Source: Planctomycetota bacterium (GTDB lineage Bacteria; Planctomycetota; PLA2; JAEUHO01). From it: 64,000 bases of DNA. Each line of letters begins with the position of its first letter. Within the stretch, counting starts at the first letter, position 1. The notes beneath the pieces are model-generated. The model was not told the origin of the DNA, did no database searches, and was given only the letters and a program-made list of their open reading frames with translations. A program made the position numbers and the translations under genes. Shown piece after piece: positions 1 to 64,000 of this stretch. The stretch is taken from assembly GCA_965222115.1 (NCBI GenBank), contig CBDCTJ010000007.1:1664001-1728000 (forward strand). Reading direction: 5' to 3'.

Positions 1-2065
1 ACACGAAGCGGCGCACATCGATCTGTGCTCCCGGAATGGTTTCGACGCGCTTTTGCAATTCCTCGATCCAAGGCGCCGACAAGTCGGGGCGTGAGGTGTT
101 GACTACTGTGTACGCATAGTTGGCGTAGTTCTGCTCCGGATTACTTGTGAGCATGAGCCGCGGTCCACCACTCCCAACAAATGAGATTGCACTCACCAGA
201 CGATCAATCGTCTCATCTCCACGATCGAGTGCTTGGGTTTCAAGGATCGCATCTTCCACCGCATCAACGGCAGCTGCCGTCGACTCCAACGACGCGCCTT
301 CCGGCAACCACGTGTGGATAAAGAACTGGTCCCTGTCTCCCAGCGGGAAAAACTCGTTGCCGATTAACGGGACCAGCATGAGGCTAAGCACTACCAGTAG
401 GGCCGCAATGCCCAGTGTTACGGCCTTATGGCTTAAGCACCAGCGCATCGAGCGTTCGTAGGCGCTGCCGATAGCGGATTTGTTCTCTTCGGACGTATCT
501 GGTTTGGGTGCACGAAGCAACCAATAGCACATGATGGGCGTAACCGTCATGGCGACGAAGTAGCTCATGAGCAGTGTGGTTGCGACAACGATTGGTAGGC
601 TGCGAACGTACTCGCCCACGCTGCCCTCGATGGTGAGCATGGGAAGAAATGCCGCAACGGTCGTGAGCGTTGATGTCAGAATGGGAATGGCTAGAGAGCG
701 CGCGCCTTCGATCGCCGCCTGTTTGCGCGTGGCGCCCTCATTGAGTAGTCGGACGGTGTTGTCGGAAACAACAATGGCGTTGTCCACGATCATACCGAGT
801 GCGATGATGAGCGATGCGATGGAGAATTGTTCTAGCTCTACACCAAACTGACGGACAACGAATAGCGATGCGATCATGGCTAGCGGTACGGCGGTGGCCA
901 TAATCAATGCAGGACGCCAGCCGAGCATGAGGAGTGCCACCAGTAGTACGATCAGAATCGCCTGCCAGAGGTTGGTGACAAAATCGCCGATCAGGGTGTC
1001 CACCTGTCGCGGCAAGTCGTTGACCACGGTGAGTTCAATGTCGTATGGCAGTGTGTCCGCGCGCATGGATGCAATGGTCTTGCGAACTTCGTTTCCCATG
1101 GTTACGACGTTGCCGCCTGACTTCATCGACACAGCCAATACGAGCGCACGTTCGAATCGTTCCGCACCGCCCTTGTTCGCGTTGAGCACGCGGCAGCGAG
1201 TGCGTGCGGGCTGCTCCGATGTACGATTCACACGCACCGGCAAATCGCGAAGAAAGATAGGGAGTTCTTCGTCGCGAAGGCCCACGACAACATCTCGGAT
1301 GGACTGGACGGCTTGAAAGTCACCGGTCGGCCGAATGGGAACGCGGGTGGTACCGGTGTCGATTTCGCCGGCGGGCGCAACGATGTTCCTTGCCGACAAG
1401 AGCTGTCCGAGTTGTTCTGCCGTGAGCCCAATCTTTGACCAGTCCGACGACGCGACTTCGAGATAAATCACTTCCCGCTGGACGCCGTGAAGCTCCACCT
1501 TCGCGACCGAGTCAATGCGTTCCAACTCCGATTTGACATCGTCTGCGAGGAGTTCAAGCTCTCGATCGGTGTAGTTATGAGGCGCTGCGGAACTTGCATC
1601 CGCGTCGCTCGCTCTCACCGAACGCGGATACAGGGCAATGCACACGGCGTAGACGTCGCCAAATCCGGAGTTCACAAACGGTGGCGAAACGCCTTGGGGA
1701 AGCTGAGACTGGATCGCGCCGACTTTGGCGCGCACCTCGTCCCACGCTTGATCTACGGATGCCGCTGGGAGCGTCTCTGTCAACTCAACGGTGATGACGG
1801 AGCTTCCCACTTTGGAAATGGATGTGATGGAGTGGACTTGATCCAGCTCGGCGATCGCGCTCTCGAGCGGGTCCGTAACGAGTTCCTCGACCTTGTCGGC
1901 AGGCGCTCCCGGCCATTGCGTAACAACGACGGCGACGCGAATGACGATTTCCGGGTCTTCCCGTCTCGGCATCGTTAAGAAGGTGGATGCGCCCAGCGCC
2001 ACCGCGACAAGCACCATGGCCATGGTTGTGGCTCGGTTCTTAACGGCGAAATGCGTGGCGCTCAT
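1..2065 (-). CDS. RND efflux transporter permease (AcrB/AcrD/AcrF family), 3' end runs off the window
   Basis: Manual translation from ATG 2065 gives MSATHFAVKNRATTMAMVLVAVALGASTFLTMPRREDPEIVIR, followed by the typical TM4 motif IALGMIVDNAIVVSDN. It has an ATGA overlap with the upstream adaptor. It is absent from the ORF track because it has no stop in the window. Confidence 0.9.
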   Translation of the reverse strand, partial: MSATHFAVKNRATTMAMVLVAVALGASTFLTMPRREDPEIVIRVAVVVTQWPGAPADKVEELVTDPLESAIAELDQVHSITSISKVGSSVITVELTETLPAASVDQAWDEVRAKVGAIQSQLPQGVSPPFVNSGFGDVYAVCIALYPRSVRASDADASSAAPHNYTDRELELLADDVKSELERIDSVAKVELHGVQREVIYLEVASSDWSKIGLTAEQLGQLLSARNIVAPAGEIDTGTTRVPIRPTGDFQAVQSIRDVVVGLRDEELPIFLRDLPVRVNRTSEQPARTRCRVLNANKGGAERFERALVLAVSMKSGGNVVTMGNEVRKTIASMRADTLPYDIELTVVNDLPRQVDTLIGDFVTNLWQAILIVLLVALLMLGWRPALIMATAVPLAMIASLFVVRQFGVELEQFSIASLIIALGMIVDNAIVVSDNTVRLLNEGATRKQAAIEGARSLAIPILTSTLTTVAAFLPMLTIEGSVGEYVRSLPIVVATTLLMSYFVAMTVTPIMCYWLLRAPKPDTSEENKSAIGSAYERSMRWCLSHKAVTLGIAALLVVLSLMLVPLIGNEFFPLGDRDQFFIHTWLPEGASLESTAAAVDAVEDAILETQALDRGDETIDRLVSAISFVGSGGPRLMLTSNPEQNYANYAYTVVNTSRPDLSAPWIEELQKRVETIPGAQIDVRRFV

Positions 2066-3879
2066 CGGTTCGTCCGTGTCGACGTGTGGTTACGCACGAC
2101 GTTGACGACAGCGCCGTCGTGACAGTAATGGGCGCCCCGGACCACGACGCGATCGCCTTCGACAAGTTCTTCGGAGCGGACCAAGACATCACCCGATTCA
2201 CCACCCGTTACCAGCACGGCTACGCGATGAGCCTTGTCGTCACGCACAACGTAAACGAAACGCTCATCACCGCGCGCCACGATGGCGGCAAGAGGAACTT
2301 GCACTCCGCCTTCGATGGATGTTTCGCCAAATGTCACAGGTACGAGATCGCCAGGGCGAATGGCCCATTCGAAACGATCGAGTCGCACACCGCCCTTTGC
2401 GATTTGGCGGGGATTCAGTCCTTTCACGCTCAAAACGAGGTCACCATTAGAAAGTGGATTCGCATGGGCGCTTGGCGTGACGCGGCAAAATCGCCAGTTG
2501 AGCACCTGAAAAAAGTCGCTTGGCTCCTTGCGATGTGACGTAACCGCCACGGGCTCCAGCTTGAGACGCCCACTGAACATGCCGGACGGACGTGCGATGC
2601 CAAACTTAGCGCCCGGAATGCGGTAGACGTATTCGCCGTCGCGGGTGGACACGATGCTGTCCTCCGACGCAAAGAGGGGTCCCTTTTCTCCCGCGTGCTC
2701 TTGGAGCGCAGGAAGAATCTGTCGAAACGAAACGGGTGTGGTGCCTGCAAGATCCTTCGTTGAACCAACCCGTCGTCGCGCGTTTCGAACCATGACGTCG
2801 ATTTGAAACGTGCGGGTTGCCGAGTCGGCAACAGAGCCCTTTTCGAACACCGTGCCTACCAGTCGGTCCGTTTTACCAAATTCGTTTAGGTCCGTGGGGT
2901 AGACAAAGGCGTGTTCGCCCGGAGGTATGCTTCGTTCCTGCTCAGCGGAAACGGATACCGACACTTTGATGGGGTCGATCAGTGTGAGCGTAATGACCGG
3001 CGAACCTGGTTGAACCCAATCGCCGTGGCTTACGTGGACGTTGGTAATTCTCCCTTCAAACGGGGCGCGCAATGTACAGCGTTCGAGATCAGTACGGGCT
3101 TGGCGTACGGCAAGCTCAAGCTCGCGTGCTTGTGCCCGTGCTCGGGCGAGTTCTTCTTTTTTGAGACGCTCGCCGGCTTCGGCTTCTTCCACTGTGGCAC
3201 GCGCGCTTGTAGCGCTCTCCAAGGCGGCGTCGTGACCTGCGCGCGCCTGGGTCACTTGAGATCGGGCCGCGTCGTGCGCGTTCAGTTGTCGATCGAGTTC
3301 CGATTTCGACACCGTCTTCGTCTGAAAGAGACGCTGCGTGCGCTTCAAATTCGCCAGCGCCAATCGCTCATTGGACGCTGCTGCGTCCAGCGCGGCCATC
3401 GCCGATTCCGCCTGTTTGATGGCGGCCTGTTCTTGCGATTTGGCTCTCGCGATGCGAGCTGGGATGAGGTCACTGAGTTCTACTTTGAGTGCGTCTATTC
3501 CGGCCATCGCAGTTCGGAGGCGAAGTTGAGAGGCCTCCAATCGTTGGCGATAGGTCGTGTCGTCAATCTGCGCGATGATGCTTCCTTCGGCCTCGACGCT
3601 TCCTGTGCGATTGGGCCGTATCGTGATCTCGGTCATGGTTCCCACGTCCCGTAGATTGGTGATTCGCCCTGCTACTTCAAAGCCTGCACGAGCCTGCCGA
3701 TAGGGGATCGCTACGCCGGTGAACTGAGGGCGTTTTGCGTACGACTGAGCGGATACCGATGTGACTTCAACGGCCCGCGCGCGAACAACGGTAGCTGGCG
3801 GTTCGCTGCCACACGCCGAGACGGCAACGGCCAACGCGAGTAAGCAAGCACTTCGAATGATCCGTGCAGTACTATTCAT
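2062..3879 (-). CDS. RND efflux periplasmic adaptor (membrane fusion protein), lipoprotein
   Basis: Lipobox LAVAVSAC, lipoyl half-motifs (GFEVAGRI; LRAPFEGRI...GDWVQPG), a long coiled-coil hairpin, the DSATRTF motif and C-terminal VEGDRVVVRG. Directly upstream of the AcrB-like gene. Confidence 0.88.
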   Translation of the reverse strand: MNSTARIIRSACLLALAVAVSACGSEPPATVVRARAVEVTSVSAQSYAKRPQFTGVAIPYRQARAGFEVAGRITNLRDVGTMTEITIRPNRTGSVEAEGSIIAQIDDTTYRQRLEASQLRLRTAMAGIDALKVELSDLIPARIARAKSQEQAAIKQAESAMAALDAAASNERLALANLKRTQRLFQTKTVSKSELDRQLNAHDAARSQVTQARAGHDAALESATSARATVEEAEAGERLKKEELARARAQARELELAVRQARTDLERCTLRAPFEGRITNVHVSHGDWVQPGSPVITLTLIDPIKVSVSVSAEQERSIPPGEHAFVYPTDLNEFGKTDRLVGTVFEKGSVADSATRTFQIDVMVRNARRRVGSTKDLAGTTPVSFRQILPALQEHAGEKGPLFASEDSIVSTRDGEYVYRIPGAKFGIARPSGMFSGRLKLEPVAVTSHRKEPSDFFQVLNWRFCRVTPSAHANPLSNGDLVLSVKGLNPRQIAKGGVRLDRFEWAIRPGDLVPVTFGETSIEGGVQVPLAAIVARGDERFVYVVRDDKAHRVAVLVTGGESGDVLVRSEELVEGDRVVVRGAHYCHDGAVVNVVRNHTSTRTNR

Positions 3880-3960
3880 GGGATCCTCGCCGAATGAGGT
3901 TTGTTTTGTCCTAGTGCCGTTGCACGTCCGACGTGAATCGGGCCCACGCGCGAGAGTCTC

Positions 3961-6441
3961 TCAGGACGTCGATGCGGCGCTTTCCGTAGCATTGGGATCG
4001 TCCAGCCTAGCCTCCACAACCTCCGGCTCTTCCAATGCGTCCACCACTTCCACCTCAAGCTTCGCTACACGCCCCGCAGCATGAATCGCGCCTTCCACAT
4101 CCTCTAGTCGCGACGCCGTTTCCGCAGGTACACGAAGCGTTGCGACTGCAAGCGGCTTCCCGGCACCCACCGAGTTTGACGTGCGCCAACGGCGAATCGC
4201 GGTGAGTACCGAAATCGCAGCGTCGCCATATACACTCGCGTCGGCGTTGTTGTCTTCCGTGGAAGGCCACGGCGCGATGCCGATCGACACCTTTCCTTCG
4301 GTCTCGCGGAAGATGGCTTGGTACACCGCTTCGCAAATGTGAGGTGTGAAGGGCGCGAGCAAGCGGGTGATGCCGTAAAGCGCGTCGTAGAGTCCCGCCA
4401 AAGCAGCATCACGGTCGTCCTTGCCTTCCGGTGAGTTGTCGTAGAGACGGTTCTTGATCATCTCCAAGTAGTTGTCGCAGAGATCGTTCCAGAAGAAGCG
4501 CTCGAGATCGTTCTTCGCAATGCCAAACTCATAGCGATCGAGATTCTTGGTTGCCAACGCAGCCGTCTGGGTCAGTCGACTTCGAATCCAGCGATCGATG
4601 GGGCGGGGTTTTGCTTTGCAGGCCTTGCGATCAAAGGCGGGGCGGTCGTCTTTCGCCAAGAGGTGGCCTTGCGCCAGCTTGGTGGCGTTGAACAATTTCA
4701 CGCAAAGGCGTCGGCCTTGCTTGATGTCGTTCAGGCTGTACACCGTATCGCTGCCGAGCGTTGCAGATAAGGCCCAGTAGCGAACCGCGTCGGCGCCATG
4801 TTCGGTGACCATGTCGCGCGGATCATCCGGAGCGTTTTGCGCAGACTTGCCGATTTTGGCGCCCGACTTCGTTTGTACATGGCCCGATACCACCACGTCA
4901 TGCCATGGCAACTCGCCATGATGGATCCAACTCTTCAGCACGGTGTAGAACGCCCAGGTGCGAATAATGTCGTGGGCCTGCGGGCGAATCGACATGGGGA
5001 GCGGCGACTTCGGGAGGTCGTCGTTCTCTCCCCAGCGACCATTGATCTGGGGAGTTTCACTTGACGTGGCCCACGTGTCCATGACGTCGGTTTCTGGGCG
5101 CCAATCGGTTGCGCCACACTTTTCGCAAGCACTGGTAACGTCGAAGTTTTTGTGGTCAAAGATGGGCAGCCACTCATCGGGTGCCGCGAATACATGATTG
5201 CAACTATTGCAGTACCAGACCGGAAACGGCACGCCGTAGAAGCGTTGACGCGAAATGCCCCAGTCCCACTCGAGTCCTTCGACCCAGTTGTGGTACCGCT
5301 TGCCCATGTGGGCGGGATACCAGTTGAGCTTCTGGCCGAGTTCCAACAGTTTGTCTTTCTTGTCGAGCACCTTTACGAACCACTGGCGCGCCGGCAAGAA
5401 CTCCACTTCACGGCCCGTGCGTTCATACACATTGACCACGTTGTCTACGTCCTTTTGAGCGATCAAATGACCGGCTTCCTTGAGACGTTCAAGCACCTTG
5501 CGCCGCACCTGCTTTGCGAAGAGTCCCGTCTCGGGCCCTGCAAGTTCGGTAAAGCGGCCGTCGCGACCCACGGCTTGGCGCAAGTCGAGCTTGTGCTTCT
5601 GATACCACTCCACGTCGGTCTTATCACCGAACGTGCAACACATCACTATGCCCGTGCCCTTCTCGGGGTCCACCGTGTCGTCGGCACGAATCAACACTTC
5701 GTGACCGAAGAGCGGCACGATGGCGTGCTTGCCAATCAGTTCCTTGGAGCGGGGATGCGTGGGGTGGATGAACACGGCGACACACGCACAGAGCAACTCG
5801 GGTCGAGTGGTTGCGATGGTGAAGTCGCCGCCGTCCTTCAGGTCAAAGCGCACGTCGTTCATCTTCGTGCGTTGATCCTTGCTCTTGAGTTCGGCTTGAG
5901 CGACCGAGCACTGCGTCTCTGTATCCCACATGGTGGGACTCGTGTGGAGATAGGCCTCGTCCTTCTCAAGTAGATCCAAGAACGCGCGTTGGCTGATGCG
6001 CACGGAGCGCTCGTCAATCGTGCTGTAGCAGAGCGACCAGTCGGCACTCACGCCCAGTGAGCGCCACAACTGCTCAAACTCTTGTTCGTACTTCTTGGTG
6101 GTCTTCTGGCAGAGGGCCACAAACTCGTCGCGCGGCATCTCGCGGCCAAGCACGTCGTGTTCGCGCTCGGTCAACCGCTCACTGGGAAGGCCATTGCCGT
6201 CAAAACCAAACGGATAGAAGACGCTCTTTCCCTTCATGCGCTGATAGCGCACGATGCACTCGGCCTGCGTATACGACGACACGTGGCCCACGTGCAGACT
6301 GCCCGACACGGTGGGTGGGGGCGTGTCTACTGAGAAGACGTCCGCCTTGTTCGCTGGATCGAAACGATGGACACCCTCGCGCTCCCACAGTTCTTGGGCC
6401 GCGGTGTCGATCCCTTTGGGGTCGTATTTACCTTCGAGCAT
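3961..6441 (-). CDS. valS: valine--tRNA ligase (short, archaeal-like type)
   Basis: DTPPPTVSGSLHVGH (HIGH), IATTRPELL, GTGIVMCCTFGD, DWGISRQR, DVMDTWATS, PQAHDIIRTWAF. KMSKS appears as KIGKS. GGAG lies upstream of the ATG. Confidence 0.95.
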   Translation of the reverse strand: MLEGKYDPKGIDTAAQELWEREGVHRFDPANKADVFSVDTPPPTVSGSLHVGHVSSYTQAECIVRYQRMKGKSVFYPFGFDGNGLPSERLTEREHDVLGREMPRDEFVALCQKTTKKYEQEFEQLWRSLGVSADWSLCYSTIDERSVRISQRAFLDLLEKDEAYLHTSPTMWDTETQCSVAQAELKSKDQRTKMNDVRFDLKDGGDFTIATTRPELLCACVAVFIHPTHPRSKELIGKHAIVPLFGHEVLIRADDTVDPEKGTGIVMCCTFGDKTDVEWYQKHKLDLRQAVGRDGRFTELAGPETGLFAKQVRRKVLERLKEAGHLIAQKDVDNVVNVYERTGREVEFLPARQWFVKVLDKKDKLLELGQKLNWYPAHMGKRYHNWVEGLEWDWGISRQRFYGVPFPVWYCNSCNHVFAAPDEWLPIFDHKNFDVTSACEKCGATDWRPETDVMDTWATSSETPQINGRWGENDDLPKSPLPMSIRPQAHDIIRTWAFYTVLKSWIHHGELPWHDVVVSGHVQTKSGAKIGKSAQNAPDDPRDMVTEHGADAVRYWALSATLGSDTVYSLNDIKQGRRLCVKLFNATKLAQGHLLAKDDRPAFDRKACKAKPRPIDRWIRSRLTQTAALATKNLDRYEFGIAKNDLERFFWNDLCDNYLEMIKNRLYDNSPEGKDDRDAALAGLYDALYGITRLLAPFTPHICEAVYQAIFRETEGKVSIGIAPWPSTEDNNADASVYGDAAISVLTAIRRWRTSNSVGAGKPLAVATLRVPAETASRLEDVEGAIHAAGRVAKLEVEVVDALEEPEVVEARLDDPNATESAASTS

Positions 6442-6483
6442 CGCGATAGACTCCGAGCGAGGAAACGGCGTAGCATACGGTCG

Positions 6484-7098
6484 CTACGGCTCTCCTGCCT
6501 CGTTCGCCGCCGCCTCCCAGTTGGGGAGCTTGCCCTTGGCCAGCAATTCCGCACGGATGTTCTCGAGTTTGAGCGCGGCTTCGATGCGCTCGGTGTAGCT
6601 CTCGACCGTGTCGTGTTCGCCGCGGCGTACGCCCAGCATTTCGCCGATCTGCATCATGAGCGCGGGGTCGCGGGAGAGGTCGTAGCGTTGACGCACCATG
6701 AGGTAACCCAGCAACTCCAAGAAAATCTTTCGGGCAAAGTACGAACAGATCCAATGCATGAGCAGCGTCACGAGAACCATGATGGCGAGCGCGATGCCCA
6801 AGTAAGCCGTCATGTCGGCGAGCGCTTCGCGGGGATCGTTGTGGGGCCCCTCTAGTTTCTGAGCTTGGCGTACCACGATGTAGAGGTGCATCCCCACGCC
6901 CACGAGAATGAAGATAAAGCCGACAACACGTTCGAGGCGCTGCACAAAGAAGTTGCGAAAGCGCTTGACCTTGTCGGTGGGGAGATCGAGCAGTTCACGC
7001 ATCTGCCCCTTCTCGCGTCGGCTCACGGAGGCCTTGGCGAGGAAGTAGGCTCCCACCAAAATGGCGAGCCAAGCAATGATCTGTCGCTCGGGATACAT
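6484..7098 (-). CDS. hypothetical membrane protein (about 3 TM segments)
   Basis: ORF 6484..7164 has three hydrophobic segments. The start is more likely MYPERQ (7098). No recognisable family. Confidence 0.6.
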   Translation of the reverse strand: MYPERQIIAWLAILVGAYFLAKASVSRREKGQMRELLDLPTDKVKRFRNFFVQRLERVVGFIFILVGVGMHLYIVVRQAQKLEGPHNDPREALADMTAYLGIALAIMVLVTLLMHWICSYFARKIFLELLGYLMVRQRYDLSRDPALMMQIGEMLGVRRGEHDTVESYTERIEAALKLENIRAELLAKGKLPNWEAAANEAGEP

Positions 7099-7232
7099 CG
7101 GGAATACGAAGGTAGCCGCGCCTGCCGACGTCCGGGCGAATTCTCGTGCTTTGGCGAGCACCAAAACACCGCCGCCCGGCTGCTAATCTAGCGAGGGTCC
7201 GAAACGCGGACGATTCTGGAGTTTCTTAACGC

Positions 7233-8045
7233 TTGAGTGTCCCCGCTGCCCCCTCTGCCACCATGCCCGCATCGAAGGACCCTTCGCTGCAGAACGAGTT
7301 GGGACGGATCTTTCGCATTCGCGGACGGGCGTTGGCATGGCGTCATGCACTGCGACTGCACTTCGTCATTCTGATTGCTGCGTGTGTGCTTGCCTTCGTG
7401 AGCCGTGTGTTTACGCCGCTCCCCGGCCTTGAGTTGCTTCACGGACGATGGATTCCCACCATGTTCGTCGCGTTTGGGCTGCTCGTCTTGCTCTACGCGC
7501 TCCATGCGTTGTTGCGCCTCATCTATCGCATGGCTACCAAGCGGGATGCCGAGCTACTTGCCTCGCGTTTGGAGAAGCGATTCAAGTGGAACGAGGATGC
7601 GACAACGGCGTTGGCACTGGATCACCAGGAGTGCGATGGTCCGATTGCCAGATTTTTGTTGGCATCAACAGCCGGTCGGCTCCGAGCGATTCACGCATCC
7701 AAACTCTGGCCACTGTCGCGACGCATGCCGTGGATCCGCGGCTTCCTTGTGATTTGCTTCGCATTCATTTTGCTTGGGCCCGGGGTCGATGGACTGCGCG
7801 CGCGAATGGGCATCGGTCGCGGTGAACCCGCTGGAATTGGTGCCACGGATAGCGATCCCGAAGCTGGAGCGCCGCAAGCATTCCCCATGGCTACGTGGTT
7901 GCGCCTGTTCGTGGAGGAACCGGTTCGTGTAGAACCGCTGCCTCCGGAGAACGAGCCTCCCAAGAACGAGCCAGACATCGACGCACCCAACACCGATACA
8001 CCCAACAGCGACACGTCAAACACCAACGCAAAGGAAGCGAAATGA
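7233..8045 (+). CDS. hypothetical membrane protein, first gene of the DUF58/BatA cluster
   Basis: Hydrophobic segments and an ATGA overlap with the next gene. Exact start uncertain. Confidence 0.6.
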   Translation: MSVPAAPSATMPASKDPSLQNELGRIFRIRGRALAWRHALRLHFVILIAACVLAFVSRVFTPLPGLELLHGRWIPTMFVAFGLLVLLYALHALLRLIYRMATKRDAELLASRLEKRFKWNEDATTALALDHQECDGPIARFLLASTAGRLRAIHASKLWPLSRRMPWIRGFLVICFAFILLGPGVDGLRARMGIGRGEPAGIGATDSDPEAGAPQAFPMATWLRLFVEEPVRVEPLPPENEPPKNEPDIDAPNTDTPNSDTSNTNAKEAK

Positions 8046-9373
8046 GGACGCTTACTGGTGTTGCAATCGTGTTTGTCTTCATGCTGAGTGCGCAAGCGCT
8101 GCGTGCCGAGGACGACGCACCGAGCACGGAGAACGTGACGTGGAAGAAGTCGCTTCGCGAGGCCTACCAAATCGCCAAACGCGAGCAGAAACCGTTATTC
8201 GTCGCGATGCACGAACCCACTGGAGCCACCAGTAGAGCATGGCCCGCAAGTGCGACCGGATGGGCGGCGCTCTATCGCCACCCGCGCGTCGTGAGTGAAC
8301 TCACGGCGTATGTCTGCGTGCAACAGATACGCAGCCCGGCATTGTTGCGGGGATTCCGAAGTGCGAGTGAAACACAGGGGGCGCCCTACTTAATGGTGCT
8401 TGACGCATCGCAGCGCGCGCTGGCACTCGAAGATCGTTGGACCGCGGCGCAAGGTGACGCAAGTGTTGAGGCACTCGTTTCCTTTCTGAGGACCGCGCGC
8501 CAACGTTACGAGACCCTGCAACTCGCGAAACCCGCCACGGACGAGCCGACAGAAGGTCGCGAAGAGGCGTCGCGTCGTGCACTTCCCCAAGCCGGTAGCA
8601 TTCTCAAACCCACGCCACTTTCAATGAAATCGCCTGCATTGCGGATTCATCTTCGGTGGAGCTTGCCCGCACCCGCCCTGCGCACACCGGGAGCAAAGAA
8701 TCCAGAGCGGTCAACGCGAACCAACGCTTCGCAGCGTGTTGGCGTAAATATGATGTGGGATGACCAAGGTCCGTTTGCACTCGAGCCGCTCACCATCACG
8801 CCCGGTGAAGCGATTGAGCACGCACTCGACATACGCCTCAACCGCATCGAGGCGTTGCAGCCGTTTCTCACGAAGGGCAAGCACGCGATCACGATATTTC
8901 TACGGGAGTTCGATGGGACGTCGTCCTTAGGGAATGCCCGCGTGCCCGTTGCACGCGTGTGGGTGGCGCTTGGCGAGGGAGGTGGTGGTGGCGGTGCACA
9001 GAATGAACCCACGCCCGACGAAAGGAACAAGGGTGAAGACGAGGCCGATAAGCCCATTCCCGATAAGGAGAACGAGAAGCCACCGCAGGTGGAACCGGAA
9101 GAAGAGCGCCAAGAGGTTGTCGATCCCTTCGTTCGCAACGACGAAACGGTCAAGAAGGACGATGCGATTGTTGCCGTTGAGGATGAGAACGCCGGTCTAA
9201 AGCAGCCCCAACCCGAGATCACGGAAGAACAGCTTCGTCAGTTTGAAGCCTTGCGCACCGCGGCGTTGCGCGATGGCCGTATCTCCAAATCGGAAGCGGA
9301 GTTTCTCGCGCGTTACTTTGCTGCGCTGAAGAAGCGAGCCACATCGAAGCCGCGCACAGGTGCGACCAAATGA
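8042..9373 (+). CDS. secreted protein with Cys-less thioredoxin-like N-domain and acidic low-complexity C-region
   Basis: Signal peptide MRTLTGVAIVFVFMLSAQALRA. VTWKKSLREAYQIAKREQKPLFVAM resembles the start of thioredoxin-like domains. ATGA overlaps at both ends. Confidence 0.65.
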   Translation: MRTLTGVAIVFVFMLSAQALRAEDDAPSTENVTWKKSLREAYQIAKREQKPLFVAMHEPTGATSRAWPASATGWAALYRHPRVVSELTAYVCVQQIRSPALLRGFRSASETQGAPYLMVLDASQRALALEDRWTAAQGDASVEALVSFLRTARQRYETLQLAKPATDEPTEGREEASRRALPQAGSILKPTPLSMKSPALRIHLRWSLPAPALRTPGAKNPERSTRTNASQRVGVNMMWDDQGPFALEPLTITPGEAIEHALDIRLNRIEALQPFLTKGKHAITIFLREFDGTSSLGNARVPVARVWVALGEGGGGGGAQNEPTPDERNKGEDEADKPIPDKENEKPPQVEPEEERQEVVDPFVRNDETVKKDDAIVAVEDENAGLKQPQPEITEEQLRQFEALRTAALRDGRISKSEAEFLARYFAALKKRATSKPRTGATK

Positions 9374-10245
9374 GAGGCGCACCGCTATTCACACCCGACG
9401 AGTTGGCGCGCCTCAACCGATTGCGAGCGCGAAAACGCCGAATGACGCCCGCCACCTACGCCGGGGATTGGCGCAGCGATCGGTTTGGCTCCAGCGGGTT
9501 ATTTGCCGACTACCGCGACTACGTTGTGGGCGACGATCTGCGGCATGTGGATTGGAACGTGTACGCGCGCCTCGGCGACTTGGTCGTCAAACGATACGAG
9601 GCCATGGAGAGCGCCGAACTCGTCATGCTCGTGGATCGTAGCAGTTCCATGCTGCCCGCCCGTGCGCGCATGGCGCGCCGACTTGCTGGTGCGATTGGCT
9701 ATATCGCATTGGCCCACATGGATCAAGTGCAGTTGTCATGGATGCCCACGGATGGCACGCGCGTGCGTGAGCGATTCCGTGGTCGGCGCGCGGGCGCGTC
9801 GTTTCTGAAGGCGCTTGCTGCGCCAAGGAACGACGGCGCTACGGATCACGCAACCACAGTTCGGCGAGTCATCCCAAGTGTCAAGCGTCAGGCGATGGCC
9901 ATTGTGTTATCGGATTTCTATGATCCTCACCACACAACGGCCGCACTTGCTCGCCTTCATGCGCGTGGGCTAGACGTCGTCGCATTGCACCTGACAGACC
10001 GCAGCGATGTCGATTTCCAAATTGGCGACTCGCTGCGCATCACCGATGCGGAGACGGGTGAGACGCTTCGTGTGGATGTCACCGATGTGTTCTTGGATGC
10101 ACTGCAAGCGTCGTGGCGACGACGCGCCGAGTCATTGCAGCGTTGGTGTGTTGAACGCGAGATCGCCTACCAACCCATTGACGTCCACGGATCGTTGTGG
10201 GACGCCTTGCGAAACCTTCGCGACCGCGGAATTGCCCTCTCGTGA
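9370..10245 (+). CDS. DUF58 family protein (MoxR-associated, vWA-like)
   Basis: FADYRDYVVGDDLRHVDWNVYAR, LVDRSSSM and VLSDFYD are DUF58 hallmarks. Confidence 0.9.
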   Translation: MRGAPLFTPDELARLNRLRARKRRMTPATYAGDWRSDRFGSSGLFADYRDYVVGDDLRHVDWNVYARLGDLVVKRYEAMESAELVMLVDRSSSMLPARARMARRLAGAIGYIALAHMDQVQLSWMPTDGTRVRERFRGRRAGASFLKALAAPRNDGATDHATTVRRVIPSVKRQAMAIVLSDFYDPHHTTAALARLHARGLDVVALHLTDRSDVDFQIGDSLRITDAETGETLRVDVTDVFLDALQASWRRRAESLQRWCVEREIAYQPIDVHGSLWDALRNLRDRGIALS

Positions 10246-12200
10246 TTGCGCTCGGGCCCGCATTTGATTTGACACGGCCGTGGGCACTGTGGGGTCTACT
10301 ACTTGCCGTCCCCATTGTGTTGCTGCACCTCTACTTTCGCCGTCGAAAGCGCCAAACGGTTGCATTCCTGCCGCTATTTCGCGAGAGCCTGATTCAGACG
10401 AAGGACCTTCGGCGATGGCGACGCCTTCGCGACACGATGACGCTCGTCGCACGGCTTGGTGCGCTTGCATGCTTCGTTCTTGCACTTGCGGGGATACGAC
10501 CCATCACGTCAAAGTCGGTTCCCGAAGCGCTCGCGCTCGTGATCGACGCAGATATCACTACACGCGCCATAGAGAACGACGATCGTTCGCGTTATCGGCA
10601 CGCGCTCGATCGCGCGCGGGCATGGGTCGATGCCCAACCCGCCGTAGGCGGGCAAAATCGGTTTGCCGCACCGGTACTTGCTGTGCTTGCCCACGCGCCC
10701 TGTCGAGTCTGCATGGGACCGACGCGCGATCGTGGCGATGCGTTGCGTGAACTTGACAAACTTGCCAACGACGAACCCGCTTCTTTGACCACGTCGATTC
10801 GCGCGGCGACGTCGCTGGCCAATACATGGCTTACGAAACAAGAGCGCGGGCGTTTGGTCGTACTGACGAGTCGATCGATCGATGACGCGGGGGACATGCG
10901 TCCGGTGCCACGCGTCGTGGAGGGCATAGGGATTGCTCGGAACGACGCGGGGATTGAGGATCTCAGTTGGCAGCGTGATACAGAAAATTGGAAGGATCAG
11001 CTCGATGTGCGTGTCGCCTACTTTGGAACGACTTCTGCATCGTTTAAGGTGGGCGCGTATGCAGGCGAGAAAGCGCTTATAGAGCGTACAGTTGCATTTG
11101 ACGCACCGGGTCGTCAACGTCTAGAGCTTTCATTCGACCCTCCCGACGAAGAACAATGGGTGGACGTGCGGGTAGCGCTTGAGAATGACTGCTTCAGCTC
11201 GAACGATGTAGTGAGTTACTACTCGCCCGCACCGCGACGCCCAAGCCTACTGATCGTGCAGGACGGACGACCGCGTTGGTTCGTGGCGGCCGCGCGTGAT
11301 GCGCTCATCGAAGGCAAGGAGATTGACCTCGCAATGAGCGGCAGCGTGTCGCCCGAAAAACTTGCGCGCGCCGCGCCCCGCACCGTTGCCTTGATCGATG
11401 GCGTGCCACTTCCCAACGAAGCGTTGAGACCCGGGGCCTACATCTTTCTGGCGCCGTTCTCAGGTGCGCTGCCGTTTGAAGTGGGCAGAGACGTACAAGC
11501 GCCTCTGGTGTGGCGCACCGATGCCGATCACCCGCTCATGTTCGGCCTCGACTTCACCCGCACGTTCGCCGCGAAGGCCACCACCCTTCACGGCAAGGGA
11601 CTGCGCGCCTTGGCCTACGCCGAGGGACAGCCCGTCATTGCGGAGGGGGAGCGCGATGGCACTCGCTATGCCGCGCTCGGCATCCATCCCGAGAAATCGC
11701 TCCTCCCAATGCGTGCAGCGCTCCCGCTGTGGATTCGTAAGGCCGTGGATCGGCTTGGTGTGACGGATCGAGCGCCGTTCCGGCCGCTATACAAGACGGG
11801 GGATGTGGTGCGTCCCGAGGTGGACATTGGTTTTGCCGACGCGCGCATCGAAACGGTTGCTCCCGGGATGAATCCAAATCCGTCAGCGTTGCGAGCTGTA
11901 TTGAGTGCTGAATCGGCGTGGCGCATTCCCGTCGGTTTGCGTGGCAAATTTCAGGCTCGTGTATCCGATCGCGCATTTCCCTTCGGTGTGCTGGAGGTGG
12001 ATCCGCACCGCACCGTTGTGCCGACCCGACCGACGACGGCCATGCCTGGGCCCGCGTCCCCCGCGCCCGCTTCCCGCGCGAAACTCTGGCGACGCCTGTT
12101 GCTTGGTGCGGGGTTGACGTTGCTCGTGCTCGATTTGCTACTGACGATTACGGGACTGCGCCGCGAGCGGCGCCTCCGCATGCGTGTTGCCGCCGCGTAA
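10242..12200 (+). CDS. BatA-type N-terminal double-TM / vWA-like membrane protein
   Basis: PWALWGLLLAVPIVLLHLYFRRRKRQTVAFLPLF is a BatA-like N-terminus, followed by a degenerate vWA segment (LVIDADITT) and a C-terminal TM. GTG start overlaps the DUF58 stop. Confidence 0.75.
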   Translation: MIALGPAFDLTRPWALWGLLLAVPIVLLHLYFRRRKRQTVAFLPLFRESLIQTKDLRRWRRLRDTMTLVARLGALACFVLALAGIRPITSKSVPEALALVIDADITTRAIENDDRSRYRHALDRARAWVDAQPAVGGQNRFAAPVLAVLAHAPCRVCMGPTRDRGDALRELDKLANDEPASLTTSIRAATSLANTWLTKQERGRLVVLTSRSIDDAGDMRPVPRVVEGIGIARNDAGIEDLSWQRDTENWKDQLDVRVAYFGTTSASFKVGAYAGEKALIERTVAFDAPGRQRLELSFDPPDEEQWVDVRVALENDCFSSNDVVSYYSPAPRRPSLLIVQDGRPRWFVAAARDALIEGKEIDLAMSGSVSPEKLARAAPRTVALIDGVPLPNEALRPGAYIFLAPFSGALPFEVGRDVQAPLVWRTDADHPLMFGLDFTRTFAAKATTLHGKGLRALAYAEGQPVIAEGERDGTRYAALGIHPEKSLLPMRAALPLWIRKAVDRLGVTDRAPFRPLYKTGDVVRPEVDIGFADARIETVAPGMNPNPSALRAVLSAESAWRIPVGLRGKFQARVSDRAFPFGVLEVDPHRTVVPTRPTTAMPGPASPAPASRAKLWRRLLLGAGLTLLVLDLLLTITGLRRERRLRMRVAAA

Positions 12201-12217
12201 AGCGCCCGTTCTGCTTC

Positions 12218-12246
12218 TTGACATGGCCCGCGCCTCTGCATTGAAT
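12218..12246 (+). promoter_or_regulatory. putative sigma70-type promoter for guaB-guaA (possibly leaderless)
   Basis: TTGACA (12218-12223), 17 nt spacer, TTGAAT (12241-12246), then ATG 5 nt later. The -10 match is imperfect. Confidence 0.4.
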
Positions 12247-12251
12247 GGGAT

Positions 12252-13712
12252 ATGGAAACGCGCATACTCACGACCGCACTCACGTTTGACGACGTACTTC
12301 TTGTTCCGCTGCACAGTGCCGTTACGCCCGACTTGGCGCAGCTCCGCACGCGCTTTTCGCGTCGCGTCAATCTAAACATCCCGCTTGTCTCCGCGGCGAT
12401 GGACACCGTCACCGAAAGTGAAATGGCGATTGGTCTTGCACGCCTCGGCGGCCTCGGCGTCATTCACAAGAACCTTTCACCGGTGGATCAGGCCCGCGAA
12501 GTGCATTTGGTCAAGCGCAGTGTGAATGGCGTGATTGCCGATCCGGTCACATTGCCGCCCGACGCGCCAATCGAGCGTGCGCGCGAACTGATGGACGTGC
12601 ACCGCATTAGCGGCATTCCTATTGTGGAAGGCGCGCGCGTCGTTGGCATTCTCACGAGCCGCGACCTCAAGTTCATCAAGGACGTATCGCTGGTCTCTGA
12701 AGTCATGACGAAGGACGACTTGGTCACGGCATCGCCCGACACCGACCTTCAGAAGGCGCGTGATTTGCTTCAGCAGGCTAAAGTCGAGAAGCTCTTGCTG
12801 GTCGATGGCAATCAAAGGCTTCACGGCCTAATTACGATTCGCGACCTCGACAACTTGAGTCGTTATCCGGAAGCCAACTTGGATCCCAAGGGGCGGCTGA
12901 TTGCCGGGGCGGCCGTTGGCGTGATGGACGACGAACGCGTTGCCAAACTCGTGGATGCCCACGTGGATGTTGTGATTGTGGATACGGCCCACGGCCACTC
13001 CGACAACGTGATTGGCGCGGTAAAGCGCTACAAGGCGGCACACCCCAATATTGACGTCGTAGCGGGCAATGTGGGCACGTCGGAAGCCACCAAGGTGCTC
13101 ATTGACGCTGGGGCCGACGCCGTCAAAGTAGGAATCGGACCGGGAAGCATATGCACCACGCGTATTGTTGCGGGTTGTGGCGTGCCGCAACTCAGCGCTG
13201 TGGCGGCAGCGGCTTCGGTCGCACACGAGGCGGGCGTTCCGATTATTGCCGATGGGGGCATTCGCTTTAGCGGCGATGCGGTCAAAGCGCTCGCGGTGGG
13301 CGCGTCTTGCGTCATGCTTGGTGGACTATTTGCCGGTACCGATGAAAGTCCGGGTGAGTTGATCTATTACCAAGGCCGCACATTCAAGAGTGTGCGTGGC
13401 ATGGGGAGCATTGGCGCCATGATGGCGGGTAGCGCAGACCGCTATCAACAAGGCAGCACCACACAGCGCGAAAAATTCGTGCCGGAAGGCGTTGAAGGCC
13501 GTGTGCCCTACAAGGGAAGCCTCGCCAACTTTGCCTACCAAATGACCGGCGGTATTCGAAGTGGCATGGGCTACAGCGGTTGCGCCACGATTGAAGAACT
13601 GTGGACCAAGGCGCGCTTCGTGCGTGTGACCTCGGCGGGTGTGCGCGAGAGCCATCCCCACGACATCGCCATCACGCGCGAGTCGCCCAACTACATGGTG
13701 GAGCATCCCTAA
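12252..13712 (+). CDS. guaB: IMP dehydrogenase
   Basis: [19 protein letters not shown], a CBS pair, catalytic [39 protein letters not shown]. Confidence 0.98.
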
Positions 13713-15256
13713 TGCACCAACGTTTTTTGGTCGTTGATTTTGGAAGTCAATACGCCCAGTTGATCGCCCGACGTGTGCGAGAACTTCGTTGCCTTGCTGA
13801 GATCGTCATGCCATCCAACCTCGCGGAAGCCATGGCATCCGACGATGTGCAGGGTGTCATCTTCTCGGGAAGTCCTTGGAGTGCCTACGCCAAGGAAGCG
13901 CCCAGGGTTCCGGTCGATGTGTTCGATCGCGGAAAGCCCATTTTGGGTATTTGCTATGGCATGCAGCTAACGACGCACCTCTTGGGCGGCAAAGTGGCCG
14001 GTGCGCAGTCGCGCGAATATGGCCCCGCCTCCATCACGATCACAAACGGCAGCGATCCACTGTTCGAAGGGCTGGGCTCGACCATGGATGTGTGGATGAG
14101 TCACGGCGATCGCGTAGAGACGCTTCCTGAGGGATTCATGCCGCTCGCATCCACCGACAATGCGCCGCAAGCCGCGTGCCGTCACAACGATCGACCCATC
14201 TACGGCGTTCAGTTTCATCCCGAAGTTACCCACACCCCCCGTGGCACCGAGTTGTTGCGCAACTTCTTGTTTGGCGTTTGCGGTGCGAAGGGCGACTGGA
14301 CCATGAAGTCCTACGTCGAGGAGGCCACGGCGGCCATCCGCGAGAAGGTCGCGAGTGATGAGCAGGTCATTTGTGGACTCAGTGGTGGCGTTGACTCGAC
14401 GGTGGCGGCCGTGCTGATTCATCGAGCCATTGGCGATCGATTGACGTGCATCTTTGTTGACAATGGCATGTTGCGTAAGGGTGAGGCCGACGAAGTCGTC
14501 GAGGCATTTCGCGGCAAGTACAAGATTCCGCTACGCCATATCGATGCGCGATCGCGATTCTTAGATCAACTCAAGGATGTCGAGGATCCCGAGGTCAAAC
14601 GCAAGCGCATTGGCCACGTATTTGTAGATGTCTTTGCCGACGAAGCGAAAACAGTCGAGAATGCGGCGTGGTTGGCACAGGGCACGCTCTATCCCGATGT
14701 GATTGAAAGTCAGAGCGCATTCGGTGGTGCCAGCCAAACGATCAAGACGCATCACAATGTGGGCGGGCTGCCCGAGAAGCTCGGATTCAAATTACTGGAA
14801 CCCTTCCGGGATCTCTTCAAGGATGAAGTCCGCGAGATTGGTCGTGAGCTCGGCGTGCCCGACTTGTTTGTCGAGCGTCAGCCGTTTCCGGGTCCGGGTC
14901 TCGCGGTACGCATTACGGGTGACGTCAGTGAGCCGCGTTTGGCCATACTGCGTGAAGCCGATGCCATCGTTCGCGAAGAGATTGAAGCCGAAGAACTCCA
15001 CAAAGACCTCTGGCAGTACTTCGCCGTTTTGCTGCCGATCAACACCGTCGGCGTGATGGGCGACGAGCGAACCTACGAGCACGTGATTGCAGTACGCGCG
15101 GTTACCAGCGTGGATGCAATGACTGCGGATTGGGCCGACTTACCTCGCGGAACGCTTGCACGCATGAGCAATCGCATTATCAACGAGGTGCGTGGTGTGA
15201 ATCGCGTGGTCTACGACATCAGTACCAAGCCGCCGTCCACCATTGAGTGGGAATGA
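13712..15256 (+). CDS. guaA: GMP synthase (glutamine-hydrolysing)
   Basis: [63 protein letters not shown] 13712 overlaps the guaB TAA. Confidence 0.98.
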
Positions 15257-16221
15257 CGCACATGCGCGGGCGTGCCGTCACGCTGGCTGACATTGAGTCT
15301 GCCGCCGAGCGAATCGCGGGTTTCGCGTTGAAGACACCATTCGTGCGACTCGGTGCACTCGATGGCCGCGTTTATCTAAAGTGCGAAAACCTGCAGCACG
15401 TAGGTGCATTCAAGTATCGCGGCGCTACCAATGCCGTGCAGCGCTTGAGCAACGAGGATGCAGCGCGCGGCGTATTGACTCACAGTTCCGGAAATCACGC
15501 GCAGGCACTGGCCTTGGCGGCGAAGAAGCGCGACATTCACGCCTGGATTGTGATGCCGGAAAACGCTCCTGAGATCAAACGCGCAGGTGTGATTCGCTAT
15601 GGAGGCGAAGTCATCTCGTGCGAGTCCACCGTGGAAGCGCGTGAGCAAACGGCCCGTGAACTGTTGGCGAAGACGGGCGCTGTGTTCATCCACCCCTACG
15701 ACAATGACGCGATCATTGCGGGGCAGGGAACAACAGCGCTTGAGATGTTGGATCAAGCAAGCGCGTTGGGAGAGCAGCTCGATGCCGTGCTGGTTCCCGT
15801 TGGTGGTGGGGGACTCGCCAGTGGCGTGTCGACTGCTCTCAAAGAACGAGCACCACGTATCGACATATGGGGCGTGGAGCCCGAAGGCGCCGACGACGCG
15901 CGTCGCACGTTAGAACAGGAACGCATTGTCCCCGTAACCGAGTTGCCCGGCGGCAGTGCCAACACCATCTGCGACGGGCTGCGAACGAGCCTCTGCTCGC
16001 GCACCTTTCGTATTCTTCGCGAGAACCTGAGCGGCATTCTGACCGTGTCGGATAGTACCGTTCGATCCGCTATGGACCTACTGCTCGATGCAAACGACTT
16101 GACTGTGGAGCCTTCTGGTGCCGTGTGTGTGGCCGCGCTCATAGAGCACAGCGATCGTTTCAAGGATCGATGCGTGGCGGTGGTGTTGAGTGGGGGGAAT
16201 GTGGCGCCGAAATCAGGCTAG
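15253..16221 (+). CDS. PLP-dependent threonine/serine dehydratase or serine racemase family enzyme
   Basis: [43 protein letters not shown]. No ACT regulatory domain. Confidence 0.9.
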
Positions 16222-17622
16222 CTAGCCGCCGCCATTGTCTTCCACGCCCACCCGATCCTTCCCCTCGCGCTTGGCGTGCGAGAGGGCGCGGTCGGTGCGT
16301 CGAAGGACGGTGTCGAGTTCGTGGAGTTCGGAGGGATCAAAGGATGCGACGCCTGCGCTCACCGTGCATGTGAGTTCCTCGCCGCGGTAGTCGAGTACGC
16401 TGCTTCGCACGGCGCGTCGAACGCGGTTGGCGGCCGCTTGTGCTTCTTCGAGACCAATGCCGGGTGTGATGACCAAAAACTCATCGCCGCCGATGCGTCC
16501 TACGATGTCTTGGCCGCGCACGGACTGTTCGAGAACGTCGGCGATGTGACGCAGAAGCGCGTCGCCCGCGTCGTGGCCCATGGAGTCGTTGACGCGCTTG
16601 AAGTAGTCGCAATCGAGCAGAATGGCCGACGCGCGCGCGCCGCGGATACGACTGAGTCCGTCGGCCAATGACGAAAGTTCCTGTTCCAACCCGCGACGAT
16701 TCAGTTTGCCGGTCAGTGCGTCGTGGCGTGACTCGCGACGCAGGGCGTCGGCTCGCTTCATAAGTTCACGGCGCGCGCCGCGCTCGCGAGTAATGTCTAC
16801 GGCGAGCGCACCGACCTGTGAGACGTCGCCGGACTCGTTTTCGATGGGAAACGTGCGAATGCTCATCCAACGCGCACCGGTGTGGTCACGAAGTTCGACT
16901 TCGACGGTGGTTGGCATGGCATCAAATGCGCGTTGAAAGGCCCGCAGCACGGTGCCGCGATCCAGTTCCGTGATGCGGTCGTAGAATTGGGCGGCATCTT
17001 CGTATAACGATTCGCGCTTGACGCCCCACGTGTCTTCAAATTGCTGATTGGCGTAGTGAAACGTGCCCGTTTGGCGGTCGCATACGACCACTACCTCGTT
17101 CATCTGTTCGGCGAGCTCTCGAAACGCTTGTCCCCGTGCGGCCAAGAGAGCGTGGCCCAGCGGTGAGGGAGAAATGAACGAGACCATGAGTAGCGCGGCG
17201 GGTCGGCCTTTGGTTCGTTCCTGTCCGGGAAACGAACGAATGAGCATGCCTTCGCCCTCTTCGCACTCGAGAATGGCGTCGATCACATCATCGGAGGCAA
17301 GGGAACGTCTCACGGCGCGCGCACAGCTCGTTCCACGGAGTCCGAGACCGAGTTCGTCCAACACACCGCCAACATGTTTGGGTCGCAGTCCGAGCAACTT
17401 GCTTGCGCCCGCGGTGAAGTTCAATACGCGGCATGCGCCGTCGAGTGACACCAACGCCAATCCCGAGACGTGCAATGCGTCGGACCACGAAACGTGAGCC
17501 TCGGTCTCGCGCCGCTCCCGATGCTTGAGACGGCGCACAAGTGCGCGCAGGCGTGCATTTTCATCGCGCAGTCGCTGCGTTTCAGATTGCGACGGGGATT
17601 GAGGTGGTTGGGAGGCGTTCAC
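16222..17622 (-). CDS. PAS-PAS diguanylate cyclase
   Basis: HDALTGKLNRR, DCDYFKRVNDSMGHDAGD, I-site RGQD and intact GGDEF. An N-terminal coiled coil and two PAS-like segments precede it. Confidence 0.92.
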   Translation of the reverse strand: MNASQPPQSPSQSETQRLRDENARLRALVRRLKHRERRETEAHVSWSDALHVSGLALVSLDGACRVLNFTAGASKLLGLRPKHVGGVLDELGLGLRGTSCARAVRRSLASDDVIDAILECEEGEGMLIRSFPGQERTKGRPAALLMVSFISPSPLGHALLAARGQAFRELAEQMNEVVVVCDRQTGTFHYANQQFEDTWGVKRESLYEDAAQFYDRITELDRGTVLRAFQRAFDAMPTTVEVELRDHTGARWMSIRTFPIENESGDVSQVGALAVDITRERGARRELMKRADALRRESRHDALTGKLNRRGLEQELSSLADGLSRIRGARASAILLDCDYFKRVNDSMGHDAGDALLRHIADVLEQSVRGQDIVGRIGGDEFLVITPGIGLEEAQAAANRVRRAVRSSVLDYRGEELTCTVSAGVASFDPSELHELDTVLRRTDRALSHAKREGKDRVGVEDNGGG

Positions 17623-17669
17623 TGCCCAAGGTTACACAGACCCCGCGGCGGCTCAATCCCCGCGACCCC

Positions 17670-18239
17670 TCAATCTCCGCGAACGGTGCGCTCGGGGGGT
17701 CGAATAAATGCGTCGCGGTAGTACTGCAATTCGGCCAATGACTCTCGAATGTCGGCGAGGGCTTCATGACTGCCCGCCTTTTTAGGCGGGTCATAGGCGT
17801 GGGGGTACCAACGCCGTAACAACTCCTTCATGGTCGAGACATCGACGTTTCGATAGTGAAGCCAGTCGTGTACATCGCGCATATGGCGATAGAGAAACTG
17901 GCGATCGGTATGAATGGAGTTGCCGCAAAGTGGCGCCGTGCGTTTCGTGCAGTGGCGTTTGATGAATTTGAGCGTCTGCGTCTCGGCGTCGGCCAACAAT
18001 ACGTTGGAGGCACGCACGCGATCCAGGAGCCCTGACTCCCCGAAATGCTCGGCACTCCAATCGGACAGCGATTCAAGCTCGTTTTCGGAGTTGTGAATGA
18101 CCAGACATGGCCCCTCTTCAATCGGTCGAAGCTGGCTGTCCGTAATCAGTGTGGCGATCTCGAGAATGAAGCAGCGATCCGGGTCGAGCCCGGTCATCTC
18201 CAGGTCGATCCAAACTAGTTTGTCGTCGGTGCGGGGCAT
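17670..18239 (-). CDS. orn: oligoribonuclease
   Basis: LVWIDLEMTGLD, PLCGNSIHTDRQFL, HYRNVDVST, HEALADIRESLAEL. The true start is MPRTDDK at 18239. Confidence 0.97.
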   Translation of the reverse strand: MPRTDDKLVWIDLEMTGLDPDRCFILEIATLITDSQLRPIEEGPCLVIHNSENELESLSDWSAEHFGESGLLDRVRASNVLLADAETQTLKFIKRHCTKRTAPLCGNSIHTDRQFLYRHMRDVHDWLHYRNVDVSTMKELLRRWYPHAYDPPKKAGSHEALADIRESLAELQYYRDAFIRPPERTVRGD

Positions 18240-18387
18240 GGGGGGAGGGTAGGGGCGACTGTGGGCCTGTAAAAGCAAAGTCGCAACGACGGCGACGTGC
18301 ACTTCTCTTCGAGGCTCGCGAGGCCTTGCACTGGCTTTGCAGGGAGGTGAGAATCCGCATCTCTGGTGAGATGTTGGAGACGCCGAC

Positions 18388-21300
18388 GTGAGTGATCGAT
18401 TTTCTGTGGACTTCGAGGGCAAGACGCTTGAAGGCGAGTATGGCAAATACCGTGTGATCGAGAAGATCGACGAAGGCGGCATGGGGAGCGTCTACAGCGG
18501 AAGGAACCTCAACCTCAAAACGAAGGTTGTGATCAAGGTGCCCCACACACGTTTTTTGGGCGAGCCGGGGTTTCGAGATCGTTTCGCGCGTGAGATTGAA
18601 CGGCTCATCGGATTGTCCCATCCCCATATCTGTCGAATCCAGGCGCGCGGCGAGCACGACGGCGTACCCTTTTTCATTCTCGACTTTCTTGCGGGTGGGT
18701 CGCTCGATCACAAATTCAAGCGCGCCGCGGTTGGTGGACCGAAGCAAACGATGGAAGAAATCCTCGACTGGTTTCCAAAGATTGCCGAGACCCTTGACTT
18801 TATTCATAAACGCGGTGTTGTGCACCGTGATGTCAAGCCAGGGAATATTCTCTTTGATGATTTTGAAAACGTGTACTTGAGCGACTTTGGTATCGCCAAG
18901 GCCGTGGGCGAAGAAGTTCAAGAAACGTCGTTGACGGCAACCGGCGGTGGTATTGGTTCACCGCTCTACATGTCACCCGAGCAAGGACTTGGACGCGCCA
19001 TGGAGGGACAGTCCGACCAGTATGCGCTCGCGGCAACTGTGTATCAGGCCTTGAGTGGCAAGCCGCCCTTTAGCAAGGGCACGGCGATGGAACTCATCAT
19101 TCAAAAGGCGCAACAGATACCCCCGGCGCTCAGTCGAATCGCACCGCAAGTTCCGGAGGCTGTGTCGGACGTTGTCATGCGCGCACTCTCCGTCGCACCT
19201 CAGGAGCGGTTTGCATCATGCAGAGACTTTGTTGCCGCCTATCAAGACGCCATGCGGCTGGCGCAAACGCAGCAGCCCACGCGGCCTGTCACGCCGGTAC
19301 ATCAAACCGGCCATACAAGTCGGAACCATCCTCCACAGGTGTCGCCCGCTGCGTTCGACCATGGTGGGGCCCCGCGTCGCCGACGCGATCCCACGCGTGA
19401 ACATGTCGTGCCCGCCGCGACGCGGCCCGCAAGGCATGGCGCCTACGATCGACCGCCATCGAAACGCGTCCCAAGGCGTCCCACCAGGGAATCGCGCGAC
19501 AACGCAAAGTCGATGGCCATCCTTGGATGGGGAATTGCTGCGCTGCTGCTGATGGGCGTGCTGTTCTTTGTCCTTCAGAACAAGGACAACGATACAGGCA
19601 CGCAAGCGGCTAACGCCGGGAAGGAAGGCCGCGCTTCAAACCGGAAGAACAATGCATCGGACGGCACATCAGGCAAGCGTTCTACAACGAGCAAGACGCA
19701 GCCTGAGAAGAATCGTGTGTTCAAGGCGCACGACGTAACCCCGCCAACGCTACACGTTAGTGAGCCTGCTCTAAATAGGCAGCGATTGAATAGCCGCTAC
19801 TTTTCCATCAAGGGGAGGGCACTTGACGGGGGTGCTGGCAGCTCGGGGTTGGCACGAGTTACGTTCGTGCTCAAGAATGCGAAGGAGGGCGGCGAGCCCG
19901 GCGTCGTTACCGAGAAAGTCCTTCGAGACGATGGCACGTTTACTGCGAAGGGCGGACTGTTCTCCCACGGAGCCTATAGGCTCATCGTGACAGCCATCGA
20001 TAAGCAGGGTCTCGAAGCGACGGCCACGCGTCATCTCGAGTGGCTTCCACCGAAACCGTGGGAGCAACATCTAGCCGCTGCAAAGCGTGCATTCGCAGGC
20101 GGTGACTTGACGAGCGTCAAGGAGGCGTTGGCGCGGGCGCGCAAGCATGGCGTACGCGAACGAGACATTCCGAAGAATATTGTTGAGGCCATTAAGAAAT
20201 CGGAGAAGTTGCCCGACTGGTCGCTCACTGCGCCTCAGCCCAATCAGGCCATTACTGGAAAGAAGCTCGTCGTGAGTGGCTCCTTTCAAGCCACGCGAGA
20301 GGGCGATCATCTGCGTGTCACCTTTGATGGCACCACGGAGACGGCGCGGGTGGATGAGGACGGCAACTTTATGGTCGCCTTTCTTGTGCCCAACTCGCCC
20401 GGCACGCATCGCATCATGCTGCGAGCGTTCGATGCTAACGGCAGTCCGCGAGGCGAGCCACGGTGGCGCAATGTTGACGTGAAAGTAGACGCAGCGTCGC
20501 TGCGCGCCAAGCAGCTCAAGGCGTACAACGCACCGGCCATCCACAAGACCGGCATCGAAGGATTGGATTTCGTGTTCATTCCCGCGGGCACGTTTAGGAG
20601 GAAAGGGGAGACGATTACGATTTCTACACCGTTCTATATGGCGACGCACGAACTCACGAATAGCCAGTTCAATGCACGTCGCGATTCATCGGGACGTCGT
20701 GGCCGGCGCGAAAGCGGTGAGATACTCACCAAGCGAGATCTAAGCAGTCGAAATCAACCCGTCGTGGGCTTGCGCTACATCGACATGATGGGCAGCCGTA
20801 AGAAGGGTCTGAAGGGGTATGTGGGGTGGCTCAATGAGCGGGGCCGTCAGCACACAATGCGGGGACGCTACGATCTGCCGACCGAAGCCGAGTGGGAATA
20901 CGCGTGTCGCGCCGGCACGTCGGGCCAGCACTATTGGTCGGGCGGGAAACAGGTCGGTCATAAGTGGGCCAATGCAGCGGATCCTGCCTTGCTCAAGGCG
21001 TGGCGTGAGCTCAAAAAGTCGATTACCGGTTGGGACGCGCCGGACGGATACAAGGTGACGGCGCCCGTAGGTCAGTATCCTCCCAATCCGTGGGGCCTAT
21101 ACGACATGCTGGGCAATGCCGCGGAGTGGTGCAAGGACTGGTACAGCCCAAGCTACATGGCGGGTCAACGTGTGGATCCCCACGGACCTGATGCGGGGGC
21201 CGAACGCGTTACGCGGGGCGGCTCGTGGAGTGATGGGTTTATCTACGTCAATTGTACGGCGCGACGTGCGATGCCGATGGACTACAAAGAATTCGATCCC

Positions 21301-21423
21301 AAGTCAAGGCCGTCTGAGTCGTATCTTCGCGCCTATCGCATAAAGGAGCGTTTACGTTTTCAAAAGATCGGCGTGCGCCTCGTATTCCGCCCCGAGCATT
21401 TTCAGCGCTGGGAGCCCAAGTAG
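18388..21423 (+). CDS. membrane Ser/Thr kinase with extracytoplasmic Ig-like and FGE-sulfatase (SUMF1) domains
   Basis: EGGMG, VVIK, HRDVKPGN, DFG, SPE, then TM ILGWGIAALLLMGVLFFVL. The C-terminus has LPTEAEWEYACRAG, PNPWGLYDMLGNAAEW and RGGSW. Confidence 0.92.
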   Translation: MSDRFSVDFEGKTLEGEYGKYRVIEKIDEGGMGSVYSGRNLNLKTKVVIKVPHTRFLGEPGFRDRFAREIERLIGLSHPHICRIQARGEHDGVPFFILDFLAGGSLDHKFKRAAVGGPKQTMEEILDWFPKIAETLDFIHKRGVVHRDVKPGNILFDDFENVYLSDFGIAKAVGEEVQETSLTATGGGIGSPLYMSPEQGLGRAMEGQSDQYALAATVYQALSGKPPFSKGTAMELIIQKAQQIPPALSRIAPQVPEAVSDVVMRALSVAPQERFASCRDFVAAYQDAMRLAQTQQPTRPVTPVHQTGHTSRNHPPQVSPAAFDHGGAPRRRRDPTREHVVPAATRPARHGAYDRPPSKRVPRRPTRESRDNAKSMAILGWGIAALLLMGVLFFVLQNKDNDTGTQAANAGKEGRASNRKNNASDGTSGKRSTTSKTQPEKNRVFKAHDVTPPTLHVSEPALNRQRLNSRYFSIKGRALDGGAGSSGLARVTFVLKNAKEGGEPGVVTEKVLRDDGTFTAKGGLFSHGAYRLIVTAIDKQGLEATATRHLEWLPPKPWEQHLAAAKRAFAGGDLTSVKEALARARKHGVRERDIPKNIVEAIKKSEKLPDWSLTAPQPNQAITGKKLVVSGSFQATREGDHLRVTFDGTTETARVDEDGNFMVAFLVPNSPGTHRIMLRAFDANGSPRGEPRWRNVDVKVDAASLRAKQLKAYNAPAIHKTGIEGLDFVFIPAGTFRRKGETITISTPFYMATHELTNSQFNARRDSSGRRGRRESGEILTKRDLSSRNQPVVGLRYIDMMGSRKKGLKGYVGWLNERGRQHTMRGRYDLPTEAEWEYACRAGTSGQHYWSGGKQVGHKWANAADPALLKAWRELKKSITGWDAPDGYKVTAPVGQYPPNPWGLYDMLGNAAEWCKDWYSPSYMAGQRVDPHGPDAGAERVTRGGSWSDGFIYVNCTARRAMPMDYKEFDPKSRPSESYLRAYRIKERLRFQKIGVRLVFRPEHFQRWEPK

Positions 21424-21443
21424 TTCATAAACTGCGTGGTGCT

Positions 21444-24005
21444 CTACTCGGGCGTCCAGTGATCCACCGCCATGTCGAGCACATAAAGTGCGTCTTTGAG
21501 CCTGAGCACGCCTTCGACTTCGTCTTCTGAGAACTGGAGTGCTGGGTGGCGCTTGAGTTCCGGGTGACGCTTAAGTTCTCTGCGTTCAAACCGCATGCGC
21601 TTTGCTAGGCCATCGAAGAACTCGGGGTATAGATTGCGAAAGCGAAGGCGCACGCGGACTCGACGACCGTCGCGAAGATCGCCGCCGATTCTGACCGGGA
21701 TTTGATAGCGACCGACATTGCCAGGCAGGAGCGGCTCTACACGGTCGGGGAATCCCGCCTCAACGGCCTTCTTGCCTTTGAGAACCGCCGCAACTTCATT
21801 CTGAATCACGGGCTCAAGTTCACCCGATTCATCGCCTTGCGGGCCCGCGAACAACACCGCTTGCAAGTTCTTAAGTCGCCCGGCGGCGCCTTCCTCCTGT
21901 TTGCGAAGTGACTCGGCCCCTTGAACCGGCCCGCCGTGTCGATTGCCGCCGGCCAAAATCTTGAATGCACCGCTGCCGGGCTCGGTCTCGATCGCCACCT
22001 CAAGCCACATTTCACGTGCGAATGCGAAGCCCGCCGGAAGTTTATGACCCGTCGCCAAGTTGATGATCTCCACGTTGACGACATGCTTGTCGCCCTCAGT
22101 GCCATTGGCATCTTTCTTGACGTCTACGACACGTACAGCCGCGGCAATCTTCATTAAGTTGGTTGTCAGTCGCTTCATCTCCTCGCGAATGCGTCTGTTT
22201 TCATCGTGCCGTGGGTGGCCCGCAGGCCACGGACGATCATGGGTCAATGGATAATCAACGCCGACAAACGTGTGGAGGTGTTTTCGGCGTGGAATGAGAG
22301 GCGCATCAAATTGTTCGCCCTCCGGTTCATTGGCCGCGTGAGGATCGCCTTCGCTTTCGTCGATTAGCGTGTCTACATTCTGTAGCACAAGTGCTTTCAC
22401 CCGCTCGAAGCGTTCGCGCAACGGCATGCGTGCGGCCTGCATCTTCTCGACTTCCACTACGATGGGGCTGAGTTCTCGCCCATGACAATCAAGGCAGCGA
22501 ACGCTAACTTCGCCTTGAGACGTCTTTACCTTCGCCCATGTAAAGAGCGGTTGGCCATTCTGATTCTTCTTATTGCCGTCCTGCCATTCTCGGAAAGTGT
22601 CTTGCAATGTGATGCGCTTAGGAAATTTTGGATTTTCCTCACTAGGTACGTGTGGGATGTCGGCGGCCACGGTATGGCAACTGGCGCAAAAATGATCGGT
22701 GTCGAAGTGCGCTCCGTAACGTCCTTCGTGAAAGCTGTTTCCCACCGAAGGCATCTCACCGTCGGCGCCGAAGGGTCCATACATGCCGCGTCCGGGTCGC
22801 AGCGTGATGTTCTCAATGTTTCGGAGTCGAATTTCGCCGCCCTTGCTCGCCTTCCCGGCGGGATCCGCGTGTTCCGAAATGGAGTCGATCTGATGGCACG
22901 TCGTGCAACTCACACCACCGCGTCCGGCGGGGGCGCGATCTTCAAACAGCGCCAGCGGGTGCTCCACATCATCCAAGAGTTCCGTGTGGGCACCGGTAGG
23001 CGAGTGGCAGCGCACACAAAGATCCCCGACAATGGGTTTGGTGTACTTGCCGTCCGCGAGATCGCGATACTCCTTACTCATGACCAAGCGCGTTTGAATA
23101 TCCACCGTGGGCGCCGACTGTGCCATGGAGTGCATCGAGGCTTCCCACTCCTCAAATTGTGCCTTATGGCAGGGCAAGCAACTCATGGGATCGTGAAAGT
23201 CGTGCGGCGTGGGTTTGTTGAATGCGTAGTGGGCTTCCGTGGAATCCCATATATGAAAGCCCATAGCCGCCGTGAACAGAATGGCAATCGGTACGTGAAG
23301 CCAAATCCATACGCGCAGCAGAGCCTTGTACTTTCGTTGTTTCACTATGCGCGAATCGAGCACGTGCAACTCAGCCACACGTTCCTTGATCGTATTCCAC
23401 GCTTCCTCTTCGCCGGGCGGTACGGCGCCTACAGGTGCCTTCTTGTTCGCCAAGAGCGTTTTGGTTCGTGCAAGTAGTTCTTCACTTCGTCCCGCCTGCA
23501 ACTCCACCAACTCGCGTTCGATGTCGGCGCGGCGGTTTTCGCTGAACTCAACCGCCAAGTTGCCCACCGCGGGTTGAGAAACCAACGGCGGAATACTCAA
23601 ATAGAACCCGTAACCCACCAAGCCCGTAATGACCGTTGCCAGAAGCAAAATGAGCGTGAGTGCACCGAGCGTGTTGTCGAAGTGAAAGCCCGCGTGCAGA
23701 AGGATGAGCCAGGTGGCGGCCAAGCTAATCCATACGTGAAGTCGCAGCCACGTTTGAAGGCGCCCGGGCAAGTATTCCTGCCCCCAACGTTTGCGCCACG
23801 TGTAGAGGAAGGCGAACAGTAGTCCGATGCCACCCGCAATGCCCGTAATCCATCCAAAGAGCGTGTAGCCGCGTGCGGGTTGCGGGTGCTCGCCGCCCGT
23901 GAGATTGCGATAGAGGAAGTAGAGCAGCACACTGCCCGTGCCCACGAGAGTAAAGCTCAGCAGATGAAAATGCCGCGCGCGTTTGGGTCGTGCGTACTTG
24001 GCCAT
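21444..24005 (-). CDS. membrane protein with His-bearing TM helices fused to a pentaheme c-type cytochrome
   Basis: Five TM segments with His pairs (WLRLHVW...LLHAGF; WLHVP...GFHIW) and five CxxCH motifs (CLPCH, CVRCH, CTTCH, CASCH, CLDCH). NLATGHKLPAG is typical of multiheme C-domains. Start MAKYAR at 24005, 2 nt after the upstream stop. Confidence 0.85.
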   Translation of the reverse strand: MAKYARPKRARHFHLLSFTLVGTGSVLLYFLYRNLTGGEHPQPARGYTLFGWITGIAGGIGLLFAFLYTWRKRWGQEYLPGRLQTWLRLHVWISLAATWLILLHAGFHFDNTLGALTLILLLATVITGLVGYGFYLSIPPLVSQPAVGNLAVEFSENRRADIERELVELQAGRSEELLARTKTLLANKKAPVGAVPPGEEEAWNTIKERVAELHVLDSRIVKQRKYKALLRVWIWLHVPIAILFTAAMGFHIWDSTEAHYAFNKPTPHDFHDPMSCLPCHKAQFEEWEASMHSMAQSAPTVDIQTRLVMSKEYRDLADGKYTKPIVGDLCVRCHSPTGAHTELLDDVEHPLALFEDRAPAGRGGVSCTTCHQIDSISEHADPAGKASKGGEIRLRNIENITLRPGRGMYGPFGADGEMPSVGNSFHEGRYGAHFDTDHFCASCHTVAADIPHVPSEENPKFPKRITLQDTFREWQDGNKKNQNGQPLFTWAKVKTSQGEVSVRCLDCHGRELSPIVVEVEKMQAARMPLRERFERVKALVLQNVDTLIDESEGDPHAANEPEGEQFDAPLIPRRKHLHTFVGVDYPLTHDRPWPAGHPRHDENRRIREEMKRLTTNLMKIAAAVRVVDVKKDANGTEGDKHVVNVEIINLATGHKLPAGFAFAREMWLEVAIETEPGSGAFKILAGGNRHGGPVQGAESLRKQEEGAAGRLKNLQAVLFAGPQGDESGELEPVIQNEVAAVLKGKKAVEAGFPDRVEPLLPGNVGRYQIPVRIGGDLRDGRRVRVRLRFRNLYPEFFDGLAKRMRFERRELKRHPELKRHPALQFSEDEVEGVLRLKDALYVLDMAVDHWTPE

Positions 24006-24007
24006 GG

Positions 24008-27000
24008 CTAGCTTTCCCTCCCCATTCCGAAAAGCACAACCGGATCGTCGCGCCGCGCCGCCCCCGTTGGGCATGACCGCACGCAGGCGGGCCCATTGTT
24101 GTAGTCTGCGCAGAGATCGCACTTGACGGCCACGCGCTCGTGATCGTCAAGCGTAACCTTTCCATCATCGCCGATATTGAGCACGCGCTGGAGGGGCTTC
24201 GGTACGAGCCGTTCCAGCAGCGATCGCGAGCGCGGCTTGCGCGCGTACATGAAGATGTTGTCATACGGACAACGCGTTGCGCATCCACCGCAGCCCACGC
24301 AGTTGTCCTCGATGATTCGGATTTCGCCCGTGGGCTCGCGCACAATACCATCGACCGAACAGAACAAGCACATGGGGTCCACGCAGTGGTAACACGAAGC
24401 GGGCACCTGAAACGGACCCTGTTGCAATCCCACATTACTTCGCTCAAGGCGCGGCACGCCATGACGTCGTTCGCAGGCATCCACACAGTTGTTGCAATCG
24501 GTGCAGAGACGCGTGTCGATCACCAGCAGGTCTTTGGCTTGCAACAAACCGGTGCCGCCCGCGTGGCTAAACGAGCCACTTGCGTCGGCCGCATGAGACA
24601 CCGGGGCGCTGGCATCGGGCAACAACGCGTTTAGCAGTCCTGGGAACTTCGAATCGAGACGCGCAATGCGATCGCGTCGAATCGTGTAGACCTCCACGCG
24701 CGTGGCCGCTTCATAGCGCAACAGATCATTGCCACGCGTGCCGGCATCCGGCCCCCCAAATACATCGCCGGGTTTGAGGTAGTTGGCGATGCGTTCGCCA
24801 TCTCGCCATGCGCGTTTTTCTCGCACGTACCCGCGATGCAGTACCGCGAACGTATTGGGTGCCTCAATGGCCTGCAACACGACGCGATCAATGGCGTAGC
24901 GCTCTGCTTGCAGTTCACGGCGCAGGTGTTTGCGTGCACCCTTGGGTAGCCGCAGTTGCCGTTCCAGGCGGCCCAAGATGTGGTCAAGTGAACGGCTTAC
25001 GTAAAGCCCTTCAAGCTGTGCTTGAAAGCCCGGATGATGTTGCTTAATGGACTCAAGGCCGTACTTCGTGAGGCCCAGCACCAGCGTGCGATCACTGGCG
25101 CGCGCGGTCACATCCGAAGCGCGGTCGCTGAGCACTGCGACTTCCGCTACGGTCTGGCCCGGGCCCAGATCCACAAGGCGATGAAACGCATCGTGTGTGG
25201 TTTGCATGCCCACTTGCAGTTCGCCCTGAAGGATGATCCACATGGCGTCTGCGTACTCGCCCTCACGGACCAGCACCTCGCGCTTCCGCAACTGACGACA
25301 ACGTGCAGACGAAGCAAGCAGTAGTAGGCTTGCACGCGGTAGCTTCTTGAACACTGGATGTTTCTGAAGCGTGTCGGCGGCGCGGCCCAAGGTGAGCGTA
25401 CTCGCCATTTGCTTACGCCCGACTTGGAGCGTTAGCACGTCGCCCTCATCGGGTACTTGCTTGAGTTTGTTCCACAAAACAATGCGGCTGCGTCGAATAT
25501 CGGCGGGACACACCGGCACGCAGGCGTGGCACTGGGTGCAGTCACGTACGAAGCGCCTGACTACATCTTGATCGCCGCCAATGCCACCGGCATAGGCATT
25601 GAGCGCCGCGATGGTTACTTCATTGGCATCCGGGAGGGGGCACGCCCGCATACATTCGTGACACCCAATGCACGAATCGAGTTCATCGCGCACGGCAGCG
25701 CCGAGGTCGGCGTCCAGCGGGTTATGACTTGCGGCATCATCTACCACAAAGCGGTTGGCACTGAGCGCCTTGACTGTGCGCGTCGCTGCACCCGAAGGCT
25801 TGTCGGCTTCGAACCGACATACGTTGTCTTGAAATTGAAGCACGTCGCCGTCGTCGAGTCGGGCCGTTTTGTCCTTTGGAATGCGCTTACCGTTCAAACC
25901 CGTGCCGGCAGAACTGTGGTTGGTGATCGTGTATCGATTTTGCTTGCGGCGAATGGTTGCGTGAACCCCGCTGACGGTTTGCAGGGGGAGGACCACGGAG
26001 CAGTCAGCCGTTCGACGGCCAATCACCCAAGGCCCGCGCCCGGTGAGTCGTATGGAACCGAGTTTCTTCTTGATCGATTCACTCAAAGGGACGAGTTGGC
26101 GCTTGGGTTCGCGCGCGCCTTTGAGGTGTTGCGATATCGCGCCTACGCCGGCGCCACGGCGCGCCGTGAGCTCGCACGATCCGGCCTTGACAATGTCACC
26201 ATCGGACAACGTGTAGGTCTGGTAGGGTTCAACCGCCACGCCATTGATGGTTGTCCCGGCCGAACTTTTTTGATCAATCAGTCCGTAGATATTTCCCTTT
26301 CGTCGCAACAAGAAATGAGCCTTGGATACATCCCGCGCGTGCAGCACGACATCATTGGTGGGGCTCCGCCCGGCTCGGACCTCGTCATCCAAAAGTGCAT
26401 ACTTGGCCGGATCGCCGGATTGGGCTTCTTCGAATCGCCACCCCAAGAACCCTGTGGCGACCGTCTCCTGGGCGGCAACATTGTCTTCCACGGCGTCGGC
26501 TTCGACGAAATCGACGTCGTCGGGATCTTCGAGTGCAACGCGAAATTTGTTATGCCCGAGTCGTAGCTCTTGACCCTCAACTAGTCGTTCTGGCTCGTTG
26601 GGCGCAAGACGGCGTCCATCCAACTTGGTCCCATTTTGGCTGCCGAGATCGATGAGTTTGACGACGGGAATGATGCCGTCCACCCGCGCATGAAGGCGCG
26701 ATAGCAAAGGATCATTGATCTGTGCATCGGCCTTGAGCCCGCGACCAATTATGCCGGGTACTGGGACGGCAACGGCGCTCCCCTTGAGAGGCCCGCTCGT
26801 ACCTACAAGATAAAGAAATCCTAAGTCGCTAGCACCGACCGTAGCGGTGGCGGCGTGTCGATCGGCGTGCTCGGGACGCACACCACCGCTTGAGAACACA
26901 AAGGAGGCGTCACCCAGCGTAATCTTGTCGTCGGCATCGAGGCGACAGTGTCCTGTGAGTTTGTTGCTACCGACCTTTGTCTTGCCGTGGCCGCCGCAGT

Positions 27001-28948
27001 CAACGAGGTAGTACGTGCGAGGGGTTCCCCGCGCTTGGATCTGTGCGTGAAAGCGCTCAATGCCGGGATCGTTGAGCACAATGTCATTATCGGGGTCCGC
27101 CCCAATTGTCGTTGTTCCCCGGCCAACGTCATGGGGCGTACCGTCGATGGCATTTACGAGTTGATAGCTCGGTTCGGGTTTCGCTGGTGCCTCGTCGATT
27201 TCGCTCGCGCGCTTGAGTCCCACGAGGATCTTCTGCCGGCCCAACTGAATGACGTCACCGTCCGACAAGATGCCCAATCCACCCAATGGACGACCGTTGA
27301 TAAGCGCCGTGCCCGCGGCTCGCTTGGCGCGCGTGCAAAACCACGCCATGCCTTCGCGCTTAATCAGCAGCCGGTCTACTTCCCGTGCTTCCGGAATGGC
27401 AATGTCACTCGACCCTTTGGGCCCCAAGCGCACCGGTCCTTTGTCAACCGTGTGTGTTTGATCGCCAATCATGAGCTTCAGCGGCGGTGGGGGCAGCGAG
27501 CCGAAGTGTTCCGTTTGGCCCTCCACGGCCTGAGCGCAGTCGCGCTGCGAAACGACATTCGTTGCTTGCGCCATGGCTTGGGGTTTGGCGGCAACCGCCA
27601 TCATGGCGCCTTCGTCATCAAAGCGACGCACGCCATCGGCTTCTTCTTGTGCGGCAATCCATCGAAAGAGATCAAAGTCGGGCTCAAAGAGTCGTTCGGC
27701 AACTGCCTTGACGTTAGCCGCTTCACCACGCAGGTTCATGAGGCGGCGCAACGCCATACCCTCGCGTCGATCGCCGAGCAACATGGCGCCGACGAGTTGT
27801 CCCTTGTGTAGCAGCGCACGTTTGTAGATGGGTCGGCCGCCGTGCCGGTCGCGGTACACAACCGACTCGCATTCATCATCGGGATAGCGCTTGCCGGGAT
27901 CGTGGACCGATGTGCCGACCGTGCCTAGATCAAGATCCCACGCGCGCGTGCCATTGTAGATGGGGCCCGGTCGATATTCGATGGGCGTATCGCCGTCTTC
28001 GCGCGCCATATTAAGACCCGCGATACGACCCTGTCGAACAGCGGGCTGCCAAAGACCCCCCGGATTGTCAAAGGGGAGACTCGCTTCGCGAAAGTGCACG
28101 ATGTCACCCGCGGCATACACGTTTTCCATACCGCCGAGTTGCATCTGTCGATTGACGGTTAGATAGCCGCGTTCCGGCGTGACGGGCGAATCGGCCAACC
28201 ACTCGGTGTTTGGAAGAATGCCGATCGACGTGATGACCAGCGAACACTCAATGAACTCCCCCGACTTGAGTCGCACACCTTTGATACCGCGCCGCGAGCC
28301 TTCGATCTCTTCGGTTTCGGCAGAGAGAAACACACCCACGCCGTCGGCCTGCATGCGCGCGCGAATCAAGTCCCCGGCCGTTTGATCCACGACGCGTTCT
28401 AGCAACCAATCGCCACGATGAACCAACGAGACATCAACATTGCGTGCGTGGAGTCCCTGCGCCGCTTCAATGCCAAGTATGCCGCCGCCGATAACAACGG
28501 CTTTCTTGGCACGCGATGCCCGATCGACAATTTCACGTGTGTCTTGCATCGTGCGCATGGCCATGACACCCGGCAAGTCAGCGCCCTTCACCGCATACTT
28601 TCCCGTAGGTTCGAGTCGTCGCGCGCGCGCACCCGTTGCAATCAACAGGCGGTCGTACTGCATCGCGCCACCGTCATGAAGTTTGAGTTCGTTGGTCTCC
28701 GGGCGAATGCCCGTTGCCCGATCCACGATGCGCTCAAGCCGAAGCGATTCCCACTGCTCCGGGTGAAGCGACCAAAGTTCCTCTTCTTGAATCTCACCCA
28801 TCAAGTAGTTCGTAAGGGCCGCGCGATAGTAGTAGGGCTGCGGGTCGGCCGACACGATGGTGATGCGATCGGAGGGTCGCGTGCCACGTAGCGCTTGGGC
28901 AGCGGACATGCCTGCAGCGCCGTCCCCAACAATGACACATCGACGCAT
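24008..28948 (-). CDS. multidomain FAD/NAD(P)H oxidoreductase - 5x FHA - 2[4Fe-4S] - 2x cNMP-binding - 4-cluster ferredoxin fusion
   Basis: GDGAAG, LLIATG, GGGILGIE and AAGD mark the flavoprotein. Five FHA-like units follow, then CIGCHECMRACP and CTQCHACVPVCP, two CAP-like folds, and CTDCNNCVDAC, CYHCVDPMCLFC, CVGCGGCATRCP, CDLC...ACVRSCP. Confidence 0.88.
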   Translation of the reverse strand: MRRCVIVGDGAAGMSAAQALRGTRPSDRITIVSADPQPYYYRAALTNYLMGEIQEEELWSLHPEQWESLRLERIVDRATGIRPETNELKLHDGGAMQYDRLLIATGARARRLEPTGKYAVKGADLPGVMAMRTMQDTREIVDRASRAKKAVVIGGGILGIEAAQGLHARNVDVSLVHRGDWLLERVVDQTAGDLIRARMQADGVGVFLSAETEEIEGSRRGIKGVRLKSGEFIECSLVITSIGILPNTEWLADSPVTPERGYLTVNRQMQLGGMENVYAAGDIVHFREASLPFDNPGGLWQPAVRQGRIAGLNMAREDGDTPIEYRPGPIYNGTRAWDLDLGTVGTSVHDPGKRYPDDECESVVYRDRHGGRPIYKRALLHKGQLVGAMLLGDRREGMALRRLMNLRGEAANVKAVAERLFEPDFDLFRWIAAQEEADGVRRFDDEGAMMAVAAKPQAMAQATNVVSQRDCAQAVEGQTEHFGSLPPPPLKLMIGDQTHTVDKGPVRLGPKGSSDIAIPEAREVDRLLIKREGMAWFCTRAKRAAGTALINGRPLGGLGILSDGDVIQLGRQKILVGLKRASEIDEAPAKPEPSYQLVNAIDGTPHDVGRGTTTIGADPDNDIVLNDPGIERFHAQIQARGTPRTYYLVDCGGHGKTKVGSNKLTGHCRLDADDKITLGDASFVFSSGGVRPEHADRHAATATVGASDLGFLYLVGTSGPLKGSAVAVPVPGIIGRGLKADAQINDPLLSRLHARVDGIIPVVKLIDLGSQNGTKLDGRRLAPNEPERLVEGQELRLGHNKFRVALEDPDDVDFVEADAVEDNVAAQETVATGFLGWRFEEAQSGDPAKYALLDDEVRAGRSPTNDVVLHARDVSKAHFLLRRKGNIYGLIDQKSSAGTTINGVAVEPYQTYTLSDGDIVKAGSCELTARRGAGVGAISQHLKGAREPKRQLVPLSESIKKKLGSIRLTGRGPWVIGRRTADCSVVLPLQTVSGVHATIRRKQNRYTITNHSSAGTGLNGKRIPKDKTARLDDGDVLQFQDNVCRFEADKPSGAATRTVKALSANRFVVDDAASHNPLDADLGAAVRDELDSCIGCHECMRACPLPDANEVTIAALNAYAGGIGGDQDVVRRFVRDCTQCHACVPVCPADIRRSRIVLWNKLKQVPDEGDVLTLQVGRKQMASTLTLGRAADTLQKHPVFKKLPRASLLLLASSARCRQLRKREVLVREGEYADAMWIILQGELQVGMQTTHDAFHRLVDLGPGQTVAEVAVLSDRASDVTARASDRTLVLGLTKYGLESIKQHHPGFQAQLEGLYVSRSLDHILGRLERQLRLPKGARKHLRRELQAERYAIDRVVLQAIEAPNTFAVLHRGYVREKRAWRDGERIANYLKPGDVFGGPDAGTRGNDLLRYEAATRVEVYTIRRDRIARLDSKFPGLLNALLPDASAPVSHAADASGSFSHAGGTGLLQAKDLLVIDTRLCTDCNNCVDACERRHGVPRLERSNVGLQQGPFQVPASCYHCVDPMCLFCSVDGIVREPTGEIRIIEDNCVGCGGCATRCPYDNIFMYARKPRSRSLLERLVPKPLQRVLNIGDDGKVTLDDHERVAVKCDLCADYNNGPACVRSCPTGAARRDDPVVLFGMGRES

Positions 28949-29115
28949 CTCTTGGTCTCCGGTTTGACGCCTTCACTCCGGTAGGCGCGAATGGCGAAGA
29001 ACCCGCGCCGAGAAGGCCTGCTGCGCCCTTCGCCCGTTTCCTTCGCGCCGGTATGCTACGCGCGCCCGGTTTCCGCGTCCACCCTGTCGTCAACTTGCCG
29101 GTATTGAGGTCAAAC

Positions 29116-30495
29116 GTGCCGTTCGAACTTGTCCTGGAATGCAAGCGTGGACCCAATCAAGGAACGTCGTTCGCGTTTCGCCTCGATGATGAAGTCACGT
29201 TTGGACGCGACGGCGACGCCGACAAGAGCGGTACTCGACCCACCGATCCCGGCATGCATCGTCGGCATGTGGTGTTCTCCCTGTACGGCGGCGAGATTCG
29301 CATGAAGGCCATTCAGGGCGCCAAGAGTCTGCTTGTAAACGGTCGCCCGGCTCGCAAGGCCACACTTGTGAGTGGCGATCGTTTGGTGATCGGTCGCTCC
29401 CATTTGCTCGTTCACCTCACTGAACTGCCTGGAAGCCAAGTTGAGCCCGATCCGAAGGCGGAGCCAGGGGAACCATCCAGCGTGTCCGCTCCGGTAGCTC
29501 CGCCTCCAGACGTATCGCCTCCAGCACCAGCAGCCAGTTCACCTCCTGTGACCTCTCCGCCAACAGCGCCGCCCCGAGTGGCCGAAACACCTCCACCGTC
29601 AAGCACCGGTAGTTTTCAAAGTATCGAAGAACGTCGGCTCGATGATCTGCATCTCGGCGACCAAGTCGGTGTTGGTGCGATGGGACGTGTATTCGAAGCG
29701 TGGGATCCCGACACCAACGAGAAGTTATGCGTCAAGACCATTCGCGCAGCGGGGCCGCGCGCCACCAAAGCCGTTGACATGTTTTGGCGGGAGATCAATC
29801 TGCTTGCGGGCATGGATCATCCCAACATCATTCGCTTTCTTTATGCCGGTGGAGGACGCGCCCAACAGTTCTACGCCATGGAGTGGATTGATGGCCACAC
29901 GCTTGAGCATGAGATCACTACAGGTGGACCACTAAGCCAAACTCAAGCGTGTGCACTTGCGCGACAACTACTCTCGGCGCTGTCCTATGCCCACGCCAAA
30001 GCGACCATTCATCGCGACATCAATCCCCGCAACATCATGCTGCGCGGTCCGCGCGACGCTGCCTTGGCCACACTCATCGACTTCGGGCTTGGCAAGCGCC
30101 TCAAAGGCGAGAGCGGCGGCAGCAACACCATCACCGAGACAGGCGAAATGCGTGGCTCACTGGGCTTTGCTTCCAAGGAGTGCCTGCTCGATGCCAAGCG
30201 CGCCGTGCCCGCAAGCGACCTCTTCAGCGTGTCTGCCACGCTCTACTATGCCTTATCCGGCAAGACCTATTTCCCCGAACGCAAAGACAACCTAAGCATC
30301 TACCAACTCATCGGCGGCGAACACGTCGTCCCTCTAAGCGAACGCGGCATCGACATTCACCCCGCCTTCGAGGCCTGGATCGAACAAGGCCTCGCCACCG
30401 ACCCCTACGCCCGCTGGCCCACCGCCGACGACATGCTGACGGCGTTGCTGCGCGTGGAGTCGGAGATGTTGTTGGCGGGGTTGGAAGAAGACTGA
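29116..30495 (+). CDS. FHA-domain Ser/Thr kinase with Pro-rich linker (atypical motifs)
   Basis: FHA (GPNQG...FGRDG...LVNG...LVSGDRLVIG), a Pro-rich linker, then GVGAMG, CVK, HRDINPRN, DFG and SKE in place of APE. GAGG precedes GTG 29116. Confidence 0.85.
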   Translation: MPFELVLECKRGPNQGTSFAFRLDDEVTFGRDGDADKSGTRPTDPGMHRRHVVFSLYGGEIRMKAIQGAKSLLVNGRPARKATLVSGDRLVIGRSHLLVHLTELPGSQVEPDPKAEPGEPSSVSAPVAPPPDVSPPAPAASSPPVTSPPTAPPRVAETPPPSSTGSFQSIEERRLDDLHLGDQVGVGAMGRVFEAWDPDTNEKLCVKTIRAAGPRATKAVDMFWREINLLAGMDHPNIIRFLYAGGGRAQQFYAMEWIDGHTLEHEITTGGPLSQTQACALARQLLSALSYAHAKATIHRDINPRNIMLRGPRDAALATLIDFGLGKRLKGESGGSNTITETGEMRGSLGFASKECLLDAKRAVPASDLFSVSATLYYALSGKTYFPERKDNLSIYQLIGGEHVVPLSERGIDIHPAFEAWIEQGLATDPYARWPTADDMLTALLRVESEMLLAGLEED

Positions 30496-30508
30496 CAAAC
30501 GTACGCGA

Positions 30509-32146
30509 TTAGCGCGAACCACCGCCACCACCACCCAGCGGATCGCCGCCGCGGCCTCTGATTTCCCAATCTGCTTTGGGGGTGAACTTGGTGCGGTCGC
30601 GGTCTTTGCGGGCGTCATCCATCATGTCGTTGCCGCCCATGAACTCGAAAACGCGTACGATGCCGGCATTGAGGTCGCCTTTGGCCTTCTTGTCGCCTTC
30701 ACAGATTTTGACGGCCGCTTCGTAAAACGTGACCGTGCGTCTGAGCCAGCGAGACTGCATGTTTTCAAGCGGTCCCAACATCTTGTCGCGGATGAAGTCC
30801 GCCGACTTGGGATTGCCGATCTCGGTGAGACACCACGTGAGCATGACGCGCTTGAGCGTGTTGCGACCGCCGCCGCGACGTCCGAACGTTTGAGGACCGA
30901 TTTTTTGGAGAATGTCTTCGACAGCCCGTGCTGCCTTCTTGTCACCCTCGAAATAGGCAAGACCAATGATTGCCCCGAGGCTTGCGAACTCGCTCTTGGC
31001 GCTGCGCGCGCGCTTGGCAAGCACTTGGCGCACCTTCGATTCACCGGCACCGCAACGACCGAGCGCGCGGAAGAGATGATTGGCGAGGTTCTCGTCCTTT
31101 TCCTTGAGGGCATACTTGCGAAGTGGCTTTACGGAGTCGGGTGAACCAATGTATTCAAGACTCACGGCGGCATTGGCGCGCAGATCCTTGTTCTTGTGCT
31201 TTAGGAACACGGCAATGGGTTCTGCGGCGTCGAAGAGGTCCGGTCGTCCCAGGGCACGAACAAGATCGATCTGTGCGGGCTCGTTCTTCTTGAGTTCCGG
31301 CAAGAGCGCAATCAATGGATTGATGCAATCGCCTTCCTTGTCATTGAGAATGAGCGTCTTGATGGCTTTCTGACGTCGCTCTTCGGCGTCGGTATCGATG
31401 AGCGCAATTGTCTCTTCGATCCACTTCTGGCGGGCGGCGTCATCTTCCGGGGCAATCGGCGCGTCTTTCTCAGGCTGTTTACCTTCTGGATCTTTGGCAC
31501 TCGGTTCCGGCGTCTTCTTGTCACCACCTGGAGGTGGTTTCACGGCACCTTCTTCACCGCGGCGGCTCGCGAACTTGCGAGCGGCGGTCTCCATCATGGA
31601 GATTAGCGCTTCGATACCCTTCTCGCCCGAACCGTAGCTCCAGTACTCACGTCGAAACAGTGGTGTCTTTGGATCTTCCGTGGGGTCGGCAAAGATGTGT
31701 TGCGGGGACACGATCATGCCTTCAATGCCAAACCGCGCGCGCAGCTCGCCGTAGTCCTTGCTGGAGGCGCCGGGCGTGAGGAAGACGCAGACAAACTGGC
31801 GGGACAGGCCAACCACGCGCGGATCTTTGTAGATCACTTCGCGGAGTCCCTTGGCGGCGGGCTCTTCGCGACCACCGTCTACCGTCTTGCTATTGATGCA
31901 GATCATGACCGGCTGTCCGGCTTTCGCAGCCGATTCGAACGCGCCGACGAGATCGCGCTCCCACGTAATGGTGTCACCCTTCTGTGCGGGTGCGGGAGCG
32001 GCCTTGGCTGGGGCCTTCTTCTTTGTCGCGGCATCATCCTTGGCCTGCGCGAACTGCGGTGAGGCAAGTGTCAGCAAGAGCGCGCCCAATGCAGCGATCG
32101 CAATGCGTGAACGCAGATGTGAAATCATGACGAGCCTCCGTAGCAA
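30509..32146 (-). CDS. secreted HEAT-repeat protein with N-terminal thioredoxin-like domain
   Basis: Signal peptide ending AQA, ITWERDLVGAFESAAKAGQPVMICI, and HEAT-like repeats (LKHKNKDLRANAAVSLEYIG). Start may be at MISHLR. Confidence 0.7.
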   Translation of the reverse strand: MLRRLVMISHLRSRIAIAALGALLLTLASPQFAQAKDDAATKKKAPAKAAPAPAQKGDTITWERDLVGAFESAAKAGQPVMICINSKTVDGGREEPAAKGLREVIYKDPRVVGLSRQFVCVFLTPGASSKDYGELRARFGIEGMIVSPQHIFADPTEDPKTPLFRREYWSYGSGEKGIEALISMMETAARKFASRRGEEGAVKPPPGGDKKTPEPSAKDPEGKQPEKDAPIAPEDDAARQKWIEETIALIDTDAEERRQKAIKTLILNDKEGDCINPLIALLPELKKNEPAQIDLVRALGRPDLFDAAEPIAVFLKHKNKDLRANAAVSLEYIGSPDSVKPLRKYALKEKDENLANHLFRALGRCGAGESKVRQVLAKRARSAKSEFASLGAIIGLAYFEGDKKAARAVEDILQKIGPQTFGRRGGGRNTLKRVMLTWCLTEIGNPKSADFIRDKMLGPLENMQSRWLRRTVTFYEAAVKICEGDKKAKGDLNAGIVRVFEFMGGNDMMDDARKDRDRTKFTPKADWEIRGRGGDPLGGGGGGSR

Positions 32147-32240
32147 CGCGGGCAGCCTTTGACGCCCTTGGACAGTCTACCGCGCGTAGTGCACGCCGGG
32201 TTTCAACACGTTGTGCGCGTTGTCGTCCTGCAACTCGAAC

Positions 32241-33719
32241 TCAAGAAGATGGGCTTTCGTCCCGCATGGCGGACAGCACGGAAACGACCACGGCCGGATC
32301 GGCCCTTCCGCCCAAATTCTTCATGGTGGCGCCGATAAGGCGTCCTTTGGCCTTGTCCTGGCCACTGCAGTAGTCGGCCCACGCTTTCTCGTTGCTGGCA
32401 ATCGCCTTACCGGCGGCTTCGCGAATGGCGCGCTCGTCGGAAACCTGACCGAGGCCTCGCGAGGCAACCAAGTTCTTGGGTGACTCGTTGGAGGTCACAA
32501 TCTCGCGAAAAATGTTCTGCGCGGTTCGTCGGTTGATTGTGCCCGCATCGGTGAGATCCACGAGTTCGGCCAGCATTTCCGGGGCCAGCGCCACGTCATC
32601 CAAGAGCACGTTCTCTTCCTTGATGTAGCGCAGAAGCTCACCACTCACCCAGTTGAAGATCGACTTGGCCGAGCGTTTGGTGCCGCCTGCCGTCAAGGCA
32701 CGCTCGAACCAACTGGCGAGTGCGGGATCTGTCGTTAGCACGCCCGTTTCATACGCATCGAGTCCCAGTTCATCTTGATAGCGACGCTCTTTTGCGCGGG
32801 GCAACTCGGGGAGCACCTTGCGCTCGCGCTCAACGATCTCGCGCGAAACAAACAGGGGCGGCACGTCGGGTTCGGGGAAATAGCGATAGTCGTCGGCCGA
32901 TTCTTTGAAGCGTTGGTGAACGGTGGCTTCCTTGTCGTCGTCCCAACCGCGCGTGCTGCGAGGCGTGTTGGCCATCGTTTGGCCCTTGTCGTAATAGGCG
33001 TCTCGCTGCCGCTTCGCTTCGAACTCGATAGCTTGCTTCACATTTTGAACGGAGTTGATGTTTTTGACTTCAACAATGGGCGTCTTGTCGCCATTGTCAA
33101 AGACGAGGTTGACGTTGGGTTCGCAGCGTAAGTTGCCTTCCTGCATATTGCCGTCAGACGTGCCGATGTAGGCGACGATCTTTCGTAGTGCTTCCAGATA
33201 GGCCACCGCTTCGTCGGCGCTTGCAAGGTCGGGATGACTCACGATTTCGAGCAGGGGCGTGCCGGCACGATTCAGATCCACACGACTCTTGTCGCCACCT
33301 TCGTCGTGCGTGGACTTGCCAGTATCTTCTTCCAAGTGGGCGCGCTGAATGCGAATGTTCTTTGTCGAACCGTCGTCGCAATCAATCTCAATGCCGCCAT
33401 CCACACAGAGCGGCCTGTCGAGTTGACTGATCTGATAGCCCTTCGGAAGATCGGGATAGAAGTAGTGCTTGCGGTCCCACTTGGTGTGTTCGGCGATGTC
33501 ACAGCCCAACGCAAGTCCGGTGCGAATGGCTTGGCGTACCGCTTCCATATTCAGAACAGGCAATGCACCCGGCAGTCCCAGCACCACGGGATCGACCAAT
33601 GTGTTTGGGTCCGCGCCAAAGCGCGTGGGGCTTCCCGAAAAGCACTTGGTCTTCGTCTTGAGTTGAAGGTGGCACTCCATGCCCACAATGAGTCGACCGG
33701 GATCGCGTACGTCGTTCAT
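32241..33719 (-). CDS. gatB: Asp/Glu-tRNA amidotransferase subunit B
   Basis: GMECHLQL, RKHYFYPDLPKGYQISQ, HLEEDTGK, DLNRAGTPLLEIV, DYRYFPEPD. Confidence 0.97.
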   Translation of the reverse strand: MNDVRDPGRLIVGMECHLQLKTKTKCFSGSPTRFGADPNTLVDPVVLGLPGALPVLNMEAVRQAIRTGLALGCDIAEHTKWDRKHYFYPDLPKGYQISQLDRPLCVDGGIEIDCDDGSTKNIRIQRAHLEEDTGKSTHDEGGDKSRVDLNRAGTPLLEIVSHPDLASADEAVAYLEALRKIVAYIGTSDGNMQEGNLRCEPNVNLVFDNGDKTPIVEVKNINSVQNVKQAIEFEAKRQRDAYYDKGQTMANTPRSTRGWDDDKEATVHQRFKESADDYRYFPEPDVPPLFVSREIVERERKVLPELPRAKERRYQDELGLDAYETGVLTTDPALASWFERALTAGGTKRSAKSIFNWVSGELLRYIKEENVLLDDVALAPEMLAELVDLTDAGTINRRTAQNIFREIVTSNESPKNLVASRGLGQVSDERAIREAAGKAIASNEKAWADYCSGQDKAKGRLIGATMKNLGGRADPAVVVSVLSAMRDESPSS

Positions 33720-35197
33720 GCCGTACCTCCCAGCGTTGGCGCCACATAGGCGCAGGCGGGTGAAGTGGCTTCCAGATAGCTAGCAAGCGCTAACAGTGTG
33801 TTCTCGCTGCCCTTTTTGCCCCACAGTTGTACGCCGAGTGGCAAGCCATCCTTGGATCGCCCCGCGGGAATGGAGATGACCGGCGTGCCGACGAGATTGG
33901 CAGCCACCGTATAGAGATCACAGAGATACATGGCGATCGGATCGTCGGCTTTCTCGCCCACGCGAAACGCAGGGCCGGGTGTGGTGGGGGTGATCAGGAC
34001 GTCCACGTCCTTAAAGACGTTTCGAAACGACTCGGCCATCGCGGCTCGCACGGCCATGGCACGTTTGTAGTAGGCGTCGGCATAGCCTGCGGAGAGCGCG
34101 AATGTGCCAAGCAAGATACGTCGCTTGACTTCGGTGCCGAATCCATCACTTCGGGAACGCGCGTAGAGTTCTTCGAGCGTGTTGCTTTCGCTGCGGGCGC
34201 CGTAGCGAACACCGTCAAAGCGGGCCAAGTTGCTTGATGCTTCCGCCGGCGCCACCACGTAGTAGATCGGAATGCCGGAGAGCAACAGGGGCAAGGAGAC
34301 GTTCTTGGTGGATGCTCCGCGCTCGATCAATAGGTCACGTGCTGCAGCGGCCGCGCGGCGTGCGCCCATGGATTCGTGGTTGTCCTGATCCTCAAATTCG
34401 CTCACGCGGCCAATGCGTAATGAACTGAGGAGTGTGTCGATATCCGCAACCGGGGCGTCGTCGAATGTGTGCGTAGTTCGATCGTACGTGTCGGGGCCCT
34501 GGATCACCTGCTGCAACGCGCGCGCGTCATCCACATAGCGCGTCATGGGTCCGATTTGATCCAAACTCGATCCAAATGCCACAAGTCCATTGCGTGACAC
34601 GCGGCCGTATGTGGGTTTCAGTCCCACAATGCCGCAAAGCGCAGCGGGTTGGCGAATGCTCCCACCCGTGTCGCTACCAAACGCAAGCGGGACCAAGCCC
34701 GCCGCCACGGCCGCTGCGCTACCGCCCGACGATCCGCCCGGGACACATGCCGGGTCATACGGATTTCTACTGGCGCCAAATGCTGAGTGCTCCGTGGATG
34801 AACCCATGGCGAACTCATCGAGATTGGTCTTTCCAACAATGCACGCGCCCGCGCGTTCCACGCGCGATACACACGTCGCATCGCGTGGCGCGACATAGTC
34901 ACCCAGAATCTTAGATCCACACGTCAAGCGCTCGCCCGCCACCGTAATGTTGTCCTTGACGCCGATGGGAATGCCGGCCAGCGAACCGGGATCTTCGCCC
35001 TTGGCGACTTGTGTATCGACGTGGGCGGCTTGGGCAAATGCACGTTCTTTGGTTGTGAACAGGAATGCGTTCAATGCATCGTTGTGCTCTTCAATGCGCC
35101 GGAGACTCTCTTCCACGAGCTGTGTTGCCGTGAGGTCATCGTTTGGATCGCGGACGCGTGCCGCGGTATCGCGAATGGGGGCGTCTAGTGGATGCAC
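33716..35197 (-). CDS. gatA: Asp/Glu-tRNA amidotransferase subunit A
   Basis: GKTNLDEFAMGSS, PGGSSGGSAAAV, GSDTGGSIRQPA, GFGTEVKRRILLG. GTG start at 35197, just after the gatC stop. Confidence 0.97.
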   Translation of the reverse strand: MHPLDAPIRDTAARVRDPNDDLTATQLVEESLRRIEEHNDALNAFLFTTKERAFAQAAHVDTQVAKGEDPGSLAGIPIGVKDNITVAGERLTCGSKILGDYVAPRDATCVSRVERAGACIVGKTNLDEFAMGSSTEHSAFGASRNPYDPACVPGGSSGGSAAAVAAGLVPLAFGSDTGGSIRQPAALCGIVGLKPTYGRVSRNGLVAFGSSLDQIGPMTRYVDDARALQQVIQGPDTYDRTTHTFDDAPVADIDTLLSSLRIGRVSEFEDQDNHESMGARRAAAAARDLLIERGASTKNVSLPLLLSGIPIYYVVAPAEASSNLARFDGVRYGARSESNTLEELYARSRSDGFGTEVKRRILLGTFALSAGYADAYYKRAMAVRAAMAESFRNVFKDVDVLITPTTPGPAFRVGEKADDPIAMYLCDLYTVAANLVGTPVISIPAGRSKDGLPLGVQLWGKKGSENTLLALASYLEATSPACAYVAPTLGGTA

Positions 35198-35198
35198 G

Positions 35199-35507
35199 TT
35201 ACGCCTCCTCGCCGTCAAAGAAGCGCGGCACCACAATGAACGCGCCATCGTTTTGCGGCGCGTTGGTCATGGTCTGCTTCAGGGGGAGGGTTGGCCCCGG
35301 TTCGTCGGCGCGCAGATCGTCGAAGTTCACATGGCCAACAACCGCTTCATCTGTCTGCCCGTCGAGTTCAGGAATCTGATCGAGGTACTCAAGGATGCGT
35401 GCGAACTGCTTGGTTATGCCCGGCACTTCATCGTCGCTCAGTTGGAGGCGCGCAAGGTTCGCCACGTGACGAACCAGATCGTCATCTACATCAATCGAAT
35501 CGCTCAT
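35199..35507 (-). CDS. gatC: Asp/Glu-tRNA amidotransferase subunit C
   Basis: VRHVANLARLQL, LRADEP, NAP...FIVVP. Lies immediately upstream of gatA. Confidence 0.93.
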   Translation of the reverse strand: MSDSIDVDDDLVRHVANLARLQLSDDEVPGITKQFARILEYLDQIPELDGQTDEAVVGHVNFDDLRADEPGPTLPLKQTMTNAPQNDGAFIVVPRFFDGEEA

Positions 35508-35535
35508 GGGGTGGGGGCTCCCGCATCGCGTCGAG

Positions 35536-36612
35536 TTAGCGGTCGTCGGCCTGAAATGCCAACTGACCGCATGCCGCGTCGATGTCTTCACCTCGTTGTG
35601 TGCGCAGCGTTACCGAGACTCCGTCTTCGCGCAAGTCGCGCGCGAAGGCATCGCACACCTGTCGACTGGGCGCCTCCAGGTCGGGACGATGGGACACCGG
35701 ATTGAAGGGAATCAGATTCACATGGATATGGCGACCACGAATCCGTCGCGCGAGATCGCGGGCGTGGTGCGGTGCGTCATTTATGCCTGCAATCAATACG
35801 TATTCCACGGTGGCGTCGCGCCCCGTGCGGCGGGCGTAGCGCGCGGCGGCGTCGATCAGACCCTTTACACGACCGGATGGTGAGCCGGGCACCAACGCCG
35901 CGCGCGTATCGTCATCGGGGGCGTGCAGCGACACGGCGATATGCACGCCGAGGTCGCGATCCGCAAGTCGATCGATGCGAACGGGTGTGCTGGCGGCCGA
36001 GACCGTGATGCGTCGCGGCGAGAAGTTCAACCCCTTCTCGTGCGTCCAAAGTGCGATGGCGCAGGCGAGGTTTTCAAGGTTGAGTAGTGGCTCGCCCATA
36101 CCCATCATGACGATGTTGGTGGGTCGCGTCTTTAGGTGACGCTGGACATGGAGTAGCGGTTCTACGATTTCGGACACAGTCAAATTGCGAATCAGCCCTT
36201 TGACGCCGGACGCGCAAAACACGCATCGAATGGGGCAGCCAACTTGCGATGAGATACACACCGTGTTGCGCTTGCCTTCAGGAATGAGCACGGCCTCCAC
36301 ACGTTGCCCGTCGGCAAGCGTGAATAGGAATTTGGTCGTCCCATCTTTGGATTCTTGCACTTGGGTCAATGCAGTTGCTGGAGGCAGCACTTCGCGGCTC
36401 AATGTTTCGCGAAACGCAAGCGGCAGCGTGGTGATTTCGTTTGGATGCAACGCACCGTGTCGGTGAACGGCCTCGAAAACTTGCCCCGCGCGAAAACGAG
36501 GTTGGCCCAGTCGCGTGACGAGCTCCGTCAGGGCACCGAGTGAGAGGCCTGCCAAGCTTTCGGAGGGAGGCAATGCCGCCTTGGTATCGGGCGCTGTTGG
36601 CTTGTTTGACAC
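35536..36612 (-). CDS. rlmN: 23S rRNA m2A2503/tRNA m2A37 radical SAM methyltransferase
   Basis: CISSQVGCPIRCVFCASG, MGMGEPLLN, SLHAP, EYVLI, NLIPFN, DIDAACGQL. Confidence 0.95.
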   Translation of the reverse strand: MSNKPTAPDTKAALPPSESLAGLSLGALTELVTRLGQPRFRAGQVFEAVHRHGALHPNEITTLPLAFRETLSREVLPPATALTQVQESKDGTTKFLFTLADGQRVEAVLIPEGKRNTVCISSQVGCPIRCVFCASGVKGLIRNLTVSEIVEPLLHVQRHLKTRPTNIVMMGMGEPLLNLENLACAIALWTHEKGLNFSPRRITVSAASTPVRIDRLADRDLGVHIAVSLHAPDDDTRAALVPGSPSGRVKGLIDAAARYARRTGRDATVEYVLIAGINDAPHHARDLARRIRGRHIHVNLIPFNPVSHRPDLEAPSRQVCDAFARDLREDGVSVTLRTQRGEDIDAACGQLAFQADDR

Positions 36613-36627
36613 GGGCGTTGACTCGAC

Positions 36628-37944
36628 TTACGAGCCGGTCTTGCGACGAGACGAAATGCGCTTGACGCGTTCCTTACCTTCGACGGCTTCACGCGTAACG
36701 CGGAAATGGGTGCCGGGCGGGCACTCGGGCAAGTCAAACATCGTTTCCAACAAGAGATCTTCGAGTATGGAACGCAGGGCGCGCACGCCGGTGTCGCGTG
36801 TCTGGGCCTGCTCGGCGATGAGCAGCAACGCGTCGTCGTCAAACTCAATGCTCGCGTCTTCGAATGAAAACATTTGCTCGTATTGCTTGATGAGTGCATT
36901 CTTGGGTTCGCGCAACACACGCACAAGGTCGGCACGGGTGAGCGGCTCAAGCGTGGTGAGCACCGGCAGGCGACCCACAAACTCGGGAATCATGCCAAAC
37001 TCGATCAAGTCGTGGGGCTCGGCATGTTTCAAGAGGCGCGCGCGCTCTTGGGCCTCGCGTTCTTGGTTCTCGACCACGGTGCCGCCGCGGCCAAAGCCAA
37101 TCAGGCTGGTACCCATGCGCTTGGCCACGATGTCTTCCAAGCCGGAAAACGCACCGCCACAGATGAACAGAATGTTGAGCGTGTTGAGTTGGATGTACTG
37201 CTGCTCGGGATGTTTGCGACCGCCTTGCGGAGGGACGTTGGCTACCGTCCCTTCCATAATCTTGAGCAGTGCTTGCTGCACGCCTTCGCCACTCACGTCG
37301 CGTGTGATGGAAGGATTCTGCGACGTGCGATTGATCTTGTCGATTTCGTCGATGTAGATAATGCCGTATTCAGCGCGCTCGCGATTGAAGTCGGTGGCCT
37401 GCAAGAGCTTGAGGAGAATGTTCTCGACGTCTTCGCCGACGTAGCCGGCTTCGGTCAACGTGGTGGCGTCGGCAATGGCGAACGGCACATCGAGAATGCG
37501 CGCGAGCGTGCGTGCAAGCAGTGTCTTGCCACTGCCGGTGGGTCCCACCATCAAGATGTTGGACTTATCGAGTTCAATGTCGGTGGACTCGGAGCTTAAC
37601 GCTCGACGGTAGTGGTTATAGACCGCAACGGCGAGCGTCTTCTTCGCGCGATCTTGGCCGATCACGTATTCATCGAGGTGTTCTAAGATTTCGCGCGGCT
37701 TCTTGAGATCGGCTTCGCTCCATGGAAGCGAGGAAGGTCCCGTGCCACCCGCAGCGCGTTTGCCCGAACGTGGCGACGGCGAGCGGCCATCGCGCTTCAT
37801 TTCTTCAATGAGGATGGTGTTGCAGAGTTCTACGCACTCATTGCAGATGTTGATCCCGGGCGGACCGGCAATCAGGCTCTCGACGTGGTTGCGGCCTTTG
37901 CCACAAAACGTACACTTTTCAATGGAACCTCGACGCGAGGTCAT
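36628..37944 (-). CDS. clpX: ATP-dependent Clp protease ATP-binding subunit ClpX
   Basis: Zn-binding CTFC...[44 protein letters not shown] and the IGF loop. ATG 37944 follows GGAG. Confidence 0.98.
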
Positions 37945-38329
37945 GGGCGACTCCAAGCACGGTACTCTGCGCCCGCGTGGCCGTCCTTCTCAAATGAAGG
38001 CGCGCAGCGAAAGCCCGACGGTCCTAGTCTAGCCGATCACGACGGTCGGGGAACCCCGCACTTCGGGCTTCTCCGTTGGCTCTGTTTGTCCCATTTCTCG
38101 GTCGTCCGTTCGATTGCGAGCGTTGATTCCCGTGCGCGGCGTCGATCCGCTGCAGCGTTGCTCTGCGTAAGGCGAATCTCCTTGCCACGGTCTTCGAACC
38201 ATGAGAAGAGGGATATCTCGGGCCTGGGGTCCGCTGGACGGGCGCTGCCGGAGCGCAACGATAGCTTCGTTTTTACGTGTGAGGCGTGGGAAGAAGCGAT
38301 TTAATAGTCCTGAGAGAGGAGGTTCGTTG

Positions 38330-40765
38330 ATGGACACTCCGGAAGACGCGCCCCATCTCGGTTATCTCGGCCAGACCTTTGGAGGCCGTTTTCGAGCGGC
38401 CCGCTCCATCCCTAGCAGGCTTCCCGGGCTCACGTTTCGCGCGCAGGACTTGGAGCTGCGTCGAATGTGCACACTGTTCGTACTGCCGATATCAGAATCG
38501 GCACCTGAGGGAACCGCTCACGAAGTAATCGATGCTGCGCGCACGGGAGATGCAGCGAGACACGCCCACATTGCAGCGACGCTCGCCTTTGGTCTCACCG
38601 ACGGTGGGAATGCGATGTACTACGCCATCGACGTGACAAGGCCGCTCGCATTCCGGTCACTTCTGCTTCGGCAAGACGCCGCACTGATTGGAAGACGCTT
38701 TCCGCGCTGGCTCGCATCTCTCGCTCAATGCCTGCACACGATTCACAAGCGGAAGGCGATTTACGGTACGCTTCGCACGGCGAGCCTGTTCTTTGATACT
38801 CAAGGAACGCCGCAGCTTGCGCCCGTTGGGCTCATGAATTCGATCAGCGAATTGTCGGCGTTAGATCCTCGTTTTCGGTCCCAAGAAATCGGATCAGCGA
38901 CTGAGGCGCCCGAATTGGCCGACGATGGGCGCGCACCAACACCCAAATCGGATCAGTACAGCGTTGCTTCGATTGGCGCGCTGGCTGCTTCAAGGCTCTA
39001 CGACGCAAAGTTCGATGCCAGCAGCGCGCTGGCAAGTCGCCGACACATCCGGCGCGCAACGCCGAAGTGGTTATGGAAGACCGAACTGGGCAAAGTCTTG
39101 GATCGCGCGACTGCATTGCGTCCAGGGCAAAGGTATAGAACGTGTGAACAGTTTGCAGCTGCGATTGACCGTGTGCAGGACGTACCGATCGAAGCGCCAA
39201 GATTCTTGAGTCGTTCCTTGGTTGCCTCAGGTGCAGGCGTGGGCGCAGTCGTTGCTGCGGCAGTGTTCTTCGCCCTTCGCGAAGGGCCAAGTGAGCGGAC
39301 GGAGCCCGAGACGCTTGAAACTCATCAAGAGCCTTTGCTGCGTATCTACCCCGAATCCATGACCAAGGCGGAGGCTGATCGACTCTTGGTCGACAGTGTC
39401 CGATCCTCCGATCCCGCGGGAGTCCGTTGGGCCGCCGACCGTGGTGCCTCGATTGAGGGAAAGACGATTTCCTCTGTGCCTCTCCTACACTTTGCAGCTC
39501 GGCATGGGACGTCGTCGCTCATAAACGCACTCATCGACGTCGGTGCCCCGATAAACGAGACCGCCGATGCCAGTTTGTTGTTTCGTGAAGTGAGATTTAC
39601 TGAGGCAACGCCACTTCATATTGCATCACTTAGCGGGCGTGGAGAGCGCGTGAAGGCGCTGATCGCGAAGGGTGCGGACATGGCGGCGCGTTGTGAGTTT
39701 GTTGATGAAGGGTTTCTGCATGCGGAGGCCGTCCTGGAGGGAAGGGAAGGTCGCTCTGGGTGGTGGGTTCGCGGTGCGCACCCTCTGCACCTGGCCGCAA
39801 TGGCCGACGATTCTTCCGCGCTGCATGCGCTCTTTGAGGCGAGACCGAACATGTCGCCAGACATTCGCTGTGCAGACGATGATACGCCGCTGCATTGCGC
39901 GGCAGCCTATGATCGAGCGGGCAACGCGGGTGCGCTACTGGAGCGCGATGCGTCTCCTCACATCAAGCACGTCGCGGGATTGACACCTATGACGGAGGCG
40001 ATTGCCGCCGGTGCAACTTCTGTACTCGATGTCATGCGGCGTCACCATCCAGACGTTCTGACTCATGCTGACGATGACAGCGATGGAATGTTGCCCATTC
40101 ACTATGCCGTCTACTTAGGAAAGCTTGACGTCGTAAGGTACCTTGTACGAGTTGGAGTAAGCGTAGAGCAGCAAGACGCGCGCATGCACACGCCTCTCGT
40201 GTACGCACTGTGGCACGAGAGGACCGACGTAGCAGATTGGCTGATCACAAGTGGCGCAGACTTGCGAGTGCGTGTGCATGATGGCTGGTCTCTCTTCGAT
40301 GAAGTAGTCAACTACAAGAGCTTGGGGGGGCTTAAGTGGTTGCTAAAACAAGATGTCGAGGATCTTATTGACAGTGCGGCGAGCGATGGTCTAAGGCCCG
40401 TCGAACGGGCGGTTGCGTTGAAACAGTCCCGATTCGTGTCGTTGCTATTGGCTTCGGGCGCCAGTCCAGAGGGTCGGCCCGGCGTTCAGACACCTCCTTT
40501 GCATTGGGCAGCGGCGAACGGGGACGTAGAAACGCTCAAGGTGTTGCTCAAGCACCATCCCGACGTCAACGAGATCGGGGCCGAAGACAAGTCGACGGCT
40601 CTTCATTTTGCCGTGAACAGGGGCATGCTGTCTGCTGTGACGATCCTCCTCCGCGCAGGGGCATCCGTCTCGGTTAAGAACAAGCACGGTACAACACCCA
40701 TGGACATGGCGACCTCCATCGGGCGATTGGACATACTGAGCAAACTAAGAGAGTCTGAAAAATGA
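38330..40765 (+). CDS. pseudokinase - TM - ankyrin-repeat protein
   Basis: Kinase-like N-domain retains APE and SDQYS but lacks the Gly loop, the beta3 Lys, HRD and DFG. TM GAGVGAVVAAAVFFAL, then many ankyrin units (TPLHIAS, TPLHCAA, PPLHWAA, TALHFAV). AGGAGG precedes ATG 38330. Confidence 0.85.
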   Translation: MDTPEDAPHLGYLGQTFGGRFRAARSIPSRLPGLTFRAQDLELRRMCTLFVLPISESAPEGTAHEVIDAARTGDAARHAHIAATLAFGLTDGGNAMYYAIDVTRPLAFRSLLLRQDAALIGRRFPRWLASLAQCLHTIHKRKAIYGTLRTASLFFDTQGTPQLAPVGLMNSISELSALDPRFRSQEIGSATEAPELADDGRAPTPKSDQYSVASIGALAASRLYDAKFDASSALASRRHIRRATPKWLWKTELGKVLDRATALRPGQRYRTCEQFAAAIDRVQDVPIEAPRFLSRSLVASGAGVGAVVAAAVFFALREGPSERTEPETLETHQEPLLRIYPESMTKAEADRLLVDSVRSSDPAGVRWAADRGASIEGKTISSVPLLHFAARHGTSSLINALIDVGAPINETADASLLFREVRFTEATPLHIASLSGRGERVKALIAKGADMAARCEFVDEGFLHAEAVLEGREGRSGWWVRGAHPLHLAAMADDSSALHALFEARPNMSPDIRCADDDTPLHCAAAYDRAGNAGALLERDASPHIKHVAGLTPMTEAIAAGATSVLDVMRRHHPDVLTHADDDSDGMLPIHYAVYLGKLDVVRYLVRVGVSVEQQDARMHTPLVYALWHERTDVADWLITSGADLRVRVHDGWSLFDEVVNYKSLGGLKWLLKQDVEDLIDSAASDGLRPVERAVALKQSRFVSLLLASGASPEGRPGVQTPPLHWAAANGDVETLKVLLKHHPDVNEIGAEDKSTALHFAVNRGMLSAVTILLRAGASVSVKNKHGTTPMDMATSIGRLDILSKLRESEK

Positions 40766-40768
40766 CAT

Positions 40769-43700
40769 TCATCTGCCCCCGACTACAAGCGTTTTCTTGA
40801 TCTTGGCAAGCTGCTGTTTCATTTTGGAGCCGCGCTTGGACGACTCGAAGTCGCTTAGATAGTCGACCGCTGTTCTTGATGCTTTATCTTTGGTACTCGG
40901 ATCGAATCCGTTCTCGATTGCGAACGTCACCACCTCAAGATTCCCTCGTTCGCAGGCTAGATGCAGGAGATTCGCGCCTCCTTTGTTTGTCGCGCGCAAG
41001 TTTGCTCCGCGTCTTAGTAGTGCGGAGATGCACTTGACGCTGTTCGCCTGTAGAAGCGGTGTTTCTCCGAATCTGTCATGAGCATGGACCTTTGCCCCTC
41101 CATCAATTAGCTTGTCGCAGCAGAGGTCCTGGCGATTGAATGCTGCGATATGGAGTGGAGTCTGACCATTGACGTCTGCAGCGTTGGGATCTGCGCCGAG
41201 AGCGAGCAGGTGTGACACGGCCAAGTCCCCCGACCCGTGCTTGTAGGTAAAGGTCATACAGGGCATGAATACTGGAGTGCGACCGAGTGAGTTCGCTAGA
41301 TTGGGGTCGATGCCCCATCTCACGATTTCTCGATATACCTCCAAGTCGGTTGAGTTTTTCGCTGCCCAATGGAGCAAGCTATGATGAGGAAGCGAGGGCC
41401 TCCCCTCGCGGTATATCTGGCGATCTTCGTCTCCTCGTCTAAAGATTGCACGCGCAGCACGAAATCTCTTGGCCAGGATTTCGCCAGTGAGCAGTGCTGC
41501 GTACTCTCGTTGATTGAAGTCCAGTGGATGTCCGCAAGCGAGAAGCTGCTGTAGCACCTTGTTGTCGCCGTGTTCGATGGAGGTCCGTATGATTTCGGTG
41601 GGAATTTCCCCCGAGCCTCCGTCTCGATAGCACCCATTGGGGCCTATCATCAACTCTAACCAGTCAGCACGCAACGTTGCGTTCGGAGTCACCCAGGTGC
41701 TGTGAAGCAATGCCGATCGGATGGGCTCCCAGCTGCGCCTCTTTCCGTTCGGCAGGGATGCACCATGATTCATGAGTGATCTTGCGATACCTGTGTGTCC
41801 GAACAAAAGGGCATCACAAAGCGCGCTCGATTCGTACTGTACGTCGATCAGCTCTTCAACCCGATAACTACCTCCCGGAACAGCGATAAGACGATCGATA
41901 CTGCGAGAAACTTGCTTACCAGAAGTGGCGTTAGGATCCGCGCCGGCTGTGAGCAACTCATCGATAGCCCAAGCGGAGCCTCTAACGCTCGCCACCATGA
42001 GCGCGGTGTCTCCCTCGTTGTCGAAGGCTTCCATGTTGCACTTTTGCGCCAGCAGAAACTTCAATGCCGCGCGACCAATCTCCGCATCTTGGATTAGTGC
42101 AGCCTGTGCAAGTGCGTTCGATCCTGGCGCGGTGCTCCAATGGCGGACTTTGCTGCCTATGGCGTGGCCCGGCAAGCCTCTTCTAGGTGACATGGCCAAG
42201 GGCTTTGAACCAAAGAAGGGTGTGTTTGGGTTCGCGCCGAACTTGATTAGCATGCGAAGACTGTCCAGCACTTCTGCGTCGGGTTGTAACTGATCGAATC
42301 TACGGAGGAAGATGCCGAGTACGGTTGCGCCGCTGGACGTGCGCGCGTTGGTGTCTGCTCCGTGTTTCGCTAGAAGGTGTAGGACTCTGTTTCGCACTAT
42401 GCCGTTACGGATCATTGCGGCGGCGTGAAGTGGAGTGCAGTCCTTTTCTCCTGCCATCGTAAGAAAGTCGAACGACTTTGTCTCTGAGGAGCTTCCTTCC
42501 TGAACTAGCCTCTCAACGGTGGACACAAGACCTAGTCGACACGCCCGATATAGCGGCGTCTGAAGCTTGTAGCAACAGACTTCGCGATATTGGTTTCTGC
42601 CGAACCGCTCCTGCTTGGAAACCAGCATGTTGAAGTGAGACTGCTTACCTGCTCCTGCGTCAAGTATCGTTGCCCACTCATCAGTAGTGCGGGCACAGTA
42701 TATGGCTAGGTCCCAGAGGGTGGGGCCCTTCTCCGGGAGTCCAAGCACGCGAGGATCTGCACTATGATCGAATGAGCGACGAAGCAGCCAGGTCGCCGGC
42801 GGCAAGGTCTCATCAGTCATGCGTGCACCCATTGCCAGGAGTTCTCGCGCGTAGCTCCAATCTCCTTTCAAGAAGGCGTAAGCGATCGCAGGAATTCCCT
42901 GGCCCGAGCGGGCAACAGGATTCAATCTGTGCTGCTCGATTAGCGAGCGTAGTGAAGCTCCCGTCGCATGCGCATATCCAACTGCATTCTCTGTTGAGAG
43001 GTCGTCTGTGTCATCGCTCTTGTCTCGTTTGAGAAGTACGCTCACGACATCGGAGTATCCACGAAGGCGAGCAAAGTCCAGCGGTGTTTCGCCGTGGGCC
43101 ACGGCGCGCCATAGCTCGAAATCAGGATCTGTCTTTCGGCGTCCTGGCACCCTAAGTATAGCCTGAGGGCTTGCGCTCAGCATGGATACTTTACCCTTGC
43201 CGCTTGCGAGCGGGTCAGCCCCTAGCGAAATTAGTTGCTTTGTCTGTTCTACGTCGCCTCTAAGACAAGAAAGGTGCAACGCTGTGAAGCCACCAACTGT
43301 TTGCAGATCGATGTCGCAATGCTTAGAGAGTATGTCAATCGCCCGACGATTGTTTGTAAGCACGGCGTGATGAAGGGGCGACAAGGTCTGAATACCACTT
43401 GAGATAAGCAATATCCGGCGTTCTGCGTTTAGCGACAGTTGGCGCTTGACTCTTGAATCTAGGATGGTCGCGTATTCCGCTACCAATGCCGATTCAGTTA
43501 CGCGATGAGTTGGATCCGCGCCCGCATCAAGCAAGATTTTGATTGTCACATTATTCTTCGCACGCACCGCGCGCGTGAGCGGCGTCATTCCTTGCCAGTC
43601 AATCGGATCCAGCGATGACGGCTTCGCTCTAATCATCGCTCGAAGAAGTCGAGCGTCCTTTGACTCGGCGCAAATGTGTAGTGGGGTACCCGTGTTGTGT

Positions 43701-45727
43701 CCACGGCCATCGTGAAATGCAGGGGCAAGTACGTGTGCCCCCTTTTCAATTAAGTATTTCCCAATTCCCACTGACTGATCTCCTCCGTAGGCCGCATAGT
43801 GCAAGGGTTGCCAGCCGACGCTTCCCTCACGCGAATGAAGTAGCGACTTGTCTTGTCGTAGTAGTTCGGTTGCCACTTGGGTCGAGTTGTTCTGTGCCGC
43901 TACGTGCATTGCGGTCGTACCCCGCTTGTCGTCAACGATTAGTGGCGCGCCTCTCGCTATTGCCCATTTCGCGACCTCTACTTGATCGCCGATCGCGGCG
44001 CCTTGCATGACTGCCTGAAGTGCCTCGCGCGTCGGATCCGTTGGGCTCACCAGTGGCGCTCGCTCGATCATTGCTACACGGCCCAATGACGCTGCGATCG
44101 AGATCGAGTCTTCGTAGGAGTCTGCGCCGTTGTGCCAACGCCGTGGTGAAGTCATCAGACACTTGGCTGCGGACAGTGAGTCGAATACAACGCTCATGGT
44201 GAGTACGGAATGCGACTCGCCTCGAATAGTCGCACTCGAAGACATAGGGTGAGACTTGAGTGCGTCCAGTACCTTCGACAACTTTCTTGTGGCGGCGATA
44301 TGGGGGGGCGCAACTTTCGCGGTACCTTTCGTCACTAGCGCAGAAGTTGGGACTCGCATTGACGCCAAAGCAAATGGGTCTGTGACTCGGTACATCAATA
44401 GAGATACGATTTCTACAGAGGAGGCTGCAGCTGCCAGATGGGCTGAATTTGGCGAGTAGATAATTAGCTTGTCAACGGATACGATACCTTTAGCTCGTGT
44501 ATTGGGGTCGGCGCTATGTCTCAGCAGCAACTTCACGCATGAGGCTGAGTCTACAAGCACCGCGATGTGTAGTGGAGTGAGACCTTGGTCAGTGACCTCG
44601 TGACACTTCGAGTCATTCTCCAGTAGTTCGCGTAGCTTGTTCACGTCACTTGCTGCGCACGCACGATGGGTAGGATTTGATAGTCGATGAAGCTGCGTTC
44701 GTACATCACGCGCGGGATCGATCGGTATAGGCGCCTGTGTTTTCGCCTCACGGTGGATTTCCGGTCTCTCTTGAGCGTCGATCTTACCGATTGATTGGCG
44801 CCGATTGTGAAACAAGGCGATGGCAGTGATTGCTGCAACTCCGAGCAATGCTGCGCTTGCCATCTTCCAGCGTACAGTTGGCGATTTTCTTTGCGACCCC
44901 TTTACATCTGCGTTTGGCCTAGTTGGGTAGAGAGATCGACCGAATTCTAGACATGACCCAAAGCGCCCACTTGGTTCGACCGACAACGCCTTGCCTATCG
45001 CGCGGGATACGGTTCTAGAAACGTTGGTATTGAACTCATGCAGGGCTTGAGGGGGCCTCGTCGACTTGGAGGCCATAATCTCGATGTAGCTGCGGCCTTT
45101 GTACGGTTTCTCACCGCCTAGCGCCTCGTAGACAGTCATTGCGAGGCCATACTGGTCTGTTGCACCCGAGAAGCTCTTGGCACTTCCCGCTTGTTCTGGC
45201 GCCATGTAGATGGGACTGCCGGCGTTTCCAATGTTCCCGCTGTCGGTAGTCTTACGGAGCGCCAAGCCAAAGTCGGCGAGTACAGGCGAACCATGTTCAT
45301 CAAACAGGATGTTGGCGGGCTTTACATCGCGATGCACGATTCCGCGTTCATGGAGATAATCCAATGCACGTGCGACGGGTTCAAGCCAGACGCGCGTTTG
45401 CGCAAGACTTTGAGTCTTTTGTGCTTTGAGGCGATCTTCAAGACTGCCTCCCGGCAAGTATTCCAAGATGTAATATGGAATATCTTCATGCAGCCCTCGA
45501 CCGAGGATGCGAACGATATTTGGATGGCGAATGCGGCGTAGCTCGTCAATCTCACGCACCAGTCGATACGCATTGGCTTTCGATCGGCCGGCGCGCACAC
45601 GTGCCAGCTTGGCGACGACGAGTCGGCCCGTACTGATCTCTTCGGCGAGCCATGCCGCACCCATGCCGCCTTGGCCTAGAAGTGTTTGTAGCTCATACCG
45701 CTCGTTAAGTATCGATCCTGTCTCCAT
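40769..45727 (-). CDS. Ser/Thr kinase - TM - long ankyrin-repeat protein (1652 aa)
   Basis: GQGGMG, VVAK, HRDVKPAN, DFG, APE, then TM AALLGVAAITAIALF. Numerous ankyrin units follow (GLTPLHIAV, GMTPLTRAV, GFTALHLSC, GQTPLHIAA). Confidence 0.9.
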   Translation of the reverse strand: METGSILNERYELQTLLGQGGMGAAWLAEEISTGRLVVAKLARVRAGRSKANAYRLVREIDELRRIRHPNIVRILGRGLHEDIPYYILEYLPGGSLEDRLKAQKTQSLAQTRVWLEPVARALDYLHERGIVHRDVKPANILFDEHGSPVLADFGLALRKTTDSGNIGNAGSPIYMAPEQAGSAKSFSGATDQYGLAMTVYEALGGEKPYKGRSYIEIMASKSTRPPQALHEFNTNVSRTVSRAIGKALSVEPSGRFGSCLEFGRSLYPTRPNADVKGSQRKSPTVRWKMASAALLGVAAITAIALFHNRRQSIGKIDAQERPEIHREAKTQAPIPIDPARDVRTQLHRLSNPTHRACAASDVNKLRELLENDSKCHEVTDQGLTPLHIAVLVDSASCVKLLLRHSADPNTRAKGIVSVDKLIIYSPNSAHLAAAASSVEIVSLLMYRVTDPFALASMRVPTSALVTKGTAKVAPPHIAATRKLSKVLDALKSHPMSSSATIRGESHSVLTMSVVFDSLSAAKCLMTSPRRWHNGADSYEDSISIAASLGRVAMIERAPLVSPTDPTREALQAVMQGAAIGDQVEVAKWAIARGAPLIVDDKRGTTAMHVAAQNNSTQVATELLRQDKSLLHSREGSVGWQPLHYAAYGGDQSVGIGKYLIEKGAHVLAPAFHDGRGHNTGTPLHICAESKDARLLRAMIRAKPSSLDPIDWQGMTPLTRAVRAKNNVTIKILLDAGADPTHRVTESALVAEYATILDSRVKRQLSLNAERRILLISSGIQTLSPLHHAVLTNNRRAIDILSKHCDIDLQTVGGFTALHLSCLRGDVEQTKQLISLGADPLASGKGKVSMLSASPQAILRVPGRRKTDPDFELWRAVAHGETPLDFARLRGYSDVVSVLLKRDKSDDTDDLSTENAVGYAHATGASLRSLIEQHRLNPVARSGQGIPAIAYAFLKGDWSYARELLAMGARMTDETLPPATWLLRRSFDHSADPRVLGLPEKGPTLWDLAIYCARTTDEWATILDAGAGKQSHFNMLVSKQERFGRNQYREVCCYKLQTPLYRACRLGLVSTVERLVQEGSSSETKSFDFLTMAGEKDCTPLHAAAMIRNGIVRNRVLHLLAKHGADTNARTSSGATVLGIFLRRFDQLQPDAEVLDSLRMLIKFGANPNTPFFGSKPLAMSPRRGLPGHAIGSKVRHWSTAPGSNALAQAALIQDAEIGRAALKFLLAQKCNMEAFDNEGDTALMVASVRGSAWAIDELLTAGADPNATSGKQVSRSIDRLIAVPGGSYRVEELIDVQYESSALCDALLFGHTGIARSLMNHGASLPNGKRRSWEPIRSALLHSTWVTPNATLRADWLELMIGPNGCYRDGGSGEIPTEIIRTSIEHGDNKVLQQLLACGHPLDFNQREYAALLTGEILAKRFRAARAIFRRGDEDRQIYREGRPSLPHHSLLHWAAKNSTDLEVYREIVRWGIDPNLANSLGRTPVFMPCMTFTYKHGSGDLAVSHLLALGADPNAADVNGQTPLHIAAFNRQDLCCDKLIDGGAKVHAHDRFGETPLLQANSVKCISALLRRGANLRATNKGGANLLHLACERGNLEVVTFAIENGFDPSTKDKASRTAVDYLSDFESSKRGSKMKQQLAKIKKTLVVGGR

Positions 45728-45820
45728 CGAAGCATGCTACTGAGGCCCACAGAATCGCCAACATCTGGACACAGTCGCGTATGCCACACCGTGCTTTCCA
45801 GTGAGTCCTCGGTTGCCTTA

Positions 45821-47002
45821 CTAGCGACGTGTGGAGGTGTTTTCGATGAGCGAGTACATCGCCATTGCAGTTGGTGGGCGGCGCGATGGATCTGGGTCTA
45901 ACGACTGATCGATTGCATTTGCGAGTGCTTCAGGAACGTCGGCGTTTCTCATCTGAACTGGCACGTAGACCGCTCGCATGAGGTCGCTCCAGTTCGTTTC
46001 GCCATCGCCCTCGTAATGCCATGATGCTGTGGCGGCGTAATACAGCGTTGCACCTGCGCCGAAGATGTCCGTCGCCACGGAGACTTTGCGTGCATCCCGC
46101 AGTTGTTCCGGCGGCATGAACTTGGGGGTGCCCTTGATGGAGTCACTGGTTGTGAGACACGGTTGACCTGCGTCGCGAAGACTTTTTGCCAAACCAAAGT
46201 CGGCCAATTTAACACGGTATCTGCCATCAGACTTCTCAACGAGAACGTTCTTTGGCTTGATGTCCCTATGAATGACCCCCTGATTATGTGCATAGCCAAT
46301 GGCATGAAGCAGATCGCGAGCAATTGAAGTGACCTCACTGGACTTCATCGGGCCGTGTTGATTCACGTGCGCCTGCAGGTCGAGGCCCTGAATCCACTCA
46401 AATGCAATCCAAAGCTCCTCGCCGCGATCGGACGCACCAAGTGTGCGAACAATGTGTGGATGACGGAGGGACGCTGCGATTTCGATCTCGCGCATGAAAT
46501 GAGCCACCGCCTTGCTGCTTTCATTGGAGGAAAGTGGCAAGATTTTCACTGCAGCGATCTTCCCCGTATCTCGCTGTAGTGCGAGATGCACTTCACCACC
46601 AGTACCGCTTGAGATGCATCGGAGACACTCGTAGTCTCGTAACGAAGCACCGATCGACTCAAGGACCCTTTCGCCGAACTCCTCCTCATCTCGCGAATTG
46701 GCGATAATGGCTTCCATTGACGTGTGTCCGATATGGAGCGTGTCCCCTGTGCAAAGGTCCGCCCTGGCAACCCGCTTCCCGTTTACGTGTACGCCGTTGC
46801 TGCTTCCTAGGTCGCGCACTGAAACTTTGTTCGCACCCATCTCAACGAGGGCGTGAAGCCTGGACATGTACGGATCGGTCGGCACCTGCGAAGATTGGTC
46901 TGCTTCTCCGCCGCGACCGATGACGAAGCTCTGATATCCCTCGTACACAAAATCACGGCCAACGTCGGGCCCCTTCAGAACTCGAAACTTCACTTGCAGC
47001 AC
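45821..47002 (-). CDS. FHA-domain Ser/Thr kinase
   Basis: Canonical FHA (IGRG...MSRLH...GSSNGVHVNG), then AAVK, HRDIKPKN, DFG and PPE. Confidence 0.9.
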   Translation of the reverse strand: MLQVKFRVLKGPDVGRDFVYEGYQSFVIGRGGEADQSSQVPTDPYMSRLHALVEMGANKVSVRDLGSSNGVHVNGKRVARADLCTGDTLHIGHTSMEAIIANSRDEEEFGERVLESIGASLRDYECLRCISSGTGGEVHLALQRDTGKIAAVKILPLSSNESSKAVAHFMREIEIAASLRHPHIVRTLGASDRGEELWIAFEWIQGLDLQAHVNQHGPMKSSEVTSIARDLLHAIGYAHNQGVIHRDIKPKNVLVEKSDGRYRVKLADFGLAKSLRDAGQPCLTTSDSIKGTPKFMPPEQLRDARKVSVATDIFGAGATLYYAATASWHYEGDGETNWSDLMRAVYVPVQMRNADVPEALANAIDQSLDPDPSRRPPTAMAMYSLIENTSTRR

Positions 47003-47147
47003 AAGATACTCCGCTTTGACCGGAAAACTTCCTACGCGGCATTGCGACTCAGAGCCGCTTCAGCGCTCTACGTCATCGGCCCGTCGAGCATAGTCTAGTC
47101 AGATCCGCAAGTTTGAATCCCTCAAGTCATCGGGTCCAGCGGCGTGG

Positions 47148-47801
47148 CTACTTCTTCTCTTTCTCATCCTTCGCATCGAGATGCTTCTTGGATTCGACGA
47201 CTTCGTCGAGGAGGCCGTAGTCTTTGGCCTCGGTGGCGGACATGTACTTGTCGCGGTCGGTGTCGTGTTCGATGTCCTTCATAGGCTTGCCGGTGTGGCG
47301 AGCAAGGATTTCGTTGAGGATGCGACGGGCGTAGAGAATTTCTTCGGCCTGGATTTCGATGTCGGCCGCGGTGCCTTGGGCGCCGCCCCAGGGTTGGTGA
47401 ATCATCACGCGTGCGTTGGGCAGGGCGAAGCGCTTGCCGGGTGTGCCAGCCGCAAGCAGGATGGCCGCCATGCTGGCCGCGCTACCGATGCACACGGTTT
47501 CCACGGGGCACGAGATGTACTGCAGCGTGTCGTAGACGGCGAGTCCCGCGGTGATGCTGCCGCCAGGGCTGTTGATGTAGAGATGGACGTCGCGATTTCG
47601 ATCGCTCTTCTCAAGCACGAGCAACTGGCCAATCAAAAGGTTCGCGACCGTGTCGTTGATGGGCGTGCCGAGATAGACAATGCGGTCTTCTAGCAGGCGG
47701 CTCCACACATCGTAATGGCGTTCGCCACGCCCGGTACGCTCGATAATGGTGGGGTTGGGAATGTAGCCCTGAAAATTCTGCGGGGTCTTAACGTCGCTCA
47801 T
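47148..47801 (-). CDS. clpP: ATP-dependent Clp protease proteolytic subunit
   Basis: [25 protein letters not shown] (catalytic Ser), MIHQP, DTDRD. Confidence 0.97.
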
Positions 47802-47828
47802 GGAATGGGGGGTCCTCAGTAGGGGGGC

Positions 47829-49292
47829 CTACTTCTTCTTGGATGCTTTCTTCTTTGCCGCCTTCTTCTTGGCGGTCTTCTTTTTGGACGCCTTCTTCTT
47901 CGAAGCTTTCTTCGACGAGTCTTTCTTCTTCTGGGCAGCGCCCCCCTTAGCGTCGTCGGAGGGGGAGGCCTCTTCAAGGAGGCTCTCATCTTCGACCACG
48001 GCAGCCTTGCTGCGGATGAACTCGGCTACCTTGCGCTCCCGAATCTGCATCTTGATCTCGTGAATGCGCTCACCGCTTTGAAGCGACTGGATCACCTGCT
48101 CGACGGGGACGCCGTACGCCTTGGCCATGTCGACCGCGGCGCCGTGTACGTCGGCCTGCGTCGCTTCGATGGATTCGGCATCGGCAATACGTTCCAGCAG
48201 AAAGAAACGCTTGTAGTCGAGTTCGATGGCACTCTTTGCGTCGCCTCGTTCCGCGTCGATCGTCTTTTCAATCTCGTCTTCCGGTTTCTCATCGAGTTGC
48301 ATACGCATACGCTTGCGTGAGGCCCAGCCTTCGAGTTCGTTGGAGACAAAATCCTCGGGCAACGACATCTCGATGCCCTCGACGAGTTCCTCCACAAGCT
48401 TGTCGGCGGCATAGCGGTCCCGCCCGCGTTCGCTGCTGCGTCGAATCTGCTTCTTCATGTCGCTGCGAAGTTCGTCTTCGTCGTCGTAGTCGAGCTCCTT
48501 GAGGAAGGCCTCGTCGATTTCGGGTAAGACGAAGCGTTTGATCTTCTTGAGCTTGACCTCAAGCGTCATCTCAATCCCGCGCAACTCCTCACGCTTGTCG
48601 TCGGCCGGAACCTCGACCGTGTCGGTTGCGACGGTGCCAACCGGTTTCCCTTCGAGTTGATCGTCCAGCGCTTCGACGACGTAGCCCGCAAGCACACCGC
48701 GTCCCAGCGAGTAAAAGACGCCGTCGTCGCGATCTAAGACGCTTTCGCCCTCCATGGCCTTGTAGTCAATGACCAGTACGTCCTTCTCCTGCGCCGTGGC
48801 CTTCTCGTCTTGGACGTCTTCGAGCTTGGCCAGGCGTTCGCGAAGGCCCGAAATGGCGTCGTCAACGTCGTCGTCCGTAACCTTGATGGGCGGAACGCGA
48901 ACTTCGAGCCCCTCGTATTTCGGCGTTTCAAATTCGGGCTTGGTGACAACTTCAAACTCGAATGAAAATGGCTTGTTTCGCTCTAAGGGAAACGAATCGA
49001 CATCAAGGTTGGGAGCACGCAGCGGCTCGATCTTTTTGGATTCGACAAGCTCTTCGAAAATCTCTTGAATCAACTCGGCGCGGACTTCTTCGCCTAGCTT
49101 CTTGCCAAAGCGTTTTTCGATGATTTGGCGTGGCGCGTGTCCGGGCCGAAATCCCGGCAAAGCGATGTTGTCGTTGATCTCGCCGAATTTCTTGTTGAAG
49201 GCCTCTTCGATGCGCTCTTCGCTCAGCTTGATCGACACCTTCTTCACGCAGGGCGCCTTGGTCTCTACCTGAACGTCCATGGGAGTCTCCAT
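47829..49292 (-). CDS. tig: trigger factor with Lys-rich C-terminal tail
   Basis: Ribosome-binding LPGFRPGHAP, an FKBP-like middle domain, and position upstream of clpP. Confidence 0.92.
   Translation of the reverse strand: METPMDVQVETKAPCVKKVSIKLSEERIEEAFNKKFGEINDNIALPGFRPGHAPRQIIEKRFGKKLGEEVRAELIQEIFEELVESKKIEPLRAPNLDVDSFPLERNKPFSFEFEVVTKPEFETPKYEGLEVRVPPIKVTDDDVDDAISGLRERLAKLEDVQDEKATAQEKDVLVIDYKAMEGESVLDRDDGVFYSLGRGVLAGYVVEALDDQLEGKPVGTVATDTVEVPADDKREELRGIEMTLEVKLKKIKRFVLPEIDEAFLKELDYDDEDELRSDMKKQIRRSSERGRDRYAADKLVEELVEGIEMSLPEDFVSNELEGWASRKRMRMQLDEKPEDEIEKTIDAERGDAKSAIELDYKRFFLLERIADAESIEATQADVHGAAVDMAKAYGVPVEQVIQSLQSGERIHEIKMQIRERKVAEFIRSKAAVVEDESLLEEASPSDDAKGGAAQKKKDSSKKASKKKASKKKTAKKKAAKKKASKKK
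47832..47931 (-). repeat. low-complexity coding repeat (KKKAS/KKKAA) at the tig 3' end
   Basis: Repeated ttcttctt units encode KKKDSSKKASKKKASKKKTAKKKAAKKKASKKK. Confidence 0.8.
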
Positions 49293-49696
49293 CCGCCGCG
49301 CAGGACCGTCCGCCCGGGTGCGGCGGCCAGAAGGTAGCCGCTCATTGGGAGGGGAACGAAGGAAGGCCCGGCGTCAACGGGCCTCACAGCCCCATAAATC
49401 TGCCTTTCCCCTGGTTCCCGTGACTTTCCTGGTGGTTCCGCTCGGTGATGGATCTAGAATCAGGGGGACCGCTGTGCGCTACCAGCGCAGCCGCTCGTCT
49501 CTCTATTGGCTTTGGTCTGGCCTACGTCTCGACCTGTCCCCATTGGCGGACGCGTTCAGCGACGAAGCAAAGATCGCCCCTCACTCCGGGCGGCCCCACT
49601 CGTGGCGTCGCCCAAGTTCTGGCGGTAGCGCAATGGGAATGGCAAGGACCCCTTCAAGGTTCTTGGGCAAGGTTTTTGGGGGCAAGGCGAAGGCAC

Positions 49697-51190
49697 GTGC
49701 CTCGCACTGAGAAGGACCCCGCAGCCGGAGACGCGCAAGGACAGCAATATCCAGGAAAAGAACCATTGAGAAATAGAAGAAACTCACACTCCGGACGCGG
49801 CGGTAGTCGTAGGCGTCGGCCTACGCGAGGTCGTGGCACGGCCCGCGGTGGATCATCGCGTGGCCCTTCAAGAGGAGGACGATCACCGCGTGGCGGTGGT
49901 CGCGGTGGCGGACGGTCTCGCGGTCCCAACCGTGACCAGCCCGCATACGACGAATCGGGTTTGCCGTACGGCGTCCTGCTTGCCGAGCCCACACCACCAC
50001 TTCCACCGCCTGACTTCAAGTTCACTGAACCCACGATGGAAGAGATGTATGCCTTTGGCCTACTCGACTTGCATCGCGATGGACATGGCTACTTACGTTC
50101 ACCCGCCACCATGTACGTCCCGTCGGATGACGACGTGCATGTGTCGCGCGATTTGGTGGAGCAGTACGGACTTCGCGACGGCGTGACGATTGATGGCATT
50201 GCCGGTCGTGCGCGCCGCCCGGGCTTGAGTCCACCGCTTGAAGAACTGGTGTCGGTATGCGGCGTTGCTCCGCATCTCTATCACAAGACGCGCAAGTGGG
50301 ATCAGCTCACCGTGATCGATCCCGAGCGTCGTTTGAATCTCACCGAAGGCACCGACGACATCACGCTGCGTATTATTGACATGCTTGCGCCGATTGGCTT
50401 TGGCCAGCGCGGACTGCTTGTGTCGCCGCCGCGTGCCGGTAAGACGATGATCCTGCAGAAGCTCGCGCAAGCGGTGGAACGCAATCACCCTGAAGCCTAT
50501 TTGATGATTCTGTTGGTCGATGAGCGACCGGAAGAGGCCACTGCATTCCAACGCGCCACCAACGGCGAGGTTGTGGTGAGCACCAACGACGAAACGCCCG
50601 AGAATCACGTCCGCGTGACAGAAATGGCATTGAAGAAGGCCAAGCGTCTCGTTGAGACCGGCAAGGATGTTGTGATCTTGATGGACAGCCTCACACGCCT
50701 GGGTCGTGCCTACAACCTGCTGCAACGCAGTGGGGGGCGCACACTTTCGGGTGGTATGGACAGCCGCAGCTTGGAAAAGCCCAAGGCGTTCTTTGGCGGT
50801 GCGCGCAATATCGAGGAAGGCGGTTCACTCACCATCGTGGCCACGGCCTTGATCGAAACCAACTCGCGCATGGATCAGGTGATCTTTGAGGAGTTCAAAG
50901 GCACGGGCAACATGGAGTTGGTGCTCAGCCGCGCACTGGCCGAGCAACGCATCTGGCCTGCGATCGACGTCAATATGTCGGGTACGCGTAAGGAAGAGAA
51001 GCTGTTGTCGCAGTTGTTCCTTGAGAAGGTCTACATGCTTCGTCGTGTGCTTCAACGCGTGCGTCCGATCGATGCCATGCAACTATTGATCGAGCGCATG
51101 GAAGCCACGGGCGATAACAAAGCCTTCCTCGATCTCCTGTCCCAGCCGGGTCGGAGGAATGAGGATGACACGTTTGATTACGCGACGTAG
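49697..51190 (+). CDS. rho: transcription termination factor Rho with Arg/Gly-rich N-terminal extension
   Basis: [61 protein letters not shown]. Start uncertain (GTG 49697 chosen; the ORF is open from 49445). Confidence 0.93.
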
Positions 51191-51199
51191 GTAGGGGGC

Positions 51200-51275
51200 G
51201 TCTAACCTCACGCAGAGGCGCAGGGAACGCGGAGGCGCAGAGCGCAGCCGAACGTGATGGAGTTTGCTGGTATCG
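51200..51275 (+). repeat. dispersed intergenic repeat, copy 1
   Basis: GTCTAACCTCACGCAGAGGCGCAGGGAACGCGGAGGCGCAGAGCGCAGCCGAACGTGATGGAGTTTGCTGGTATCG matches the copies at ~54881 and ~57140. Confidence 0.85.
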
Positions 51276-51310
51276 CGCCCTGGGCAGGAGCGCGATCCGA
51301 TTGCCATTGC

Positions 51311-52645
51311 CTATGGCGCTTGATGTCGGCAGAACGCCGTGCGCGGGGGAATCGTCACCGAGGGGTCCTGACCAGGCGCAAGGGCGAAGAGTTCGAACGC
51401 GCCCGGAGAAGAATAGGGCATCGACGGAATCGTTACGGTTGCCGTATTTGCATTGATCGGCGTGGAGGAAAGCGTGACTGCAGGACCTGCGCCCGTTCGC
51501 AATTTGAACGTCGTCGATGAACCAAAGTTGTGCCCCTTGACCGTGACGACAGTGGTCTCATTCGGCGCCACGGTTCGCGGCGTGACACTCGCCACCTGTG
51601 GTACAGCGGCAACCACGTGGATCGCAATTTGGGAGGATTGCTTGTTTTTATAGCGAACCCCGAGGAACTGGCCAGTCTGAAGCGCTGAACTCAAAGAGAT
51701 CGTGACGGGCGTGTTGGACCCTGACCCAAAAGTCGCACTTCCAAGTTGGGCAATGTCGCCGCCCGATGCATCGAGGCTCCAGACTTGAACTTCCTGCCCG
51801 TTGGCGCGGCCTTGCCCCGACCCAACCGAGATACTGGTGAGTCCGTCATAGGGCACCAGCTGCAAGCGAGGCGTGTTGCTGATACCCATGGCTGACATGA
51901 CGGTCATCGAGTCTGCGACGAGGTCGCCGTTGCTGTCTTCAAAGCGTAACGTCCCCGATAGGCCTGGAGGCTCAAGAATATCAAGGAGGTTTGCAGGGGC
52001 ATAGTCGGTAGCGTATACGTACGTTGCGGCATCTCCCGACCTAAGAACGGAGCGCGCTTCCAGTAACCCGCTGTAGTCGTCGGACTTCGCATAGGGCGTT
52101 GGCTTCACGGTGTCTACCCACCCGTCGGCGTTCGTATCCACAAGGACCCGGATGTCCTGGCAGCGGCGGTCAAGTACAAACATGAGTCCGGCGTTGGCCG
52201 CCGATATCTTCGTAACGTATGCAGGCGTTGTTCCGAAATCGACAAGCATGGTCTCGGTAGTCGCATCCGGAATGTAATCACCCGTTTCGTCGTTGTACCT
52301 GAAAAGCTTGCAATGCCCTTGATTGTCGATGCTTGCTACCAGTAGGTAGGAGGTGCCGCCCTGGATTGTCATGCTCGCTGCAAGGATCTTATGACCAGGT
52401 ACGGTAATCGAGTGAATGCCGCCCCGAACGAACTTGATATCATTTGAATCAGAATAAAATGTAATCCCGGAGATTTTGCCGGATGAAACACTGTCGGGAG
52501 GGGATGTAAGCACGATTTCGCTAGTCGTTGGAAATGCGTGTGGAGTGCTGACTAACCGGTCACCTGAACCACACGATGTGCACAAAGCGAAAATGGCTAC
52601 GCTGTATGCAATTGCGTGGAAAACTTGTGAGGTAACTCTCTCCAT
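51311..52645 (-). CDS. putative lipoprotein with DxNxDG (Ca-binding-like) motifs and C-terminal IPT/TIG-like domain
   Basis: Lipobox-like ALCTSC-GSG, DTNADGWVD, DSNGDLVAD, and PQVASVTPRTV...VTVKGHNFG. GGGAG precedes ATG 52645. Confidence 0.65.
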   Translation of the reverse strand: MERVTSQVFHAIAYSVAIFALCTSCGSGDRLVSTPHAFPTTSEIVLTSPPDSVSSGKISGITFYSDSNDIKFVRGGIHSITVPGHKILAASMTIQGGTSYLLVASIDNQGHCKLFRYNDETGDYIPDATTETMLVDFGTTPAYVTKISAANAGLMFVLDRRCQDIRVLVDTNADGWVDTVKPTPYAKSDDYSGLLEARSVLRSGDAATYVYATDYAPANLLDILEPPGLSGTLRFEDSNGDLVADSMTVMSAMGISNTPRLQLVPYDGLTSISVGSGQGRANGQEVQVWSLDASGGDIAQLGSATFGSGSNTPVTISLSSALQTGQFLGVRYKNKQSSQIAIHVVAAVPQVASVTPRTVAPNETTVVTVKGHNFGSSTTFKLRTGAGPAVTLSSTPINANTATVTIPSMPYSSPGAFELFALAPGQDPSVTIPPRTAFCRHQAP

Positions 52646-52658
52646 GATCACGCTCCCG

Positions 52659-53414
52659 CTAGCCAATCATCTCGTTTAGTACCCATGGAAGCCAGGGCTC
52701 GAACGACTCCTTGCAATCCAAAGACAAATCCCTCCACTCCTGGCTGCCAAAGAAAGAATTTTCACAAATATTTTTCAGGTCTCCGAACGCATCGGCCACG
52801 ATCGACAGCATCTCGGCGAGGATTTCTTCCTTTTCTGTTAAGGTCGTTGACGGTAACGAGTATTTGAGGGCCAGCTCACTAAGTACGCGACACTTTGCGT
52901 CCAATTCTAGATACGATCTCTCTAGAAGCTCGTCTACGGCTCCCGCGGTTGGCGGGAACCCGCCAACCAGTCTTTGCTGAGTGTGGAAGATCTCCTCCCA
53001 TACGACGGCTTTCTTATTTAGTTCGGATTGATTAGTAGTTCCGTCACTTATTCCCACACATCCATTGCCCATCGACACTCCACCTGCATTCTCGTGAAAT
53101 TGGCAAGCCAATACTTGGTTTGCCCCGCCAAAGTAGCTGACCCACGTTGCCTTGTCGAATACACGAATACACCCTAGACTCTTTAGCAGAGACGCTAGTT
53201 CGGGAATTCCAACGAAGTGAGTCATACACGGGTCGAGATTGGCGGACGAATTGCCGTCGATGATTTCACAAATGCATTCACCAAACCCGCTTGTGTCGTC
53301 CTGAATCGCTACGCCCGGGCAAGAGGTGCCGCCCACCGACAGGGAACCGTATGCAGCGTGCTTATGTGTTGGGATCATCAGCAAGATTGGGATGAGAATC
53401 AGCATGCGTCTCAT
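52659..53414 (-). CDS. secreted Cys-rich protein with EExxH zincin-like motif
   Basis: Signal peptide, many Cys, and VVWEEIFHTQQ...ELDAK. Strong GGAGGT RBS at 53421-53426. Confidence 0.6.
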   Translation of the reverse strand: MRRMLILIPILLMIPTHKHAAYGSLSVGGTSCPGVAIQDDTSGFGECICEIIDGNSSANLDPCMTHFVGIPELASLLKSLGCIRVFDKATWVSYFGGANQVLACQFHENAGGVSMGNGCVGISDGTTNQSELNKKAVVWEEIFHTQQRLVGGFPPTAGAVDELLERSYLELDAKCRVLSELALKYSLPSTTLTEKEEILAEMLSIVADAFGDLKNICENSFFGSQEWRDLSLDCKESFEPWLPWVLNEMIG

Positions 53415-53594
53415 GTCAACACCTCCAAGACTTATCCCTTTTTATTATTGCTGACGCGGTTGTCAAGGCCTACGCGAGCACGAATGAGTTACTTGGGGAG
53501 TGCCGCTGTGAGTCGGGACTGTTGGAGAAGACCGCGCGACGAGCGAAGCGAGCTCGAGACTTGGGTTCGCCTCGCATTCGATCTCGCTCGCAAT

Positions 53595-54737
53595 CTACTT
53601 CCTTACAAACACCTGGATCTGAAACGCATTGATGCCGGCGGTGGCGCCTATGACGTAGACGAAACGTCCGTCGGGACTGATGGCGCCGGTGAGGAGTGCA
53701 CCGAAGTCGGCGCGAACGAGACCGTTGGGATCAACGGAGTAGCTGCCGACGAAGGGGGCCGTGGACATGACGCCCGCCGTGTTGACGTTCGTGTCACCCG
53801 TAAGGCTCGACTGGCCGTCTGCCGTGAAGCTGCCCATCATGGATTCGGCATAGGGGTATTCCCAATAGAGTCCGGCGCCGTGGTACTCGCCCTGAAAGCG
53901 CTGGCTCGTCATGTTGTTGCCTTCACGAATGAGCACGACCGATAACGGATTGGAGTCGACTTGAATGGCGCCACTGAGCATGGCGATTGAGCGATCGGCC
54001 GAGACGACGCCGAACAAGTCGGCTACGCCGGCCGAGCTGAGGCCAATGCGAATCGAACCGTCGTCGTCCACTTCGTAATACAAAATGGAAGGGGGGAGGT
54101 CGATTGAGTTGACGCCTAGGTGGTTGGTTCCGGGGTCGATTACCGCATGTCCTGACCCATCAAAAGTAAGACTGCCCACGAGCCTCGTGGCGTTTTGTTC
54201 ATCAAGTGTGACCTGGCCAGCCATGAACATATGAAAACGCCCAGTGAGCCCAGCCGTTGAGTGTCCGGTCGAACGGCGCATGTGCATGGCCAGTGTTGGG
54301 TCCACACCTTGATCAATCGTTCCAAGAACCGCGATTTCGCTGGTTGCACCTAAACCGCCACCGAGCCGAGGATTGGTGAGCGGATCGTCGCGAATGGTAT
54401 AGAACCCGTCCTCCTTGAGTACGTACGTCTTGGTATCGCCCGTCGGATTGTTGTCAATGACACCCGTATGATTCTCGGTCGTCTGGACGAACAAGGCATC
54501 GTCGATACCCGGCACGAGCTCACCCCAAGCCGTGGTGGTTGATCCATCGGTATGACCTGTATGACTCATATAGAAGTGCTGACCGGCCAGCTCAGGAATG
54601 CCTCCATTGCCGCCAACACCGCCATTCCCATTGCCATTCTGCGTGGCAAAGCTACTGCCCCCCGATCCACCGCAGGCACAGAGCGAGAGCGACAGGACAA
54701 AGGCAGACGTTAGGGAAAGTGCGGTGCGAAACGACAT
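53595..54737 (-). CDS. lipoprotein with Gly-rich linker and three internal beta-rich repeats
   Basis: MSFRTALSLTSAFVLSLSLCAC-GGSGG. Repeats: LAGQHFY/LTGRFHM/FQGEYHG, GSLTFDG/GSFTADG, YEVDDDG/YSVDPNG. GGAGG lies upstream. Confidence 0.7.
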   Translation of the reverse strand: MSFRTALSLTSAFVLSLSLCACGGSGGSSFATQNGNGNGGVGGNGGIPELAGQHFYMSHTGHTDGSTTTAWGELVPGIDDALFVQTTENHTGVIDNNPTGDTKTYVLKEDGFYTIRDDPLTNPRLGGGLGATSEIAVLGTIDQGVDPTLAMHMRRSTGHSTAGLTGRFHMFMAGQVTLDEQNATRLVGSLTFDGSGHAVIDPGTNHLGVNSIDLPPSILYYEVDDDGSIRIGLSSAGVADLFGVVSADRSIAMLSGAIQVDSNPLSVVLIREGNNMTSQRFQGEYHGAGLYWEYPYAESMMGSFTADGQSSLTGDTNVNTAGVMSTAPFVGSYSVDPNGLVRADFGALLTGAISPDGRFVYVIGATAGINAFQIQVFVRK

Positions 54738-54880
54738 GGATCTGAACCTCCGAGGGGTTGTCGCCCACTGGAGGCACATACACATGCGTAATTTCAAGAA
54801 AGTGGAAGACTCTCTGTGTCAGGGTGAATTTCGCGCTCTTGGTGGAGTGTGAACGGGTCCTGTGCGGTCGTACGCGATTC

Positions 54881-55131
54881 ATCTCACGCAGAGGCGCAGA
54901 GTACGCGGAGGCGCAGAGCGAAGCCGAAGGTGGTGGAGATTGTTGGCATCGAAGTGGTGCGGGTTGTGGGACGTCGCTTGATGAAGAGGGAGGGGCGCAA
55001 GCGTTGGTGGGAGCCAATAGGCAGATGCGAGCGCAATCGGACACTTCCGGCTGGAGTATTCCAAATCTGAAAATACAGATAACGCACGTGTTCCCTCTGC
55101 GACTCATTCGCTCGGCGCCTCCGCGTGAGAT
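54881..55131. mobile_element. MITE-like element formed by two inverted copies of the repeat
   Basis: ATCTCACGCAGAGGCGC (54881-54897) and GCGCCTCCGCGTGAGAT (55115-55131) are inverted with 1 mismatch in 17. CGTACGCGA occurs on both flanks (54869-54877, 55133-55141). No transposase. Confidence 0.5.
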
Positions 55132-55215
55132 ACGTACGCGAGAATTCGATAAAGGTGGAAGCGGTCTCAATGGACGATAAGAAAGGATTGAGTTCATCGC
55201 GCGATAGGACACCCC

Positions 55216-55527
55216 TTGACTGAACCGACGAAACGCCGGCCCTGTACCTCACGCCAACTGGTCATTGGCGGGCTGCTTTGTGCCCTGCTTGTGGCCTCGC
55301 ACCTTTGGTTCTTGAAGCGTCCCAATCATCGCCTGGGCGGTATCGCTTGGAATGCACTGTTTCAGATGTTTGGACCTCTGCTAGCGCTTGGCTACGCCGC
55401 GTTTCTGGCGATCCGCGAGACCGGTTCAAGTCGCGCGCGCACGCTCAAGATTCTTGTCTGCATAGCGCTTGTTGCGATAGCGACTGCTTGTTGGCTTCGC
55501 ACGTGGCCCGTGATGATCAGCGTTTGA
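55216..55527 (+). CDS. small hypothetical membrane protein (3 TM)
   Basis: 103 aa with three hydrophobic segments, filling the gap before the next + strand gene. Confidence 0.55.
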   Translation: MTEPTKRRPCTSRQLVIGGLLCALLVASHLWFLKRPNHRLGGIAWNALFQMFGPLLALGYAAFLAIRETGSSRARTLKILVCIALVAIATACWLRTWPVMISV

Positions 55528-55568
55528 GCATCGTATGGAGCGCTGTTGTGTCGTAGCATGCTGAACGT

Positions 55569-57053
55569 ATGTCTCGACGAATGTCAATCGCCACAACGCT
55601 TCTGGCCCTCGGCATTATTGGCTGGCTGGTGTGGCGGGGCACGTCGAGAGAATCGCACGTTCATGGCCCGAGTGTCGAACCGCACAACAAGTCCAGACAT
55701 TCTCCAGCATTGAGAGCCGTTGGAATGGAGGCGCCACGGAAGCAGCCGCCGATAGCGCCGGTCGATAGCGACACCGCAGTCCCTAAGGAAGAACCGTGGA
55801 CGATTCGCGGGCGCGTGTTCCAACCCGATGGCGTAACGGGCGCGGCCGGCGTACCGGTTTTCGCGGTATACCGCCCACGCTTCATCAACTCATCCAACGT
55901 CTTGGCGCAGGCTATGACGGACCGTGAAGGTCGTTATGAACTGACGGGCGTTTTCAACGATTCAAGTACGGAAACGCTCTACGTCTTGGCTTCGGGGGGA
56001 GGATGGATTAGCCGAGAAGTTGAAGAAAAACTTGTACGCGGGCGGCATTCATCCTCTGAGATATCGAGCGTGAAGGTTCAAGCGGGCGAATCGTTTACGC
56101 TCGACCTGCATGTAGTTCCCTGTGCGCGCATTGAAGGCCGCGTGTTGTCGCCAAACGGCGAGCCCGTGCCTGGCGCCATCGTGCGGGGGCGCAAAATGAC
56201 GATTCCACCTCTTCTAGCCATGTCGCGTCGTTTGGCTGCGGAAGACGTGATGGCACCGGTCCAGACAGACGGTGACGGTCGCTTCGTCATATGGGCGCCT
56301 GTCGGTCGCTCGTCGATTCGCCTCGAGGCGATGGCACCGGGATTCTGTTTGGTGCAATCCGACGCGCTTGAATCCTCAATGGGCGAGGTTACGTCCGTTG
56401 ACCTTGAGCTCGTTACACCGCGTTCACTGACGCTCACGGTCTTGGATGAGTCCGACGATTCGGCGATCGTGGGTGCGTTTGTGTACGCAGAATATCGCCG
56501 AAGTGGTTCATTCGTGAATAGCAACAATACGTACCGCCGGGTGCCCCGCAGCGGTCGCGTTGAGGTTGCACCTCTTCTGATGCAACCAGTCCGCATTCGC
56601 GTTGTTGACGATCGATATCTCGAGTACCGCACGAACGCCAAAGAAGATGCGTGCGGCGACTGGTTTCAATCGGTTCCCGGAAAGACTCACCACTACGAAG
56701 GTGTCGTTCGACTTGAACCACTCTGCCCGATTCACGGGACCGTGGTTTGGCCTAAGAGCATTGATTTGTCCGGTGCCCAACTCTCCGTGAGCGCGAAGGC
56801 ACTAGATGCTCCGGGCTACGAACACTATCGCGGATTCGCTGAAGTGGATGCGATCAAGCGCACGTTTACAATCTACGTTCCCAAGCGAGGGACATTCGCA
56901 CTTGAGGCGACGCAATTTTTTCACGAAGACCGATTGCATTGCGATGAGGTCGTCGTAACGGCAGCGTCCGAAAACGTACGTGTTGCCTATAGGATACTGT
57001 CGGACGATGAGATTGTGTTGGAGCCGGAAGAGGTCGAGGACGACGGCAAGTGA
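55569..57053 (+). CDS. membrane-anchored carboxypeptidase-regulatory-like (prealbumin-fold) repeat protein
   Basis: N-terminal TM, then repeats IRGRVFQPDG...AGVPV...TDREGRYEL and IEGRVLSPNGEPVPGAIV...TDGDGRFVI. Confidence 0.75.
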   Translation: MSRRMSIATTLLALGIIGWLVWRGTSRESHVHGPSVEPHNKSRHSPALRAVGMEAPRKQPPIAPVDSDTAVPKEEPWTIRGRVFQPDGVTGAAGVPVFAVYRPRFINSSNVLAQAMTDREGRYELTGVFNDSSTETLYVLASGGGWISREVEEKLVRGRHSSSEISSVKVQAGESFTLDLHVVPCARIEGRVLSPNGEPVPGAIVRGRKMTIPPLLAMSRRLAAEDVMAPVQTDGDGRFVIWAPVGRSSIRLEAMAPGFCLVQSDALESSMGEVTSVDLELVTPRSLTLTVLDESDDSAIVGAFVYAEYRRSGSFVNSNNTYRRVPRSGRVEVAPLLMQPVRIRVVDDRYLEYRTNAKEDACGDWFQSVPGKTHHYEGVVRLEPLCPIHGTVVWPKSIDLSGAQLSVSAKALDAPGYEHYRGFAEVDAIKRTFTIYVPKRGTFALEATQFFHEDRLHCDEVVVTAASENVRVAYRILSDDEIVLEPEEVEDDGK

Positions 57054-57074
57054 GTGGCACAGGGGCGAACTGAG

Positions 57075-57177
57075 TCTGGGCAAGATTCAAGCTCTCCGTG
57101 GTGTGTGATCGGGGGCGTTGCCGTCGGGCGGGTCTAATTTCACGCAGAGGCGCAGAGAACGCGGAGGCGCAGAGCGC
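57075..57177 (+). repeat. dispersed intergenic repeat, further copy with extended 5' homology to the 54.8 kb copy
   Basis: Core TCACGCAGAGGCGCAGAGAACGCGGAGGCGCAGAGCG from 57140. Upstream GTCTGGGCAAGATTCAAGCTCTCCGTGGTGTGTGATCGGG aligns with GTCAGGGTGAATTTCGCGCTCTTGGTGGAGTGTGAACGGG at ~54818. Confidence 0.8.
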
Positions 57178-57276
57178 AATCGTTATTTGGGCCGAACTGA
57201 GAAGAGTGAGAAAATGGGGTTGTTGCAACAACGATGGCAATCGCGAGGGTGCGGGAATCTCGAGTTGGTACGGGCA

Positions 57277-58467
57277 TCACGCCGTCCGCGCCCTTAGCAA
57301 TCGCCTCCGCACAAACCGCGCCAGCAAAAACAGGAGTAGCGCGGCAACAGCGATGCCGTAGCGGTGTTCACGCCAAATTCGATTGATGCGCGAGATCTTG
57401 GAATCGCCGTAGTACCAGGCGCCAATGGCGTCGTCGTTGTCTCCTAGCGTGAAGAACAAATCGTTGTCCCAGTGATGAATGGAGAAACTACCGTCCTTGT
57501 TCTGTCGGTTGAATCCACTGCTTTGTATGCGATTGACGTACCAGCGCTCCGGTTCGTCGATCGTGTCCAGTCCGGTCTTGACCTCGGTCATACCCTTTGC
57601 TGTTATCCACGGGTTGAGGAAGTTTGCGCGCCATGCACTTAAGAGGTTGCGTTTCGAGCGCAGGGTAGTTGTCTCGATTGGTTTGTCGGTGCAGAGGATG
57701 AGTTCGAGTCGGAAGTCACCTTGACGCGCGCTGTACTTGGCCGGGTAGTAGGGCGTGTCGGTTTCGAATCGTATGGCAAGAGGTGGAAGATCGGGTTCGG
57801 ACGCAAGTGCGCTCTCTTTGGCTGTGGGCTGAACCCGGATGCAAAGAAACGTAAAGTTACGCGTTGCAAACCACCGCAGTTCTTCGGGATCTTCCGCCGG
57901 AAACTCGTTGTCCTTCAAGTAATCCTGCAGCGCATCAACGCCGTGTGCAGCGTCGGCGTGTACCGGTGTAATCGTATAGGGTCCAACCTGTCGCGTGGGA
58001 CCCACATCGAGACCATGAGCAGATCCTGCCGCCAACGCGTTGGCGTCTACGGCTGTGCCGTACGAGTCGGACGGAAACAATTTCTTGATGAAGGCCAAGT
58101 CAAAGCGCGAACGACGGGCCCATTGCCACTCCGCCAGCCGTTGCACGCGTTTCGCGACGCCACTCGCATGTTCAATCGGCTCCACTTCTTTGGCCGCGTA
58201 TGCAATGGGTCGGGACGGAACCGTGATGACCCACGCCATGTAGGGCGGCGCGCCCTCTTCCCCCTTGAAGTAGGGCTTGATCTGCAGCAGAAGGTCTTGC
58301 ACCCCATCCCGATGGAGCACCAATCCTCGTTGCGCGTTCTGACCGAGACGGCCTTTCCAATCGAGCGGTGCCATACAACAGCCGTCTGTGAGCGATGAAG
58401 GTGCCAAAAGCACCATCGAGATCACCAACAACCGCATGAGCACACGGGACGTTAGGCGCGGGTTCAT
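57277..58467 (-). CDS. DUF2330-like exported protein with C-terminal TM anchor
   Basis: Signal peptide then CC, MAWVITVPSRP, QVGPYTIT, ALQDYLKDNEF, LPPLAIRF and a C-terminal TM with basic tail. Confidence 0.7.
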   Translation of the reverse strand: MNPRLTSRVLMRLLVISMVLLAPSSLTDGCCMAPLDWKGRLGQNAQRGLVLHRDGVQDLLLQIKPYFKGEEGAPPYMAWVITVPSRPIAYAAKEVEPIEHASGVAKRVQRLAEWQWARRSRFDLAFIKKLFPSDSYGTAVDANALAAGSAHGLDVGPTRQVGPYTITPVHADAAHGVDALQDYLKDNEFPAEDPEELRWFATRNFTFLCIRVQPTAKESALASEPDLPPLAIRFETDTPYYPAKYSARQGDFRLELILCTDKPIETTTLRSKRNLLSAWRANFLNPWITAKGMTEVKTGLDTIDEPERWYVNRIQSSGFNRQNKDGSFSIHHWDNDLFFTLGDNDDAIGAWYYGDSKISRINRIWREHRYGIAVAALLLFLLARFVRRRLLRARTA

Positions 58468-58620
58468 GCGAACTCCCTATATCCAAGAAGGGCTCCATGT
58501 GTCCTTGGGGTGCAAAAGCGCGTTTGAGGCCGCCTCGGATCCGCCAAGTTTGCTACGCTTCGGGTTCACATCTAGGAGCGGGAACATTCTACCCCGTTCG
58601 CAGGCCCGGAAGGACCTCCT

Positions 58621-61600
58621 ATGACGCCCATGACGCTTCGAACTCGTTTCGCTTGTTTGCTCGGTGCCTTTGCCCTTGCGCTACTCGCTGGCCCGGCGAT
58701 GGCAAAGGACGACGCCAAGCAGTCGGCCAAGAAAGCGCCTGCGAAAAAGCGCGCGAAGAAGAAGGCCGAGAAGCCCACTTTGGGTCTTCGCTATCCGTCG
58801 CTCACACCCGACGGGAAACGGGTCGTCTTTGGTTACCGCGGCGATTTGTGGATTGCGCCCATCGAGGGCGGGGCGCAGCCCGAGCGTCTCACCATTCACG
58901 AGGCGCAAGACACCATCGCACGCGTAAGTCCGGATGGCGAGCACATCGCGTTTACATCCCGCCGCGATGGGGGCTACGACATTTTCGTGATTCCCGTAGA
59001 AGGCGGCGAGCCGAAACGCATCACGCACAACAGCGGGGCCGAAGTGCTCTGTGACTGGTCGCCCGATGGCAAGAAGATTCTCTTCATGTCCAATCGTGAG
59101 CCGTCATTGGCGCGTATGAACCTCTATGAAGTACCGGTAGCTGGTGGCACGCCGCGACGACTGACGCATGATGGTGGGCGCGAAGCCCGGTACTCAAACG
59201 ATGGCAAGCAGATCATTTACGTGCGCGGCTCCAATACGATTTACCAGGACAACTACAAGGGCTCAGGCAACTACGACATCTACACCGTCCCCGTAGAGGG
59301 CGGTATTCCCACGCAGGTCACGAAAACCGATGGCAACGAACGGTGGCCCACGTTTACCGAAGACGGCAAGAAAATTCGTTTTGTCACCGAAGAACGAGGT
59401 GTTGCCAACTTCTATGAAATGACTGTCGGCGAAACCAAACGCAGGCGCGTCACGAAATTTCGAGGCGCGGACGTACACCGCCCGTGCTATGCCTGGAAGG
59501 GCGACGGCGTAGTATTTGAACTTAGCGGAAAGCTCTATCACACCGATCTATCGGCCAAGAAGCCCAAAGCCCATCCGATTCGACTTACGGTGCGCGGGGA
59601 CGTGCGTCATAGCGGCGTTGTCGAACGACAGGTCACGCGCGGTGTGGAGCATGTCCATCTCAGTTCGGATGGATCGAAGATGGTCTGTTCGGTCCATGGC
59701 GACATTTGGGTGATGGATGCGTCCGGCGGCAGCGCGACGCGTCTTACATCGGGCCCCCACAAGGACGAGTGGCCGCGGTTGAGTCCCAACGGCAAGGTCG
59801 TGGCCTTTCAGTCCAATCGGGCGGGCAAAAGCGATATCTTTCTCTTGTCCGTTCGCGATAAGAAAATCAAGCGACTCACCAAGCACGCTGCGGACGATTT
59901 TTTTCACTCGTGGTCGCCGGATGGGAAGCGGCTCGTCTTCACGTCAGAGCGTTCCGGCAATCGCGATATCTGGACGATTGACGTGGCCACCGGCAAGGTC
60001 AAACAACTCACGCGCGAGAAGGGTAACGAGGACGATCCTGTATTTTCGCCGGATGGCAAGTCGATCGCATTCGATAGCGACCGCAGTGGCGGTCAGGCCA
60101 TCTTCATCATGAATGCCGACGGAAGTAACCCGCGTAAGGTCTCAAGCGGTACGGGCTTCTATCAGGTTCCCAACTATTCGCCCAATGGACGTATGTTGGT
60201 GTACGAATCGATGAATCCCGCCACCGGACGCTCCCGAGGTCTGTTTGTCTGTAAGGCAAGCGGCGGTTCTTCCATGCGCATCGCGAGCGAAGGTATGGGC
60301 TCGTGCTGGAGTCCGCGCGGCGACTACATCTACTACTCAGTTGGTAATCGCGGCAACCAAGAGGTGTATCGTGTTCCTGCGCCGACGGCGATTGAGAATC
60401 GTGAAAAGGTCCCCTTTATTGGCAAGATCGATGTTGACCTACGCCGGGAGTTGGCCGACCTGTTTGACGAGGCGTGGAACGCACTCGGCAAGGGTTTCTA
60501 CGATCGGAAAATGCACGGTGTGAGTTGGCGTAAAATGCGCGACAAGTATCGTCCCATGGCCATTGACGCCGAAAACAAGGCCGAATTCCAAAACATCGTT
60601 TCCCAAATGTTGGCCGAGCTCAACGCGAGCCACTTGGGCATTGGTGGGGGACGCCCGCGTTCGATCGCCGTGGCCGCTAAGGCCACGCCCACCGGTTCGC
60701 TGGGTGCAACATTTGCGGACAAGCGCGGTGAACATGGCGGCTTTGTGATTCGCTCCATGCTTCCCAATGGCCCGGCGTTCAAGGCGCGCTTGCGTGTGGG
60801 CGACGAGATCGTGGCGATCAATAAGAAGAACGTGAAACCTACGACCGATATTGACGAACTTTTGACCGGTACGCTTGGCAAGGAAATTCATATCGCGTAT
60901 CACCCGCACACCGCGGAAGGACTGGGCGACCGTGTTGAACACAGTATTACGCCAACGAGTGCGCGTGCGCTTTCGCTGGCCATGCGGGTTCGTGAGCTTG
61001 AGAAGCGCGCGAAAACAGTCAAGACCGATACCAAGGGCAAGATTGGCTACATCTACCTCAGCATGATGAACCAACAGAACTTGGGTAAGTTCCAGCGACA
61101 AGTCGCTGTCTGGAATCGAAACAAGAAGATCAAGGGAATGATCATCGACATTCGCGGAAATGGTGGAGGCAACATACATCAACAGTTGCTTCAGATCCTT
61201 AGCGCGAAGCCGTATGCCCACGTCGAAGTTCGTGGCGGGCGCCGAAAGATGCCTCAACCCGCGCTCTACTGGGACAAGCCCGTCTGCGTCCTGATTGATG
61301 AGCGATCGTTCTCCGATGCTGAGGTGTTTCCCTATTGCTTCAAGAGCTTGAAACTTGGCAAGGTCATTGGCGTCCCCACACCGGGTGGAGTGATTGGCAC
61401 GAACGACATCACGTTGTCGGACGGATCATCGTTTCGCATTCCGCGCGTGGGTTACTACGGCATCGACGGCACCAACCTTGAGGGGCACGGCGTAAAGCCC
61501 GACATTTTGGTTGAGATGACGCCGGAAGACCGCATCAAGGGCCGCGACCCTCAGTTGGCGCGTGCGATTGAGCATATGTTGATTGAGACCGGCTTGAAGA

Positions 61601-63042
61601 AGGCTCCAGAGAAGGACGCCGACGCCAATACGAAGAAGGACGACAAGAAACCCACCACGCCTACGGCAGCGCCCAAGCCGCCTAAGCCCGTGGCTTCAAA
61701 GGCAAGCTCGACCTCCAAGAACGAGACGCCGGCTATGCCTTCAAAGCCAGTGCCGTCAAAGCCAATGCCGGAGAAGCCAGCGGCGAAGAACACAGCCGAA
61801 GCCACGTCCGCGAAGAAGGACGCTGCGACCCCTTCGAAGCCCGCGCCTGCCAAAGATACAGACGCGGCGGTGCCAACAAAGGCAACGTCGTCTGCCCCAG
61901 GATCGGTTGACTCAACGACTCGCGTCGCAGGACCCACTGACACGCTCGCGGATGTTCGCGTGGGGGAGTGGGCGCGCTACACCCTTTCGTCTAAGAGTGG
62001 AAAACCGGCCACACTCACGCTGCGTGTCAGCTCGGCGAGCGATGGCAAGGTGGGTTTGACGAAGACGATGAATGGAGCGTCGTCGTCTTCAATTGACATA
62101 CCAACCACGTGGGTCAACGCACCCCTCGAAGAGGCGCTTCGTGCCGTGGGCAGTGTGCGAAGTCAACGCATGGTGAAGGCCAAGGTCGATGGCAAGGACG
62201 TTGACGCGTTCTTGGCCACACTTGCCTACGCCGGGGGCGATTTGGAAGCACGCTTTAGCAATCGCGTGCCCGTGCTTGGCTTGATTTCGCTGCAAGCGGG
62301 TGACACGAAGATCCTCACATTGGATGCGTTTGGCGTTGGCGACGCGAAGGCACCTGCCAAGCCAACTTCAAAGAATGCCGGGGATTCGAAACAAGCTCCG
62401 GCATCGAAGAAGGACGCTCCGTCCAAGCAAGACACGGTCAAGAAAGTCGAGGCGTCCACGAAAGAAGATGGCCCAAACGACGCTGTTCCGGGACCCCGCG
62501 ATGCCTCCTCGAGCGAGACTTCCGGGAAGACGCCGCCCGGCGGTGAGGCATCCGACGACGCACCCACGAAGAAGAACGCACCGCCCAATCCCCTTCACGA
62601 CGCCAAGGTGGGCGAATGGACGCGCAGTCGCATCATCGTTCAAGGCGCGGAGGCCGAAGCAACCCTGCGCGTTGTTGAGGTGACCGAGGACGAGGTCAAA
62701 CTCGAAAGTCGGATGCGCTACAAGAGCCGTGAACTCCGCGCCAATACAATCAAGCGACCGCGATCCGAGAAAATGAGGCTTCGCGGTAAGCGCGGAAAGA
62801 CCGCGACGGTTTCTCGCGAAACCATCACCATCGACGGCAAAGACTTAGACTGTTACGTGCTCACCCGCACGTTGCGTGGCAAGCGTGTGATTCGTCGTTG
62901 GATCTGTCTCGATGTGCCCGGTGATGGTGTGGTACGCGTAGAGCGCGGCGGCACCGTCATTCGCGAGATCGTCGCGTGGGGCACAAAGCCCAAGAGTGAC
63001 GACGACGCCGAAAGCAAAGACGCCAGCGAGCCGACGAAGTAA
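58621..63042 (+). CDS. tricorn-like S41 protease (PD40/TolB propellers, PDZ) with long C-terminal extension
   Basis: Signal peptide, repeated WSPDG units, DIRGNGGGN, SFSDAEVF (catalytic Ser region), GVPTPGGVIG, LEGHGVKPDI, DPQLARAI. Confidence 0.9.
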   Translation: MTPMTLRTRFACLLGAFALALLAGPAMAKDDAKQSAKKAPAKKRAKKKAEKPTLGLRYPSLTPDGKRVVFGYRGDLWIAPIEGGAQPERLTIHEAQDTIARVSPDGEHIAFTSRRDGGYDIFVIPVEGGEPKRITHNSGAEVLCDWSPDGKKILFMSNREPSLARMNLYEVPVAGGTPRRLTHDGGREARYSNDGKQIIYVRGSNTIYQDNYKGSGNYDIYTVPVEGGIPTQVTKTDGNERWPTFTEDGKKIRFVTEERGVANFYEMTVGETKRRRVTKFRGADVHRPCYAWKGDGVVFELSGKLYHTDLSAKKPKAHPIRLTVRGDVRHSGVVERQVTRGVEHVHLSSDGSKMVCSVHGDIWVMDASGGSATRLTSGPHKDEWPRLSPNGKVVAFQSNRAGKSDIFLLSVRDKKIKRLTKHAADDFFHSWSPDGKRLVFTSERSGNRDIWTIDVATGKVKQLTREKGNEDDPVFSPDGKSIAFDSDRSGGQAIFIMNADGSNPRKVSSGTGFYQVPNYSPNGRMLVYESMNPATGRSRGLFVCKASGGSSMRIASEGMGSCWSPRGDYIYYSVGNRGNQEVYRVPAPTAIENREKVPFIGKIDVDLRRELADLFDEAWNALGKGFYDRKMHGVSWRKMRDKYRPMAIDAENKAEFQNIVSQMLAELNASHLGIGGGRPRSIAVAAKATPTGSLGATFADKRGEHGGFVIRSMLPNGPAFKARLRVGDEIVAINKKNVKPTTDIDELLTGTLGKEIHIAYHPHTAEGLGDRVEHSITPTSARALSLAMRVRELEKRAKTVKTDTKGKIGYIYLSMMNQQNLGKFQRQVAVWNRNKKIKGMIIDIRGNGGGNIHQQLLQILSAKPYAHVEVRGGRRKMPQPALYWDKPVCVLIDERSFSDAEVFPYCFKSLKLGKVIGVPTPGGVIGTNDITLSDGSSFRIPRVGYYGIDGTNLEGHGVKPDILVEMTPEDRIKGRDPQLARAIEHMLIETGLKKAPEKDADANTKKDDKKPTTPTAAPKPPKPVASKASSTSKNETPAMPSKPVPSKPMPEKPAAKNTAEATSAKKDAATPSKPAPAKDTDAAVPTKATSSAPGSVDSTTRVAGPTDTLADVRVGEWARYTLSSKSGKPATLTLRVSSASDGKVGLTKTMNGASSSSIDIPTTWVNAPLEEALRAVGSVRSQRMVKAKVDGKDVDAFLATLAYAGGDLEARFSNRVPVLGLISLQAGDTKILTLDAFGVGDAKAPAKPTSKNAGDSKQAPASKKDAPSKQDTVKKVEASTKEDGPNDAVPGPRDASSSETSGKTPPGGEASDDAPTKKNAPPNPLHDAKVGEWTRSRIIVQGAEAEATLRVVEVTEDEVKLESRMRYKSRELRANTIKRPRSEKMRLRGKRGKTATVSRETITIDGKDLDCYVLTRTLRGKRVIRRWICLDVPGDGVVRVERGGTVIREIVAWGTKPKSDDDAESKDASEPTK

Positions 63043-63157
63043 GACTTCACATCGTTCATTCGTCCGTTGCAACAGATACGCATGGAGCCGCCAAAGAGGT
63101 TCGGCAAATGTAGCTGCTCAACGGTCGCTCGATACCATGGCCCTGGAGGGTGTATAA

Positions 63158-64000
63158 ATGACGAAGTCAAGCGTTGCGTGCGCATTGGCGTTACCGCTAT
63201 TGGTACTCATAGCCATCTTCGGTATGCGCGACGCGATAGCCAGGGATCAGGACCTCGCGAAGTTCCTCATCAAGCACGGGCGCGCCGAGCTTGCAAAGGG
63301 GAAGTACGAAGACGCGATGGTGAAGTTCGTCAAGGCACGGCGCGAAGATCCCACAATGTTGGAGGCTACCTATTGGTTGGCGCAGGCACTGGACAAACGA
63401 AAAAATATCCAGACGGCCGTTCGTGAATACAGGAGATTCCTTCAAAACGTTCACGAAGCCACACTCGCGGGCGTGGTCCGAAAGGAAGACAAGAAGCTCT
63501 TGTCCAAGGCGCGATCGCGCCTGAAATCGCTTGACCGTGTGGGTGTGGCGATTGACGGCATTCACGCGAAGTTCGCCGACGCATTGTGCGCAGCTGCGAA
63601 GGACAAAATGAAGAGCGACGCGGGGTTTGCGTTGCATGCCATGAAGTGGGCCCAGTCGGTGGCGCCAACTCACACGGCAAGCGCGACCATGCTCAAAGAA
63701 ATTGAGTCACGTCGAGGGCCGCGCACGCCTGCATTTGACACCATCACCCGTTGGCGTGATCTGTTGGCGAGTCATTACTTCGGACGAAATGACGGTTGGA
63801 CGTACAAGGGCCCCGAAGTCGAGATTCATGCGCAAGGGGGTGCGCAAGTGAAGTCCCCCAAGCCCATCCGAAGCGGCACGTCGTATGGCGTTACGGTTGA
63901 CGTTGAACTGCTTGCATTTCTCAACGACGCCAAGACATCGGTGTTTGGTATCACGTTTGCGGTGTCGGAGGACGAGGCGTTGGGCGCACTATTCATCCAC
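63158..64000 (+). CDS. secreted TPR-containing protein, 3' end runs off the window
   Basis: Manual translation gives MTKSSVACALALPLLVLIAIFG...HGRAELAKGKYEDAMVKFVKARREDPTMLEATYWLAQAL, which is TPR-like. GGAGG lies at 63145. Confidence 0.7.
   Translation, partial: MTKSSVACALALPLLVLIAIFGMRDAIARDQDLAKFLIKHGRAELAKGKYEDAMVKFVKARREDPTMLEATYWLAQALDKRKNIQTAVREYRRFLQNVHEATLAGVVRKEDKKLLSKARSRLKSLDRVGVAIDGIHAKFADALCAAAKDKMKSDAGFALHAMKWAQSVAPTHTASATMLKEIESRRGPRTPAFDTITRWRDLLASHYFGRNDGWTYKGPEVEIHAQGGAQVKSPKPIRSGTSYGVTVDVELLAFLNDAKTSVFGITFAVSEDEALGALFIH

Follow-up and report, generated by a model that had tools for sequence, protein, structure and literature searches.

What is the function of two adjacent minus-strand genes of a Planctomycetota bacterium, in which redox modules are interspersed with signaling domains? 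An earlier note had read the pair as a transmembrane electron conduit gated by phosphorylation and cyclic nucleotides. We analyzed the locus within the window, that is, the whole stretch of 64,000 nucleotides, and compared it with homologous loci and known systems.

Two genes joining redox and signaling domains

The first gene (ORF A) encodes a cytoplasmic flavo-iron-sulfur protein, the second (ORF B) a membrane protein with a periplasmic cytochrome c, and a kinase gene lies on either side:

24008..28948, minus strand: ORF A, 1646 residues; reductase, five FHA domains, 2x[4Fe-4S], two cNMP-binding (CNB) folds, 4x[4Fe-4S]
27737..28942, minus: A residues 3-404, NirB/rubredoxin-reductase-like FAD/NAD(P)H module (Pyr_redox_2 and Rubredoxin_C)
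27224..27415, minus: A residues 512-575, degenerate FHA-like domain 1 (no GR, no SxxH)
26912..27112, minus: A residues 613-679, FHA2, degenerate pThr pocket (GA for GR, E for S)
26555..26752, minus: A residues 733-798, FHA3, canonical GR / SRLH / NG (Pfam, family HMM)
26180..26377, minus: A residues 858-923, FHA4, GR and SKAH present (Pfam, family HMM)
25832..26029, minus: A residues 974-1039, FHA5, GR and SGVH present (Pfam, family HMM)
25496..25693, minus: A residues 1086-1151, 2x[4Fe-4S] domain (Pfam Fer4 dicluster)
24614..25351, minus: A residues ~1200-1445, two cNMP-binding folds with degenerate phosphate-binding cassettes (Pfam, cassette comparison)
24053..24529, minus: A residues 1474-1632, four-cluster ferredoxin of HydN/AegA/DsrO/DmsB type (NCBIfam, alignment)
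21444..24005, minus: ORF B, 853 residues; membrane protein with two histidine pairs and periplasmic pentaheme cytochrome c
23238..24005, minus: B residues 1-256, 5-TM domain (alignments, AF2 model)
22371..23198, minus: B residues 270-545, helical cap with five CxxCH, c552/MccSep 'PHC' type
21447..22208, minus: B residues 600-853, beta-sandwich stem (alignments, model)
29053..30495, plus: Ser/Thr kinase with a weak N-terminal FHA, HRD and DFG present; divergent from A
18388..21423, plus: Ser/Thr kinase fused to an FGE-sulfatase-type domain; convergent

The reductase of A matched Pyr_redox_2 (residues 3-307, E 5e-49) and Rubredoxin_C (residues 346-404) in Pfam. Its GxGxxG motifs occupy residues 8-13 and 154-159, and G154, G156, and G159 are invariant in an alignment of 27 homologues. 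The NCBIfam matches, NirB N-terminal-like at residues 5-405 and AegA/DsrO-like at 1474-1632, were all far under the cut-offs. The FHA array spans ~560 residues between the FAD module and the first Fe-S domain. Pfam detected it in four stretches (total E 2.7e-64; each domain above threshold, E 1e-13 to 1e-17), while FHA1 remained sub-threshold (16.4 bits versus 20.7) and was found at E 5e-9 by an HMM built from FHA2-5 of the family. The pThr triad is intact in three of the five domains, FHA1 and FHA2 being without pThr-binding residues, and the GR / SRLH / NG residues of FHA3 are invariant in the family. Pfam also detected cNMP_binding in two stretches (E 1.9e-19) and Fer4 at residues 1515-1567. 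All 24 Fe-S cysteines (8 + 16), including C1093/1096/1099/1103 and C1137/1140/1143/1147 of the dicluster domain, are invariant across the 27 homologues. Thus, the domain content claimed earlier for A was correct, with four clear FHA domains and one degenerate.

As the earlier note had also stated, a 5-TM, histidine-bearing protein with five CxxCH motifs starts 2 nt past the A stop. The stop occupies 24010-24008 and the B ATG lies at 24005 (...GGGAGGGAAAGC TAG CC ATG...), leaving a gap of exactly 2 nt. An SD-like GGGAGG is located upstream of this ATG, which, together with the short gap, suggests that A and B are cotranslated. The ORF list placed the start of B at a GTG at 24122, which we rejected as an upstream over-extension.

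The AF2 model of B shows five long N-terminal helices. H90 and H104 lie in TM3 and H237 and H251 in TM5, so that both pairs have the form H-x13-H, and none of the four residues varies among 38 long-form and 27 mixed sequences. It is solely this spacing that suggests binding of b-type heme by the TM domain. Among 27 members, the domain reached no Pfam diheme family at cut-off; sub-threshold matches were to DUF4405 (23/27), Ferric_reduct (19/27), and Ni_hydr_CYTB (16/27), and B had no Pfam match to Nitrate_red_gam, the NarI family. Foldseek returned no match for the TM model, and its best VIA-align Z scores, 9.1 and 8.4, are within the range of helical-bundle noise. On the cytoplasmic side, the domain further has a conserved loop (R71-K72-R73...W86) and, at ~152-227, a helical insert. 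The CxxCH motifs begin at C276, C330, C367, C440, and C504, the stem motif NLATGH(654)xLPAGF is invariant, and the genome encodes a cytochrome c assembly gene.

A long form of a conserved module

By sequence comparison, the A-B pair belongs to a large uncharacterized family, of which it represents a rare long form. In the short form, a gene for a flavoprotein with two cNMP-binding folds and a ferredoxin is followed by the same 5-TM gene and then by an FHA-bearing cytochrome with 9-10 hemes. Neighborhood analysis placed the TM gene directly 3' of the CNB-ferredoxin gene in 38 of the 40 genome loci whose downstream sequence reached 1200 bp or more; among long-form loci from metagenomes, the count was 15 of 17. 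Two of the four TM-less loci contain weak TM-like ORFs at a relaxed E value. A multiheme ORF (at least four CxxCH) lies within 4.5 kb in 35/40 genome loci, and 36 of 37 such ORFs carry FHA. In P0099, L087, and L088, the CNBx2-ferredoxin and the TM domain are naturally fused into one polypeptide. The location of FHA varies between A (long form), B itself (P0040-P0056), and the multiheme protein. Furthermore, two different flavoprotein subfamilies occur on the same core: the window has Pyr_redox_2/Rubredoxin_C, and short forms have the YpdA/TrxR-like Pyr_redox_3. The long form is dispensable: within the window's own family, it was present in only 2 of 25 genomes.

In short-form relatives, the two phosphate-binding cassettes are canonical; in the window and in the long-form relatives, both are degenerate. 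Thus, cNMP gating, as proposed in the earlier note, is doubtful for the window copy, whose two CNB folds probably no longer bind cyclic nucleotides, an ability that the ancestral short form would retain. Some short forms have an adjacent FHA-GAF-cyclase, and no cyclase was found within the window.

The literature on the short-form cluster consists of a single 2026 preprint, the relevant section of which (6.3.2) is descriptive (bioRxiv 10.64898/2026.01.22.701106). The 'NHC' gene cluster of Ferrigenium straubiae is presented there as a cytoplasmic [4Fe-4S] protein, a 5-TM protein without an InterPro match, and an inner-membrane multiheme cytochrome with a cytosolic FHA domain. As described in that section, the cluster represents the short form of the A-B system and matches the short-form loci of the window's relatives. 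The section does not mention FAD or CNB domains, nor does it recognize the TM protein as a candidate His-pair cytochrome b. The window differs from this description in that FHA sits on the flavo-Fe-S protein in five copies, the cytochrome is a pentaheme c552-type domain fused to the TM protein, and A contains an additional 2x[4Fe-4S] domain, while its reductase is NirB-like instead of TrxR-like.

A putative NAD(P)H-to-periplasm path and competing readings

We modeled A residues 1180-1646 with B residues 1-270 and two hemes, alongside three controls. The predicted complex reached an ipSAE of 0.70 (runs 0.72/0.70/0.70) versus 0.00 for the best of the three controls; the runs shared at least 79% of contacts, and partner pLDDT was at least 80. 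Of 80 solved complexes, 58 reached this ipSAE mark, as did 2 of 110 mismatched pairs; the calibration is only roughly valid here because the job used custom alignments and a riding ligand. The predicted docking face of the ferredoxin (1477-1514 and 1618-1641) centers on C1482/1485/1488/C1626 and meets B at 72-87, 134-157, and 227-231, with invariant residues on both sides. The model supports docking of the ferredoxin on the side of B that faces the cytoplasm. Such a prediction could pass through likeness to solved complexes of ferredoxin and cytochrome b, such as those of NarHI/FdnHI type.

The earlier claim of a two-gene wire running from NAD(P)H through FAD, Fe-S, heme b, and heme c, with FHA between the redox centers, is thus supported by several independent lines: gene order conserved across phyla, natural ferredoxin-TM fusions, four invariant TM histidines in two H-x13-H pairs, the controlled complex prediction, and the recruitment of two flavoprotein subfamilies to the same core. 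We assign a probability of roughly 0.55 to the reading that A and B form one FHA-regulated membrane complex wiring cytoplasmic NAD(P)H to the periplasm. Most likely, it would be a NOX-like electron exporter, regulated through FHA and Ser/Thr kinases, that may bypass quinones.

In such a complex, NAD(P)H would reduce FAD in the N-terminal reductase of A, and electrons would pass to the 2x[4Fe-4S] domain and on to the C-terminal four-cluster ferredoxin, which would dock on B from the cytoplasm, at its conserved RKR loop. Two putative b-type hemes, H90/H237 (inner) and H104/H251 (outer), would carry them across the membrane to heme 1 of the pentaheme domain, which begins 25 residues past H251. 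From the c-hemes, they could reach an acceptor in the periplasm or outside the cell, or a substrate at heme 2, whose pocket is Cys-less. The logic would be that of a bacterial NOX lengthened by Fe-S clusters and c-hemes, with the FHA array as a control element through which Ser/Thr-kinase phosphorylation decides the coupling of reductase and wire. Heme b binding, electron direction, regulation, and acceptor are features that we infer; the outward direction is argued from redox potentials and the membrane potential by textbook reasoning.

Alternatively, the TM domain might be a quinone- or quinol-reactive diheme cytochrome b, such as FdnI, NarI, CybB, or the b-domain of Geobacter CbcL. A would then be an alternative NAD(P)H:quinone reductase and/or the pentaheme domain a quinol-to-periplasm outlet, and there would be no simple passage of electrons from A to the c-hemes. 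A b-domain fused to a multiheme c domain is the layout of CbcL, and Ni_hydr_CYTB, to which 16/27 TM members have sub-threshold matches, is a quinone-reactive family (prokaryotic cytochrome b561). The option is also considered in the Ferrigenium preprint (bioRxiv 10.64898/2026.01.22.701106, section 6.3.2). However, the TM domain reaches no family cut-off, and its strictly conserved partner is a cytoplasmic Fe-S protein, predicted to dock beside the inner His pair and sometimes fused to the TM domain, an arrangement that is the hallmark of through-membrane transfer. We consider quinone coupling possible but unlikely.

An inward wire, in which a donor in the periplasm or outside the cell (Fe(II), reduced sulfur, or a partner cytochrome) would feed the c-hemes and then Fe-S and FAD, with NAD(P)+ or another cytoplasmic acceptor at its end, seems improbable. 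Electrons moving inward oppose the inside-negative membrane potential, and the path to NAD(P)+ is uphill for most periplasmic donors; the conserved module, moreover, has no energy-coupling subunit. On the other side, the short form occurs in an Fe(II) oxidizer, where section 6.3.2 of the preprint reports its expression in all tested conditions and proposes an inward flow of Fe(II)-derived electrons (bioRxiv 10.64898/2026.01.22.701106), and the nearest solved relative, T. tepidum c552, is called low-potential in the title of a work cited in PMC11976967.

More improbable still is a redox sensor, whose heme/Fe-S chain would report the periplasmic redox state to an FHA/CNB scaffold recruiting kinases or cyclases, electron flux itself being incidental. 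Signaling domains are unusually dense in A (five FHA, two CNB), kinases lie on both flanks of the pair, and in the operon-like locus L016 an FHA-GAF-cyclase and an STK-TPR are encoded just upstream of the short form. Nevertheless, it is not obvious why a sensor would require an NAD(P)H/FAD reductase, six [4Fe-4S] clusters, two b-hemes, and 5-10 c-hemes, and the recruitment of two unrelated reductase subfamilies suggests that NAD(P)H turnover is the selected function.

Finally, a misassembled or chimeric A-B pair is refuted for practical purposes, even though the assembly comprises seven contigs and GC-rich DNA here yields long spurious ORFs (for example, a false 2530-aa frame in L065). A protein search with A gave 32 matches at E<=0.001, ~30 of them homologue clusters from independent metagenomes with most or all of the architecture in the same domain order; 27 homologues align end to end, and the closest genome homologue has the same gene pair. 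Logan contigs of 5432 nt (run X3, spanning 23859-29290) and 6089 nt (run X1, spanning 21444-24274), from one study that may include the source sample, cross A and both junctions with 0 differences. No RNA run contains the stretch.

Relation to known systems and candidate kinases

No characterized system with the A-B architecture was found, in agreement with the earlier note. In NOX enzymes, His pairs lie 13 residues apart in two helices, and phosphorylation is a known theme in the regulation of NOX2 and NOX5. With the NADPH oxidase/ferric-reductase-domain (FRD) superfamily of NOX, FRE, and MsrQ-Fre (PMC3591440), A-B would share the logic of cytoplasmic NAD(P)H and flavin feeding two bis-His b-hemes stacked across the membrane. 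It differs by five rather than six TM helices in B, a Pyr_redox_2 rather than an FNR-type reductase in A, six interposed [4Fe-4S] clusters, and an outlet through c-hemes, where the superfamily has O2 or Fe(III) at the outer b-heme. Because Ferric_reduct scored 15.8-17.9 bits against a cut-off of 28, B is not an FRD member. The Tmc/Hmc complexes of sulfate reducers similarly link periplasmic multiheme c, membrane cytochrome b, and a cytoplasmic Fe-S protein in one chain, along which transmembrane electron transfer does not depend on quinone. Unlike A-B, they combine HdrD-like CCG Fe-S proteins with a cytochrome b of the NarI type, are not known to contain an NAD(P)H flavoprotein or FHA or CNB domains, and pass electrons inward from periplasmic H2 oxidation. 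Geobacter CbcL resembles B in layout, uniting a membrane b-type and a periplasmic multiheme c domain in one polypeptide, but it is a quinol oxidase and is not known to have a dedicated cytoplasmic Fe-S/flavin partner.

The periplasmic half of B shares its fold, a five-CxxCH helical cap and a beta-sandwich stem, with the pentaheme family of c552, MccSep/ExtKL (structure 9wt8; bioRxiv 10.1101/2025.11.18.688581), and Gsu2801 and the cable-bacteria PHCs, covered in the relevant part of PMC11976967. B matched T. tepidum c552 (PDB 5ze8) by profile at E 6.6e-18, and Foldseek gave E 3e-10 with a target-normalized TM-score of 0.61. These relatives are soluble in the periplasm, in contrast to this half of B, which is fused to a membrane domain resembling cytochrome b. 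B and MccSep have the GHxxPxG stem motif in common; the catalytic U325 of MccSep aligns with F660 of B and its heme-2 ligand C239 with the invariant L467/Q468, and the B family alignment has no conserved Cys beyond the CxxCH motifs. Rather than the plain wire previously assumed, this domain could be catalytic.

The FHA domains of A suggest kinase control, and both flanking kinases are candidate regulators. The gene at 29053..30495, separated from A by 104 bp, indeed encodes a weak FHA and a Pkinase domain (Pfam E 5e-37), but it does not hold up as a conserved partner: the closest genome homologue has no kinase at the matching position. Kinases near the module recur at varying positions in eight long-form and six short-form loci, and none was found within the fetched flanks of 39 of 45 short-form loci. 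The kinase domain of 18388..21423 is 40% identical to that of a kinase encoded directly after B in L065. The A-B pair has kinases on both sides in a genome of 4.55 Mb with only 45 Pkinase matches over the cut-off.

The A-B pair and the domains of A

The pair consists of ORF A, a cytoplasmic flavo-Fe-S protein with FHA domains and cNMP-binding (CNB) folds, and ORF B, a five-helix transmembrane (TM) domain fused to a pentahaem cytochrome c.

24008-28948, minus strand: ORF A, 1646 aa
A residues 3-307: reductase of the pyridine-nucleotide-disulfide type (Pfam/NCBIfam)
A residues 346-404: Rubredoxin_C (Pfam)
A residues 613-679, 733-798, 858-923 and 974-1039: FHA domains over the Pfam cut-off, E 1e-13 to 1e-17 (segment-by-segment scan)
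A residues 1086-1151: 2x[4Fe-4S] dicluster domain (Pfam)
A residues ~1474-1632: four-cluster ferredoxin of the AegA/DsrO/HydN type
21444-24005, minus strand: ORF B, 853 aa

The TAG stop codon of A (24010-24008) is followed by CC and then by the ATG of B at 24005, with a GGGAGG motif upstream. Searching for homologues of A gave 32 proteins with E<=0.001; some 30 of these carry most or all of its domain set at 34-48% identity, and all of them are unnamed or bear generic names. Among 40 related genomes, full-length A was found only in G014 (46% identity), where a B homologue lies directly downstream (39% identity over 800 aa). Furthermore, contigs from single runs, which all belong to one study and possibly include the source sample, matched 23859-29290 and 21444-24274 with zero differences. 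None of the runs listed for this stretch was an RNA run. The shared domain set and the identical run contigs exclude a misassembly of A or of the A-B adjacency, which the earlier note had named as a threat to the fusion. At one homologous locus (L065, 310-7902), a stop-free frame of 2530 aa spans the A and B homologues; we do not regard it as a fusion, because it is a wrong-frame read-through across A in GC-rich DNA, which can mimic giant fusion ORFs in this way.

The reductase of A matched the N-terminal part of NirB, far under the equivalog cut-offs of NCBIfam. The CNB match extended over two stretches and reached 69.9 bits against the PF00027 cut-off of 27.5. On the ferredoxin, generic Fer4 models scored over the Pfam cut-off, Fer4_11 fell below it (24.4 versus 26.2 bits), and the AegA, DsrO and HydN models stayed far under their NCBIfam cut-offs. 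Its four cysteine groups (C1482/85/88/92, C1519/22/27/30, C1550/53/56/60 and C1610/13/22/26) comprise 16 residues, all invariant (n=27 sequences), as are all 24 Fe-S cysteines of A in the 27 homologues that align end to end.

Five FHA domains had been proposed for A. Four were recovered by Pfam, while the first (residues 512-570) reached 16.4 bits, under the PF00498 cut-off of 20.7, but was picked up by our own HMM, made solely from FHA2-5 of the family (E 5e-9). FHA domains bind phosphothreonine (pThr) through the Arg of a GR motif and the Ser and His of SxxH. We found this triad intact in FHA3, FHA4 and FHA5 and lost in FHA1 and FHA2; in FHA3, residues G735, R736, S750 and H753 are invariant across the family.

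The membrane domain, predicted docking and a proposed electron path

The model of B shows five long helices in its N-terminal part, and the sequence contains five CxxCH motifs. In a set of 38 long-form and 27 mixed sequences (the forms are described below), the invariant residues of its TM domain were H90 and H104 in helix 3, H237 and H251 in helix 5, P239, and the cytoplasmic loop R71-K72-R73...W86. Both His pairs, H90/H104 and H237/H251, are spaced H-x13-H, and B displays the bis-His pattern of ferric reductase domains (FRD) and NOX proteins, with two pairs on two TM helices about 13 residues apart. The positive-inside rule and the helix order of the model place the N terminus in the cytoplasm and the C-terminal haem c domain in the periplasm; with this predicted topology, H90/H237 would form the inner and H104/H251 the outer pair. 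The first CxxCH starts 25 residues past H251, and thus haem 1 should lie near the outer His pair.

Sub-threshold Pfam matches of the TM family were all to dihaem-type families: DUF4405 (23/27 sequences), Ferric_reduct (19/27) and Ni_hydr_CYTB (16/27). Ferric_reduct (PF01794) reached 15.8-17.9 bits versus a cut-off of 28. Foldseek returned no PDB match of the TM model at E<=0.001, and alignments by VIA-align with a designed two-haem bundle (7ah0; Z 9.1, rmsd 2.4, 103 aligned) and with cytochrome b561 (4o6y; Z 8.4, rmsd 3.7, 141 aligned) fell in the noise range of helical bundles. In the ESM Atlas, B 1-270 scored no higher than 0.82, short of the meaningful level. Because the Pfam matches are sub-threshold and the fold searches had no clear outcome, two transmembrane b-haems in B are strongly suggested by its sequence rather than demonstrated. 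Between TM4 and TM5, B also carries a conserved cytoplasmic helical insert (residues 152-227, window ~23325-23552) with a G-[RK]-S motif (AGRS, ~171-174) that both forms have in common; this insert may serve in docking or as a phosphosite.

For the periplasmic part, the B family profile matched the pentahaem cytochrome c552 of T. tepidum (5ze8) at E 6.6e-18, with weaker matches to MccA and MccSep. In a Foldseek search with the AF2 model of B (pLDDT 87.5), nothing but 5ze8 was significant (E 3e-10, target-normalised TM-score 0.61), and B has the helical cap with five CxxCH and the beta-sandwich stem of the c552/MccSep pentahaem ('PHC') class. According to a preprint, MccSep is laid out alike: its helical cap holds five haems and sits on an Ig-like stem, with haem 1 as the likely entry point and the catalytic haem 2 ligated by C239 beside U325 (bioRxiv 10.1101/2025.11.18.688581). 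In B, the invariant L467/Q468 align with C239 and F660 with U325, and beyond the CxxCH motifs no Cys is conserved in the family. Since the distal Cys of haem 2 and the catalytic Sec/Cys are thus absent, we rejected B as a polysulfide reductase of the MccSep type; haem 2 of B could be either a catalytic site or a plain segment of the wire.

Complex prediction with A 1180-1646, two haems and B 1-270 gave an ipSAE of 0.70 (runs 0.72/0.70/0.70), as compared to 0.00 for the best of three controls, with at least 79% of contacts in agreement between runs and a partner pLDDT of at least 80. Of 80 solved complexes, 58 attained this mark, and so did 2 of 110 mismatched pairs; the calibration applies only roughly here because of our own alignments and the riding ligand, and resemblance to solved ferredoxin-cytochrome b complexes could contribute to the score. 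The predicted interface joins the ferredoxin of A around C1482/C1485/C1488 and C1626 to B 72-87, 134-157 and 227-231, that is, to the invariant cytoplasmic loop and the helix ends beside H90/H237. Invariant residues with no other obvious reason for conservation thus fall in the interface, which independently supports the contact.

Together, these data are best explained by an outward NOX-like wire, in which electrons would pass from NAD(P)H to FAD, through six [4Fe-4S] clusters to the inner and then the outer haem b, and on to the five c-haems, with the FHA array as a phospho-dependent element coupling the flavin and the Fe-S chain. Other readings are a quinone-coupled hub and an inward wire, as proposed for the short form of Ferrigenium; we argue the outward direction from textbook energetics alone. 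The third alternative is a redox sensor.

Long and short forms of the family

The A-B pair is, as judged by its sequence relatives, a rare long form of a very large family. In the short form, a gene for a flavoprotein with two CNB domains and a ferredoxin is followed by a 5-TM gene and by a gene for an FHA-bearing 9-10-haem cytochrome. Searching the retrieved loci by tblastn, we found the C-terminal third of A (both CNB domains and the four-cluster ferredoxin) and the N-terminal TM domain of B in genes that lie side by side. The MAGs concerned are labelled Thermoanaerobaculia/Acidobacteriota, Binatia, Nitrospirota, Syntrophobacteraceae and Methylococcaceae. When A 1190-1636 and B 20-252 were matched to neighbouring genes, the TM gene directly followed the ferredoxin gene in 38 of the 40 loci on genome contigs with at least 1200 bp of downstream sequence. 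The two misses were L038, with a weak TM-like ORF (E 3e-4), and L046 (Enterobacteriaceae), a match to an unrelated, generic ferredoxin that we discarded as a family locus. Weak TM-like ORFs only (E ~2-3e-4) were found in L038 and L073, and tblastn gave no TM match in L067. An ORF with at least four CxxCH lies within 4.5 kb in 35 of the 40 loci; for L004, L008, L015 and L039, no multihaem ORF was found in the DNA at hand.

According to Pfam, the short-form A (~790 aa) begins with a flavoprotein part of the YpdA/TrxR kind, behind which come two CNB domains and then the four-cluster ferredoxin, and the downstream cytochromes carry 9-10 CxxCH with one or two FHA domains. With our own FHA HMM, the domain was found on 36 of 37 multihaem ORFs, the exception being that of L038. 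In contrast to the short form, which has a separate FHA-1TM-9/10-haem cytochrome, the window has no such gene; its FHA domains are on A, and its pentahaem domain is fused to B. Many long-form relatives carry an N-terminal FHA domain on B itself (P0040-P0056), and three proteins (P0099, L087, L088) fuse the CNB-ferredoxin to the TM domain. In one long-form subgroup (L068-L072, L074, L075, L080, L082), tblastn and the stop-to-stop frames suggest separate frames for reductase-FHAx3 and 2xFeS-CNB-ferredoxin, which could reflect two genes or a frameshift. In L016, a short-form locus, the FHA-nonahaem cytochrome gene is followed by genes for an HbpS-like (haem-degrading/sensing) protein, an Ig-like protein and an LVIVD-repeat cytochrome (11440-13311, 13308-15302, 15316-18465), which could be outer components of the short-form system.

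Of the 8000 scored, at least 4111 clusters matched short-form A at E<=0.001. The best 120 have its core in common, although a few are partial or lack the reductase, and NCBI labels them only as 'cyclic nucleotide-binding domain-containing protein'. At E<=0.001 the TM-domain profile matched 5745 representative clusters, of which 521 remained at E<=1e-30. B homologues were labelled as Planctomycetes, Vicinamibacterales and Polyangiaceae MAGs. In NCBIfam, no component reached the cut-off of any model, and the TM protein had no match at all.

Flavin-to-dihaem transfer in NOX/FRD proteins and c-b-FeS complexes such as Tmc/Hmc are known general kinds. The A-B architecture, the TM family and the signalling decoration are uncharacterised so far: full-text searches of the literature outside subscription journals found no characterised system of this architecture, which upholds the view of the earlier note. 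They yielded one descriptive preprint, of 2026, on Ferrigenium straubiae, whose section 6.3.2 describes a short-form cluster, leaves its function open, recognises no motif in the 5-TM protein and states that FHA domains with multihaem cytochromes were previously unreported (bioRxiv 10.64898/2026.01.22.701106). By its description, this 'NHC' cluster corresponds to the short form, whose CNB-ferredoxin gene followed by a 5-TM gene has its counterpart in A-B.

Proposed phospho- and cyclic nucleotide control

Kinase genes lie on both sides of the pair.

29053-30495, plus strand: Ser/Thr kinase with a weak N-terminal FHA domain, divergent from A
18388-21423, plus strand: kinase with a C-terminal FGE-sulfatase (SUMF1-like) domain, ending 20 bp from the B stop codon

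The genome has only 45 Pkinase matches over the cut-off in 4.55 Mb; the window, however, holds four kinases in 64 kb and thus has a high local kinase density. Eight long-form loci also contain kinases, which come immediately behind B in L065 and L066 and farther downstream, at ~0.8-1.2 kb, in L067 and L083; among short-form loci, 6 of 45 have one. Identity between the L065 kinase and the kinase domain of the convergent kinase of the window is 40%. The divergent FHA-kinase had been put forward as a partner of the module; because the gene divergent from the A homologue in G014 is no kinase homologue, we dropped it as a fixed third component. That G014 gene is an FGE-sulfatase-like ORF (L064, 8787-9782), and since the window kinase has the same domain, the latter may travel with the module.

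CNB domains bind their ligand through a phosphate-binding cassette with the consensus FGE...R[ST]A. The cassettes of the window, VAEVAVLSDRASDVTA in CNB1 and VFGG...LLRYEAAT in CNB2, depart from it, and both are degenerate in the window as well as in the seven long-form sequences nearest to it. All six aligned short-form relatives have canonical cassettes in both domains (FGE...RR[ST]AT and FGE...R[TV]AT). Gating of the window copy by cNMP, as first suggested, is therefore doubtful.

An FHA-GAF-adenylate/guanylate cyclase gene lies immediately 5' of the short-form flavo-CNB-ferredoxin gene in L016 (2220-6784) and also in L001, L009, L010 and L013, followed by a Ser/Thr kinase gene in L001, L013 and L016; in L016, this encodes a kinase-TPR protein, likewise just 5' of the short form. 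By its predicted domains, the L016-type cluster is a complete kinase/cyclase/CNB/FHA signalling set. Cyclase genes occur in 7 short-form loci; the window has none, with four elsewhere in the genome. Another second-messenger enzyme, a PAS-GGDEF diguanylate cyclase (16222-17622, minus strand), is encoded ~4 kb from B, with no evidence of linkage. Our reading is that the ancestral module would have been under both cNMP and pThr control, and that the long form would have expanded its FHA domains while its cNMP binding decayed.

A farther-reaching reading, to which we give a probability of roughly 40%, takes A-B as the prototype of widespread, unrecognised signal-gated electron exporters, which would be to prokaryotes what regulated NADPH oxidases are elsewhere. 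A quinone-independent haem wire from NAD(P)H to the periplasm would be switched by a dedicated Ser/Thr kinase, ancestrally joined by a cyclase acting via cNMP; the TM proteins, in their thousands, would make up a new family of dihaem cytochromes b, and the flavin and the Fe-S chain would be coupled or uncoupled by the FHA array, working as a phospho-dependent clutch. If the wire works as proposed, bacteria would have a post-translationally switched outlet for cytoplasmic reducing power to periplasmic or extracellular acceptors that bypasses the quinone pool, with a bearing on extracellular electron transfer, on iron and sulfur cycling, and on how soil Acidobacteriota and related MAG lineages keep their redox balance. 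It would also give a function to a 5-TM family that is very large but matches no curated family, explain the FHA domains on multihaem cytochromes, a domain so far tied to signalling and secretion, and offer bioelectrochemical engineering a switchable conduit that is driven by NAD(P)H and needs just two genes. Between them, the two forms make a natural experiment in which cNMP control was apparently exchanged for expanded phospho-control.

Elsewhere in the window, a Ser/Thr kinase fused to a very long ankyrin-repeat array (1652 aa; 40769-45727, minus strand) adjoins an FHA-kinase (393 aa; 45821-47002, minus strand) and a separate 854-aa ankyrin protein (38201-40765, plus strand). A tricorn-like protease of 1473 aa (58621-63042, plus strand) combines PD40 beta-propeller repeats, Tricorn_C1, PDZ and Peptidase_S41 domains.
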